Below are positions 1 to 64,000 of a DNA stretch of 64,000 nt, piece after piece; within the stretch, counting starts at the first letter, position 1, and every line of letters begins with the position of its first letter. The notes beneath the pieces were generated by a model that was not told where the DNA came from, did not search any database, and worked only from the letters and a program-made list of their open reading frames with translations. The stretch comes from Lingula anatina. Taxonomy: Eukaryota > Animalia > Brachiopoda. The stretch lies in contig CM120647.1 in assembly GCA_051362555.1 (NCBI GenBank), positions 62,001 to 126,000 of the forward strand, given 5' to 3'. A program made the position numbers and the translations under genes.

Positions 1-135
1 CATTAAAATAACCTGAAAAGTTTTTTATAATTATTATTTTTGGTACAAAACACAGGTACACAATTATAATGTACACTGTAAAAACATCCAAGTGCCTGCT
101 TTGTCTGATTTTTTTTCAACACATTTAGCTCCTTA

Positions 136-1579
136 TACCCCCGTCACACTAGAGGCAGAATGAACAAGAATGCCGGCGGAAAGACAATTCTTTGTGCATT
201 CCTGGATTGTCAAATATTGTTGTATGGTTGTGACCAATTGTGTTAAATTGTGTTAGAGGTGACTATGCAGTGGGCCCCTATAGTGGTAAAAAAGGAGTGA
301 AGTGAGTAGTTTTTCCATGTTGGAGGGAGTGTGGACTCCATGCGGGGTGAAGTTGTGACATGTTTGTTCGTCACACCTGGTTTGAATGTAATGTAAAACC
401 GTAAAATAATAATAAAAAATTGAACCAGCGCAAGTTTTTATTTACTTTTAACTTCAACACTGGATATTCAAAGAGCATTCTAAAAATTCTGAGTGCATTT
501 CAAATAGTTCTACCCATTCTTGTGGTCGGCCTGAATGTTAAAAACTTTCGAAGCGCATTCCAAGTGGAAAATTATTGAATGGCATTTGAATAGTATTCTA
601 ACAGCACTTTGACTGCATTCTTAATATTCTCACGGCATTCCGACAACATTCAAAACATTCTGATCACATTCGAGGGATATTCAAACTGGTACGAGACTTA
701 AGTGCCATTATCGGGAGGGAATTTCAAATTGCAGTCAGAATATTCCGAATGAAATTCAAATGCCGTACGAGTGTGGTTTGACTGCTGGTCGAATACAGGC
801 AGAAGTATGTAAGAAGGTGCCTAGAATGATATATGAAGCGAACTCAAATGCAGTCAACTTCTCCCGGTATGGCTGCCAATGATGGTTTGAAATATAAAGA
901 ATTCAAACATAATGCAGCTGAAATACCTAAAATACTTAATCAAAATTACTTTCTAACATGTTCAGAATGTAACACGATGACCAGAGTGTATAAATCTAGC
1001 CACAGGAATTGTAACTGATCATAATGTATCGAATGTTGTCGAAATGCCGTGAGAATATTTAGAATGCAGTCATAGTGCAGTTAGAATACTGTTCAAATAC
1101 TATTCGATAAATTTCCCCTGGAATGCACTTCGAAAAGTTTTTGACATGACAAAAACATTCGAGTCGGCCTAAAGAATGGGTAAAAATATTTGGAATGCAC
1201 TCATAATTTTTAGAATGTTTTTAGATTGCTATTCGAATATCCTGGAATGCACAAAGAATTGTATTTCCGACGCCATTCTTAATCATTCCGCCTCTAGTGT
1301 GACGGGGATTTTATTCTCCGCCAGAATGTTTCGAATGTGCCTCGGATGAGCTGAAATATTAATTTTGCCAGCAATCGAACTACACTAGTGTGCTGTTCAA
1401 AGTATATTCTAAATATTATTACTGCCTTCTTACAGCATTATAAATATTCCTAGTTTTCCAACTACATTCGAACTGCTTTTGAGAGCTACACAGTCGAAAA
1501 TGTGGTTCGAATTTTAAAATCTCTTCGTTCGGGCTCATTCTTCTTCATTCCTGCTGATTCCGAAAAAGTGACGGGGGTA
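136..1579. mobile_element. Foldback MITE, PIF/Harbinger-like
   Basis: Termini TACCCCCGTCAC...GTGACGGGGGTA flanked by TTA/TTA; an additional internal terminal copy near 1290-1307; long imperfect inverted repeats (~478-720 vs ~1020-1220); same family at 20262-20620 and 25942-26460. Confidence 0.7.
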
Positions 1580-1691
1580 TTAGCATGTTTTGCACCTAAG
1601 CATGGTACACCCTTTTAGCCTGGATGTAGGACATGTTTGATGGCTAAATATATGTAGCGTATATATGTATGGACCTTAAGTTAAAATTTCC

Positions 1692-1696
<5 letters not shown>

Positions 1697-1766
<70 letters not shown>
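1697..1766. repeat. (TA)n microsatellite
   Basis: Direct reading; another (TA)n at ~2594-2645. Confidence 0.95.
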
Positions 1767-1768
<2 letters not shown>

Positions 1769-2587
1769 CAAAGTCACCTCAACCTGTCTATCTATAACAG
1801 GGTACTCAGAACTGTCAACTTTATTAACTACACTCCATCACATTTACAGCAACTTATTCATCCTAGTGTTAGCTGACCTTGCAAGAAAGTTTATTGGAAT
1901 GTATTTCTGAATAACAAGTTAAGAAAATTCACTAGTTCACTAAAGACACAAAACAACTGTCACTTTTATTTTAAAACACTTTTTTATTATTTTGATAGAG
2001 TTAGTTGCAGTATTGATAAACAAAGTATCACGTTTTCAATAATTAATATTTTAAATTACAATCCATGTCTGCAAGGTTGTGTCAATGACCAAAATACAAC
2101 GTTGAATCAACGTAACATTAGGACGGTGTTTTGACGTGGCTGGATCAACGTTGATTCTACGTTGAATTTAGGTAGATAAATGGTATTTCAACGTATCAAC
2201 CTATTTTCAACGTTGATCTAACGCGACTATGCCTGATGGGTATATGTGCAGACACATCTGTGTCTGTACAAAGAACGACAAGTGTAATGCAGCAAGTCTG
2301 CAAAATTGCATAACAAAAATAATTTGAAGCCATTCAAACTCTCACACATACAAACGTAAGTGCATATATATGGAGGACGTACATACACCATCCACTCACT
2401 CTCATGACACACGCACACAAACATGAAACAAAAATCAATTGACATGTAGTAAAGTCAGGTTAAGGGATACATGAGATTTGGTCAGTCTTCATGATATAAA
2501 CATTTTGGTAACTATTCGCACATATACATTAACACTTTACACCTTTTTAATTGTGTTCTTCAACTTTCAGTTTTCACTTCATTAGAC

Positions 2588-2647
<60 letters not shown>

Positions 2648-5150
2648 TTTCAACTTTTGACACGGATCAAAAGGGTGGTTTTTCGTGACAAGTACTCACT
2701 ACTCATGCCCACATTTGCCTCTATTCAGATGGGCTTATTGGTGGAAAAAACTGCCTTCTGTAATTTCTATACCTCTAATTAAGTAACCTTTATGTGCCTC
2801 CTATGTTCATGGACCAACTCAAATACTTTCACCATTCACATTGTGATATTTCCCAGTGGCTGTGAATTTAGTCTTTCTTTAACAGCTCTCTTTCCTTCCT
2901 TCCTTGTCCTACAGTCATTCAACCTTGACCTTGCATGAGAATAGACTTGATGTCATGTTAAGTTACCAGTCAGACAATGTATACAGAACGTAATTAAATA
3001 GTGTTTATACAAAAAAGCCTGTGCTTTTACATTTTTGATAGCCCGCCTACTATCAAAGTCCAATAAATGATTTATACTATATAGTAAAGTAAGAAATAAC
3101 TTTAACTATACTGCTAACATAAGGCTAGCCTGCTGTAATCCTAATGAGATGAAAATGTGTTTTTTTTAATCAATGCGTTTCCAATAAATTTGTGCATTTA
3201 CTTTTTTGTAAAAATTGCATATTGGTGTTATATACTGTTCTGATACTTAACTTTCTTTTATTATCTTTATTTTTTATCCTCACTTACTTTTTAACGGATC
3301 CCTGCAATTCATATTAGGTAACATTAAGGAAAAGGGTGTTCTAGCCAAAACAAGAAAATATTAACTCCATTTTGTGTGATGGTGCATATCCATGAGGCTG
3401 AATGACATTTCCAAGGAACAGTGTTTTAATTACATGAATTTTAAATGTTTACTTAGTTTGGTTTGTCAGACAGATTAAATGTTTTGCGCTTTTAAAAAGA
3501 GAAGTGTAAATTTTAAACAGACTGGCGAATTATTTCAAATTATAATTGGAAGGGTCTTATTTGAAATAGTTTTATAGAGAGAGACAATAAAAGCAATAGT
3601 TCATAGACATAAATGTGAAGCAGAAATATAACAGAAAAGGCAGAAGTGCAGATCTGAATATAATGAATAAATTGCTGTTAAATGAACTTTTTATCCAATC
3701 CCGTTCAGTCCTTAAACAATAGACTACAACCTGGCCATTGGCCAGTATTTCATTGTAAATATTCATCCAATAAAAATTGTTTTATTTATAACTAGCAATA
3801 TCTTTCTACATAGTGTAACAAATATTTGCCAAAGTTCACATAGGATTTCTGGTGGAGTGAATCACAATATGTCATTTTTTATTTTTAAAGATTAAAGCAT
3901 AACTCTGGTCATATTTTCATTTTTAAATATACAGGCCTGATCCTTATTTTTATTATTAGTAAAACCTGTTTGGTCTGATATTCAGAATATTTAAGAAAAC
4001 TTGTAGTCCTGCTTAGTCGGGTCAGTGGATCAGTTTGGTCACGGGACGCTATGAATTGTGTTGAACATGGGGTTCCACTTTTGTTGTCCTTTTGGACATA
4101 CACAAATTTATAATCTCATTTTCCTGTAGGATGTAAGTGTTTGGAAGTATATTGTGTTTCCTGTGATATATAATCTCTGTAACCTACTGCACTTGGAAAA
4201 ATTGAATTTGCCTATGTTTACACCGACTTCACGGGAATATGAAAACTTTGCCAACTAGTTGGGACGCGAAAGCAATAGCCCGGGAGCAACCGTCTCATAT
4301 GACGGTTATTTAGGTAAATATCAGATTTGGTCTCGTTCACAAAATGGAGCCTTGCCGCTATAAGAAAAATTGGTGGAAGAAGAAGGCATAGAGACAGGTA
4401 AGATGTATACATATGTTTAAACAATGACCAATTTATTTATATAGTAATAAATTTGACAGGACAATAAAGTATATGCTTAAGTTACATTTTATACACCAAA
4501 GTAATTTTCGTATTTCGATTTCACTGAGTATTCTATGAAGTAACATTCGTCTTCCAAAATGGCCGCACACAAAGCTGCATTGTAAACATGTGTTTTCGAA
4601 TTGTGCCAAATGTAGATGTTGGATTTTTTTCTTTAACTGTTCGGGTTTTCCATAGTTTGATATTCCTTTTTGAACATATAAAATTTTTGGGAACCGACCA
4701 AACCCGTAACTTGGTGATTTTCGATATTTCCAACAAGGTGTATATTTAGCGTAATCGTTCACAGTGTCCGCTGATAGCCCTGGCAGTCTAGTCTCATACT
4801 GGGTTCACAGTTAAATATTTTATACTTGCTTTTTTATACAATTACACCATGTTTTATTGTAAATGAGATGAAATGGTTTGTGAATTGGCACGATTGTGCA
4901 TGGGGTGAGTGTAGGGGTATACATGTTTGTACCGTTAAATATAGTTGTGTAAGATACAAAATTGAAAACCAACCATAAGCATGTTTTCAAAAATATAATA
5001 ACAAAATTTAACTTTACACATACAGACTTGACATTGAATATAATATATTTTAGTTTCAAAGGTATACCTAGGTAAAATTGCGTTTTTTTTAAACTCATCT
5101 AAAATATCTGACTCTAGAAGTGTAAAGTCAAGTGTGTCGCTACCAATTAA

Positions 5151-5491
5151 AGGGATAATAACTCTTCGTATGAGGTCTATATTTCACAATTAAAACATTG
5201 TAAACAACTCATAGAGAATTTATATATATTCTGTTTCACCACAAATACGGCAGTTATAGCTATTATTCTGATATCTGAGCTTGTCTTTAGATCACGTGAC
5301 CTCCATTGATGGCTATGCTCTGTTATAATTTCTTAAGAGATTATAACAAAAAAATATTTTTTTAGAAAAAAGAAACAGGGACTAACTTTGAATGTAAAAA
5401 TGGATTCATTAACCATTGGTAAGTATGGGGAATATTTTGTTTACTCCAGGAAAATTCATTTTTTGGCCAAAACGAGAGAGTCATTATCCCT
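5151..5491. mobile_element. Non-autonomous TIR element with TTAA target site (Kolobok-like)
   Basis: TTAA|AGGGATAATACTCT ... AGAGTCATTATCCCT|TTAA; related internal sequence near 47330-47540. Confidence 0.65.
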
Positions 5492-5719
5492 TTAACTAAC
5501 TACCAAGTCTGTTGCACTGCTGCATTGTGTAATATGCAGTGATTTAATTGGGTAGTGCCCCTTTGGACTGGTCAAAGCTTGACTTTGGCGAAGCATGGTT
5601 CTGTCAAAAAAGTATCCATAAGTCGGCAACTACTGCATAGAAGAATTTGAAATTTTGCATGCAAATGGTCAGTTTTGCAGTTTTCCATAAAATGAGTTAA
5701 GCATTGTTTTACCAAATTG

Positions 5720-7030
5720 TTGATATGCGCCAGAATGGCGCGAAAAAACAGACATTGGCAACAGACAAACAGACATTGTGTCAAACGGGATGGTCTGCAC
5801 AGTTTTATAGATTTATGACCAGACTGATTTATCTACACAGAGGCCACGCCCAATGTATCGACATCTTACCACCAGGGTACAGGACTCGGGAAAGGCTGCT
5901 GCAACTAAACAGAAACCACCCAGTCCGTTCAGAACGAGAGACAAATTTTTACCAAGACGCGTTTTTCAAGGCTCTTAGCGAACACCAAACTTGTTTCGGC
6001 AGGTTAGGATACCAGACGACCTCCGAGGAAGCCACTGTAAAAAGCAAAACAGCATCGTCTGTTTCTCTAAAAAATTGGGGACCATGACCGTTTCTGGGTA
6101 GAACACTGAACCCGCTTGGCTTTCTTTATTGAGGTCAGATTTCGCCTGCACCGCTTAACTGCTCAAAACAGAGTTTACAGACATCCTGAAGAGGACTACG
6201 ACGAAGCATGTGCCGCTTCTCAAGTGACTAGAGTCATTGACAGCGTCAGTATTTTGAGATGAGTAAATACCACATTGGTGCCTAAACACCAATGGTAGTC
6301 ATCGATGAGCCTCAACCAGATCAAATAAAGGAATAATCTGGGGACCACTAGACTATCATTTGATAGGGGGCACCTTAGGAACAATTTTAGGTTGCACGAT
6401 GAGATTGCCAGTTCACAAAGAACAATTTCAATAGCAGATAAATTACAGAACAAAGGGAATGAGCAGCTGTCTCGGTGATCAAAATCGCCATATTTGAATC
6501 ACATAGACAATAAGTGTGTAGGTCATTACTCGCCGAATCAACGGCCTGCATGTCCTACAACAAATCTGAACCAAATTGGACAAGATTTAATCGTTGCCTG
6601 GAATTTTATTCCAGATTAAACTTATCCTAACGAATGCCTTGCCGCTTGAAAGCTCTGGTAGCAGCAAGATGAGGTGCGGCGTAACAGCGACCATTGCTGT
6701 GACTGGACACTGACATGAGGGTCATTGTGGGGCGTGTAACTCTTTTCAAGACGATAATTTGGAAAATATGGAGATCCAAAATATCGCTTTCAATGTTTGT
6801 CGTATGACATAGAATAAGCAATGTATTTTTGTTTGCTTTCCTGGCGAATTCAATTAACGAACTGATGTCACAATGACATCAAAGAAGTTATCAAAAGCTA
6901 CTGAAACACGATTTTAATCCTTATTTTCATTTATCTGTCTGCAAAATATGAAAAATAACTGATAAATTATGATTTGGATAAAATGTTCCATATTAAATAT
7001 CAAGTCTATATTTGCCCTTTTGTCAAGGGT
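5720..7030 (+). mobile_element. Decayed Tc1/mariner transposon, copy A
   Basis: Frameshifted remnants of RPR-type HTH and WPxxSPDLNPIE-like motifs; colinear with a second copy at ~16020-17245. Confidence 0.7.
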
Positions 7031-7154
7031 CAAATGTATGATATCAATATGGGAAAAACTTGTTACTCAAAAATAAATTTTATTTAATTTTTTACCTTTA
7101 TTGGTTGGCGATTTTCAATAGATAAACAGTGTTCAGCATAAAATGCGACTAGTA

Positions 7155-7156
<2 letters not shown>

Positions 7157-7196
<40 letters not shown>

Positions 7197-7322
7197 TTTC
7201 AAATTGTGATAGCCATATCACAGGCAAATTTTCATCATAGGAAAATGTTTGTTTTGCTCCATTGATTATTTTGTTCAAACCCATCCTCCACACACACACA
7301 TACGCACACACACACACACACA
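7157..7322. repeat. (GT)n and (CA)n microsatellites in inverted arrangement
   Basis: (GT)n at 7157-7192 and (CA)n at 7289-7322. Confidence 0.9.
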
Positions 7323-10300
7323 TTTTTATTACTAGAGTACCTGCTGGATTTGTCACCAAAACTAGTTTTGTAGCTAGGGGAACAGATCTTAATGATTTTG
7401 AGGATATGGCATCATACATGTATGCATCATTTTGTTACCACAATTTTATTTTCTAGTTTGTCTTTCAGGTTGACTACTCTCTTTCTCTCTCTTTTTCTCT
7501 CTCATCACACGCAAACTCCCTCACACACACACCTGGAAACACATGGCTTATTAGTTTGTGAAAGAAATTGTTTCATGAAAAAAAAAGAACATTATATTTG
7601 TAATACTCCTTTTTGGATTTAATTTATATATATTATGTATTTTATGAAAAATAAATGTACCAGTACAATAATTAGTAAATGATAGTTGTGAATACTGTAA
7701 TTTATCGATTTGTAATCTTCAGGGCATGATTTAAAAGGGATTTTAATTGAGTTGAAGATGTGCATGTTTGCCACAGTTCAGCTCCTGCATGATGAGCTTT
7801 ATTCATCTATACTGATACATTTTGAGAGTAAAAAGTGCTATTATAGCCAATTCGCTTGTTACCAGCTTCCCTATTACTAAGGTTGTGATCTATCATTGTA
7901 CCACCAGCGTAGGCCCGAAGGAAGTACGGGAAAAAAAATTCTACAGATGGCTGACTGAAAGTCATATATGGATATTTCAAATATGTCCTTGTATTTGACC
8001 TTTGACCTTTATTTCAAGGTCGACGGGCCATAATTTTCTAAAAATGGGACTTTTTTGCCAAAAAAAAAAAAAAAAAAATCTGCCGATTTTCAGAAACGCA
8101 AAGACCTAACATTTAATATTATGGACAGGTGTTACGCTTAGGGTCATCTTTCGTCTACGTGAGTTTGTGGTCAGTCGGTGAGTAGCGGCCATAAGATGCA
8201 AAAATAAAAACCCTCTCCAATTCAGGAACCGCAAATGCTAGAGACATTTTTTTGCTAGAGACCTTTTTCTTTTGCATTTTGTAGAGCTTATCAAGCGCAA
8301 CACTGGAAGTTGTGTCTGTTTTTTGTTTTCCTTATGGATTACGAGTTAGACTGTGGTGGTGAACATAAAATGTATAATATACGGTAATATGCCACACATT
8401 TCGAACGTCAGGAAAAGACAGAATTCCATGAAATTCAAAAATCTGGAATTTCTCAGCACCTCTCATTTCATAAATGTTGACCAAAACAATATTTTTGTTA
8501 TTTCAATCCATTTTTTCTGTACGAAATTTGTGGCACATTATCATAACTCAAAAATTAGCAAAGATACACCCATTTTTGTCCCTTACAGGTATATCTCTAA
8601 AACTGGCAGAGATATGCCCATAGTTACTATTGAACTTGAATATACTGGCAATCCTAACTGTGATCTTGAAATTGACATTTGACCTACTTTTTTACCATGA
8701 ACCGCACTTCACAAATTTGGATTTTAACTTTTACTTTTCCCCATGATTATGTTTTTCAAACATAATTAAAACATAATTTTAAAAACATAATTACCATATA
8801 AAACATAATTACCATAAATTTCCATTTAAAAATGGTAAATTTCAACAAAAGTATTTAGAACTCTAGGGTGCATTTTGTAGAGCTTGTCAAGCACAGCACT
8901 GGAGGTGGTGTCCCTTTTGCCCTTACTCCAGCTGGTGGTACAATACCCGGAGGTCTCTGATGCTCTATTTTCTATTGATTTCCGTGTGTATTGTTATTGT
9001 TGTTGTTACTGTTGTTGTTGTGTGTTTATGTGTGTTAGAAAAGTATTTTTATGTTACTTTTTAATATTTTAATTCAATATTTTTCTAGGCTTGAAGAACA
9101 TGAATGGGACCAGGATTAATCATTTTGCCATTCCTTGGCCTGCAATAATTATGACAGAAGCACCTATCATTTCCTCTGACATCCTTTTAAGAGATGAAAA
9201 ATATTTTTTGTGCTGTGCTAGCTCTTGCTAATAATAATAATATTTATTGATCATCAGTATAACTAAGTTTATCATATTATTTTACCGGTAGGTTTAAACC
9301 ATGCACCAAAAGTACGTTATATGCATTTAAAAACACATTGATTTAAGTTTAATGCCCAAGCTTTTGCATACATGACGTGGCTTGTAGACAAAAATTATAC
9401 ATACAAAAATAAAAGTTAATTCAAATTTAAATATGGATCGGTACAGTAGTAACTGGGTATCTGTGAAATAAAGAAAAAATGCCGACCTCAAGTAAATTTA
9501 TAAAATTATATTATTTGTTAATATTGGTCCCAGGCCTACCCAACTAGCAGACTCGGCACCGAATGTTCCCGAATTCACTGGTAGAACGGACCACACTACC
9601 CGTTTTCAAGGTGTAGGCATTTCACAGTATCATACCCGGAACAAATTTTGAGTGGTTATGTAATACTTTCCAACCCCGCTGAGAATCATCGCTATCACAT
9701 TGCGTACTAGGCAAGAGCGGTGTCGCGTCTGATACTTCGAAATGTCACAATATTGATATTTTCTGTTAACGATATTATGTTTTAGATGTTATACAAGCTG
9801 CTAATATGTAAAAATAAAATAAAGCAAAATCAATTGATAAAAAAGGTCTCATTTGTTTTGTTTTTCATTTGTCTTTTTATGAAAAGAAACTCTCATTAGT
9901 TGGGCTCATGCAATAGATAAATTTTTATTTACAAAGAAATATGAAATATGTATATTTTCATTTCCCCAATTCTTCCTGTGAAAGCTGTGTAGGGGGGGGG
10001 GGGCAAAACGAGGCTAGATTACAACTAGAATGTACTAAATCAAACCAAGGCTGGTATACAGATATTGCAAGTACGACCATTTTTTGCATACACGGCTGTG
10101 AATTGATTTGTGCCATTCCTGGATGAAGGTTAAGTTCCATACATGCTTACATTGACAGAAAGCTGAATGAATTTGAGCTGACCTGAGTAGCGCGAGCATC
10201 TGGCGCAGCGCAAGTGGCGCGCGCCAAATGCTCGCCGTGTGCGGGGGACTTTAACGGTATGAAAATATTTCGGCTTGTGTTTGATAATATTCATTTATAA

Positions 10301-11791
10301 CATTGTAGCAATTTTGTAATAATTGAAACGCACTAGTGTGACACGCTTCAATAATGGGAGTGCTTGGCGTCGAGTTCGCCTCGCGCAAAAGAAATGGACA
10401 AAGGTGAATTTACAAAACATACCCTGTATATATATATATATACTGCCAGAAACCCACTTTAATTGGCTTTCTTGAACTAGTTTTTGAAAAATTGTACAAT
10501 TTAAACTTCTTATAGAAATCTTTTAATAGATAAATTTCCAATTTTACCATTTTAAATCTATTTTTCACGACTACTAACCTTAAATTTCCGAATCCCTCTA
10601 GATATTCCCGATTCTTTTTATATACCTATCGTTTAATCACATCAATATTGACAAAAATACACATGAAAATAAGAAGAGCTCAAAAGTCGTCCATTTTAAC
10701 TCAAGTTTGCTGAAGGTAGGGGAGACCGTGGTTAGTTGGATACCCATCAATTTAAGAAAAAAAGTAACTACGGGATAAAAAAAAAACTGATCACATCATT
10801 TAACAAAGTCACCGTATCCAATAATGCCAAGAAAGCGTAGGTCGTATAAAAGTTTTATCAAGGCGGTGAGTCCAGATAAAAGAATTCTGCATCTTAAAGT
10901 AACTTTATTAAAGAGATTTTAAAATCTATTTTCATAGGTTTTTGATCGAATATAATATATTTATAGGGCGTCAAACTGAAGCTCATTGTTTCAGTGTTCA
11001 CAGAAATGTTTCATCGTTCTTCATTCTCGGACCGAAAATGGCTGCACCTGGGGCTAGTTGCCCCCTTTTGCTCGGGGCAAGTTGGAACCTCATATAGACC
11101 ACATTCCTTTGCGCACAACAGAGCTAAAAACCATTGTTAAAACAAAGTCAGTGGTTTGTTAAATAATTACCAGTTTAAAACTAAATTTGTTAGTTTCTTT
11201 TTAAACAAGAATATATTACTCGTTTTTCATTCATTAAAAACTGCTTTATATTATTGGTATAGTTTATTCTTAATTAAAACAAAACAAATTTAATTAATAT
11301 ATATTTTGGTTTTTGCAACACATACAGCGTAACGTACAGAAACCTCAATATCTTTGCCTCATTTGAATTACTTATTCATCAAACACTCTCAAAAATCAAT
11401 TTATAAAACATAAATATATAAAAATGTATTTTGTAGCGTTTACATGGAATACTTACTGCATTTTTATATAGAGTGCCAATTTGCCCCGACCCTGGGGCCA
11501 ACTTGCCCCTTGACGTCATTTGCGTTTCTGGTCAAATTGTGAGCCATCTGGCATTATATTTGAAAAATAATGATGTTGCATATTTACTTTAAAACCGGTT
11601 TTTGTTGCCCTTACTCATTACCAGTTGGCTCTATAAGGCCAAAAGTGTATTACGGGGCCAACTAGTGCGAACATGGCCGTCGCTTCAGCCAGTGTGCACG
11701 TGTAGCCCGGAATCTGCGAACAGACTGAATCTATTATTAAAACGTAAAAAAAACTAGTATATAATGCACTCACGGTAGATAAAGCATACGC

Positions 11792-11942
11792 CTACGCCAT
11801 CAGCATAAGTGTCGTTGTCAGGATTGCTAACATCCAAAAGACCAGCGTCCATAGTCTGGGAGTCATTGCCCAAGGTAGAGTGATCACCAGTTATGAACAC
11901 AAATGTGACCAGGAGAGACACACAGAAATGAAACATCTCCAT
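11792..11942 (-). CDS. Possible first exon of a secreted-protein gene or pseudogene (MEMFHFCVSLLVTFVFITGDHSTLG-NDSQ...)
   Basis: TATATAA ~45 nt upstream, AAAAATGG start context, hydrophobic signal-like N-terminus then acidic segment, candidate GT donor near 11790; no convincing intact downstream exon found. Confidence 0.3.
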
Positions 11943-13287
11943 TTTTGTCGAGTCGCTTTCTAAAGTTTATGTTAAATGCTCTTATATAGAGTTGTCCATA
12001 ACCCACACAGGAAAATTGGGTGTCACCTTAATCAAGAATTCGTGATGCGCAGTCACGCTGTCAAATTATATCGTAGGCCTATCTTAATCCTAGGTCCCAA
12101 CCAAACGTACGGGCTGCTACGTGTGGTCTACGGCCAAAAAATGGGGAAAACGTGGGAGTTCGTGAGTAAGGAGCACGTCCATCGTGCGACTTTTGGAGGA
12201 CACAAACAGCACGTAGAAACTTTTCACCAATTACGTCCTAGCTGGACGCAAGGAACCTAAAAACCGTGAGTCCAAAACGTAGTTGGAACTTAGGCTTTAA
12301 GAACGACCTCTCGATAAACCACCCTCGTGCACCATGATAATATGACCGCGTACATATTCTGATGGAGTTACAACAGCTGCCAAACTAAATTTTCAAGCTG
12401 AAAAAAGATTTATTCAGTATATCAATATGAATGTCACGACCATGTGTTTCCCATATCAAGTGTTGAATTCCTCCAAACGAAAAGCACATTTTCTACCTCT
12501 AGCTTTTGCCGCAAAATATGCCAACACCTTTTAGCACTGTTTGTCCTCAAATAATTTGCAGTAATGTTGCTTATTTTCATATACAGGGGGTATGGTATTT
12601 TTAATCTAATATGCACGTTAGATATGGCGTAAACGTACTTAAATCACTGTCGCCCAGTAACCCTAAACCTCCGTAATGTTTATAAAAGTAGATGTCAGAA
12701 AATGCAATAACTTATTTGGAAATAAGTGTGAAAATAACAGGTCAAACGGTTATCCACCTATAGTGTTGTCACTGAAAGTACACAGTACATAGGCAACGAA
12801 GACAGACGCAGATGATGGCTATATGTACAGACACGATGTGTCTCTACGTAAAAAGAGGGACTCTGCATTTCAAAGGGGACTATTCATTTTAAGTCTCAGA
12901 TTCCTAGGACCGTGCGCTCTTAGCGTACATCGTGGAGATTGGTCCATTGGTCACGTATTGATCCGGTCACATGAATGTTGAATGAGAATAATTAAATCAG
13001 CTATATGCAGTTCCCACTTTTTGATGTGTAACTCAGAAAAAACGACTTTATGTCTTCGCTATTTAACCGCCGATTCAGGATTGCAGCGTGCTTTCCCAAA
13101 TATGTGAAATTAAGTGTACTCTTTCCTGATAATTTTATGTGTTTTATGTTACATTTTCCAAAATTTATAAATATAGAGCATTTATGATATTCTAAGCGAA
13201 ATACGTGCTCACAAGTTTAGTATGTCATGTTGAAATGTTGATGCCCATGTCCCCTTGTTATTACCCAGTATCGTGGACGTGTATATA

Positions 13288-14946
13288 TACAAAATGGGTC
13301 ACAAAGGTTGTCCCACCCTCATTTCCATGTACTTATTTTTACAAATGATCACCTCACAGATGTAAATTGTTATAAACGGTGCCTTTTACTCCAGATACCA
13401 TTTCTAACCTGATTAATGGTTCAGAAAATACAAAAGAGTGGTGAAAATATGTACATTTTATACCATTTAATCAAATGTATAACAGATACCCCCCTCAAAT
13501 CCAATGTTTCACTGTGATTTCTACAGATGTAAAGAAATGTCTATTCAATTGAAAAGACGCCATCAAATGTCACCAAATTTACACACAATTAGCATTAGGG
13601 TGTGCTCGTTAAAGGTCACGTGCCTAATAGCGAGTGCGGCAACCGCGTACTGCAATTATCTCCTGTAGATGGCGCGACAAGTCTTCAACACGGGTAATCT
13701 TTCTGTTTTGTGGGATATTGTCCCATTCATATTAAAGAGCGTGGCGGAATTGGTCCAGATTAGTTGGGAATTGGTTCTCCTCTGCAATGATCATTCCAAT
13801 TAATGCCACAAGTGATGAATAGGATTAATATTAAGACTCAAAGATGGTTGTCCCATCCTCAGAGACCTGTGTTTCTGCAACAAATCGCTTGCCAGACGAG
13901 AACTGTGAGCATGTGCGTTGTCACAATGAAGCCGGCAGCATCCCTGGAGTCACCTCTTGCAAATGGAGTGAGCTATCTGTTGAGAATGTTACAGTAAAAT
14001 GTCCAAGTTACGTTTTGTTCCAAAAGGAACGATGTTCTAATACCATGGGCTTGGAATGTTCTCCAGATGCGGACTGATCTAACACCTCAGGTGATATTAT
14101 CCTGCACACACCCTTCCAAGAGCCATTTTTCAACATGTCTGTGGACCCTCATTTGACCATCGATGGGGCACAAGAAATAAATTGATTCTGCGTCAAAACC
14201 GACATCCTTCCAGTGATGGATGGCTACGTTCAGATGCCTGTGGGATCAATGAACGTAGCATTCTCAGCTGATATCTCACTCCATCTTCAAGGACTGACTT
14301 ATGGGTTAACTCAAGGCTTCATCATGACGGCAAACTTGCTCACACTTCTCGCCTGGCAAGTGATTTCTTGTAGAAACACAATGCTTTAAGGATGGACCCG
14401 CCATCTTTGATCCCTGATATTAACCTTACTAATCAACTGTGACATGTATTGGAGTGTGAATTATAGAGGAGACCCAATTCCATAAAAACGTGGACCATCT
14501 CCCCCAAGTTGTTTAAGAAGAATGGGACAATATCCTACAAAACAGAACTGTTACCCGTGCTGAATGCTTGTCGCGCCATCTACAGGAGATAATTGCAGTA
14601 CGTGGTAACCGCACTCGCTATTAGGCACGTGACCTTTAACGAGCACACCCTAATGCTAATTGTGTGTAAATTTGGTGACATTTGATGGCCTAAATAGACC
14701 TTTCTTTACATCTGTTGAAATCACAGTGAAACATTGGATTTGAGGGGGTATCTGTTATAAATTTTACTTAATGATATACAATTTGTACATTTTCACCACT
14801 ATTTTATATCTTTTGAACCCTTAAACATGTTAGACACGGTATCTGGAATAAAAAGCACTATTTCTAATAATTTACAGCTGTGAGGTGATCGTTTGTAAAT
14901 AAAAGTACATGGAAATGGGGGTGGGACAACCTTTTTGACCAATGTA
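13288..14946 (-). mobile_element. Tc1/mariner element with long (~430 bp) terminal inverted repeats and decayed transposase
   Basis: ~13297-13735 is the inverted copy of ~14520-14940; TA at both ends; internal minus-strand remnant of the NPIEHLW-like motif. Confidence 0.75.
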
Positions 14947-15189
14947 TATTTCACTTCGTTTAGATCCATTAATGACGGTATTGACCATTTTACTCGTTGT
15001 GTTTGGTATGAACGTATGAAAGCAAACATCAATTAAAGTTACCCTGCATAACTCTATTTTATACTACAATAATTTAGACCATCAACCTTTTCTATAAAAT
15101 CATTATTAATTATTGCGTTTGAGTATCGGAATCGCGAGAGTGCCTTGTGCATGAATTCATTCTTTGCCATTGTGCCCAATCTATTGCAT

Positions 15190-15960
15190 ATAATGCGGTT
15201 AAATAGCATGTGGATATCCAAAATGGGCACTAAAACAAGGGAAAAAAGAGGCATGAACAGACATGACAAAGGAAAGGATGCAATGGGCCCCACTGGGGAT
15301 GAAAAACAAAGCATAGTATTACCATATTGCAAAGGTCTGTCAGAAAAACGTACTCGGATTTACAAGAAATATAACATCAAACTCCACCATAAGCCAGATT
15401 GGACGCTGAGACAAGCACTAGTAAAACCCAAGGATCCTCTAACCCAAGGGGAGCAATGTGGTGTGAATTATTTGGTCAATTGCAAATGTGGAACCTGCCA
15501 AGGAGAATACATTGGCGAGACAGGAAGAGCATTAGCCACAATAATGAAAGAACACAAAGACTCAATGGCCAAAAACAACTGAAAATCAGCCCTTGGAGAA
15601 CATACCTGCAAGCATCCAGGTCACCACATTGATTTTGACAGCCTGAAAGTAATAGACAGGGAAAACTGGACATTCCAAAGAAAAATGGCAGAAGCTGTAC
15701 ACATCAGGACTAAACAACCAGACCTGAACAGACAGGGGGGATATGATCTACCAGCTATCTACCTCACGATGCTCCAGAGGGATGCAGAGGAGCCCCGGGA
15801 GGAGGATGTAACAGTTACAACACAAGGTCAGTGATTAGGGGCAATTGACCTGGATTTTCATTCCAGGTGAAATGACCCTTGTCATTTACTCCCTGATGAG
15901 GGTGACTGACAGTCACAGAAATATTGGAGGTAATACCTACATATTTTATAAGCTCTTGAT
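15190..15960 (+). mobile_element. Penelope-like retroelement 3' fragment (GIY-YIG endonuclease)
   Basis: LPYCKGLSEK...CGVNYLVNCKCGTCQGEYIGETGR...KEH, then SALGEH...EAVHIR...LNRQGG after a frameshift. Confidence 0.85.
15887..15933 (+). ncRNA. Minimal type I hammerhead ribozyme of a Penelope element
   Basis: TACTCC-CTGATGA-G-GGTGAC-TGACA-GTCAC-A-GAAA-TAT-T-GGAG: catalytic core, stem II hairpin, palindromic stem III, CTCC/GGAG stem I; located at the PLE 3' end as expected. Confidence 0.65.
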
Positions 15961-16019
15961 AAAAAGAAAAACAATAATTTAAATTTGAACTAAGTGGTGT
16001 TTAAAAAATATCTATGGTA

Positions 16020-17245
16020 GAATGGTGCTAAAAAGACAGACATTGCCAGACAGATTATTGCACCAAACAGAACGGTCCGCACAGTTTTATAGAGTACTGC
16101 CCAGACTGATGAACCTACACAGAGGCCACACCCAATGTATCAAAATCTTACCACCAGGGTACAAGACTCACTGTATTTAGGAATATGGTGATGCGACTAA
16201 ACAAAAAACACCCAGTCCGTTCAGAATGAGGGGTAATTTGCTAGGCCCTTAGCGAACAAACAACTTGTTTTAGCAGGTTAGAATACCATATGACCTCCGG
16301 AGAACCCACTGAAAACGGCAAAACAGCGTCGTCTGTTTCTTTAATGAATTGGGGACCATGAACGTTTCTGGATAGAACACTGGAATTGCGTGGCTTTCTT
16401 TACTGAGGTCGGATTTCACCTGTACCGCTCAACTAGTCAAAACAGAGTTTACAGACATCCAGAAAAGGCCTATGATGAAGAGTGCGCCGATTCTAAAGTG
16501 ATTAGGGTCATTGACAGCGTCAGTATTTGGACTGGATACCACATTGGTGCCAAAACAGCAATAGTAGTCATCTATGTAAACCTGAACCAGATCAAATAAA
16601 GGAATAATCTGGGAACCACTTGACTATCATTTGATAGGGGGCGCCTTAGGAAACATTTTAGATTTTATTAGTAGATAACTTAAAGAACCAGCAGAATGAG
16701 CTGCCACCTTGGTCATCAATATCGCCACATTTTAACCACATAGGCAATATTTGGGTAGGCCATTACTAGCCGAATCAACGGCCTACAAAACTGAACCAAA
16801 TTGGACAAGTTTTGACTAATGCCTGGAATGTTATTCCAGATTGAACTCTAAAAATCTTTCCAAAGAAATGCCTTGCCGCTTGAGAGACCTGGAAGCAGCT
16901 AGACGAAGTCAGGCGTAACAGCGACCGTTGCTGTGACTAGACACTGACATGAGGGTCCTTTGTGGGGCGTGTAACTCTTTAACAGACGATAATTTGTAAA
17001 ATATGGAGATCCAAAATACCGATTTTAATGGTTGTTGTTAACATAAAATAGGCAATGTATTTTTGTTTGCTTCACTGGCGAATTTAATTAATGAACTGAT
17101 GTCACAATGACATCAAAGAGATCATTAAAAGTTATTAAAACACGATATTAATCCTTAATTTCATTTATCAGTCAGCTGAATAGGAAAATTTTGATGAAAA
17201 GGGATTTGGAAAAAAATATTCCATATTAAATGTCAAGTCTGTATT
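16020..17245 (+). mobile_element. Decayed Tc1/mariner transposon, copy B
   Basis: Colinear with 5720-7030 over >1 kb with scattered substitutions and indels. Confidence 0.7.
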
Positions 17246-17339
17246 TTTTCTGAAAACAATAAGATTTATCAATCAAATGCACCAAGCAAATTTAAGGATA
17301 TAAGACAGCTTCTGAAAACAATAAGATTATGCTGATTTA

Positions 17340-18070
17340 GAAAATAGCCTGCCATTTTATCAATCAAATGCACTAAGCAAATTTAAGGATATAAGACAGC
17401 TTCTGTCTATAATAGTGTTTAAAAAAACATCAAGTGGCTATTTATATTAAATAATGTAAAGATGTAAAGCAATTAACTTGATTAGATATTTGAAATGTGC
17501 TTCCAAATTAAGACTAGTGCTATACACACTGAGTATTTATTTTAAATTTTTTGTGTAATGATATAATTTCGTATATTCCAGATAATTATTTAATGATCAG
17601 TTGCATAAGTCAAATGCATGCATTAAATTTATAAATGATTGCAAGATATGAACATATAAAACCATATTCGGACAAGTTTCAGTTCGTTGCCTTCACCCCC
17701 CCCCCCCCCCCCCCCCCTTTACTCCAACTGACGCAATATCACCGTGGGTTCGGATGAGATGGGAGTTTATGGACTCGGTACACGGTATTTTACAAACATA
17801 TGTCAGGGTTATGGAGATGTCCAGGATTTAGGTTATCAGCCAAAACAGCAGATGGGTAGCGTTTGATGAAACAAGGGCAACTGAGACACGAAGCATCTAC
17901 GCCTGTGAAAAACCTTTGATAAAAACGAATGGCAGGTGCTTTCGAGATCTGCGCCATGCCCTCGTCACATGTCGAAAATACACCGTCCGACTTTATCGAA
18001 ACAGAGCAACGTGAAAAGAACGGTTTATATATAAGAAAAAAATTCCCGCTTGGGGTCTTATAGAAAAATA
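17340..18070. repeat. Interspersed repeat, paralogous to 48340-49170
   Basis: Shared blocks, e.g. TAGCCTGCCATTTTATC, CAGATGGGTAGCGTTTGATGAAACAAGG, CACATGTCGAAAATACACCGTC. Confidence 0.8.
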
Positions 18071-18523
18071 ACACGTCCATGGACAAATATATCCACGTAG
18101 GCCTACCTGTAATCCTTGTAAACCTACAGTTTTGTTAATTTATAAGGAGCTTGTTGGTCATTGAAGTTATATTGCTATTGGAAAGATGGGGTTCGTTGCA
18201 AATATATTCACCTAAGGCATTCTGCAAATAAATATGTATCAGATACGTATATTGAAAAAATGCACTAGCAACAACGTTTAGTTCTTACGGTCTAGCCAGA
18301 AATACGCTTAGAAATTTTATTTTCATTTTAGGTTGAAGGGGGGGGATTCAAATAATTTTTTTTCAAAATAATGTATTTTTGCTCACTATTAAAAAGACAT
18401 TTTAGACGACGTAAACACCCATTTTAATTTACTAAAGCCATGTATCTTAAAACGGTAAAAACAACGACTCTTATTCAATAAAATGCTGTATTTGTCTAAA
18501 ATCCATGAATGGGCCCACATGTA

Positions 18524-20260
18524 CACACTCTGGACAATAGAAGTGTCACCCCTACTGAACCGTTACTTTGGGGGAGATAAATGACTGTGGAATGATATGC
18601 TCCTGGTATCATTTTATTAACATAAAATTTCACAAAAAAACACAAAATGAGAACAAAACATACATTCTACCAAGATTTGCAGTTTCAAGTCCAAAATTAG
18701 TACTTAGTGGCATAGCCACGTGACATAATAATAGCTGCCAGTCTGCGAGGCAAGGATTCATATTATTGTCTGATGCGTTCAGGGCTTATGCTGGCCCATG
18801 AATGAAACACTGAATCCAACAGAGTTTGTCTGCTGGTTGGACGGGCATTTGTCAAAAGTTTTTACATATCATTCTACACAATTTCTATTATGTATCGTAA
18901 TGAAAATGATTAAAAAGTACAGATATAAAGTTGTGATCGTAATGAATACATTGTACCTTTCATAACTGATACAATATACATTTGTAAAGAGGTTAAACAG
19001 TGTAAGTAAGAGAGTTAAAGAGTGCATGTGTTGTTCAATAATAACAAAAGATCAAGGGAGTATAGTTATCATTCCTTCAGGATGATACAATGAAAAATAT
19101 GTATTAATAGAAATTGCGACCTAAGGTCAAGTAACATACCATTGCCTAATAAGAGAATGATTACATTTTGGTAATGACGTAATGATGGAAAGTTATGGAA
19201 AAAGGGATAATCATAGACATTGTGTAAGAGCTGAGGAATTATTACATTACCAAATAAGGTAATGTAGGAGAAAAACTTTGTGATACATCATGATATTGGA
19301 ATGAAGCTCTAAAGGATAAAAGAGAATATATTGTAACTGGAAAATAAGAATATACGAATAAATCTTTTAGGCTTCAAAAAAGATGTATGTTCTTCATTAA
19401 TAGTACAGGCGAAATAGCGGTACTATATATGTTTGCATCCGGACTCAGAGCAGGCCACACCACCTTGCGAATGTCCTGTTGGTCAAACCAGTCATCAACT
19501 GCTCTGGGTCTGTGACAAGGAGCATTGTCACCCTGGTGAACAAATGGATAATTCCTGTCACCAAACATGTTAGTAATAGATGGTAGCAAGCCTGACTCCA
19601 AAACATCGATATATTTCTGGTGATTCATGTTTACATCAACCATTACCAATTCACCCACGCCATTGATGCTGATGCAGCCCCGCACCATGATGAATATGCT
19701 GTTCCGGGTTCGCAAATTCAGTGCATGTGGTTCAAATGCTTTACCAGCAGTTCGCCAGCATCGGGCACGTCTAGCTGTCATCAGAATAAAATATATAGGA
19801 CCAATTGTCATGGACTGTCCGGTTCAAGATCCTGTTGGCATTTTTTCACTCTATGTTGCCCGTTTTGTAACGATATAAGAGGTTTCAGTCTTGCTACCCT
19901 GCTGGTCACTCTCTGAGTATGTAACCGACGCCTAGAGTTTTCACAGACAGATACTTACCTGTATGTGTGACAAGCAATGTCGAACTTTGAGAACCTGGAC
20001 ATCAAAATCAGTCGTCGGTCTTCACGGTCAGTAGTTTTTCTTGGACGACCCATCAGAGGCAATTTGTCTCTTGATCCAGTGTTTCTATACCGAGACCAGA
20101 CCCTCTGCACGGTTCTGACTGAACAATTCAACTGTATTGATATTCTGACATCGCTTATATTCCGCCTTTTCAGGTTAATAACTTGACGTCTATAAGTTAG
20201 ATAATTGCCTGTATCTTGCCATATTGGAGGAAGACAGGAATAGCATTTGCTGTACATGTA
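18524..20260 (-). mobile_element. Decayed Tc1 transposon interrupted by an insertion and truncated by the inverted duplication
   Basis: HTH (CSVRTVQRVW...GRPRKTTDREDR) and DDE parts (HQGDNAPCHR...WPALSPDANI); TA-CACACTCTGGACAA terminus near 18523. Confidence 0.85.
18893..19427. mobile_element. 535-bp insertion with 4-bp target duplication (TATG), probable solo LTR
   Basis: Splits the Tc1 SPDANI|IEI motif; TATG at 18889-92 and 19428-31; short inverted ends TATCGTA/TACTATA; AATAAA near 19357. Confidence 0.55.
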
Positions 20261-21574
20261 CAATGATGAGTGCACTTTCGGCTGTTTTAGCTCTCAAATG
20301 CAGTTTGAATGTAGTTGGAAAACTAGGAATAATTGTAATGCTGTCAGAAGGCAGTAAAAATATTTAGAATATACTTTGATTGGCGTACTAGTGTAGTTCG
20401 ATTGCTGGCAAAATTAATATTTCACCTCATCCGAGGAACATTCGAAATATTCTGGCGGGATTTTATACCCCCGTCACACTGGAGGCGGAATGATTAAGAA
20501 TGGCGTCGAAAATACAATTCTTTGTGAATCCCAGGTTATTCGAAGAGCATTCCAAAAATTCCAAGTGCATTCCAAATATTTTTACCCATTCTTGTGGCCG
20601 GCTTGAATGTTTTTGTCATGTCTAATAACAAGTTAAGAAAGTTCACTAGTTCACTAAAACACAAAACAACTGTCACTTTTATTTTAAACCCCTTTTTTAT
20701 TATTTTGATAAAGTTAGTTACAGTACTGATAAACAAAGTATCACGTTTTCAATAATTAATATTTTAAATTACAATCCATGTCTGCAAGGTTGTGTCAATG
20801 ACCAAAATACAACGTTGAGTCAACGTCACATTATGACGGTGTTTTGACGTGCTGCTGGATCAACGTTGATTTTACGTTAAATTTAGGTAGATCAACGGCA
20901 ATTCAACGTATCAACCTGTTTTCGACGTTGATCCAACGTCACTATGCCCGCTGGGGAGCAGATAGAGAGAGAGAAGGGGAGATAGGCTTGTACTATGTAA
21001 CTGTTAGTGTAGTAAAATATATTCTGTTGAAGTAACAACATGGAGTCGTTTCATTCTTTTCCGTGTCCAGGATTTAAGACATGGATCCTGGGGATCTTTG
21101 AAGCAGTATTACAGATAGCGTTATCCAAAGATATGATCCAATTGTGCCCAAACCCTGGGGTTTTATTATTAAAGGTTATTTTATGTAATGTGGGGGTGAG
21201 GATGCTCAAAGGGAGGTTCCCAACATAGTGAGATGGTACTGCGAGCGACAATAACGAAGACTTAAAATTTAGTCCGTTTGTGTTTTTGTATGGGAATAGA
21301 TAATTCTAGTTTTTTTTTTTATTTTGTGTTTGAAATTGCCAGACTGATTTTAGTTTAATTTCACTTGGACAAACAGTTCTTTTAATTGGTTTCCTTTAAT
21401 AAAAAATAAATGGACTTATATATTGAGAATGAGCGTATACGACTCAAACAATGTTTTTCTAAACCTACATCATCAGCATTTGGTCAGAAAAAGGAATATG
21501 CTTTTATTGTTTGAGTAATAGTTGGTCTAAACTTCCTCCAATCGTCGGTATCAATGACGTATATTTTATAAGAA

Positions 21575-22390
21575 TAAGCTTCTTCTTTAATTGTAAAACC
21601 TGGTGCAGGCATCGTCGATCATGATCCTCCAGTTTGCTCTATCTTCAGTTGATTGGATGGACTCGTTGTTGGTCTGTCGTTGATTGGTTTTTGCAAAGTA
21701 TTAAGGCCGTTGATGTATGGTGTTCTTTGTCTTCTTCTACTTTTTCCATTCAATTTTCCCACTAAGTACGTGCTTTTCTATTTCGTCTCTTTTTTGGCAT
21801 TGGTCAGAGATGCCATTTGTCTTTTTTTGATTGTTTCCAGCAGTGAGCGTTGTAACACTTCTTCATTGGTCTGTCTATCTGCCTAGGCTATTCTCCACAA
21901 TATTTTTAGGTAACGCATTCCCGTATAATAGCTTCCAGTTTCTACTTAGTGCTGTTGGAGATAGTCTAGCTTTCACAACCGTACAAGAGGACTGACCAAA
22001 GTAGGATTTCAGTGTTCTTATTTTTGTGTCAATAGAGATGTTTCTATTCTTTAGTAAAATTTTACTGTCTTTTGTTATTGCTATACGTTGCTTAGTCTCT
22101 ATGTCACATTTCGATTCTAATGTCAACACGAACCCAAGATATTTTAATTGGTATACTTGTTTTTTTCTCCTTTGCAACTGATATTGCATTTGGGTATTTG
22201 TTTTTTTCTTTGAAACAACCATTCAGTTTTCTTTTCATCCAGTTCCAGTCCCCATTTCTTGCTTTCTTTTGATACTGTATTGAGGATTTTATGGATTTGT
22301 TTCTCAGAGTCTGCATGAGTACAGTGTCTGCATATCTTAAATTGTTGATGTTCTGGTCATTTCGAAACTTTCATTCCATAGTGATCAACA
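21575..22390 (-). mobile_element. RTE-clade LINE 3' fragment (left-arm copy)
   Basis: INNLRYAD..., KQVYQLKYLG, LLYGCES-like motifs with frameshifts; GAAGAAG tail. Confidence 0.75.
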
Positions 22391-22719
22391 ATGTTGCGTT
22401 AAAATCAATTCACGGTTCAAGAGAGCAGGTGGCACACATCCCTGTCCAACTTCTCTACAGATTGGTCCGAATTTACTGCATTCGCAGTCTATCATTATTG
22501 CTAACTCTTGATCCCAGTCAAGGCTTTGTATAATTCTTAGATATTGCTGTGGTCTACATGATTGGCGCTAAATATTGGCAAAATTGCTCAGAAGGTGGAA
22601 AAGCACCAGGTTTGGCACTAATGAACTTTGTACTACCCTGATCATTACCAAAAATTACAAAGCGTTGCATAGCAACCGTTGCTAGGGAAGTGAAATACCA
22701 GTACTTTTTCACCTGGTTT

Positions 22720-23325
22720 GAACTCTCTGTTCCTGTACCAGGTGAAAAAGAATTGATGAGATTTCTAGGTATGGCAGGATTTTACAGAAAATTTTGCCCA
22801 AATTTTTCCTCTGTTGTTAGTCCACTTACTAACCTCTTAAAAAAGAGGGTGATATTTAATTGGACAAAGGACTGTGATGAGTCCTTCAGGAAAATTAAGG
22901 CAATCCTTATGAGTAATCCAGTTTTGTCAGCTCCAGATTTTGAGAGGCAATTTAAACTTGCTGTTGATGCTAGTGATGTAGGAATAGGAGCTGCTTTATT
23001 CCAGGAAAATGATGACAATGTAGATAGAGTTGTTTCTTACTTTTCAAAGAAACTTACAAAATGTCAGAAAAACTATTCTACTATTGAGAAAGAATGTCTT
23101 GCTTTGTTGTTAGCTTTACAACACTTTGATGTGTATTTGAATGTTACTTTACATCCTATTCTTGTCTACACAGACCATAATCCACTCACATTTTTGCACA
23201 AAATGTCAAATAAGAATCAGAGACTGACAAGGTGGAGTTTGTTGTTACAAGAGTATGATATTATTATTAAACATATTAAGGGCAAAGACAATGTCATTGC
23301 AGATGCCCTTTCAAGAGTGTCATAA
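22720..23325 (+). mobile_element. Ty3/Gypsy pol fragment (RT thumb/connection + RNase H)
   Basis: LMRFLGMAGFYRKFCPNFS, FKLAVDASDVGIGA, NYSTIEKECLA, VYTDHNPL, HIKGKDNVIADALSR*. Confidence 0.92.
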
Positions 23326-23400
23326 TTGGACATATATATGCATTATTTAGAGTGTAAAATTTAAGTTTTCATTGATATTCAAACTTTTTAAGGGGGGAGG

Positions 23401-23852
23401 TGTTGTGTATAAGTAGGTCAGCTTATGACGTCACCATATCGTGAGAGCATGAGTATCTCGAGAGCGTTAGTTTAGACAGACGCTGGAGTATGAACGGATA
23501 GGAGACTGAGTTTTGTTTTGGGACTTTTGAAGGAGAATATTCTTTTTGGAACCTATTTACCACTGAACCAACACTCATATTTTCTACTGGAACTTGCATC
23601 ATAATTACTGTGGGATTTCATCGGACACTTTCACTGAACTTTGAGCCGATTTATCTCAATTCACTCTCCAGTCGACGGATTCACATCGGACTTTCACACA
23701 GGACATTCCATGGTTTCAGATAGGTCTATTTGTGTATTAAGAATAGCTTATTGTTATTGTCAGTAGTTTATTTAGTTTTAATAAAATATTAAAACGTCTT
23801 TAAATCTTTTGTCATTGATTTTTGCTGGCATTGGGTACTCTGACCCGTAACA
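23401..23852 (+). mobile_element. 3' LTR of the Gypsy element
   Basis: Polypurine tract AGGGGGGAGG 23391-23400 immediately followed by TGTT...; ends ...GTAACA; AATAAA near 23780. Confidence 0.8.
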
Positions 23853-24224
23853 GCAGTCTTTCTACATTATTTCAACTAGACAATAAAAGACCAACTAGCT
23901 TGTTACTAAGGTAATTCACTTCCCTAGCAACGGTTGCTATGCAACGCTTTGTAATTTTTGGTAATGATCAGGGTAGTACAAAGTTCATTAGTGCCAAACC
24001 TGGTGCTTTTCCACCTTCTGAGCAATTTTGCCAATATTTAGCGCCAATCATGTAGACCACAGCAATATCTAAGAATTATACAAAGCCTTGACTGGGATCA
24101 AGAGTTAGCAATAATGATAGACTGCGAATGCAGTAAATTCGGACCAATCTGTAGAGAAGTTGGACAGGGATGTGTGCCACCTGCTCTCTTGAACCGTGAA
24201 TTGATTTTAACGCAACATTGTTGA

Positions 24225-25045
24225 TCACTATGGAATGAAAGTTTCGAAATGACCAGAACATCAACAATTTAAGATATGCAGACACTGTACTCATGCAGAC
24301 TCTGAGAAACAAATCCATAAAATCCTCAATACAGTATCAAAAGAAAGCGAGAAATGGGGACTGGAACTGGATGAAAAGAAAACTGAATGGTTGTTTCAAA
24401 GAAAAAAACAAATACCCAAATGCAATATCAGTTGCAAAGGAGAAAAAACAAGTATACCAATTAAAATATCTTGGGTTCGTGTTGACATTAGAATCGAAAT
24501 GTGACATAGAGACTAAGCAACGTATAGCAATAACAAAAGACAGTAAAATTTTACTAAAGAATAGAAACATCTCTATTGACACAAAAATAAGAACACTGAA
24601 ATCCTACTTTGGTCAGTCCTCTTGTACGGTTGTGAAAGCTAGAATATCTCCAACAGCACTAAGTAGAAACTGGAAGCTATTATACGGGAATGCGTTACCT
24701 AAAAATATTGTGGAGAATAGCCTAGGCAGATAGACAGACCAATGAAGAAGTGTTACAACTTGCAAGATTACAACGCTCACTGCTGGAAACAATCAAAAAA
24801 AGACAAATGGCATCTCTTACCAATGCCAAAAAGGAGACAAAATAGAAAAGCACGTACTTAGTGGGAAAATTGAATGGAAAAAGTAGAAGAAGACAAAGAA
24901 CACCATACATCAACGGCCTTAATCCTTTGCAAAAAACAATCAACGACAGACCAACAACGAGCCCATCCAATCAACTGAAGATAGAGCAAACTGGAGGATC
25001 ATGATCGATGATGCCTGCACCAGGTTTTACAATTAAAGAAGAAGC
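24225..25045 (+). mobile_element. RTE-clade LINE 3' fragment (right-arm copy)
   Basis: Mirror of 21575-22390; retains the EEVLQLARLQRSL segment shortened in the left copy. Confidence 0.75.
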
Positions 25046-27286
25046 TTATTCTTATAAAATATACGTCATTGATACCGACGATTGGAGGAAGTTTAGACCA
25101 ATATTACTCAAACAATAAAAGCATATTCCTTTTTCTGACCAAATGCTGATGATGTAGGTTTAGAAAAACATTGTTTGAGTCGTATACGCTCATTCTCAAT
25201 ATATAAGTCCATTTATTTTTTATTAAAGGAAACCAATTAAAAGAACTGTTTGTCCAAGTGAAATTAAACTAAAATCAGTCTGGCAATTTCAAACACAAAA
25301 TAAAAAAAAAAACTAGAATTATCTATTCCCATACAAAAACACAAACGGACTAAATTTTAAGTCTTCGTTATTGTCGCTCGCAGTACCATCTCACTATGTT
25401 GGGAACCTCCCTTTGAGCACAATTGGATCATATCTTTGGATAACGCTATCTGTAATACTGCTTCAAAGATCCCCAGGATCCATGTCTTAAATCCTGGACA
25501 CGGAAACGAATGAAACGACTCCATGTTGTTACTTCAACAGAATATATTTTACTACACTAACAGTTACATAGTACAAGCCTATCTCCCCTTCTCTCTCTCT
25601 ATCTGCTCCCCAGCGGGCATAGTGACGTTGGATGAACGTCGAAAACAGATTGATACGTTGAATTGCCGTTGATCTACCGAAATTCAACTTAAAATCAACG
25701 TTGATCCAGCAGCACGTCAAAACACCGTCATAATGTGACGTTGACTCAACGTTGTATTTTGGTCATTGACACAGCCTTGCAGACATGGATTGTAATTTAA
25801 AATATTAATTATTGAAAACGTGATACTTTGTTTATCAGTACTGTAACTAACTTTATCAAAATAATAAAAAAGGGGTTTAAAATAAAAGTGACAGTTGTTT
25901 TGTGTTTTAGTGAACTAGTGAACTTTCTTAACTTGTTATTCGACATGACAAAAACATTCAAGCCGGCCACAAGAATGGGTAAAAATATTTGGAATGCACT
26001 TGGAATTTTTGGAATGCTCTTCGAATAACCTGGGATTCACAAATAATTGTATTTTCGACGCCATTCTTAATCATTCCGCCTCTAGTGTGACGGGGGTATA
26101 AAATCCCGCCAGAATATTTCGAATGTGCCTCGGATGAGGTGAAATATTAATTTTGCCAGCAATCGAACTACACTAGTACGCCAATCAAAGTATATTCTAA
26201 ATATTTTTACTGCCTTCTGACAGCATTACAATTATTCCTAGTTTTCCAACTACATTCAAACTGCATTTGAGAGCTAAAACAGCCGAAAGTGCACTCATCA
26301 TTCCAGGCGAATTCAAGCGCATTCTGAGTATTCCAACGGTACTCTTACAATAATTATGGTCAATTCAAAAATTTTCCCGAATGTGGTGCGAATTTTTAAA
26401 ATTCTTCATTCAGCCTCATTCTTCTTGATTCCTGCTGATTCCAATTAAGTGACGGGGGTATTAGTTATGTTGCGTCCTGCATATTATTTAAGTTTGATCA
26501 CGTTTAGTTACAGATTAATTTACTTGGTTAATACTTTCTTTCAATTAGATTCCCATTTAGATCCATTTTTTTTTCTCTTTGATTTAGTTAATTAGTACGC
26601 TTTTGTATTTTCATTTATTTTATCGGTTATCAACATTTAGTTTTGACAGTATTATCAGCTATTGTTTAGTTTTCTGTTTTGAACCCTAGTTTTAGTTTAA
26701 TTATTTGATACAACGATTTGTCAGCCTTTTCTTAATTGTGTTTATTCATTTTCCGTTGGTCATTTCAGTTTTATCAATCCCGTTTAGTTCGTCAACGTTG
26801 TTTATTTATTTTTTTTTTATTTTGGTATTAGTACATTTCATTAGAATTTTGAGTTTAATTTTTTATTTCAGTTATAAAGATTAAACCACATTATCATAGC
26901 CTAACTCAAACCCCATCCTTTTTTTTCTGTTTGTTCTTTGGTTATTCAAACACACCTTTGCTTTGTCTGCCATTTATTGTGCTTACTGTATTCTGCTTTG
27001 CTTAAATTTGATTTGCAGTGTTGTGCTGTGCGTGTTGTTTTCTTTGTTAAACTTTGCAGTGACCTAACTTGTATATACACTTACCATTGTTTCAATTTAA
27101 ATTGAACTGTTTCTTTCTTTAACTGTAATAACATTTCTTTCTTGTTATTCTTTCCACCGGTTTCCAGTATTTTCAGCTTGAAACTTGTTTTATATTCTGT
27201 AAATATTGTCTACATTCCATACACTCATTTGACTTTGTGATTGGTTTTTGTACAAATTGTGAAATTGTGGGTTTGCATTCTTCATC

Positions 27287-28681
27287 ATGGCTTCTGGTGG
27301 CAGAAAGATGTCTGATCGAGAAAAAGATATACTAGTGAGTGCATTTGAAGCTCTTGATGTGAAACCCGACTTTGAACATATGGAGGAATGGATGGAGCAT
27401 TATGTACATGTAGGAAGTAGAGTGAGAGTTGGCATGGATAGTGATGATGTGAGAGATAGACATGTTGTTCCAACACATATTGACTTCCCAAAAATCGCCA
27501 TTTTCTCCGGCGATTCGCAAAAAGACGTTTCGTATGATGCTTGGAACTATGAAGTTCGCACCTTCATTAAAGAAAATACCTACCTCATGCATGTAATAAC
27601 TACCGCAGTGAAAAAATCTTTGAGAAGAGAAGCCGCGAAAATCGTGAGGCGACTGGGTGTTGATTGCAAGGTAGAACGCATCATCGAGAGGTTTGATTGT
27701 ATATATGGTATGGACATGGTAGAGGACAAGGAGAGTTTGTTATCGCAATTTTACAGTGCAAAACAGAGAGACGGTGAGAAAGTGTCAGCGTGAGGATGTA
27801 GATTGGAAGACATATTGGACAGAGCTCTAGTAAGTAAAACCATGTCAGATAGTTCTGTAAATGATATGTTGAGAATGAAATTTTGAAGTGGTTTACATCG
27901 GCCATTGAGAGCAGCTCTTAGACAAAATTGGACATGATACCAGAATTTGACCATTTTAGAGTAGAAGCGAGAAGGGTAGAGAGCGAACTTGGTTTACAAA
28001 CAGATGAGAAGACAAAAGAGAAGAAGTCAGCACATGTAAAATGCATTTCTGCTGAAACTGATCCCGAGGAAGACCTCAAAGGTATGATTTATCAAATTAG
28101 CTCTAAGCTTGATAAGCTACAGCAACAGTTTGTTCCTTCAAAAAACTTTGGTGTTTTAAGGATGGTGTTACTGAGGAAAGGTCATTAAGTGGAAATTACC
28201 GCGGTAGAGGTTTCTGTGGAAGGAGCATGAACAGAGGTCGTGGACGTGGTTATCGATCTCGCAGTAACAGTCGCAATCAGTTTTTTTCAGCAGATCAGAC
28301 TTCTTCACGAGCCACAGATCAGAAAGGTAAACCTAAGAAAGAAATCATTTGCTACCGTTGTAAACAGGTTGGTCATGTTGCAATAGGTTGTAGAGTTGAT
28401 CTTAGTGATGATTTTAACTCCAAAGAGTCTGCCTAATAAGTGCGACAGACTCTGAGCAGGTTGGAAGGGATATCACAAATGCTGTTGGTAAGTCTAATGT
28501 ATGCCTTGTTTCCACTGGACATCTGTCTTTTTCAGCTTTGTTAGTTGCTTTGCTGGTTCGAATGTTTCCACAATATGTGAGTGCTTTTAAAACATTTGAG
28601 AACAAATATCCGTTGAGACCATTTGACTTTTGTAACCTAGATATTGAAGTTGCAGGTAGTAATTAATTACCATATTCTGGG

Positions 28682-28741
<60 letters not shown>

Positions 28742-28870
28742 GATGTTTCTATACCAGGAGTATCTAGTCCTGTTAGCTGCCTGATGTTGGTAGTGCCCGA
28801 TACCCATTACGGTAAGAATGTTCCAGTCATCCTTGGTACAAATGTCTTAGATTTGTTGATGAACAGGACC
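27287..28870 (+). mobile_element. Decayed Gypsy gag (PNMA-like capsid + CCHC zinc knuckle) and protease remnant
   Basis: PKIAIFSGD...YDAWNYEV...FYSAKQRDGE; CYRCKQVGHVAIGC knuckle; degenerate protease region with VILGTNVL; several stops; (TA)n(GA)n at 28682-28740. Confidence 0.8.
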
Positions 28871-28889
28871 GCGTCGGTGGATTTAAGTA

Positions 28890-31872
28890 GTTCCCATCTC
28901 AAGAAATGTGTAATCAACCGATCGGACCGCACGTTAACTGACAGTGAGACACGTCTCTTAGTGAAAGGGTTAAACTTCTCCGTAGCACCTAAGACTTTAC
29001 CCGTGGAAGACATCATCATGCATACCTAGGGATGTTATAAGACCGTGGCGATATGCTGATCACTGAAGCCTGTCCATTTCGTCAAGCTTCAGTGAAGATC
29101 GAAGGCAACCTCGAGCCGCTGCCCAAAAATATCTCTCTTCACTCGACATTTCTGCGTAGCATCTCTCGGAAAACTTGGATTTAACCTCGATGTAATCTAG
29201 AATCCCACGACTACTTCTTGGTTAAATCAGTCGAGGTCTCTTAAATGCTTAAAGCCGACGACAGTGATCATGTGACATTCTTGGCATCAAGAGAATAGTA
29301 CCTTTACTTGCGGTTTGTACCTACCAGTTGACAAATTAAAAATCTTTCACGCTCTTAAAAAATTAACATAAACTTTTCACATTTAACAATTATTCTTTAT
29401 AATTTTATTACACTAAGTCATATCATATGGGTATGATTTGAAAACGGGAATTAGTTTACATTTAAGCCACGCGTGCATACAAATTATTTGTAAATCTATA
29501 ACATTTTAACGAGGGTTGTGTGATTTACCTTTTCTTTTTAAGCTGTTCATTCTTCCTCTTTATCAGACGTATCGGTAAAAATCAAATCTATTCCCCCTTT
29601 GAACTTGTAATTACATGTAGCACGTGAATGCTCTGAAAACCAGCACATGTATATTCCGAAACCGCCTCGTAGTAAAAGATGTCACGAAAACGCAGAATTA
29701 TTACTCCTTTGGACTTGAAATAAACCTCCGTTTGATTTTGAGTATATTCCGTAACCGCCTCGTCGTCAGAAATAACAATAAAACTAGAATTATTGCTCAC
29801 GTGAACTTGTAATAAACATCCGTCTGACTTTGACTATACTCCGAAACTGCCTCCTCGTCAGAAATATCACCAAAGAGTACATTTCTTTCTCCTTCGCACT
29901 TGTGAAATATTAGTTTGACTATATTCTGGTCCGACGCTCCTTGTTTATCAGAAATGTCACTAAAGAGTAGAGGTTTTGCCTTGGGACCTTTTTTCCGCAG
30001 CAGTCCCAGGTAGGTGTGGTTCGGCTGAGACGCGCATGGTCAATGTCGATGGTTGATTCAATACTTTTCAAGCCAGTTGAACGTCCACGACAAGTATTTA
30101 GCAAAAATTGATCAAATTGGTCAGACATTACATAAGAATTTGGCGGGAGGTGACCAGCGCACGTGGACGAGTTAATTCCATATAACATCTGTATAGCGTG
30201 ATATTCGGTCACTTTATTCGGTTTTAGGGGTGGTTTAGGGTGAAATGACTATATTTGTTCTCGGTATGTATGTCAAACTATCTAGATCTCAATAAGCTGA
30301 ACTATACCCTACTGCAGAAACACCACCTAAGCTGTACGGTCTTCCTAAGATTCACAAAGAGGGCACACCCTTAAGACCTATAGTGTCAAGTATTGGATCT
30401 ATCACTTACCAGACAGCAAAGTTCCTAGCCAAGATCCTATACCCATTGGTAGGAAAATCATGCCACCATGTAATGAACTCTAAGGACTTTGTGGATAAAG
30501 AGAAGGGTATCATTCTGGGACCACAGGAAGCTCCAGTGTCATATGATGTGTGTGCACTATCCACTGGTGTACCGTTGGAAGATGCTTATAAAGTTCCAAA
30601 CTTGCACAAGATCCCACCCTCAAAGAACGTACTAATCTATCAGTAGAGGACATCACAGAACTATTAGACATTGTATTGAACACCACATAATTTATCTATA
30701 AGTGTGAATTCCATAAGCAGAAACATGGAGCAGCTATGGGCAGTCCAATCAGTCCGATCGTGGCCAATCTGTATATGGAGAACATTGAGGAAGCCGCACT
30801 GGGATCCATGCCCAATCCTCTACGTCTTTGGTTGAGATATGTAGACGACACGTTCACCATCTGCTACAGAGACCACATAACTGCTATCACTGACTTCATC
30901 AACAGCCAGGACCGTAACATCAGGTTCACTAGAGAGCTGGAGGAAAACAATTTTATTGCTTTCCTGGACTCATGAATCACACGTGAAAACGACGGCCACC
31001 TGAGTCTGAAAGTCTACAGGAAGGCCACACATACCAACCAATACTTAAACTTCCAGTCGAATCACTAACGGTTTTTTTTTCTGACTGTATCTGTTGGCTC
31101 ACAGTTGGTTATTGCTGTCTTGTCCTGACGAGGTTTTGGCTTTAAAGCCCAAGATGGGTAACCGCACATCATGAGAGCTTCATCAAGTGTCTTGTTCTCC
31201 AATGACTTGTCTTCCTCATTAGTCACGATCGTGTTGCACCTGTGTTTTAGAGTTCTTACTACCCCCAGTTTCTGATGTAGTGGGTGTTGCGACTGGAAAG
31301 GAATTTCAGAGAAAGTGGGGAGGATCTACAAAAAAACTCAGTATTAACACAGCTTTTAGACCCCAGTGCACATTGAAACAACACCTAGTGGCACCAAAGG
31401 ACAAAAACCCCCAAGAACAACGTTGTGGGACGATATACAGGATCAATTGCCATGACTGTCATTCCTCTTACATTGGTGAGACAGGTAGACAGCTGAAGAC
31501 CAGGGTCAGTGAACACAATCAGTGACTGTAGGCAATACCAGCTCTGCCATCTCTGGACAGCTGAAGACCAGGGTCAGTGAACACAATCAGTGACTGTAGG
31601 CAATACCAGCTCTGCCATCTCTGAACATGTAACAGACACCGGCCACAGTATCGACTGGAATTCAACCAAGATCCTTGAATCTGAGTCATCCGCCATCCCG
31701 CGAAAAATACGAAAGGCTATCAACATCAGCCGTCACCAGCCACCCGTGAATAGGGACGGGGGGATGATCTACCTGACATTTATAAAAGGGTCCTGGCCGC
31801 TATACCACATAGCGGTCAGTGAGTGTGAACAACTACTCACATCAGTCTGATGAAGGCCTTCGACCAGGTTGA
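28890..31872 (+). mobile_element. Penelope-like retroelement (RT + GIY-YIG), disrupted by an insertion, an internal inversion and a tandem duplication
   Basis: VINRSDRTLT...KGLNFSVAP; LYGLPKIHK..PLRPIVS; MGSPISP; WLRYVDDTF; CGTIYRINCHDCHSSYIGETGR; truncated hammerhead core CTGATGA at 31847. Confidence 0.88.
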
Positions 31873-32039
31873 CCCTAAGCTAGGGGTACGGAAATTTTTA
31901 GACTTGTGTTTGATAACTTTCATGTGTGAGCACATGGGTAATTTTATAGCCGATAACAACAAGATATTAAATTCTTATGAACTCGATATTATCAAGAATA
32001 TCAGTTGGTAAGGATTTTCTCTTACACAAAATTATCATT

Positions 32040-33180
32040 AAGAAAATTTTAAAAAATCAAAACAGATAACAACGTGTGCAGCCTCTTCTAGCTGCAACCA
32101 GAGCCCTCACTCGGCGAGGCATTCCTGCACAGAGGTTTCTGAGACTATGATCCGGTATTGCGTTCCACGCATTAATCAGAGCTTGTCTAAGCTGGTGCCG
32201 ATTTGTAGGCTGGACCGTTAAGCTCTTGATTCTGCTAGTGATTTCTGCCCACAGGTTTTCTATTGAATTCATGTCAGGGGAATTTCGTCGGCAAAGGCAA
32301 CTGGTTTACCTCTGGTTTTGCAGAAAAGCAGTTATTTCATGGGCACGGTGTGGTCTGGCATTGTCATCTTGCAGGATAAAGTTGTCCTGGAAGCGCCTTC
32401 TTGTAAATGGCAGGCATTTTCTCAAATGTCCCTGTATTTCATCTGGTTGAGGTTTCCATCAATTGCCACCAAAAGTGTTTGGGCTCCAGCGTGGAAACCG
32501 GCCCATGCACAGATACTGTCGATCACCGCCTCAAGTCACTGTAGGGTGACACAAGCCTCGTGCAGTACCTCGTCTGGAAGCCCACGCACGAAGATCCAGC
32601 CATCGCGGTGGTGGAACTCAAACCTTGCCTTCTCTGTGAAAAATCTACATGAACCCAGTACTGTGGCTGGAACCGCAAATGGTGTCTATCCCACCATAGA
32701 CGCAGACGTTGGTGTTGCTCTGATAATAGAGGTAACCAGCTTAAAGTAGCCTTGCTAGGGTTCTAGAAACACGCCTTTGAATGGTAATTTGCCACTCATT
32801 TTGTAGAGCAAGAGTTGTGATTTCCGGTTGTTGCGACATAACCGCAGAAGCAAACGGTCTTCCCTTCTGGTGGTGACTTTCGGACGTCCTGGCCGTGGTC
32901 TCTGTGTTGGTTTTCCAGTCTGGGCGTGTTTCTGTAAGACATTAGAAACTGCTCCCTGGGACACATTCAGCTGTCCGGCAATAGCAGTTTCCTTCTGTCC
33001 ATTCTGGCATAATGCAACAATATTATGGCAAGTTGCTGCCGTTAGTTCACGTACCATAAGGTCAGCTAAAAGTCTGCAAAATATCAAACTCTTCTGAAGC
33101 TTCTGAACGATTTCGTTGAGACTAAATCTGTATTAACAGAAAGGTTAACAGAAGACGTAGTCTGCCCTGATGAAATTAAA
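32040..33180 (-). mobile_element. Decayed Tc1 transposase
   Basis: IAGQLNVSQGAVS..RPRPGRPKVTT; QDDNARPHRA; DMNSIENLW..MPRRVRALVAARRG. Confidence 0.85.
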
Positions 33181-33197
33181 CTGAATGACTCCCAACC

Positions 33198-33435
33198 CAG
33201 TGGCGGATTTAGAGGGGAGGTGGGGGGGTCCTGACCCCCCCCCCCCCCTTCGATTTCTGGTCCCCCTCTTGAAATTATAATTTTGTCTAGTTGTAAACAA
33301 TACCAAATGGCACCGTTCGCCCTCTTAAATACCAAAAATTTTCGGGGACCTTCAATTGGCCCCTAATCTCATGCAAAGTAGGGGGGTGCATCCGCGGACA
33401 CACACACCCCTTCAAATAATCCTGGATCCTCCTCT
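33198..33435. mobile_element. Small GC-rich MITE (CAGTGGCGGAT termini, hAT-like)
   Basis: CAGTGGCGGATTTAG ... CTGGATCCTCCTCTG inverted ends; similar element at ~48884-49036. Confidence 0.55.
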
Positions 33436-34622
33436 GCTCACTTTCACTGGGAAAGCCTGACAATGCAGTGACCTTTGGTAGTTTGGCTGTAACGTAAGAG
33501 CAGTTCTGAAGGCAGGTTCTAACTATCATCAGATTGATTTGTGTTTGACAGATACAGGGAAGAAACAATAAAAGTGCTACTCAGACACGACGCACAAAGT
33601 CAGTGCTACCCATCAGACAAGACATCTGATTCATCACATTCCCTGACCATGAGGACAGGTGTAGACACTTCATGTGTCATGTTTGTTTGCCTAGTTACAG
33701 AGATACAGAAGTAAAACGGTTTTTCAGTAATGTCGATCCTTATTTGCATATTAAGGAAAATTGTGTAAATCTAATTCTAACAGTAACAGCTTAATAATGT
33801 TCCTCGACCCTGCAAATATAGGTAAAGACACTTCATTTGTCATATTCGCCTGTCTAGTTACATAGATATTACAGAAAATTGGAAGTCTGGCGTCCATTTT
33901 ATTTTTTTATTTTTTATTTATTATTATTATTTTTTTTTATTTTATTATTTTTTTTTTTTTTTGCAAATTAGACAGTTAAAAAGGCAATATTTCGCTTGGG
34001 AACCGGGTTAATGGGATTCAGCATGCTAATAAGCCTGCTTTCCAACTTTTAACCCAAAATGCCCCTTGCTTCTTATGCAGAGCCTTTTTCAAAAATCCCA
34101 CTTGACTACAACGCTTGGTTCAACTGTAACTTTAAGCATTATCTAATACCATTTTGTGCATGTTCATCGTTATTTACATTGGGATTTTCAATGCAATCTG
34201 TGAGTTGCAACTCTCATGGGCCTGAAGCTATGTTCTTATTGCCTGTTTTGCATAATATTCACCAATATTGATAAAATAACCTCGGGTAACTTAATTTTCT
34301 GTTTTTTGTCTGTGCATTCGATAGCTCTGCCGATTTGGTTTTATTTTACCTTCTGGGCCCTTTCTACTCAAAGATACAAAATAGGAGATGCAAAAAAATT
34401 AATAATGAAATAAATGTAAAAAACAATACCAGTGTCAACCTTTTTATTGGGTGAAGAAAACAACAAAAATTAAGACGGTTATCACAAACGAAGAAATCAT
34501 CATTTATTCAAAACTTTGGAAAGTACATTTTGGTGTTCGATTTCCAGGTTTATACTTTTTTATTGTAGTTAACCTGCCATAAGACTGCAATTGGTTGTTA
34601 TGCATCATACTATATATGCAAG

Positions 34623-37315
34623 CTAAATGTTTTTATAGTCGGTGAAATGAAATGAAGGCCCAACATTTGGGCCTTTATTAGGATCCCCGTTTTCGTATAA
34701 TGGAGTCCGTGCTAGTACCTGTCCCTGTAAAAGCAAGGCATGCATTAAACCTATGCAATCAATAATTTTTTTAGGCTTACCACTTAAACCTTGCTGGATA
34801 CAATGTATGAGACTTGTATACATTCTGCTAAAAACGTTAGTTAAAGTAAATGCTCTTGGTCGAACCCTATGCCCCTCTGGGTATGGCTGAGTTGCAAGTG
34901 ACCAAACCCCTTTTGGGTCAAAAGGTATTGACTGTCCATTATATTCATAGTGAGTGGCGCAATCTACCGATTCTTCCTTTTCTGACTGGTACAGATTAGA
35001 ATTACACGATTTTGTGACTTTTCGATGCTGTGTTCCAGGCGGGATTTCACTACAAGGTCCTGTTACACGTATCTCTCTCCCCTTGACAATTTGAGAAAAT
35101 TTGAAATAATGAGACAGATCTTTTTCTGCTGTCAAAGGCATGCACACATTGCTTCCTTCTCCTTGTTCTGTAATCATATCTATAGCCTTGATGGCTGTCG
35201 TTATGTTATAGATAGGAAATGGCTTTAAAGTTGTCGTCTTTCCATACCACATTGTTTCGTCTATTTGTTCAGACGGATTCCCCAAAAATATATCACCTTG
35301 TTTGGCAAGATTAATTAAAAGAAATTTTATTCTGTTATAAAAGGTCGGTATGCTGTTAGAATTGTTTCTGGAAAAACAGGAACGATCAATCTTAAATTGA
35401 TCTCTGGTGCAACTGTCAGCCGGAAGACTGTATCGTAATGCAGATTCAAATGGAAATATCGATTGTTTTTCATTACACTCAGTGGATAGAATCCTTTCTG
35501 GTTTTTCTATTTCCAAGAAAACAGATTCAATGTATTCTTTTGAAACACTCCGTAAAGAAATGAGCAAGTCCGGTCTTACACCACCGGGAAGTCTGGTGGG
35601 ATACGTAGGAAGAGAATTTTGGTTTGCCAGTACAGGGTCACCGCCAACAGCATTTAATATATTAGCTACCATTGTCATGTGTAGCATTTCTTGTACCAGA
35701 ACTGATCGTATGGTTTCCGCAATGTAAATGTTTGTTCCCTCTTTGATAGATATAAGTGCAGTCAAATAAGGAGGGATTGTGGTAAATTCTAGTAAAAGCG
35801 CCTGCTGGAGAAGTCGGCGGAGTTCTTCAACGGTATCAATAGAACCTAAAACTGGTTTTTCCAACCATTTGTTAAGCATCTCTACTTTACGCGGAGACAA
35901 ATCTCGTGTCACCGGCATGTAATGAGGGTGATCAAACGGTAGATTGAGTGTCCACCTAATCTTTTCTTTGTTGTGTATAACACTTTCATAATCTGTTAAA
36001 TGCACAAAACTATTCATAGCGGGGTAGAACTTACTGTATTGTTCGAAAATGGGAAGCACGTGTTGATACCAAGTCGGAACCTGGGGGATGACGTATTCTT
36101 TGAATATTTTTACAGCCAAAAACGACGTGGCAAAATGTGAATGTCTTTGTGTGTCTGTGAACTTAATAAACAGAAGAAAAAGTTGGGCATCTTGAAGTTC
36201 TATTCTACGGTGATATCGACCATTGACGACTGGGTCTTTGGTGCTGATTTTGATATGTGCTTTACCATCCGTGTCTGTCTTTACTGGTTGGTAAAACTTG
36301 AGTGCGGACTTTGGGTAACTAAAGCCACCGCTGCAAGGACCACAAATGTGATAGGAACAGGTACTTCTATTCCCAAAGTGTAAACTAATCTCTATACCCT
36401 CTACTGGATGACCAAACTGACTTGCAAACACGTCAAACCGCCAAGATTCATCAGGACTTTTCATGTAGGAATTGTTATACATCGCACCCACATTGATACC
36501 ATTCGTCAGCTCCATGAGAACTATTGTGCATATAGGTTTTCCTTTTACATAATTTAATTTGAACATAGATAAAGGGGCATATTCTATGTTTTGCTTGAAT
36601 GTATTTGACACGTTCAACGATAGCACACCTGCAGTATTATGGTATAGACCGGGTTCGCCATACTTAACCTCGACTGTGTCTGGTAAGTCCGAAATATCAC
36701 AATTAGACCCAATCCTATTGTCTGGTTTTGCTGAAATTCCTACATATATCCTACCGATGTCGGTTTCATTATAAAAGCCTTCTTCTGTTATCCGAAGGCT
36801 ATTTCCTATATCTATAGTTAGCAGTTGGCGGTTTTTGTCAAAGACAAACGGAATATGACAGAAAGGGAGTCCAAGACATTCTTCGTCTTTAGCCCTCATC
36901 ATTCTGGTAAATCTAGTGAACGGTATAGAATCTTTAGGATGGTGCTCCCCTATTGTCCCAACCAAACGTCCAGACAAAAACTGCTCACTATAATTTTCAG
37001 TATCATACATATCAAGATTGAACTTTACTGACAATGAACGCGGCAAATTATTACTAATCTCTTGTATAAAACGGGAATTATATGGGGCAGTGAACCACTC
37101 AACATCTGTTAAAACTGATTTTACTTGCACTGCAAGAGACCTTGCAAACATAACTGACGTTTCTGGGCACTTCAACCATCCTTGCTGTGTTGGCGTTGGC
37201 ACCAATTTTCCTCGGAAAACATTAGGTAACATCAAAGTCATACCATATATGGATGGGAAAGTATCACACATTGTATATATATCTACCATTTTAGCCGGCG
37301 CAGCTGCATTCCAAT
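34623..37315 (-). CDS. VioB-like gene exon 4 (2693 nt, includes ferritin-like domain)
   Basis: Acceptor CTTCTTTTGTAG|AT TGG; the long ORF of the track minus its first 9-10 codons. Confidence 0.92.
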
Positions 37316-40300
37316 CTACAAAAAGAAGATATGCTTCTTGCAAGACTGATTTGCTTCAAACTTACAGTGCCTTTATTCCTTAAAACTTATATGTGTTTGC
37401 ATTTACATCAGCCAAAGTAAAAAGAAGGTAAGCATTATACTTTTTAACACTGTACATATTCTGATAAAAAATCGGACTTTTTACATACTTTGCTAAATAT
37501 TTCAAATTTCAGATTTAACATGATTCAATAGAATGATATCAATATAAACATGTTATTCACATTGGCAATGTTTAAAGAGGACAACGATATCAATTACATT
37601 TTTTTAATTCAGTTTTCACCTGCATTTTCCTACCTTCAAATATTTGACCAATAACAGAATCACCTTCCTTGACACACGTTCTATCCGAATAACATACACT
37701 GGTAACAAATGTATCATAAAACATGAAGTTTCCAGAACCCTGAAAACAACAAATTCTACATTTCTGAATCACCATACATGCCTATATTTCAGCATGACTC
37801 TAGAAAAGCACTCAGAGAGCGCAGACCTCCGCCGAGGCAGCAAAGTCTCCATCCAATGCCCTTTCACCCCTAAATGTTCGATAATTTTGATTATTGTTTG
37901 ATAATTGATCCAGATCACCACCAAAAACTAAACATCTCTTTCTTGGTCTACTTCTGACAGTTCCTGAAAATTTCATCAAAATCGGTCCATAACTTTTTGA
38001 GTTATCTTGATGACAGACAAACAAACAAACAGAGAAACAGGGGTGAAAACATAACCTCCTTGGCGGAGGTAACAACAGTTTCATCGTTAAGATGATAAGT
38101 GTTTTTTGCATGGGTTAATTAATAATTTGGACAGGTGTACGTAGTCGTATATAGTGTCATATTGAAATATTGTGTTTAATTTGCCCTTTGTTACATGGCA
38201 AATACGCAAATTAAGACAATATATCTAGCTAATGTTTGCAGGCTTCTGCGTATAGTCTATGTTTTCTCGTTTTCGTGATTGTTTTGGTCTGTCTAATTTG
38301 CTGACGTATGGAAATGCCATTCTCGGACAAAATCAGTTGGCAAGCTGTATTAAACAATTATTGCGTTCTACATAACGTGCGGCACCTTTCAATCTGCATT
38401 AAAGGGGCATACAAACCGAGGGAGGGTGCTACCATAGTTGTTGAGATGATATAAGAGTAGAGTCTAAAATTGTTTATCTTAAATAATCATTACCATTAGA
38501 TGTATATATTATTCGTCAAAACGCGATTTTAACTTCGTTTTTTGTCTGTTCTTCGCGTTCAGTTTTACGCTCTGCTTTCTTCTAAAACGGTTTGAGCGCA
38601 CAATTCTTTCACTGCGCGCGCATCTTATACTACTAATACTATCAGGACTTTCTAATCAGCCCGGAAGCAACTGGCCCATATGACCATTATTTTCCCTATT
38701 ATTAGACGTGTCCTCGTTTTCAAAATGTACCTACCGCTCTAAGAAAATTATGGCATTAGAAGACGGCATGGAGAGGGGTAAGAATAACACTTGTTTATAC
38801 GTTGACTTTTAGAGTTTTACGTTAATAAACTGTGCAGAACGATGCAGAATATGTTTTACTTAAATTTTATACACCTAAGGAATATTCATGTATCTGACTT
38901 CAGCGAGTATTATCTGACTTCACTAGGTTGTATCAAAATGGCGTCACATAAATCTCCGACGTAAACACGCTTTTTGGAATAAAGACAAATGCAGCTTAAG
39001 GGATTATTTTTCTTTTAGATAGGTTGAGATTCATTTTCGAACATGTAAAATTTTTGGGATGGCACCAAACCTGTAACTTGTAAATTTTCAATATTCCCAA
39101 CAAGGTGTACATTTAGTGTGACGATCAGTGTCGAGTGACGCACTGATAACAATATTGGTCTCATATCTTGAATTTATGTCAGAATTAAATAGGGCCTACA
39201 TAACACTTGTTTTCTCGTGTTATTTCTGTGATTTGATTAAATTCGATGAAAGGCTTTGTAAATTGACCATGTGCTTGGTCCTGCACATGTTTGACGTACA
39301 TGTACGTACCGGTGTAACGTGACAGAGAGTCCACCATAACAGAGAGTCCGCTTCCTATTCATTTGTACATTTGTACTCGCCCTAGATTTTGACCCACTTA
39401 GGTCAGACTAACCCTAACCATTATAACTATAGGGAGGGCCCTCAGTTTCGTAACACCGGGATATGTATGCGCTCTCGTATGTGTGCAGGGGGATGGGGGG
39501 GTCTGTATTAACCTAAATACAGGGGCATGGATTAGATTTATTAACCATTTTTATACTCTCGTTGATTGAAATGACTTCATTGTCATACATTACTATTATT
39601 ACATTTATTTCAGTTCTTGTGTGCATGTGTGTGTAAATTTCCCCTGTGTGTTATTTTCAATCTTTAGACAAGTAGAATATATTCATAGTTGGAATATTAT
39701 ATGTTATTATTATTATTTTTAAAATTTTTACTAGGCTTAAATGAAGACCACATGAATGGAACCAGGATATGAATCTATTTGCCATGCCTTTATCTACAAC
39801 CCTCATGACAGTAGCCCCCATCAATTCCAAATGCTTTGCAACATAGAGCACCATGACACAACCTCTGGCATGCAATTAATTAAAGATATTCTTGACCTAT
39901 GCTGATGCTTATACTTATTGTTATTGTATCAATACAAGGTAGTTTAACCACTCAAAATGGTTTCAGTAGGTATGTACAGTTTAAAATACGTATATATATA
40001 ATAATAAACAACCGTATAAAGAAATGAATTTAAGGCACTTGGACAAAAATATACTGTGTCACTTCAGATGCAACAAAGATGGACTAGAATGTGACTAATA
40101 AGCAAGTTTTTGGAAGTTTTGATAATATATTTGTTAAATTGAAGAGTTACCTTTCTATTAAAAGAAATATCTTATGAACTGCAATGTGAATAAGTACTGA
40201 TATATATACTAATCACTATATGCTGTGAAAAAAAATTTTGATAAAATAAATATATTTGCATTTTACTCTTAGTAACAGTGTATTGATATTTGCTCTTGGG

Positions 40301-43300
40301 TTGAATGTTTTAGTTTCTTTGGTATACAAGTGTCTCAAATGTAAATAAAAATATTAAAACAATAAGAATTAATGAAATATAATACTTCGCTTTATTCTGT
40401 CGTTGCTGTTAGCTTTTCATCTTTTAATAAAATTAATTGATATACCCTACAAGTTAGCCTAATCAAAAATACCTATTTGCCTTAGAAAAATATGTAACAT
40501 TTATTAATATGAGCATCCTAACAATTTTTTCCCTGTTTCTTCCAACTCCAGGTTAGTATCAGCATGTCAATACATTTACAAAGCCTGGCTACTGATTGTG
40601 TGCTAGCGTACAAAAAAAGCCAAAACGAGGCTGGATAGCCCTTTATTGCCTCTGTTGACATGTCATTGCCTTCTCTATTATAATCCTACTTTTATTCGTG
40701 CAAGTTTTGTGTCGTACTTCTTTCTGTTTTTTATCCCTCTTATGTGCTAAAAAGTTTTTTGTTCGCATCATTCGCTGCATTGACTTGTTAAATTAGGGCA
40801 TTCACGTGGTACGCCTGCTCACTCGGCCTTCACCAATGGCAAATAGGTTGGGCAGTTTTCTCACACTTCTTCCCGCCCGTTCATTCATATGCTAGTATCT
40901 GAGTCATGTGACACGCAAGGTATGTTACAATCGCAGGATGTAAATGCGATTTTTAGTTCTTTATTTCAACATACTGGGTGCGTGTTAGACGTTAAATACA
41001 AATAGATCTTGTTTATTCGGAGTGTTTGATGCTGTGAAAGTGCTGTTTTTGTGAATAATTGTCAACTTAAACCGCTTTGTATGTCCGTTTAACGTTGTCA
41101 TATAACACCTTCATCCTCGGTGCAGGGGAACAGAGTTTGGTTTTTATAGTGATTCGGTGTACGAGATGTTTGAATACCGAATCGTAAAAACTTTTTTCTG
41201 GATTCAATTTTGCCAGCTTTGCACTTGGTTAATCCAAGGTGCCACACTTGCTCAGCATATTCTCGGGTAGGTTTTACATTAGACGTACAGATTTTCAGAA
41301 ATCCATGAGACGAAAAATCCGCTCTTTTTAAAAATCTTATGAAATGTATCCTCTGACAAACTTTTGTGTAAATGCGATTGATATGGATTTCCCAATTTAG
41401 ATCTTGACTTATATTGAGTCCCAAGAATACGCAAGAATTCACTTTGTCTATTGTTTTACCATCAATTGTTATTTGCTGGAGTGGATGGCTAGAGTTTGAG
41501 AAATCGAACCGTATCTCTTTTGTTTTCTAGGAATTTAGGAACATCTTGTTTTCTTTTGACCAACGGTTTCTGCTGCGGCAGAATAATGCGAAATACGATG
41601 ATTAATCGTTTGAGATACATTCCATTACGCTGCTAGTTCGTCACTATAACGCTGCATATACGCTATACATGCGCTACCTACAGGTATTATCAAATTACCG
41701 CATTTGTAGCGTAGCTTAATCGTCGTGTGAGTGGCGTATCCTTAGCATGTGTGTAACGACTGGGTAACGTACAACTCAAATGCATGCATACACTGAACAT
41801 TTTTTAACATGCTCAAAATTCTTCTTTTTTTTCCAGCTGCATAACTAAGAGAATACCAACGGCTGCATGGGTATGCAAAACGAATACGGCGTGTTAACAA
41901 TTAACGAACCCACTGCGTTTGTTTGCCTATTTCATACATGTTGCAAACAAATGCAAAAGATAGCTTTCACACCAATTGCCGTCTCAGAAGACAAGATCTA
42001 TAAGTCAGTTTGGAAAAATAAGAACATACTGAAATACTGGGTAAGGCCGAGGATTGCAAGACGCACCTTGTATAACGATTACGCATGATTAATAAAAAGA
42101 TCTTGAACTTGAAAATCAGGAAAGCTTAATTTCCTTCAAAAGAATTAAAACCATCCATGATTTACGAACTTTTGAACAGACCACATCCACGACGAACGAA
42201 ATAGCATACAAACTTTCCCAAACAGGACACGCATATAACCTGTAAACATCCGCACTTCTCAACAAAAACAAACATAATAATAGTGATGATAATAATAATA
42301 ATTAACTTTATTTAAAGAGGGTAAAACATGGTAAATGCATACACTTATCTTACACATGGTCCTCTAGAGGGTTAAAATGAGATATTGTGTTAATGAATTT
42401 TCCTTTGTTTTTTTAAACAATATTTTAAAAGTATCCAAGTCTTCAGAGTGTAGGCAGTTTCATATTTTAATCGAGGTCTATATTGGGCCTTTAGTTTATA
42501 TGCCTTTATGTCTGACAACTGGTAAATAGAAATTTCCCTTATTATTTGATCGGGTGATTCTGCCTGTAGTGTCTATGGTTGTAGTTCCCAGTGAGTCTTT
42601 GATGTATTTAGGTGAGAGTTCACTTAAAGATTTAAAAACTAATGTGGCTTTCTTAAATTCTATCCGTTCATAGATTGTTTGCCATTTTAGTTTCTTCAAT
42701 AGTTAATTTGTTGGATATTATTTGGCTTCTTTTTCTAGGATTTCGAGAATGCTTCTTGCTCCACGTTTCTAAAGTTTGTATATTTTTTCTAGTTTTGCAC
42801 AGCTGCTCCATATGATGGAGCAGTAATCCAGATGTGGTAGTATATGTGCATTATAAAACAGTGCCCTTGTTTCCAGTGTTAAGTATCGTTTTAGTTTGGA
42901 TAGAAGGGAAAGTTTACTGTTAATTCTTTTTTCAAGTTTATGCACATAGTCATTCCAGTTAAGATTTTCATTAATATATACACCTTAAAGTTTTTCTGTT
43001 TGTACATTATCTAAAATGTCCCTGTTAAACATTACCTTTAAACAAAAGATATTAGACTCCTGCAGAACGTGTAAGGAATTATTTTTTATAATGAAACACT
43101 TTAGATCACTACACATATGATTTCGTATTGTATTTACAGAGGAAACGAATAGGCCCTACCTTTCATCTAATATAATTGACTTTATGTAATTGTCTTTAGA
43201 AAATTATTCTTAATATGTACCATAAACATTAATTCCTGTTATAAGGGAACGTATATTATCATTTTTTTCTTTAAAAAGCCTCCGACGGGATGATGGGAAG

Positions 43301-45580
43301 TGCTATAGAAGTTATGTTTCGGATAGGACCATAAGTTCTGGTCAGCTGAATATACGGAAAAAATGATTGGATATTTTATATTGCTTTTTTAATGTTAGAT
43401 GCAAATATTTATTAGCCTTCTTTTTTAAACAAATAATAAATATCAAGCAATTGGATTATATTTTTATTTTAAATGCTTTTCACCGGGTATTCAAATAATA
43501 TCTAGAGCCAGTTAATTTCTGACTTTCAATCTTTCGGATCTGAAGCTGTAACCAGTTCTAATAAAAATTGACTGTGTATTAAGTTAGACAAAAACAAACA
43601 ATCAATTTATAACTCGGTAAAGACATGCTTCTCTACTGATGTATCTTTTTTCAAATACTTTTATGTCACTAACAGCTGTCATTATCGTTCAATTGCACCA
43701 TACCAAATTAACAAACAATACAGTACAATGTCCAAAGTGTTCAAAATGCCTAACATTTCGGTAGATTGCCTGAAATTTAATTTATCCTAGGTCAGTTACA
43801 ACCATTCGTGGTCCACGTATGCGATGCACATGTACAAGAGTGTAATTTTGGAGGTGGACCCCTCTCAGACGACAGGAAAGGGAAACCCGGTGACGATCCT
43901 AAAATTGTAGAGGTACTTTGGCCTCGTTATTTCCATTTGACTCTTTTGAACTCTTCCACCAAAAACAGTCATCACACCTGAGATAATTTCGTTAAAGCCA
44001 GTCAAGGTCCTAGCGTTATGTAACCTTCCTACCCGGAGCTCAGGGCAACGGTAACAAACATTGGTGTCCCTGTATCTAGTTTTATTGATAGACCGTTTAT
44101 ATCGGACATTGCCATGATCACTTACGCTTACTAATGGATTTACGGCACGCAGAAATCAGCACGATTCCCTATAAAATCTAGGCCTCTGAAGGAGAGAGAG
44201 AGAGACCCCGGGAGATCGTCACGACTGTCCATGCCTGCGTGCCAGCCTGTAGCCCGTATGAGTGGAATAAAGATTACCTGAAACACAATTCTATCTGTTG
44301 TGTATTCAAGCCGCCGTTCTCTCATAAATTAGTAACCCACCTAGGTTACATATAGCTGACATTTGATCACCTGGTAAGAGGCTGTAACTTGACTTATTTT
44401 GCCCACACTACACTCAAACTATCAGTCTTGTTCACTGACCACTCTGCCAGAAGTGCGCCATTATTCAGTTAAAGATTTAAAGGTCGTTTAGTTCTGACCA
44501 CCCGTGCCAACTCGTGAAAGATGGTGGTATATGTAAAGTGTGTTGAAATACAACGTCCTGATGCTTGAACTGACATACAAACCGCGCAAGTTAAAATAAA
44601 ACAATTAAAGACGAGAAAATATCGAGTTAAGTACACATGTGAAAGGGCTATTATCAAACATCTAAATCAGTGGCCATGATTTATTAACCAGAACTAGAAA
44701 TGGGAGATCGGGATCCATAAAATGCCAGGGGATTGTAACCTGTGAACAGTGCCAGGTAGAGGCAAGGTTACTCTTGATCAACATTACGAAGTTTTATGTA
44801 TAGGCTTTCACATATCGTTTCCATCCATTCGATTAGATAATTCGACAGAGGAATTATTTCTTTGCAAGGTTGTCGAAATAAAAAGCATATACCTCGCCAA
44901 TGAAGTATTAATAAAGCATAAATGTTGCCTTAAAGCAAATCTGTAAACAGTGTATAGGAACTTACTGTACCTCGGGATTGAAACCTTGGACATCGGGGTG
45001 AAGTCGAGGCCCTTGGTTGATGGTGGTGTTAAAATTTTTTAACATATTATTGGCCGTCATTGGATCGGCATAGAATCTACCCGCAAAATGTAGCCGAGGG
45101 AACCCGAGGTAAGAATGTTTGGATCCTGTAAAACATCCCAATTTAAAATATTAAATATTTACCTAACTACATTCAATCAGGTATCGACATGAGATAAACA
45201 AAAGAAACATAGATAAAACTTACGAATATGTATGTATAAACTGCATTGACTGCATTTTGCAATGTAATGAAAGAGAAATACCGAACATGGTGCTGTTGTC
45301 CTAACAGACTTTATCATAGGTTAAAATTTTTAAAGGGGGTGTAGCTAACATATATCACTGTTTTACATGTTATATGTGGCTAAGTAGTTTTCTGATGAAC
45401 AATGTCTCTTTTCCGCAACTCACAACTGCTTACTATTGAAAATTCAAATTTTGAAAACCTGACATTTAATACTACAGGGAAATGCTTACTGGCATGTTCG
45501 TCGTCGGTGTTAATGAGAGTTGCGGACATCAACCATAAACTGTAAATGACCTGCAGTGCGACAAAACTGCTTCCAGCCAT
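34623..45580 (-). CDS. Secreted VioB/RebD/StaD-like protein (imino-arylpyruvate dimer / chromopyrrolic acid synthase family, ferritin-like domain), 4 exons, 1014 aa
   Basis: join(complement) 45580-45490, 45125-44971, 37739-37634, 37315-34623; all introns GT-AG with matching phases 1,0,1; total 3045 nt with no internal stop. Family motifs: SYLGFPRLHFAGRFYADPMTANN, FNPEGSGNF, PAKMVD, YSKFYPAM, HYMPVTRDLS, LQQALLLEFTTIPPYLTA...EMLH, EQGEG, SHYFKF. AATAAA signals downstream (~34560, ~34505). Confidence 0.9.
37634..37739 (-). CDS. VioB-like gene exon 3 (GSGNFMFYDTFVTSVCYSDRTCVKEGDSVIGQIFE)
   Basis: TTGTTGTTTTCAG| acceptor, GAAG|GTAGGA donor; phase 0 to 1. Confidence 0.85.
37797..38072. mobile_element. 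Non-autonomous Helentron/DINE-like (HINE) element in intron 2
   Basis: Subterminal inverted repeat CCTCCGCCGAGG / CCTTGGCGGAGG, terminal hairpin ACCTCCTTGGCGGAGGT, (CAAA/GACA)n microsatellite. Confidence 0.6.
41040..41570 (-). mobile_element. L2/CR1-group LINE RT C-terminal remnant
   Basis: FLGLNISQDLNWEIHI...EYAEQVWH. Confidence 0.75.
42290..43040 (-). mobile_element. L2/Crack-type LINE 3' remnant
   Basis: GVYINENLNW...FYNAHILPHLDYCSIIW...LKWQTIYER; AATAAAG + (TTA)n tail. Confidence 0.75.
43841..44350 (+). mobile_element. Possible solo LTR
   Basis: TGTAA...TTACA ends, GC-richer than flanks, AATAAA near 44265; no clear target duplication. Confidence 0.3.
44971..45125 (-). CDS. VioB-like gene exon 2 (SKHSYLGFPRLHFAGRFYADPMTANN...GFNPE)
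   Basis: GTTTTACAG| acceptor, GAG|GTACAG donor; encodes the conserved N-terminal PR-x-HF-x-G motif of the family; absent from the ORF track. Confidence 0.88.
45490..45580 (-). CDS. VioB-like gene exon 1, signal-peptide-like (MAGSSFVALQVIYSLWLMSATLINTDDEHA)
   Basis: GTCATGG start, hydrophobic core, GCCA|GTAAGC phase-1 donor matching the exon 2 phase. Confidence 0.72.
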
Positions 45581-46175
45581 GACTGTGTGCGGTACTGATA
45601 AGTACAGTGATAGAAAAACGCCTGCCCTCGGTTTATTTTTCAAGGCATCGTAATCCAGCCTTACTGGTGCATGACTTAAATACAAAACCACTGATAAGTT
45701 GAATTTGCTGTCTGGTTACACGCAGTTGAATAAAGTGTGCTCATACATGGTCGTTATCGATGTGTCATCAAACTAGAGGACTTTCCGTATTAATTAAATC
45801 AGAAGTGCCTCTGCCTCAGTGAGCAAAATCCTGATGTTCTTATTTAACACGTACAGTCACTACTGGGTAGCTGCAAGCAATGATGTTTTATATAAAATTT
45901 TCATATACACTTTTCATATAGACGGTTACTGGATTAACCAGGTGATGTAAGGCAGCATTTGTTCATTAAAATCACATTATTGATACCAAGCTTGTGTCAG
46001 TTATCAAATAAGTCAACAATAGAAGGTTCCATCGCGTATTTTCTTTATCCGTGAAAGTCACTTAAATTTTTATTTTCCGAGATGCATGAATGGTTCATGT
46101 TATTTAAAAGGATAACACCGGCAGCAAGTCAATTGCGATATTATTTACAAATGAGATGCATATTTTACAATAAAA

Positions 46176-47307
46176 CACTGAGAATAAAATCGGAGTCCAA
46201 GTGACTCCAAACTTGGAGTTCAGCAGTGGTGCCTAAAATAACTCCCAATTGGAGTCAAGTTGACTCCGATGGAGTAACGCCATTCCAGACCCCACAGGAG
46301 AGTCACAGTTGACTCCATTCACACATCCCTTCATCCCTTGATTTACCTCTACAAAAGAGTCACCATGACACCATATTAAAGAATTTTTAACTCCTTGGCA
46401 CATTATGAAAAAAGAACATCAACAGTGCCAAGCGGGGAGACAGCAGGTACCGTTTATAAAGGACTGGTATGTCCCCGGACGGGTTAGAACCCACGTCCTC
46501 CCGCACCGGTGGCGGTCACTCTAACCACAAGGCCATCTGGTCGCATGTGGTATTGCGGCAACAATAAAATAGTTTGTAAATCTGGTAATAAACAGCATAA
46601 CATATGTATACCACAAATGTACCAGTGAGTGAGCATACCTCCCCAGAGACATGCATTCAAACATACCACATGGAAACAAAGCTTGCTGACCTGTATACCA
46701 ACATATCACATTGGCTCTGCCAATATTATGTTTTGTATTTTTCTTAGTCGTACTATATCACTATTTAATATAATTCATACTTATTTATAAGTGCAATCCT
46801 ATTGTACATTTTCATCTACCCACGTAGATGCATACGATACAATGAATAAATGCATATATACGTAAAGAGCGTGGGCAACTGAAAGCTGGGGCCAGTAATA
46901 AGTGCACGAGTTCTGCATGCAGAAACACACAGAAAAGAACTTGTTCATGCATAAAACCCACTATGGCCAATAAAATAATGTTTATACTGACAAAGGGTGA
47001 TGAAAACTATTCTCTCCACGCCGTCTGCTCACTGCCATCACAAGCACTGAAACGAGCCCTACTGTCCAGCAAGCGAAAAGAGTCGGTAAAAGGGGTCAGC
47101 CAGACACTGGCCCCCAGTAATTTGACTCTGATTTTAGAGTCAGATTGACTCCATGAGAGCCAGGGGGTGGCTGACTCTGATAAGAGAGTCTAAAGACTCT
47201 GGTAGTGGGGTAATTTGACCCTTATATAGGAGTTAAATTAACTCTATGCGGGTCAAGTGGTGCTGGACTCTGACTAGAGTGTCAAATGACAAATTTTATT
47301 CTCAGTC
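46176..47307. mobile_element. CACT-terminated (EnSpm/CACTA-like) non-autonomous element
   Basis: CACTGAGAATAAAAT ... ATTTTATTCTCAGT TIRs; many subterminal GACTC/GAGTC repeats at both ends. Confidence 0.6.
46395..46540 (-). mobile_element. tRNA-derived SINE fragment
   Basis: A box TGGCCTTGTGGTTAGAG, B box GGGTTCTAACCC, followed by a core-like ...CATACCA...GGTACCTGCTG...GCTTGGCAC. Confidence 0.7.
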
Positions 47308-47541
47308 AAACATTGTTAATAACTTAAAGAAATACATGTTTATTAAACTCTATTTTCCCACCAAAATAACGGTTATCGCAATTGTTCTGGAATCTGTGCT
47401 TGCCATCGGACCACGAGACTGCATAGATGTCTAATAATATCTTAAATGATTATAAAAAAACTTTTTTTTAACAAAAAAAGCGCAGACTATCTTTGGATGT
47501 CGGAATGGATTTATTAACCATTGGTAAATATGAGAAAATCT

Positions 47542-47700
47542 GGGGTCATTCAGAATAGGGGATTAACTAGTCCGAGGGCCAAATATGGCCGACCCACGGG
47601 ATAACTATTCAGTGTCTATTAGCGGATTAGACGGCAAGGTTTGTAGTGGGTCAGCATATTTGACCCCCGGACTAGTTAATCCCCTATTCTGAATGAGACC
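47542..47700. mobile_element. ~160-bp hairpin MITE
   Basis: TCATTCAGAATAGGGGATTAACTAGTCCG... and its reverse complement ...CGGACTAGTTAATCCCCTATTCTGAATGA. Confidence 0.75.
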
Positions 47701-48339
47701 ATTGACTCTTTGTAAACAGGGTCGATAAATGAATTGTTTTTTTTTTTAAGATAATAGTTTATTAAACAATTATAACAGCTACATTTAAGGGTAAGTCGGG
47801 GTTTCATTTTTCAACTGTATTTTATTCTAAACACAGCATTAAATCGCACACTCCGTGAACTTGACACCTCCTCTTAAACACATTGTTTTCAACATTGTAT
47901 TTGTTATGAACGTATTTAAAGTAAATATGTTATCTTTTCTTTTTACCACAATAATATAGGCCTTTTCTGTATAAAATTATACTCATTTGTTGCGTATGAG
48001 TATCGGAAACAAACTTGTCGTTCCCGCCACCGTGTTCAATCAATTGCACAGCACTCTTGAATTGATCTTCCCTCTCACCGGCAGCAAGTCATTTTCGATA
48101 TTATTTATAAATGAGAAGCCGGGGGGAAGAACTACTTTCTCCAAATTATTCTGAGGTTAAATATTTTACCTTTATTGTAATGTTCCGTCTGGCACGTATC
48201 ACACTTCCTCTGATCATACACCAGCCGCTTTTACACTGAATATTATATCTATCAAAGGAAATGTGCTAGTGAACGTCGCCAAATACATGTAAAAACACAT
48301 GATATCTTTCGTAACAACTATCGGATTATGCAGATTTCG

Positions 48340-49170
48340 AATATAGCCTGCCATTTTATCTATCAAATCCATCTAGCAAATTGAAGGTTAAAATACATTA
48401 TCTGTCTATAGAAGTGTTTAACAAAATAAGGATGAAATTGCTATATTTATTAAATAATTTTAAGCAATTAACTTGAAAAGATATTTAAAATGTACCTCAA
48501 AATTAAGACTAGTGTATACGCACTGAGTTTTTTTTAATGATGTTATTTTGTATATGGCAGGTTATTATATAATGATGAGTTGCATAAAAGGTGTGAAAAT
48601 ATAAAACCATCTCCAGACAAGCTTCCATTCGTGGCATTCACTGACCTTGTATGCAAACTAATCATGACGCAATACTGCACGAAAAACCGTGGGTTCATTA
48701 CACCCAGTGCACGGTATATCTTACTAACACATGTCAGGGTTAAAGAAATGTCAAGGATTTGGGTTATCAGCCAAAACAGCAGATGGGTAGCGTTTGATGA
48801 AACAAGGTCAACGGAAACACGAAGCACCTACGCCTGTGATAAACTTTGATAAAAAATTAAAGATGCTATGACAGGTGCCTTTGCAGGGGTGGGTTTAGGC
48901 CATCTTCTGGGTCTTCCGGAAGACGGTCAGATTTTCAAGTTAACACTGACGTTTATCGTATGACGGTCAAAAGGGAGGATGGATCAACAAAGATAATTTG
49001 GGAGACTGTCAGAAAATATCTCTAGATCCGCCCCTGCTTCGTGATCTGCGCCATCCCCTCGGCACATGTCGAAAATACACCGTCTGACTTTATCGAAGCA
49101 GAGCATAACAAACTAAAAATAATTATTTATATATGAAAAAAAATGTTTCCCCTTGGCGACTTATAGAAAA
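48340..49170. repeat. Second copy of the 17340-18070 repeat, carrying a MITE insertion (~48884-49036)
   Basis: Empty site AGGTGCTTTCGAGATCTGCGCC at ~17935 versus filled site here. Confidence 0.8.
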
Positions 49171-49433
49171 TTCAAATTAAGTGAATATTGAATTTATCCA
49201 AAGAAATTTCTTTCATATAACATTTACCTAACATGTTATCTGAAAGAATCACGTTGGGACTTTTTTCATCAACAACAGCTCGACTTTCCTTATCGAAAGG
49301 ATTTGTTCTTTAAAAAAAATAATAAAATTGAGCTTACAGTAAATACTTCTATGGGCTTATTATCCAAACCAACTGAGAGTTAAAAATAAATAAAAACACT
49401 ACCATTCTTTACAATATCGCATTAAATCACCGA

Positions 49434-49437
<4 letters not shown>

Positions 49438-49481
<44 letters not shown>
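49438..49481. repeat. Poly(T) tract
   Basis: Direct reading. Confidence 0.95.
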
Positions 49482-49482
<1 letters not shown>

Positions 49483-52454
49483 AGGCGCTGTCCGAGACTC
49501 GGTCTGGATCTGTCTGTTCTTGTCGGTCAAGCCTCCACTAGGGCATCAGTAATCTGTATTTTTAGGCTTAAGAGTGTGGACATAGGCATTCTTGCATGCA
49601 GTTTAGTCCAATCTTGTGCTGCCGTTGCCGCTGGCTACATTTTTAAGGCCACTAATAGTAAAAGGACCAAAGTCATAGAAACAAAGCCCTGGGCTTATAA
49701 GTTTTTATAAAAAATTAAAACAAACTTCCCAAAAGGCCAATTAAAGACGGGGATTAAGTACAGTGTCCAACGGATGACGCTCTGGCGCCAATTTGAGGGG
49801 AAAAATGCCGTTTTCGGTTTTGGGATTTTCTCTATAACCAAGACAGCTATTCAAGTGATTCAAAAGGCCTCATAAAGCTGGGTGAAAGCACTACAGCAGG
49901 GTACCAGGGAATTGTCTTAAACTATTTACTTCTGATTTTATCATCTTTTACGTTAAATCAGCCCATATTTCAATGGGTTATTCACTTCAAAAGGCGATAA
50001 CTTTCAAACAAACAATTTCCTCTTAAACCCCTGATATCATGCTGTAGTCCACATTCCTAACAACAATAGGTGCAACTTTTGTAACGATCGGTTGCTCAGA
50101 TAGTGAGATATACTTGGCAGCGATTCACTAATCTCGTCAATATAGAAAGCTGTTAAAACAGCCAAAAACGTTCACAGGTTGGTTAACAGGGCTTATTAGT
50201 CAAATGCTTAGCTGGCAAATGTACCTGTTATCGGTTATACGATCAGATGGAACCATTGCTTATTGTCATCTAAAAATATTTTGTTTGGGTGCTTTGAAGG
50301 GGCAGAAAATCGTGCTTTTGTTACATTTTCCGACCACTCGTTAGGCATGTAAGCGTGCCGCCATTTTGATTGACAGCTCTGGAGAGGGCCCTAGCCTAGT
50401 GATGCCCAGTAGGGTGTCAAGGATATGTAGAAGGAAGCGCTAACAAAGGCGATTACGTTTAACTGCAATTAAGAGGTGTGAAGTTGCATTTGAACGTTTC
50501 AATGGCTCTTCCTCGGCAAACGAGTAATTTTACCTGAGAGATTCCTTCTTTGTTATCGGCAAAGTGATCAGATAAAACTGTCTGTCGAGAGCAAGTGGCC
50601 GTCACTTGTGTTAATAAGAGTTTTTTGACGTGTAACGCTGCAGGATTATTTTGCACGGGTCTTGGTAATCGTCAGATCAACGGAAAAATCCAGTGATTAC
50701 TTCAGAGCGGTCTCTCTCAAAATGCCAGCTAAGATAAAGGGGAGACGCTCAGCTGCACAAGATTCAGCGGTAAAAGTGGCTGAGAGAAGGCTTTTGAATA
50801 AATATTTTATTTTTACACACATGACACTTAGACCATATTTGCTTTTTACCTGCTAGTCTTGACTATTCTCGGGGTCTTTTTGTGATTTTCAATTTTAGAT
50901 ACATTTTGAACTCTTTCTTCCCGCTTGATCAGTGATTTTGAAATTGTTTTTCTCCAAACATCGCAAAATGCAAAGCCGCTAACATGCGTTCTTATTTTTA
51001 TTGTTTTAATCATGCTGTCAACCCTTGCTTGGATTTCTCTCGTTTGGCCATTCACATCACAATTTTTCGCGTGTCTCTCAAGCTCCATGATATCATATCT
51101 TGGAGAATAAAATTTTATTTTGTCAACATTAAATTTACCTTTTGCAAACGGCGACCAACAATCATTTCCGGTCTCATGACGTGTCGCAGATACGCTCGCC
51201 GATATATATCGCAAAAATTAAGAGCTAGGCTAAAAGTATCCTTTTTAGCGTTTTTTAAAATTTATTTATCGATTTTTCTTTCATTTGTCAGTTAATTTAG
51301 GCGATTCGATTAACTCTTTCACCCATTTATTAGGTATACAGAAATCAGTTATCCGACTGAACAAATAGGGCCGGTTTTCCCCAACCGCCACGCATAGGCC
51401 CTACTCTCTTTCAAAATTTTCTTTCTTTCCTCTGGAAATGGACTTTTAACACGAACTTTTCTCTTCCCCATAGTGTACTAGCTAGACTTCTTCACTGCTA
51501 AGCTGATGTAAGACTTATGACCTATTACTGCACACGTAATCGGCTTATAACTCATTAACTGTGCTCCGACCCCCTCATGGTAACGGCCCTTAGTAACAGA
51601 GGCGTGGCTTAGTTGTCAGCCTGACTGGGGCGCGTGCCGGTTGAAAAACTCATCAAAAGACACATTTTGCGATGCAAATTCATAAAAATTATTGCATCCA
51701 ACGTTAGATACTTTTTTGATTAATATAAACACACAAAAAACTAAAAAACATGATTTTAAGCGTATTTAACCCTATCACCGGCCTTAAGCCATCCACGCGC
51801 GTAACAATGGCACTCGGAACCATTTTCAAGTCTGATAGCATGCAGTCAGTAACAGTTAATAAAAAACATCGTCACACTGGCCAGACTGACCTTTGTACAT
51901 GTTTTATTTTGTCCGCCATAAACTAAAAAGTCAGCGGCACTACGTACAATGACAAAAGGACTGTACGGCTGTGCAAAGACCGCTGCTCTAGCCCCATATG
52001 GTTATCCTGGGCCATGTTGCCTTCATTTGACCAAAGAGATATACATTTTGCTTTAACTTTACATATGTTATGATATCAACGAAGCACTGATTCACTCGAA
52101 ACGGGAAGTGGGGAAAATGAACCAACTGTTTCCTCAGGCCTAGGGTCAACGAAACGTTTCGTGTGTTCTAGCTTAGGCTTAAATGACCGCGTTGAACTTG
52201 TACACAGTCAAGCGGCGTCTCACAACCGTACGTAAAAACGTGTAAGTTTTCGTGTTAATTTTATTCCGATGTGACAATTTGATCAGTAGGTCGTAAAAAA
52301 AATTATTATGGGCTCAATTTCTTTATTTCTTTTTTCTATTTTGGCTATTTTGAGAACGGCGAAGTTTGGGAAACCAGTAGGAACTAATAATAATGTATCT
52401 GCCTAGAACGTATACGTACCAACCATTTTCTATCTTCCCTCAACCCTTTGCATT

Positions 52455-52457
<3 letters not shown>

Positions 52458-52503
<46 letters not shown>
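52458..52503. repeat. (AG)n microsatellite
   Basis: Direct reading. Confidence 0.95.
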
Positions 52504-52506
<3 letters not shown>

Positions 52507-53347
52507 TGTGTTTGGAAATATGTTTAATTTTACCTGATTGTTCGCTAGTGTGCTCTCTACACAACTGACATAAAATGCGTTTAAATTGGTGGCAAAGCGG
52601 ATCTGTAGTCAGAATCTGTTATATCTTTCAGTAAATGTTTTATACCTTATGCCGCTATTTGCATTCAATTTTGGCAACGAACTTGTAAAATTTTAGTCTC
52701 TTTATACAGGATGACTCCAGAAAGTGTGACGTTGAGTGGACACCGCATTCGACAGCTAGTCTTGAACCTCCCCAGATTTTTTTTTTCTGTGGAGGTATCT
52801 CAAAGACAATTTGTAACAAGACAACCCTTAAATGCTGTGTGGAGCAATCACAGCAAAAATCAGGAAAATCCCGCACGAGTAATGAGTTTGAGAAATTAAC
52901 AATTTCATCCAATGCCTCAGAGGGCACTTGGAGCATTTTTTTTTTTTTAAAGAGCATAACTTAAATGCAAAGTGACCAAGAAAATTGAAAGTTAAAGTCC
53001 AGCAACTTTCTTGAAATTTGACTGACCTTTGTAGGATTTATTTATTTATTTATATATTTATTTATTTATTTATTTATTTATTTATTTTTGTCACACTGCA
53101 CCTGTTTCGATATACAAAAGATTTTATTTTTTTAGCATTTTAATATGATTGCGTGGATTAAAAAATATAAATCATCAAAATAAATCAAAATTTTCGAACT
53201 AGTCTTCATTTGTCCCGCAGCATCAAAGGCATTGTCTCCCCCCAAATGACAAGAGAGATAGAGACAGGAGGGAACCTTTCTAGATACTTCCTTGTCTTCG
53301 TCTCGTAAATTGTGTTAGGTGTGCCGACAATCCCAACACCCCTTCTT

Positions 53348-53355
53348 ACTTCCGG
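53348..53355 (+). promoter_or_regulatory. ETS-type motif (ACTTCCGG) in the probable STAM core promoter
   Basis: ~70 nt upstream of the STAM ATG; motif typical of TATA-less housekeeping promoters. Confidence 0.4.
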
Positions 53356-53422
53356 TCATGCGTAGTAGAACAGTAAAGGGAAGAACGACAACAATTTTTC
53401 TGTGAAGCGATCTCTGAAGAAA

Positions 53423-56400
53423 ATGGGATTGTTTGGGAGTTCTTCGCCATTTGATCAGGATGTTGGTGAGTTCGATTTTTAGGTGTTTATCTTTTTGTTG
53501 TACCTGAACGACTTCAAACTCTTATCAGTCCGTTAGTATGCAAGAATCCTAGGTAAATTCATGTCTCTCCAACAAAAATATTCGGCGATATCCTAACTGT
53601 GACTCATCGTCATACGAAAAACAGTGAATAGGCTAATTTTATTCCAGAAATAGATCTTAGGCCTTCCCCACTTGATCTAAGAACCACACAAGGCTTTTGC
53701 GCTTTGGACACTGAGACAGGCGCTTGCGACTTAAAGCTGCAGTCAGTGAAATCGTAGCCCAATCACGCTCAGTTGTCACCTTGATCAGTCGATGATATAT
53801 AAACCCGCACTTAGAGAGTTTGGTGTACACTGCAGTAACTAAAGAGAGCAAAGTGTTCATACACAGGAAGTCACACCATCAGAGCATAACTGGAATTAAA
53901 TTGAAGTCTCTGCATTACCACTTTTATATTTTACTTACTGTACCTTTTTTATCTACAGTATGTGCTAATTAGTGAAAAATAAAGGTAGTACTTTGAAATC
54001 ACACATGCAGGCTTACAAAGGCAGGGTATTGTAATGGATTTTAGGTACTTAAGTAATGATTGTAGCAATATTTATCACTCTCTTTGAAACAAAAAATTTT
54101 GTAAAACAGCTTCATTTTTCTCTCATCCCAAGAGCAATGTCAGGCTGCTTGCCACAGGTCATTGGCTGTGTAAAGACCTGGGAACAATTCTTACCCTGGT
54201 GTGGTAGTTAAAAGAATGATCTGGTCATAGATGGGGGACAGCTGGTATTTACCTTGTCTCTATTCAGGGTGGGATCCTGTTGTCTGATGTGTACTGCTTC
54301 TTTGACTTTCCCCCTGGTCCATTGTTGCTCTCTGGCTAGGGCTGTGGTGGCCTGTTTTTATACAATATTCACCTATGTCTATGTGGTAGTCTAGGTTGCA
54401 GTGTTCCTGTAATCACTGTCTCAGTGTCTGCTAAGTTTCTGCTGTGTATTTGTATGTTGGACCAGAGTCACATCATATGGTAGATGGGGCCACATACTTA
54501 GTCTTTGGTTGGCTTAGTTTTGGAGTGCAACAAGGCTGAGAGCAGGGTGTTGGTTGATTTATGGAACATATGGATGCCATGTGACCTGTTGGTCCTCCAT
54601 AATTTCTCAGACATACCTATTGACAAAATAGAACTTTGTGATATGAAGAAGTTGAACTGTTTGTTTGTGTTCCAGAGAAGGCCACCAGTGAAATGAACAC
54701 CACTGAAGACTGGGCTCTCATTATGGAGATTTGTGACAGAGTTGGCCGGGAACAGAATGGGTAAGAATAAAGGTTATAGTGTGTGTGTCAATGTGTGTGT
54801 GGGTGGGTGGTGATGGGGGACAGATTTAGACACAAGTTGTTGTTTAGTAGGGAGGAGAAATAGTCAAAAGTTAGAGTGCATGTGTGGAGGAGGAGAAGAA
54901 GGAGAGAGAGAATTAGATACAAGTTAGATTGTGTCAGTGTTGGAGGAGGGCTTGTGTGGGGGAGAGGAGACCATCAGGGAATTGGCAGCATCACTTTTTA
55001 AGTGGGGTTCGCCATATTTATTTGGCAGATCAGTTAGTCTGTGGATCATGTGTTTTGAGTGTACTCTGTGAGGGTAGCCTGAATTAAAGGTACATACGAA
55101 GCGAGCATCGGTGGAGCGTGGATTCCCAGTAACACATGTAAACCACTTCTACTAGATTCTTATATAACTCAAATAAATTCGATCAGTTAGCCTGTGGATC
55201 ATGTGTTTTGAATGCGTGATGTGTGAGGGTGGTTGGGGGTAAGAATTATATACAAGCTAATATCAAGGGGTACTTTAGGGTGGGGTCTGTGAATGCAGAT
55301 GTCATTCTTGTATTAATTTAAAAGTGTAAATAAAATACTCAACTCAAAAATTGCTGTAATAAGATATTAGTATAGATGTGTATCAGCATTATGGTTATTT
55401 TTTCCAGACCCAAAGATTGTCTTAGAAGTATAATGAAGAGGATTAAACACCAGATTCCACAAGTCTCAATGCAAGCTATCACTGTAAGTGGCTGCAATGC
55501 GAGACTCTCGCTCTTTTCAAACTGTGTCAAGATGGCTGACAACCCAGGTTGAACAGGGGACAATTAATATGATTATTTTTGCAAAATTGATTGAGGCCAT
55601 TTATCTTTAGCTCCTAATTTTGTGGCTCAAACCTTTTTAGTGGTCTGCATCAAGATCCTGGCTAAACCCCTGTCAATGTCTTAGAGACCATTCCCACAGA
55701 TATTTAGATCGATCTATTCCCCTGGGGAGTATCACTAGATATTGTTGTCAGCTTAACTGGCTCTAATGTCTGTTCCGCCTACTAAAAGCTATAAGGGGGT
55801 AATTAACTTTCATGCGTGCTTGGCTCCCAGAAGCTGACAGCAATTTAGCGTGAACCCCCAGGAAGTTAGGTCTGAACCCCCAGGGAGTTAGGTCCATCCA
55901 GATGACTCGTTCTAAATATATTTGGGAACCTAGACTTTGACCTCTTGAACTGAATATGTTGAAAGTAATTTTACCCAAAACTTTTGTCAATTTAGTTTCT
56001 TTATGTTAACATGTATTTTTTTGTTACTCACTTACCTAGAAACATTTTAGGCATAATTTTTATAAAATATCATAAATATTACTGACACATTGAAAATCTT
56101 TTCTTTTCTTTTCAGTTTTACAGTAAGTTTGATATATTTTGACAAGAGATTCAGAGAATATAAATTGTTTCTGTTTTGATTAATTGCTGGTCTTTTTGAA
56201 TTGATAGTAACATTTCATTGTGTGAAGCATATGTTCATCCAGAAGAAAAAACAAATTAATATGTAGTTGTCTGACTTTGCTTCTTTCTTATTCTCAGCTC
56301 TTAGATTCTTGTGTCAGCAACTGTGGACATACGTTTCACCTGGAGGTGGCCTCTCGTGATTTCAGCTCAGAGGTCAAGGCTGTCCTCAGTGGCAAGGTAC

Positions 56401-59400
56401 AGTGATCTGTGGGGTAAACTTCCTGTCTACACTTGGGCCATTTGTATCAGTGTTTCCACATGACAGCACTGCTTGTTTTAACATTTCAGATATGCTGGCA
56501 GCTTTGGTGGAGTGTGCAATGTTTCATTTCAGAAGCCATGTGTAAGATGGGTTGGCAACAAAATTGTTTCAGTTCTTATTCTGGGAGTAAACCTGGATTG
56601 CAACCTGCCCCCCCCCCCCCCCCCCCCCCACCTACCAAGTGCAACTCTCCCCCCCCCCCCATTGTGTTGACCACTGACCCTCAGTAGATGCAGGGTTGCA
56701 ATCCTGTGTTGACTACCTGGTGTCAGGGCTAAACATGGTTGTTGTCTAATCTCCACTGTACCCACAGTGACAGTGCCACACTGGCTGCTAGCTGGTTATC
56801 CTGGAAATTAAGAAACATGTATATATACAGTAAACTATTTCCTAAGATCCAGCTGCCATCTAGGGTACTGCCAGTGTGTGTTTACCAGAACTGTCATGTC
56901 TGCATGTTGATATTGCCACTGTAATATTGCCACTGTCACATGGTCAACTCAAAGGTTCTTCTTCTTCATCATAACTGGACATAGCTGGACACTACCACGT
57001 CTCTGGACAGGAAAGGCTGCATATAGCAACACAGTTCACTGTGGAAATATGTTTGAAACTGGTCAAATATATTGTGTGATATAGTCCACCACCTCTATCA
57101 AATTTTGGGTTTTGATTCTCCGTGCTGATTTCTGGGAGGTGAAGCAATGTGTATTGAAAAAGGGAACACATGAAATTTTAACATAAAGGTCATAAAAGTG
57201 CAGGCCTCTAAAACTTTGATTTATTTTCAATCATAACATCTGAAGTAATAACAAGTATTAAAAACCACAGCAGAGAAGCCCCTTCTAATTAATAACAATG
57301 TGTTCTAGTGTAAAGTGTCTTACACAACAAAGCCGTCTGTATGACCTTGTTTTGTAATGAGGCACAAAAGTTTGTATCCTGTGTTATGTCCAGTTATGGT
57401 GCTTCATATGATGGGATGGATCTGTAGTGGCCATGATGACTCGGGTATTTTTTACTGTTGCTTGAACTCACTGGTCACGTTGCATGTTACTTTAGCTCCT
57501 GGACGCGTGTGTCAGCAACTGTGGGAAGGTATTTCACCAGCAAGTCGCCAGCAAGGACTTCACTGACGATATCAAACCTTGTATAATGGGAAAGGTTAGA
57601 ATACAAGCTTACTTACTTTACTGACATCTACTGGCAGGAGAGGAAGTTAACTGGCTTAAACAATATTATACATGGTTGTACTCACAAACAGAGAGAGAGG
57701 GGGGTATTTTTCTGAAAAGAATTGTATCACTTGTAAAAAAGTTTTGATAAAAGAGTTTCTAAGTGAAGAAATGATCTTTGTGAATATTATGTTTACAAGA
57801 CCCGTGTCCATAGTTAGAATTTGTCTGCATGGCTGTAAATGTACTGTTAAATGTTATCTGAGGCAAACACCACTCCCCAATGTTAATAGGATCAGTAGTC
57901 TACTGGGTGTAAATGTAGTATTAAATGTTATCAGCAACCAGTATGCTGTTAGAAGTTCTGGATTTGAACATCTGAGACAGCTGTGAAGCTCACAAATCTA
58001 CGATAACAACTAATTTCTCTCTTTAGTTTTGGTAACGACACTGGGTTTCATTTTACACAAAACTTTGCTTAGCTAAACAGTACTTAGCAGTCTTTAAAAT
58101 ATTATGTAATGGTTTGTAAGGATTAACTCACTTTAATTTAACTTAACAAAACTGTATAAGAGGGTGAAAACTAGTGGCTGAATTTTGAGATCAGAAAAAA
58201 GAGGTGAGTGGTCTTACAGGATCTCTGTGAAATGCCACTTAGTCATAAAAGACATCTGATCTTAAATTCTGTTATTGAGAATGTTGTCAGTACTTGCATT
58301 GATGTTCTATCTCTGATGATTAGTTTGTCTTTTCAGCAGGCACACCCTAAGGTGGCAGAGAAGCTGAAGGAAATGATTAAAAAGTGGGCAAAAGGAGATT
58401 TTAAAAGTGACCCGTCATTAAGGTAGGGATAACACCACTGGTAGACATATCAACTTATTGTCTTACTGTTGTATACAGCATGTAATTGAAATAATACTAG
58501 GAGATCAGATACTGAAGATTTGTTATGAGAGCCTACTGTAGACAGATAATTATTACTCCTTTATTCACAAATGAATGTTGACTGACCAAAGTGTGTTTTC
58601 TCTTTACAGTTTGATCCCTCAGCTGTACCGCAGTCTGAAGGCAGAGGGCCACAGTTTTACCTCCTCAGATACAGTAAGTCTTCCTTTGCTTGGGATGGAG
58701 GTAGGGGGGGTTGTACCACAGTCTGAAGGCAGAGGGCCATAGTTTTACCTCCTCAGATACAGTAAGTCTTCCTTTACTTGGGATGGAGGGAGGGGGTTGT
58801 ACCACATTCTGAAGGCAGAGGGCCATAGTTTTACCTCCTCAGATACAGTAAGTCTTCCTTTACTTGGGATGGAGGGAGGGGGGTTGTACCACAGTCTGAA
58901 GGCAGAGGGCCACAGTTTTACCTCCTCAGATACAGTAAGTCTTCCTTTGCTTGGGATGGAGGGAGGGGGGTTGTACCACAGTCTGAAGGCAGAGGGCCAT
59001 AGTTTTACCTCCTCAGATACAGTAAGTCTTCCTTTGCTTGGGATGGAGGGAGGGGGTTGTACCACAGTCTGAAGGCAGAGGGCCATAGTTTTACCTCCTC
59101 AGATACAGTAAGTCTTCCTTTGCTTAGGATGGAGGTAGGGGGGTTGTACCACATTCTGAAGGCAGAGGGCCATAGTTTTACCTCCTCAGATACAGTAAGT
59201 CTTCCTTTACTTGGGATGGAGGGAGGGGGGTTGTACCACAGTCTGAAGGCAGAGGGCCATAGTTTTACCTCCTCAGATACAGTAAGTCTTCCTTTGCTTA
59301 GGATGGAGGTAGGGGGGTTGTACCACATTCTGAAGGCAGAGGGCCATAGTTTTACCTCCTCAGATACAGTAAGTCTTCCTTTACTTGGGATGGAGGGAGG

Positions 59401-62194
59401 GGGGTTGTACCACAGTCTGAAGGCAGAGGGCCATAGTTTTACCTCCTCAGATACAGTAAGTCTTCCTTTGCTTGGGATGGAGGGAGGGGGTTGTACCACA
59501 GTCTGAAGGCAGAGGGCCATAGTTTTACCTCCTCAGATACAGTAAGTCTTCCTTTGCTTGGGATGGAGGGAGGGGGTTGTACCACAGTCTGAAGGCAGAG
59601 GGCCATAGTTTTACCTCCTCAGATACAGTAAGTCTTCCTTTGCTTAGGATGGAGGTAGGGGGGTTGTACCACATTCTGAAGGCAGAGGGCCATAGTTTTA
59701 CCTCCTCAGATACAGTAAGTCTTCCTTTGCTTAGGATGGAGGTAGGGGGGTTGTACCACATTCTGAAGGCAGAGGGCCATAGTTTTACCTCCTCAGATAC
59801 AGTAAGTCTTCCTTTACTTGGGATGGAGGGAGGGGGTTGTACCACAGTCTGAAGGCAGAGGGCCATAGTTTTACCTCCTCAGATACAGTAAGTCTTCCTT
59901 TACTTGGGATGGAGGGAGGGGGGTTGTGCCACAGTCTGAAGGCAGAGGGACATGTTTGCAGTAGTAAGACAGTAGTGGACTGTTGTGGTTTAATTATTGG
60001 TTATTTCCTCTTTATTATAGCCTAAGTCATCCAGTAGTACTACCAGTGGCTCGTCCGACATCACAGCGCAGGAAGAAGATGACATTATGAAAGGTAAAGA
60101 CAAGCATCCATGGCTTGTTACCTTTTAGATACTGGAAAACAACTATTCTTAAATCTGTTGACAACATATATTAGCAGTGTGTGTAGTGTCATTGAGCAGT
60201 GCAGCTTTAGTGCACATTTTCCCTTTGTTGTTGCTTTTAAAAACTTGCTCACTTCAGTTAATTTTGATGCTAAGACAACACCATTTTAACACCGTATATG
60301 CATTTCCAGCTATAGCGGCATCTTTAGAAGAACAAGAAAAGAAGACAAAATCTAGCAGCTTGTACCCATCAACAGGTGGAGCCACCAGCAGTCTGTATCC
60401 CTCAGCGAGGGCACCTTCTCCTATACAGAACAAAAACAGAGAATTACGAAAAGTAAGCATTCTGAGTGTTTCTGTTAAAGTGATGAAGAGAGAGTGAGGT
60501 CAAATGTAAGTACCTTGAAGCTGTTTCTTCTTAGTTATATTTTAGTCTAGTATACATGTGCATATAAAATGAGTAGGCACGTCAGATTATTGTCACTAAA
60601 CCCGACAAATGCTGCCGTATATTTTCAGAAGTATAATTTAAAGTTATACCAAAGGGTTTTGTTTTATAATTCCAAAAAATGGTAATTGAACAGATACTTC
60701 ATGCTTAATCTCTGAGCTGTAAATATAACCCGTAGATGTTTCTGCCAACTTTTATTTGAATAATTCTGCTATTGCACACAGCAGTAGTCTGTCATACGTT
60801 ACAAGGTCATTTGGCACTAACTGGAGGGACCAGTAAGTAGGTCAAATGTACTACTGCCAGAAATTTGAAGAGTTTTAGATTTGACTGCTGTGGAATTGTA
60901 TTTATAGAAAATGGTAGTAACTGTTACAGTAGTTGTATAAGAAAATGGTATTAACTGTTACAGTAGTTGTATAAGAAAATGGTAGTAACTGTTACTGTAG
61001 TTGTATAAGAAAATGGTAGTAACTGTTACAGTAGTTGTATAAGAAAATGGTAGTGACTGTTACAGTAGTTGTATAAGAAAATGGTAGTAACTGTTACTGT
61101 AGTGATTTAAATGTGTTACAGGGAATTTTCACCTTATTTATGTGTCTTTGAAAGTTTTTTTTTAAACATCCAGTGTCATAATGCTCCCTAGGACTAACAC
61201 TATCAATTTTGACAATAAGGACATTGTTATTATATAACTGCTCTCATACACATCAATGATGTTATTATTGTCAAGTACAAACACTGTATTTACTGCTGTG
61301 ATAAAGAAATAACTACTTTGTTTTGTCAGGTACAAGCACTGTATTACTGCTGTGATAAAGAAATAACTACTTTGTTTTGTCAAGTACAAGCACTGTATTA
61401 CTGCTGTGATAAAGAAATAACTATGTTGTCTTTGCCAGGTACGAGCCCTGTATGACTTTGAAGCAGCAGAAGACAATGAACTGACCTTCAAAACTGGAGA
61501 AATTCTCAGCATTCTAGATGACAGGTACCTGCTGTGAACAGTTACATACTAATGTCTTTCCAAAATTGTTACTATTTCTTGTGAGACAGAAGTCCTTTGC
61601 TCTTGATTTACAAAATTCATAAGTCATTCAGATGTATGTACTAAGAAGAGAGTTAAAGTAAGAAATGTACTTAGTTCTACTGTTCTCTACTTCAGTGATC
61701 CAAACTGGTGGAAGGGGGTCAGCTACAGGGGCGAGGGTCTCTTCCCTGCCAACTTTGTCACCGCGGACTTAACTGTAGAACCAGAGTCCAGTAAGTGGTC
61801 TTGTTAACTGTAGAACCAGAGTCCAGTAAGTGGTCTTGTTAACTGTAGAACCAGAGTCCAGTATGTGGTCTTCTAAATGACTGGAATTAAAAAAAAAAGA
61901 AAACAAACAAATAAGAGCAAGCTGGGGATTTAAAATCGCCGAGATTGTTACAGCACTAGAGCTGGTCCAGAGAGGATGGTCCAAAGTTGATTATTTAGAG
62001 AAAATAATACTTTTCTTAGATGAGATTTTTACAGAGAAATCTTATCCTGTGCATCTTTAATTGCCTTCCAGAAATGACAATTTCCATTTGTGTTTTATTT
62101 CAGCAAAAGATAAGAAGGTATCATTTAATGAAGATGTAGAAGTGAAAACGATAGAAGTTGCCCCTGAAACAGTAGTTATTGATGAGGTAATCAA

Positions 62195-62229
<35 letters not shown>

Positions 62230-63492
62230 TGAATAGTTAACCACCGTGATGCAAAAATGCCTGTATTTCATGAAATCCCCATGACTCCTCACAGACTAAC
62301 CCCATATCATCTTATTGTGTGTTTCAGTCTAAGATGGATGAATGTCTTGACCAGCTCCAGAATGCTGATCCTACAGGCCAGAATAGACCAGACACACAGG
62401 AGATGCTGCAACTAGAGGGTAAACTACTGCCACCACACATTGTCTTTGTTCTGGTAGAAACTTAGTCTATGTTCCATTAAATTTATAGTGTGTATTATGT
62501 TAGATGCTCAATAAGATTGTGTTATGTCTGTTGTGTTAGATTCTCAGTATACAGTAGTCCATGAAAACAGAAATCATATCACAGTTTACAATAACAATGT
62601 GTTTTCTGTGTTTTAGAAGAGTGCAGGCAGATGGGGCCTCTGATAGACCAGGAACTGGAGCAGATAGACAGGTAAGTCACATCCAGCGCAATCTGCTGTC
62701 ACACCTAACACAATCTGTTGTCACATCCAACACAATCTACTGTCTCCCCAAACACAATCTACTGTCACACCCAACACAATCTCTTCTGTCACACCAAACA
62801 AAATCTAGTGGTACACTTGACATTCTTCCAGGAATCACAATATGTTGATGGAGTTGAACCAGAAAGTCTGTGAGGCTCTGCAGATGTATAACACACTGAT
62901 GAATGAAGGGCCTCGCTATAGCTACAAAGGTGCACCGTCTGGGCCAAGTGTGCAGGGTTATCAAGGTCAAGGTCCCCCAGGAATGCAGCCACCCCCTCAG
63001 GTACAACTAAAAGTAAAGTGGGATTGGGGGGGGGGTGTAGTACTGCCCCCCTCAGGTACAACTAAAACTATAAGAACAAAGTTATTTAACAGTGCAAGGG
63101 GGGGGGGGAATACTTTTTGGGAACAAATGCTGACATTTGAAGCCTTTTTGAAAAACAGAAAAATGTAGATTGTCATTGCAAAGCATTAATTAAAAGATAT
63201 GATTTTAGCAAGCCAGGTAAAGCTGACAAATGTACAGACAGTGCAACTAGGGTAGGTAGAATACTTCCCGTTTGGTACACAACTCTTTGTTGTTAAAATT
63301 GATAATTTGTCTGTTTCAGATGTTTGATGGACACCCTGGTTATATCCCACCTGGTTCTCTGCCATCTGTAGGTCAAGGTCACCCCCAAGGTCAAGTGCTC
63401 CCTCAAGGTGAAGGTCAGTTACCAAGGCACTCCTCTGATCCTAGATTGAACCAGTATTTAGGCAATCAACTTGAACCACAATCTTTTTCCAG
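53423..63492 (+). CDS. STAM: Signal transducing adapter molecule (ESCRT-0; VHS, UIM, SH3, GAT), 3'-incomplete in window
   Basis: Exons 53423-53465, 54676-54760, 55408-55483, [56298-56396 or 57496-57594], 58337/58340-58422, 58610-58673, 60021-60093, 60310-60452, 61439-61524, 61696-61790, 62104-62186, 62328-62418, 62617-62671, 62832-63000, 63320-63492; GT-AG, phases consistent. [35 protein letters not shown] (VHS), EEDDIMKAIAASL (UIM), [18 protein letters not shown]...NWWKG...GLFPANFV (SH3), ADPT...[15 protein letters not shown] (GAT). Confidence 0.96.
56298..56396 (+). CDS. STAM: STAM exon 4a ([33 protein letters not shown])
   Basis: 99 nt, phase 0-0, TTCTCAG| and AAG|GTACAG. Confidence 0.9.
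57496..57594 (+). CDS. STAM: STAM exon 4b, paralogous alternative exon ([33 protein letters not shown])
   Basis: 99 nt, phase 0-0, CTTTAG| and AAG|GTTAGA. Confidence 0.85.
58624..59950 (+). repeat. 86-88 bp minisatellite, 15 full copies + partial, derived from STAM exon 6 3' end and its donor
   Basis: Unit TGTACCACAGTCTGAAGGCAGAGGGCCATAGTTTTACCTCCTCAGATACA|GTAAGTCTTCCTTT...G-run. Confidence 0.97.
60906..61102. repeat. 34-bp tandem repeat, ~5.5 copies, intronic
   Basis: AGAAAATGGTAGTAACTGTTACAGTAGTTGTATA. Confidence 0.92.
61268..61457 (+). repeat. 54-55 bp tandem repeat spanning the exon 9 acceptor
   Basis: TTGTCA(A/G)GTACAAGCACTGTATTACT units ending in the real TTGCCAG|GTACGAGCCCTGTATGACT. 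Confidence 0.8.
61769..61872 (+). repeat. 35-bp tandem repeat x3 spanning the exon 10 donor
   Basis: TTAACTGTAGAACCAGAGTCCA|GTAAGTGGTCTTG. Confidence 0.93.
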
Positions 63493-63509
63493 GTAAGTGA
63501 ACTCTCTTA

Positions 63510-63668
63510 ACCTAATCTGCTGTCACGCCCAACACAATCTGCTGTCTCCCCAAACACAATCTACTGTCTCACCCAACACAATCTACTGTCTCCCCAAACA
63601 CAATCTACTGTCTCACCCAACACAATCTACTGTCTCCCCAAACACAATCAACTGTCACATCCAACACA
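63510..63668. repeat. 22-bp tandem repeat (CACAATCTACTGTCTC[A/C]CC[C/A]AA), also at ~62685-62800
   Basis: Same unit in two different STAM introns. Confidence 0.88.
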
Positions 63669-63670
63669 GC

Positions 63671-64000
63671 TACATACACACTATATCTTAACATCTCAAC
63701 AATATTCTTCTTATCATTGGACATGATAAATAAAATATATGACATACACACTATATCTTTACATCTAAACAATATTCTTCTTATCATGGGACATGATAAA
63801 TAAAATATATGACATACACACTATATCTTTACATCTAAACAATATTCTTCTTATCATGGGACATGATAAATAAAATATATGACATACACACTATATCTTT
63901 ACATCTAAACAATATTCTTCTTATCATGGGACATGATAAATAAAATATATGACATACACACTATATCTTTACATCTAAACAATATTCTTCTTATCATGGG
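63671..64000. repeat. 70-bp tandem repeat running off the window
   Basis: GACATACACACTATATC... at 63741, 63811, 63881, 63951. Confidence 0.95.

Follow-up and report, generated by a model that had tools for sequence, protein, structure and literature searches.

An intron-containing animal gene distantly related to VioB encodes a probably secreted, ferritin-like protein

The gene, its introns and its neighbour

The window, the whole 64,000-nucleotide stretch analysed here, carries on its minus strand a gene of four GT-AG exons, with AG before and GT after every exon end that needs an intron. Joined, these exons give 3045 nt, encoding 1014 amino acids plus a stop with no internal stop, and the splice sites, phases and open frame of the initial annotation are all verified. 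Exon 1 (45490..45580, 91 nt) contains the start codon and a signal-peptide-like leader (aa 1-30). Its GT donor and phase fit; it was assigned from splice phase and hydrophobic sequence only, and has no homology match of its own and no RNA read. Exon 2 (44971..45125, 155 nt, aa 31-82) holds the family N-terminal motif SYLGFPRLHFAG, which corresponds to VioB from residue 1 onward. Exon 3 (37634..37739, 106 nt, aa 83-117) carries the animal-specific cysteines C98 and C104, and exon 4 (34623..37315, 2693 nt, aa 118-1014 and the stop) lies in a 910-codon open frame. On the same strand, four AATAAA hexamers found 60-280 nt beyond the stop codon (34345..34564) are candidate poly(A) signals, for which no RNA support was found. 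Exons 2-4 are supported by the Lingula homologue, which matches the window by tblastn at 45120-44977 (69%), 37739-37635 (51%) and 37316-35544 (48%), and whose alignment is gap-free across the exon 2/3 and exon 3/4 joints.

The minus-strand intron 2 (37740..44970) spans 7231 nt. An inverted-repeat element is found at 37825-38070, matched by many RNA reads from other copies, together with degenerate retroelement pieces near 41101-41526 and 42772-42984, which we take to be LINE-like. Of the LINE and MITE insertions first described for the introns, the inverted repeat and the degenerate pieces are seen; for the LINE-like pieces, Pfam gave only a weak ALKBH8_N match. The neighbouring STAM gene (53423..63165, plus strand) is confirmed by its VHS and SH3 exons and by a spliced GT-AG junction in RNA. 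As first proposed, the VioB-like gene, with STAM as its animal context, is a true animal gene and not bacterial contamination.

In terms of transcription, 8 of 9 raw-read runs of the same species, from 3 studies, were searched (X6 was left out; 6-30% of each run was read), and neither an exon read nor any of the expected junctions was found for the VioB-like gene. The STAM junction, seen in 4/4 runs covering it, served as positive control for part of the runs, the other read set being without one. Read depth in the exon 3 bin was rejected as expression, as it comes from a repeat starting at 37800. The missing reads, a weak leader and a 7-kb intron full of repeats would suit a silent or decaying relic in this animal. 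However, the open frame of 910 codons in a genome of 37% GC, undamaged splice sites, the retention of all eight candidate ligands described below and a branch length equal to that of Lingula (0.46 vs 0.43) make a relic very improbable.

Relatives and origin of the family

The protein is collinear with VioB over its full length, aa 34-1007 against VioB 1-944 (hhalign, 790 columns, probability 100, E 2e-39), at 20% identity. Seven of the eight motif patterns tested from the initial annotation match as written; the eighth, given as LE...Y, is in fact LE-x6-Y (LEFTTIPPY). Full-length homology to VioB/StaD stands, but membership of the VioB/RebD/StaD group does not. The VioB equivalog model TIGR04492 gives 22.1 bits for the exon 4 frame, far below its curated cut-off of 1250, with no added match in exons 2 and 3; a true VioB scores 1908 and StaD-type proteins 649-830. 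By “StaD-type” we mean, as a label of our own and not as named RebD/StaD enzymes, Streptomyces proteins in that score range encoded beside a StaO-like oxidase. VioB and StaD-type rows form one side of a long branch (100/100), with the animal protein outside. Sequence comparison thus makes the gene a distant relative, and no orthologue, of the bacterial enzymes behind violacein and staurosporine: VioB, the iminophenyl-pyruvate dimer synthase, and RebD/StaD, the chromopyrrolic acid synthases.

The three-part layout and the N-terminal PRxxFxG motif are shared with VioB, and all eight candidate ligands (two Met, six Glu/His) align with identical VioB residues. In contrast, the animal protein has a leader, extra cysteines, introns and inserts of 40 and 45 aa; an insert of 27 aa that VioB carries following aa 643 is missing, and there is no vioA/vioE context. 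As for the RebD/StaD-type proteins, the conserved residues are shared in 7/7 rows and the family profile matches them at E 1e-16 to 1e-30, but BLAST identity is 22-26%, only from about aa 534 onward, and their branch is separate from the animal proteins.

According to PMC9705886 and PMC10851217, VioB contains heme b, and VioB/StaD chemistry joins indole-pyruvate imines through a C-C bond. In PMC10851217, RebD/StaD are described as cytosolic enzymes that have a Trp oxidase and a P450 as partners, and PMC9705886 reports that no VioB/RebD/StaD structure is available; our PDB searches found none either. A search of largely open literature found no paper on animal members, in agreement with the initial annotation, although a supplement on HGT or on a genome might mention them. 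The family is apparently unstudied. Animal sequences are already on record: the label [quoted passage not shown] has been given automatically to some of them in databases.

The nearest non-animal relatives are uncharacterised bacterial “ferritin-like” proteins of about 900 aa, from Chitinophaga, Undibacterium, Chromobacterium, Acidobacteria and Actinomycetota. They are 28-33% identical over most of the length, but have no leader and few cysteines, and are often split in two genes (in 21/75 bacterial loci, into two ORFs just behind the middle domain). A profile search found no StaO/VioA-type oxidase in 80 near-relative loci (51 with at least 14 kb); the 12/12 positive VioB/StaD-type control loci include 5 that seeded the profile. 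None lies within the window either, and animals need not cluster such genes. The 80 loci hold P450 genes in 5, glycosyltransferases in 3, an aminotransferase-methyltransferase in 3 and ebo genes in 14; the 47 flanking genes scanned are for the most part unrelated housekeeping genes or genes of unknown kind. Nevertheless, to describe the near relatives as lacking biosynthetic neighbours would be too strong, given the P450, glycosyltransferase, halogenase, NRPS and aminotransferase genes of actinobacterial loci. One locus (L015) has a tryptophan-halogenase-family gene and a flavoprotein (PF01593) that matches the StaO/VioA profile at E 2e-4 over 38 positions, which we take to be of phytoene-desaturase type and not an amino-acid oxidase. 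The bacterial neighbourhoods give evidence both for and against the putative bisindole or pyrrole synthesis.

Family members were found in sponges, cnidarians (corals), Lingula, hemichordates, tunicates and amphioxus. The animals form one clade (99/99 in the main tree, 96 with the mixture model, 99 in a 100-row tree), ordered like the animal tree into demosponge, homoscleromorph, cnidarian and bilaterian subclades, with a large expansion to more than 100 members in demosponges. A search with P0175, meant to name the sister group, listed 21 matches, none of which carried the name of a eukaryote outside the animals. The window protein is closest to Lingula (100/100) and is not nested among bacteria apart from its animal homologues; a separate transfer is rejected (p-AU 0.013). 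A lineage-specific form of the horizontal acquisition first proposed is not supported: within animals the distribution is broad and vertically inherited, the very result that the initial annotation named as refuting HGT. A bisindole synthase of VioB/RebD/StaD type, recently transferred from bacteria, could account for the full-length homology and for a sister position of animals to VioB/StaD, which is not rejected (p-AU 0.099) and leaves the root open, but the place beside Lingula in this ordered clade, the AU result and the TIGR04492 score largely refute it and leave it scarcely credible. Any transfer predates the sponge-eumetazoan split, as the distribution among animals is broad. Sponges and the other animals likely share the family by descent from their common ancestor, with a likely bacterial origin in the animal stem and, most likely, later loss in many lineages.

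Leader, domains and candidate metal ligands

The signal-peptide-like N-terminus, overlooked in the initial annotation, has a hydrophobic window of 1.91. By a hydropathy heuristic (no SignalP), with its threshold of 1.9 set at the window protein's own value, a leader is found in 18/22 bilaterian, 9/10 cnidarian and 3/3 homoscleromorph rows and in 0/17 VioB/StaD-type rows; the window protein's leader is the weakest of the animal rows. Only 14/107 demosponge-clade rows pass, most of them being unnamed gene calls that may miss the first exon. Thus, most named animal homologues have a similar leader, whereas bacterial ones begin at the conserved N-terminal motif, and VioB/RebD/StaD-type enzymes would be expected to be cytosolic, without one. 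Among 32 animal rows, C98 is present in 29, C104 in 25, C903 in 20, C956 in 19 and C971 in 19; among 84 bacterial rows C98 is present in 6 and the other four in none. N-glycan sites accompany the leader and Cys pairs, and members in Ciona, Dendronephthya and Branchiostoma are fused to TSP1, EGF and FN2 modules. The leader-like N-terminus together with the animal-specific cysteines makes secretion of the animal-family protein likely.

Such a protein could also cross-link extracellular matrix through protein-bound Tyr or DOPA (in tunic, tube, shell periostracum or spongin), making no small alkaloid with the same heme/di-iron site. The leader, Cys pairs and glycan sites agree with this, as do the fusions with matrix modules, the many demosponge copies and the missing amino-acid oxidase partner, and the silence of the 8 RNA runs would fit a narrow tissue or stage. 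Yet bacterial relatives of cytosolic type retain the catalytic residues, some of them in small-molecule clusters with P450, glycosyltransferase or halogenase genes, and we consider matrix cross-linking unlikely.

The protein has a beta-sandwich region (aa 118-521, 36105..37315, minus strand, continuing exons 2-3), all-beta in the predicted model and assigned to no Pfam family. Whole-model structure comparison gives weak generic beta-sandwich matches only; the region may be a substrate-binding or docking part.

Next, a helical middle domain (aa 522-612, 35832..36104, minus strand; model pLDDT 92) resembles class I-type c cytochromes. Its best match among 48,161 chains in the structure search tool VIA is the monoheme cytochrome PccH (Z 6.7, below the tool's caution line of 8; rmsd 3.0, 77 aligned), and titles identify 8 of the top 20 rows as cytochromes, with two further rows that we take to be cytochromes. 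Against 25 PSCyt1 domains (PF07635), a family picked by eye and domains kept if they fitted a pattern containing the MP..L..W motif, the domain profile scores 28.6, whereas 30 column shuffles reach no more than 13.2 and the reversed version gives 8.0; hhalign probability is 63% local and 30% global. The terminal helices and the distal MP motif align, M584 coinciding with the distal Met and M551 lying no more than two columns from the His of CxxCH. The likeness is modest, and differs in that CxxCH is absent from the window protein and all rows shown, with Met at the His position. Foldseek gave nothing at E<=0.001, Pfam and PDB sequence searches with the domain alignment gave no cytochrome, and the ESM Atlas had no usable match for this domain or the beta region. 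Met551 (36015-36017) and Met584 (35916-35918), both on the minus strand, are candidate heme ligands by conservation, kept in 241/243 and 243/243 aligned relatives and in 10/10 VioB and 7/7 StaD-type rows, and may form a Met/Met heme b site.

Finally, the C-terminal part is a ferritin-like domain (34647..35810, minus strand), where the PF12902 check suggested at first annotation gave a full-model match to aa 620-861 at E 8e-53 (180 bits, gathering cut-off 22.3). The fold match extends to aa 1007: it is that of Caulobacter CC_0557 (PDB 3hl1; Z 26.4, rmsd 2.5, 254 aligned), which differs in that its 317 aa make up this domain by itself, with neither a beta region nor a Met-Met domain. The candidate di-metal ligands are E627, E660, H663, E721, E837 and H853 (present in 242, 241, 242, 239, 230 and 238 of 243 relatives), and all six are present in 10/10 VioB and 7/7 StaD-type rows. 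E660 and H663 pair as E-x-x-H; the E837/H853 pair is not a canonical ExxH. A four-helix bundle with a conserved Glu/His set is, by fold and conservation, that of a ferritin-like di-metal carboxylate protein, and the six residues are a candidate di-iron site.

This domain also matches Dps, bacterioferritin and Mn-catalase folds (Z 10-13), and in bacterioferritin a heme bound by two Met is paired with a di-iron site. An extracellular protein that removes peroxide or handles iron, with no synthetic role, is therefore a further reading, to which most bacterial relatives, lacking biosynthetic neighbours, and the catalase activity of VioB (PMC9705886) lend weight. But the 500-residue beta region and the full collinearity with coupling enzymes, neither needed for detoxification, are retained, and the sponge expansion is strong; we hold this reading to be as improbable as matrix cross-linking.

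Proposed function and its meaning

We propose, as a tentative reading a little short of an even chance, that these proteins are an animal-wide secreted heme-plus-di-iron oxidase that couples small aromatic substrates outside the cell. An architecture with both cofactors is probable. The coupling of small aromatic molecules, taken by itself, stays slightly on the doubtful side of even, and a tryptophan-derived bisindole as the actual product is decidedly unlikely; we know of no bisindole or pyrrole-alkaloid production in Lingula, amphioxus or Ciona. The leader-like N-terminus, the animal-specific cysteines and the candidate Met/Met heme and di-iron sites are, as read from the sequences, new here.

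Starting from what is directly observed, namely exon structure, full-length homology, a single animal clade and conserved residues, we infer the following steps. The leader would direct the protein to the secretory pathway; there, animal-specific Cys pairs and N-glycans would stabilise it. The middle domain would bind heme b without a covalent link, Met551 on one side and Met584 on the other, in a closed six-coordinate site suited to electron transfer and not to O2 binding. The ferritin-like domain would bind two irons through its six ligands and take O2 or H2O2. Two substrate molecules would each give up one electron, which would pass through the heme and reach the di-iron site; the two would then join C-C, as modelled on the indole-pyruvate imines of VioB/StaD. 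Candidate substrates are aryl- or indolyl-pyruvates, their imines and related phenols, which a separately encoded oxidase or transaminase would supply.

A wider proposal, which we regard as doubtful, is that animals have owned since their origin a secreted VioB/StaD-like heme/di-iron coupling family, which has expanded to numerous copies in demosponges and persists in ascidians, corals and hemichordates, and that these are the missing host-encoded enzymes joining aryl- or indolyl-pyruvates into sponge and tunicate diarylpyrrole and bisindole alkaloids (presumably those of lamellarin/ningalin type). The whole VioB/RebD/StaD class would then use, for electron transfer, a Met/Met heme that sits in a cytochrome-c fold and is connected to a di-iron site.

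The comparison singles out two Met and six Glu/His to mutate in studies of the VioB/RebD/StaD mechanism. It further brings to light an animal gene family that is ancient, retained patchily and likely bacterial in origin. Lastly, it makes the origin of sponge and ascidian aryl-pyrrole and bisindole alkaloids testable, with host-encoded candidates in Dysidea, Oscarella, Ciona, Styela and Clavelina.

Gene structure, setting and expression

The VioB-like gene has four exons on the minus strand, as initially annotated, with canonical splice ends, and these join into 1014 aminoacids without a stop. For exons 2, 3 and 4, a Lingula homologue matches at identical boundaries, with zero gaps across the joints. 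Independent support covers exons 2-4, while exon 1 supplies a hydrophobic leader. Transposon remnants surround the gene, and head-to-head with it stands a STAM gene, identified by Pfam matches of its VHS and SH3 exons. The VioB-like gene is therefore animal DNA, as the initial annotation had held in dismissing contamination.

As for expression, we sampled raw reads from eight RNA runs with the same species label, reading 6-30% of each. In this sample the exons have zero read depth, and none of the three splice junctions initially put forward for checking (45490/45125, 44971/37739 and 37634/37315) was found. The STAM exon 1-2 junction is visible in the four runs covering it, with 48, 18, 4 and 2 reads. 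In these samples, expression of the VioB-like gene is thus absent or rare. Such silence would fit a silent relic of the family, a reading that we consider unlikely.

Within the STAM gene, two tandem 99-nt exons (56298-56396 and 57496-57594, plus strand), each with AG/GT ends, both match VHS positions 66-96 and are likely spliced in a mutually exclusive manner. The same gene contains, at 58743-60022, a unit of ~30 codons in many tandem copies, whose translation resembles the exon end at 58611 and the flanking intron. Upstream of the VioB-like gene, a short repeat at 46424-46537 draws thousands of reads of one RNA run (X3) from another locus, with a bin depth of about 1000. Its read count points to an element of SINE-like or small-RNA origin that is highly expressed. 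A long inverted duplication (20500-22530 and 24079-26036) lies around a Gypsy-like RT/RNase H fragment (22642-23322).

Homology and descent

The ferritin-like profile PF12902, proposed as a check from the start, matches the protein in full (E 8e-53). We compared it with 10 VioB genes above the cut-off of the VioB equivalog model (TIGR04492) and with 10 Streptomyces loci that we labelled StaD-type by score and an adjoining StaO-like oxidase. BLAST against these gives 20-26% identity, starting at about residue 534. Since profile-profile alignment widens the VioB match to residues 34-1007 at 20% identity, the homology is, on sequence evidence, real and full-length, yet distant. The full-length VioB/RebD/StaD-type identity first assigned thus holds as homology but not as equivalence, the equivalog model giving 22 bits where its cut-off is 1250.

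Among the 120 of 324 matches listed, the closest is animal, from Lingula, at 48% identity. The same 120 include proteins of ~30% identity from Ptychodera, Oculina, Branchiostoma, Glandiceps, Saccoglossus, Dendronephthya, Montipora and Desmophyllum, interspersed with uncharacterised bacterial proteins of ~900 aminoacids, at about 30%. Look-up added Corticium, Oscarella, Dysidea, Sanderia, Styela, Ciona and Clavelina, and more than 100 proteins group with Dysidea among the 120 of 240 matches listed. None of the named matches listed comes from a vertebrate, an arthropod, a nematode, a mollusc or an echinoderm. A total of 6759 representatives pass E 0.001.

Trees were built from rows that we hand-picked for spread and length: 100 with FastTree, 51 with IQ-TREE (LG+G4) and 31 with a mixture model. 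All named animal proteins and the window protein form one clade (support 99, 99/99 and 96, respectively), with subclades of demosponges, homoscleromorphs, cnidarians (100/97) and bilaterians (99/96). The window protein is sister to Lingula (100/100), a placement that points to a lophotrochozoan host. An AU test rejects shifting it, Lingula and the homologue P0148 to the non-animal side (p-AU 0.013), and animal-only cysteines common to members support a single origin. Together, these results make vertical inheritance likely, since at least the sponge-eumetazoan ancestor. They contradict a lineage-specific form of the horizontal acquisition initially proposed as probable, for which a phylogeny with bacterial and metazoan homologues had been suggested.

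Outside animals, the nearest relatives bearing names are bacterial. Animals are nested among bacteria in two quick trees, one of them the 31-row mixture model. The careful tree (51 rows, LG+G4) does not fix the base of the animal clade, and animals as sister to VioB/StaD are not rejected (p 0.099). For a sampling without protists, the simplest reading would be a bacterial transfer into the animal stem. Proteins P0133, P0146, P0147, P0150, P0154 and P0159 form a well-supported clade nested among bacteria. Some of its members have long extensions at the N-terminus, and the clade could represent a second, independent eukaryotic acquisition.

Domains, candidate cofactor sites and proposed function

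In the model of exon 4 (pLDDT 77), the N-terminal half is rich in beta structure. It is followed by a small helical domain and then by a ferritin-like domain, which can be superposed on Caulobacter 3hl1 (Z 26.4). Six Glu/His of this bundle are a candidate di-iron site; 230-242 of 243 relatives keep them, among these all VioB and StaD-type rows. In the jellyfish protein P0165 (Sanderia), on a long branch, several of the candidate metal ligands are gone; it is possibly a non-catalytic copy.

The middle domain (residues 522-612; 35832-36104, minus strand), modelled alone, reaches pLDDT 92. Its top structural match of 48,161 chains is the cytochrome PccH, at a Z of 6.7 that falls under the caution line of the tool, and cytochrome titles account for 8 of the 20 best rows. 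In a profile comparison with planctomycete-type cytochrome c domains, a template family of our choosing, the score is 28.6, with at most 13.2 in 30 shuffles. This alignment places Met584 on the distal Met and Met551 beside the His position of CxxCH, a motif that c-type domains have and the middle domain lacks. Both Met are near-invariant in animals, bacteria, VioB and StaD-type proteins. Foldseek, Pfam, PDB sequence search and ESM Atlas returned no cytochrome match for this domain. VioB is described as carrying heme b (PMC9705886), so the middle domain would be the natural heme site, with predicted Met/Met ligation. In 21 of 75 bacterial loci the gene is split directly behind it. The domain also aligns weakly to the quinoprotein oxidases LodA and GoxA (Z 3.3 and 3.0; 86-88 residues), and fungal PF12902 genes are described as adjoining lodA (PMC4417212).

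Compared with bacterial members (84 rows, chosen for a start at the conserved motif), animal proteins have leaders (by a hydropathy heuristic, its threshold set at the window protein's own value), more cysteines and more N-glycan sites, and some carry TSP1, EGF or FN2 modules, unlike the bacterial ones. These features suggest that animal members are likely secreted.

Our leading, still tentative reading is a secreted oxidase. Aromatic substrates would hand electrons to the Met/Met heme, which would pass them to the di-iron site activating O2 or H2O2, and the resulting substrate radicals would couple. Of its main rivals, a secreted heme/di-iron protein for matrix cross-linking would share both the predicted secretion and the cofactors, and we hold it doubtful. 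A role in peroxide or iron handling seems to us about equally doubtful.

Bacterial neighbourhoods and significance

In characterised clusters, a flavin Trp oxidase and a P450 are described as the partners of the coupling enzyme (PMC10851217). The StaO/VioA profile matches 12 of 12 control loci, 5 of them seeds. Among the nearest bacterial relatives it finds no such oxidase at any of 80 loci, nor does it find one in the 64-kb window, which argues against plain bisindole synthesis. A transaminase could serve as aryl-pyruvate source, with no oxidase needed. That the gene is a recently transferred true bisindole synthase is very improbable.

Actinobacterial members adjoin P450 (5/80), glycosyltransferase (3/80) and aminotransferase-methyltransferase (3/80) genes, as well as a Trp-halogenase-family gene and NRPS genes; ebo genes adjoin the VioB-like gene in 14/80 loci. 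These neighbours make a biosynthetic role probable for part of the subfamily. The ebo loci (L001, L003, L006, L027, L029, L031, L032, L037, L039, L040, L042, L047, L057 and L062) belong to Undibacterium, Flavobacterium, Pedobacter, Nitrospirillum and Streptomyces/Kitasatospora. A preprint ties ebo to thallusin, with an oxidative ring-cleavage enzyme missing (bioRxiv 10.64898/2026.05.21.724671, 2026), and the VioB-like, predicted heme/di-iron protein of ebo-bearing strains is a candidate tailoring oxidase. In actinobacterial loci L013, L014, L015, L021, L022, L024, L038 and L044, the VioB-like gene stands beside biosynthetic genes (P450, glycosyltransferase, aminotransferase-methyltransferase fusion, halogenases or NRPS). 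These are possibly unmined pathways, because the VioB model, at about 20 bits for this subfamily, misses them.

A stand-alone ferritin-like half is followed by a PQQ-type beta-propeller gene in loci L048, L049, L051, L053, L058, L063, L065, L068, L070, L072 and L002, most of which also have an NHL/SGL propeller and a lipocalin-like gene. This arrangement is a second conserved operon.

Some animal database entries are auto-labelled “iminophenyl-pyruvate dimer synthase domain-containing”. In the full-text literature (PMC10784701, PMC12710047 and PMC10847564 included; supplements and the primary RebD/StaD biochemistry aside), we found no paper on an animal member and no description of a cytochrome-fold heme domain in VioB. 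The gene first described as domesticated is indeed an animal gene. It is not so much an oddity as a likely member of an animal enzyme family that is ancient and has been overlooked.

What the first reader, a model, noticed from the sequence alone, without database searches (positions are those of the whole stretch)
45490..45580. Signal-peptide exon grafted onto a cytosolic bacterial-type enzyme: retargeting to the secretory pathway
Seen: a 30-codon exon (MAGSSFVALQVIYSLWLMSATLINTDDEHA) with a hydrophobic core and phase-1 donor splices just ahead of the residue equivalent to the bacterial N-terminus (S-Y-L-G-F-P-R). The body carries about eight N-X-S/T sequons (NTT, NYS, NET, NVS, NNS x2, NRS, NIT) and Cys clusters (CSYHICGPC; ECN...SCTR...SCF; VCM...PCS...SCN...DCA). 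Bacterial VioB/RebD are cytoplasmic. Inference: a secreted, disulfide-bonded glycoprotein that could pair with secreted L-amino-acid oxidases (known from mollusc ink/mucus/egg defences), which generate imino acids and H2O2. This suggests an extracellular two-enzyme chemical-defence, pigment or H2O2-handling system. Speculatively, it could make diarylpyrrole dicarboxylates, the proposed precursors of lamellarin-type marine alkaloids. No oxidase partner is encoded in this window.
Basis: partly seen in the sequence, partly recalled or inferred. Interest (0 to 1): 0.8.

Follow-up and report, generated by a model that had tools for sequence, protein, structure and literature searches.

The report
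Ancient secreted animal VioB-like metalloenzyme
A predicted four-exon animal gene encodes a distant relative of the bacterial alkaloid enzymes VioB and StaD, with a likely signal peptide also seen in relatives from sponges to lancelets, so it is likely an old, little-studied, secreted metal-dependent oxidase of marine invertebrates whose substrate is untested.

Summary
A 91-nt exon (45580-45490, minus strand) joins three further GT-AG exons into an open 1014-aa frame. A Lingula relative (48.7% identical) has a hydrophobic leader of nearly the same length. This is an old trait, not a local graft: 15 of 18 named animal records (8 genera, sponges to lancelets and tunicates) have such a leader, while 48 of 49 bacterial relatives start at the core. 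Animal-specific conserved cysteines support secretion. The eight sequons equal chance (7.7 expected). The protein is no VioB/RebD member (22 bits against a cut-off of 1250) but is collinear with them. It keeps a predicted two-metal carboxylate site and two invariant methionines, a possible heme site. The proposed amino acid oxidase partnership is not supported: 0 of 80 loci of the nearest bacterial relatives hold a StaO/VioA-type oxidase, against 7 of 7 VioB/StaD controls. They sit instead by ebo clusters (15 of 80) or P450 genes (6 of 80). The RNA runs laid gave no verdict on splicing. Verdict: a real, apparently undescribed secreted animal subfamily, likely an oxidative enzyme; the lamellarin link is speculation.

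The parts
45490..45580 (-). Exon 1: start codon and predicted signal peptide (30 codons + 1 base, phase-1 donor)
   Evidence: Sequence; open joined frame and hydropathy; chance estimate; Lingula leader of matching length
44971..45125 (-). Exon 2 (155 nt): start of the conserved core (SYLGFPRLHF), equivalent to the bacterial N-terminus
   Evidence: alignment with Lingula, bacterial relatives and VioB
37634..37739 (-). Exon 3 (106 nt): beta strands with the Cys98/Cys104 pair
34623..37315 (-). Exon 4 (2693 nt): rest of the coding sequence and stop codon
35835..36092 (-). Small helical domain with two invariant methionines (M551, M584) and the MPVTRDLS motif; candidate heme site, unproven
   Evidence: M551, M584, P585, R588 and W533 invariant in 80 of 80 sequences including VioB/StaD; comparison with cytochrome c domains inconclusive
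35085..35810 (-). Ferritin-like domain PF12902 with predicted two-metal ligands E627, E660, H663, E837, H853 (also E721, Y634)
   Evidence: Pfam E 7.9e-53; residue survey; model of the Lingula relative matches 3hl1 at Z 26.5-28, rmsd 2.2-2.3 over 254-258 residues

Best explanation
The gene likely encodes a secreted, likely disulfide-bonded, metal-dependent oxidative enzyme of an old marine-invertebrate family that is a distant relative of bacterial VioB/StaD. Shown: the open four-exon frame, the hydrophobic leader shared across animal phyla, animal-specific conserved cysteines, and conserved metal-type residues. Inferred: the leader sends it through the ER; the ferritin-like bundle binds two metal ions (likely iron) by E627, E660/H663, E837 and H853; the M551/M584 domain may hold heme b. 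It would then use O2 or H2O2 to oxidise or couple small aromatic 2-oxo or imino acids or phenolic metabolites, and perhaps break down peroxide, in mucus, body fluid or gut lumen, as part of chemical defence. It need not depend on an L-amino acid oxidase: the nearest bacterial relatives act as accessory enzymes in several kinds of small-molecule gene cluster.
For: Leader: 15 of 18 named animal records have a hydrophobic N-terminal segment (best 12-mer 1.8-3.0; this protein 1.87), covering Lingula, Branchiostoma, Glandiceps, Styela, Ciona, Sanderia, Corticium and Oscarella; 48 of 49 bacterial frames start at the core and the 49th has a TTG start there (names). Tunicate members add a TSP1 domain and one lancelet member LDL-receptor repeats, both extracellular modules (extracellular role from established knowledge). 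Cysteines C323, C380, C956, C971 are kept in 11, 10, 11, 11 of 11 bilaterian-clade proteins against 0, 0, 1, 1 of 42 bacterial-clade proteins; mean Cys 2.42% against 0.67%. Metal-type residues E627, E660, H663, E721, E837, H853 are kept in 11 of 11 bilaterian-clade, 19 of 20 other animal-clade and 7 of 7 VioB/StaD sequences. A family profile hits VioB and StaD-type proteins (E 1e-33 to 1e-46) in three collinear blocks. Model of the Lingula relative: pLDDT 83.7, pTM 0.80. Bacterial context: ebo cluster 15 of 80 loci, P450 6 of 80, aminotransferase-methyltransferase fusion 3 of 80, NRPS-like 3 of 80. VioB is a heme b enzyme with catalase activity (PMC9705886, passages).
Against: No member of this family has a tested activity that I found. 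The ancestry is remote: 22 bits against the VioB model, and 8 of the 11 histidines and all 3 cysteines invariant in 7 VioB/StaD sequences are lost, so heme binding and substrate may differ. The Sanderia member has lost the metal-type residues yet keeps its leader, so a non-enzymatic role is possible. This protein's leader is at the weak end of the animal range and has no basic n-region. The sequon count gives no support. 3 of 18 named animal records lack a leader (one truncated, one alternative Ciona model, one with a long extension). The ebo link is accessory: only 1 of 35 eboE-bearing genomes in one family sample had the full two-part gene.
Confidence: 0.55

Rival explanations
1. One reading: a secreted VioB/RebD-type dimerase that works with a secreted L-amino acid oxidase to join two imino acids into a diarylpyrrole (lamellarin-type precursor).
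For: Collinear homology with VioB/StaD and shared metal-type residues and methionines. Members occur in sponges and tunicates, groups from which such alkaloids are reported (PMC3039461, passages). In 3 of 80 bacterial loci an aminotransferase-methyltransferase and a P450 flank the gene, a layout that could supply aryl-pyruvates (inference).
Against: 0 of 80 loci of the nearest bacterial relatives hold a StaO/VioA-type oxidase (three hits covered only 33-40 profile positions; 57 of the 80 loci are 14 kb or longer), against 7 of 7 controls. Most VioB/StaD-specific His and Cys are lost. The family is also present in lancelets and a brachiopod, which the passages of PMC3039461 that I read do not name as sources.
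Confidence: 0.15
2. A secreted peroxide- or iron-handling protein: the two-metal bundle acts like a manganese catalase or ferroxidase and the rest of the chain is a scaffold.
For: The bundle matches Dps, bacterioferritin and manganese catalase folds at Z 10-12. Fungal PF12902 genes lie beside lodA/lodB peroxide-producing oxidase genes (PMC4417212, passages), and one plasmid locus has a LodA/GoxA gene about 4.5 kb upstream.
Against: Z 10-13 is common for helical bundles (note). The 600-residue N-terminal part, with invariant residues shared with VioB/StaD, is kept in animals and suggests substrate handling. Bacterial neighbours are mostly biosynthetic.
Confidence: 0.2
3. The leader is not used in this species: another first exon is used, or the gene is silent or decaying.
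For: An acceptor-like AG lies 14 bases before the ATG and a second donor at 45424. The leader is weak and lacks basic residues.
Against: The frame is open over 1014 codons and four exons; leader length matches Lingula; animal-type cysteines are kept.
Confidence: 0.1

Closest known systems
VioB (TIGR04492) and chromopyrrolic acid synthases RebD/StaD
   Same: Same N-terminal motif, collinear layout, MP-x-T-R motif, ferritin-like domain and metal-type residues.
   Different: About 23% identity in the best block; 22 bits against cut-off 1250; 8 of 11 invariant His and 3 of 3 invariant Cys lost; has a leader, introns and extra Cys; no oxidase neighbour among its nearest bacterial relatives.
Uncharacterised bacterial family: N-terminal domain plus PF12902, fused (about 900 aa) or split in two genes
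   Same: 29-32% identity over nearly the whole length; all core residues kept.
   Different: No leader, few Cys; found beside eboA-F, P450, aminotransferase-methyltransferase or NRPS genes.
Lingula anatina LOC106154185 / LOC106173762 and other uncharacterised invertebrate proteins (Branchiostoma, Glandiceps, Saccoglossus, Styela, Ciona, Sanderia, Corticium, Oscarella)
   Same: 48.7% identity to Lingula; sister to Lingula in both trees; same leader position.
   Different: All are database records without tested function; tunicate members add TSP1.
CC_0557 ferritin-like protein (PDB 3hl1)
   Same: Only solved relative; matches the C-terminal domain at Z 26.5-28.
   Different: Stand-alone 317-aa domain without the 600-residue N-terminal part.

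Membership tests
VioB / RebD / StaD imine dimer synthases | Score above the curated TIGR04492 cut-off (1250 bits) | tested here: not met
   22.1 bits for exon 4; 17.8 for the 716-aa Lingula record. StaD-type proteins reach about 500 bits per block, so it is far below them too.
VioB / RebD / StaD imine dimer synthases | Collinear homology with N-terminal motif, MP-x-T-R domain and PF12902 domain | tested here: met
   Family profile hits VioB in three ordered blocks, E 1e-33 to 1e-36, StaD-type E 1e-43 to 1e-46.
VioB / RebD / StaD imine dimer synthases | His and Cys invariant in VioB/StaD | tested here: not met
   3 of 11 His and 0 of 3 Cys kept (7 reference sequences).
VioB / RebD / StaD imine dimer synthases | Partner flavin amino acid oxidase gene alongside | tested here: not met
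   None in the window; 0 of 80 loci of nearest bacterial relatives; 7 of 7 controls have it. The animal genome outside the window could not be searched.
VioB / RebD / StaD imine dimer synthases | Heme b binding and imine dimerisation activity | not testable with these tools
   No solved VioB/StaD structure turned up; ligand not known to me.
Ferritin-like two-metal carboxylate proteins (PF12902) | Pfam PF12902 above cut-off and four-helix bundle fold | tested here: met
   180 bits against 22.3; Z 26.5-28 to 3hl1.
Ferritin-like two-metal carboxylate proteins (PF12902) | Glu / Glu-x-x-His / Glu / His ligand residues | tested here: met
   E627, E660, H663, E837, H853 present and conserved. Their role as ligands is inferred from the family pattern; geometry and bound metal were not seen.
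Classical secreted proteins | N-terminal hydrophobic segment at the start codon, conserved among relatives | tested here: met
   Hydropathy only.
Classical secreted proteins | SignalP-type prediction with cleavage site; exon 1-2 junction in transcripts | not testable with these tools
   No such predictor on hand; the RNA runs laid gave no verdict.
Class I cytochrome c-like heme domain (for residues 526-611) | Profile or fold likeness; CxxCH motif | tested here: inconclusive
   No CxxCH. Profile comparison with 26 PF07635 domains: probability 9%, 24 columns, equalled by block shuffles; no PDB, Pfam or Atlas hit. The domain was not folded alone.

The most novel reading that the evidence does not exclude
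Marine invertebrates have carried, since early animal evolution, their own secreted relative of VioB/StaD that makes pyrrole or bis-aryl alkaloids outside the cell, so some alkaloids of sponges, tunicates and hemichordates would be made by the animal rather than by symbionts; the invariant methionine pair would mark the still unsolved heme site of the whole VioB/StaD superfamily.
Probability: 0.12. Interest if true: 0.9.

Novelty: new variant of a known kind. Interest (0 to 1): 0.55.

Why it matters
The VioB/StaD superfamily is known from bacterial alkaloid pathways, and a 2021 review (PMC9705886) says VioB had no structure; my PDB searches found none either. A secreted, cysteine-rich animal branch from sponges to lancelets, with about 9 PF12902 genes counted per lancelet species (PMC12373286 supplement rows), is a ready candidate for host-encoded extracellular defence chemistry. 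It can be tested directly by expression and product analysis. The proteins are in databases as uncharacterised records; my ten paper searches found no description of the animal family. The conserved metal residues and methionine pair give testable predictions for the bacterial enzymes as well.

Tried and rejected
RNA: no RNA holder was listed for the gene. 8 of the 9 runs offered by species label were laid, 6-26% of each read; depth over exon 4 and the exon 1-2 bins was zero, no splice joint appeared, and reads fell only on repeats. The laid stretch held no known expressed gene as control, so this is no verdict on expression or splicing. Sequon count as evidence of glycosylation: rejected, chance level. 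Whole-genome search for paralogues or an oxidase: no genome held. Intron positions in other animals: not obtained; one sponge-clade contig (L117) has a 1036-codon open frame with no in-frame ATG and several AG sites just before S-Y-L-G, which fits an upstream exon, but no such exon was identified in the 929 bases available, and it lacks this gene's introns 2 and 3. Cytochrome-c-like reading of the methionine domain: inconclusive. Complex prediction of that domain with the ferritin-like domain: no answer, alignment not used. Fold of residues 33-260: no clear match, but that part was barely tested; residues 265-530 match only common beta-sandwiches at Z under 7. Direction of gene transfer: trees disagree on whether animal members form one clade (split; one clade with support 60.7) and the root branch is very long, so no donor is claimed. 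The family as the missing thallusin ring-cleavage enzyme: rejected as a general answer (1 of 35 eboE genomes). Earlier findings of the scan: none. Literature: searches; some listed only the top 20-40 of many papers; supplements of the bioRxiv thallusin preprint were not seen and might list this gene.

Full report
The observation. The finding lies on the minus strand. An ATG at 45580 opens 30 codons plus one base and ends at a GTAAGC donor. Exon 2 (45125-44971) starts four residues before S-Y-L-G-F-P-R. I located exon 3 (37739-37634) and the acceptor of exon 4 (37315) by homology. The four exons, all GT-AG, give one open frame of 1014 residues. Residues 5-23 are the most hydrophobic 19-mer of the chain. 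Exons of this kind with a strong donor are expected about 0.02 times in the 365 bases before exon 2. The eight sequons and the cysteine clusters are as listed, but eight sequons is the chance value (mean 7.67 in 5000 shuffles). The RNA runs laid gave no verdict (see Tried and rejected), so splicing is predicted, not shown.

What the body is. Pfam finds only PF12902, ferritin-like. The VioB model gives 22 bits against a cut-off of 1250. Real VioB and StaD-type proteins fetched as controls align with about 23% identity in the best block, yet a profile of the family hits them in ordered blocks along the length (E 1e-33 to 1e-46). So it is a distant sister family, not a member. The nearest named protein is from Lingula anatina (48.7%). 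Next come bacterial proteins of about 900 residues at 29-32%, often split into an N-terminal gene and a ferritin-like gene. A profile search found 2193 cluster representatives at E 1e-30 or better and listed the best 150; I looked up names for 30 proteins.

The leader is old. Named animal records come from sponges (Corticium, Oscarella), a jellyfish (Sanderia), a brachiopod, hemichordates, lancelets and tunicates. 15 of 18 have a hydrophobic N-terminal segment; some of the 18 are near duplicates, and 8 genera are covered. The three without are a truncated Saccoglossus record, an alternative Ciona model and a lancelet model with a long extension. 48 of 49 bacterial frames start at the core motif, and the last has a TTG start there. 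This protein's leader (1.87) is at the weak end. Four cysteines are kept in 10-11 of 11 bilaterian-clade proteins and in 0-1 of 42 bacterial-clade proteins; that clade includes unnamed records, and most of the 20 'other animal' sequences are assigned by tree position only. Sequons are above expectation in the other-animal group (212 against 151), near it in the bilaterian clade (93 against 86) and below it in the bacterial clade (152 against 203). In an 80-sequence tree the protein is sister to Lingula (1.0) within a bilaterian clade (0.996). A 38-sequence subset keeps the Lingula grouping, gives the bilaterian clade 75 and all animals 60.7. An origin before the split of protostomes and deuterostomes is likely; single origin in animals and direction of transfer are unresolved.

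Anatomy. A model of the full-length Lingula relative from 79 sequences is confident (pLDDT 83.7, pTM 0.80): a beta-rich N-terminal part, beta-sandwich-like domains, a small helical domain, and a ferritin-like bundle that matches 3hl1 (Z 26.5-28). A first model of exon 4 from 12 sequences was poorer (64.8). E627, E660, H663, E721, E837, H853 and Y634 are kept across animals, bacteria and VioB/StaD, which fits a two-metal site; Sanderia has lost them. Of 11 histidines invariant in 7 VioB/StaD sequences only 3 remain. M551 and M584 are invariant in 80 of 80 sequences. Their setting recalls a cytochrome c domain without CxxCH (my recollection of that fold), but the tests were inconclusive.

Context in bacteria. 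15 of 80 lie beside five or six ebo genes, in Betaproteobacteria, Actinomycetota, Bacteroidota, Alpha- and Gammaproteobacteria; several are close strains. Of four annotated plasmid loci read, two have the full ebo set, one has part, one has none. 6 of 80 have a P450 just upstream, 3 of these an aminotransferase-methyltransferase fusion downstream, and 11 a PQQ-type propeller gene. A profile of 7 StaO/VioA-type oxidases found no full match in the 80 loci; the three weak hits covered only the FAD-binding motif, one of them (L029, opposite strand) being a PF01593 member at E 1e-16. All 7 control loci have the oxidase next to VioB/StaD, as PMC10851217 describes for indolocarbazole clusters (passages). 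The ebo link is accessory: 4 of 5 other genomes tested lack eboE, and 1 of 35 eboE genomes in a family sample has the full gene. The thallusin preprint 10.64898/2026.05.21.724671 (passages and section 10) ties ebo to thallusin, notes a missing oxidative step and does not mention ferritin-like or VioB in its main text; PMC5133447 has no such mention either (term search).

How it most likely works. Secretory targeting is well supported (about 0.85). A metal-dependent oxidative activity is likely (about 0.65) from the kept residues, the ancestry and the biosynthetic neighbours. The substrate is open.

Novelty. The proteins are in databases as uncharacterised; one lancelet record is auto-named 'iminophenyl-pyruvate dimer synthase domain-containing'. 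Searches for PF12902, for that name, and for VioB with animal terms returned no description of an animal family (listings and abstract starts only). PMC12373286 lists PF12902 in a supplement table with 9 counts per lancelet species, below its own threshold for enrichment (rows and passages). PMC4595640's supplement has no entry for it (term search). Verdict: a new variant of a known kind, real and testable, interest 0.55.

Noticed in passing
window 53423-63500, + strand: Neighbouring multi-exon gene, divergent from the finding, that reads like STAM (VHS, SH3 and coiled-coil segments; name from my recollection of the sequence pattern, not from a call).
   Followed up: partly
window 56298-56396 and 57496-57594, + strand: Two 99-nt paralogous exons in the STAM-like gene, both with AG/GT ends and the same phase: likely mutually exclusive exons in the VHS domain.
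   Followed up: partly
window 58624-59957: 87-bp tandem repeat, 15.4 copies, 96% alike, that repeats the 3' end of an exon with its GTAAGT donor 15 times; could be real or an assembly artefact.
   Followed up: partly
L001, L003, L004, L006, L036-L039, L044-L046, L059, L070-L072, L105, L106: Bacterial relatives of the gene sit next to eboA-F clusters in five bacterial groups; a candidate tailoring oxidase for a subset of ebo pathways, not mentioned in the main text of two ebo papers searched.
   Followed up: partly
L028, L031, L032: Actinobacterial three-gene unit: P450, family gene, aminotransferase-methyltransferase fusion; looks like an uncharacterised alkaloid cluster without an amino acid oxidase.
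   Followed up: partly
L002, L052, L055, L056, L058, L060, L061, L074, L076, L078, L079: Stand-alone PF12902 gene followed by a PQQ-type propeller, and in most by an MntP-like membrane protein and a ScyD/E-like protein.
   Followed up: no
window 46409-46540: Intergenic repeat upstream of exon 1 with very high, stranded read depth in one RNA run (mean 2734 in its bin); reads run on into unrelated sequence, so they likely come from another copy.
   Followed up: no
window 37800-38072, 39313-39460, 41098-41526, 42499-42984: Repeat and reverse-transcriptase-like fragments inside intron 2 of the gene.
   Followed up: no
window 15073-15834, 19374-20293, 22642-23325, 27263-29029, 30296-31850, 32057-33132: Decayed transposon and retroelement fragments; the 22642 frame has RT RNase H domains.
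   Followed up: no
P0175 (Sanderia malayensis): Family member that keeps its leader but has lost the predicted metal ligands: a possible non-catalytic form.
   Followed up: no
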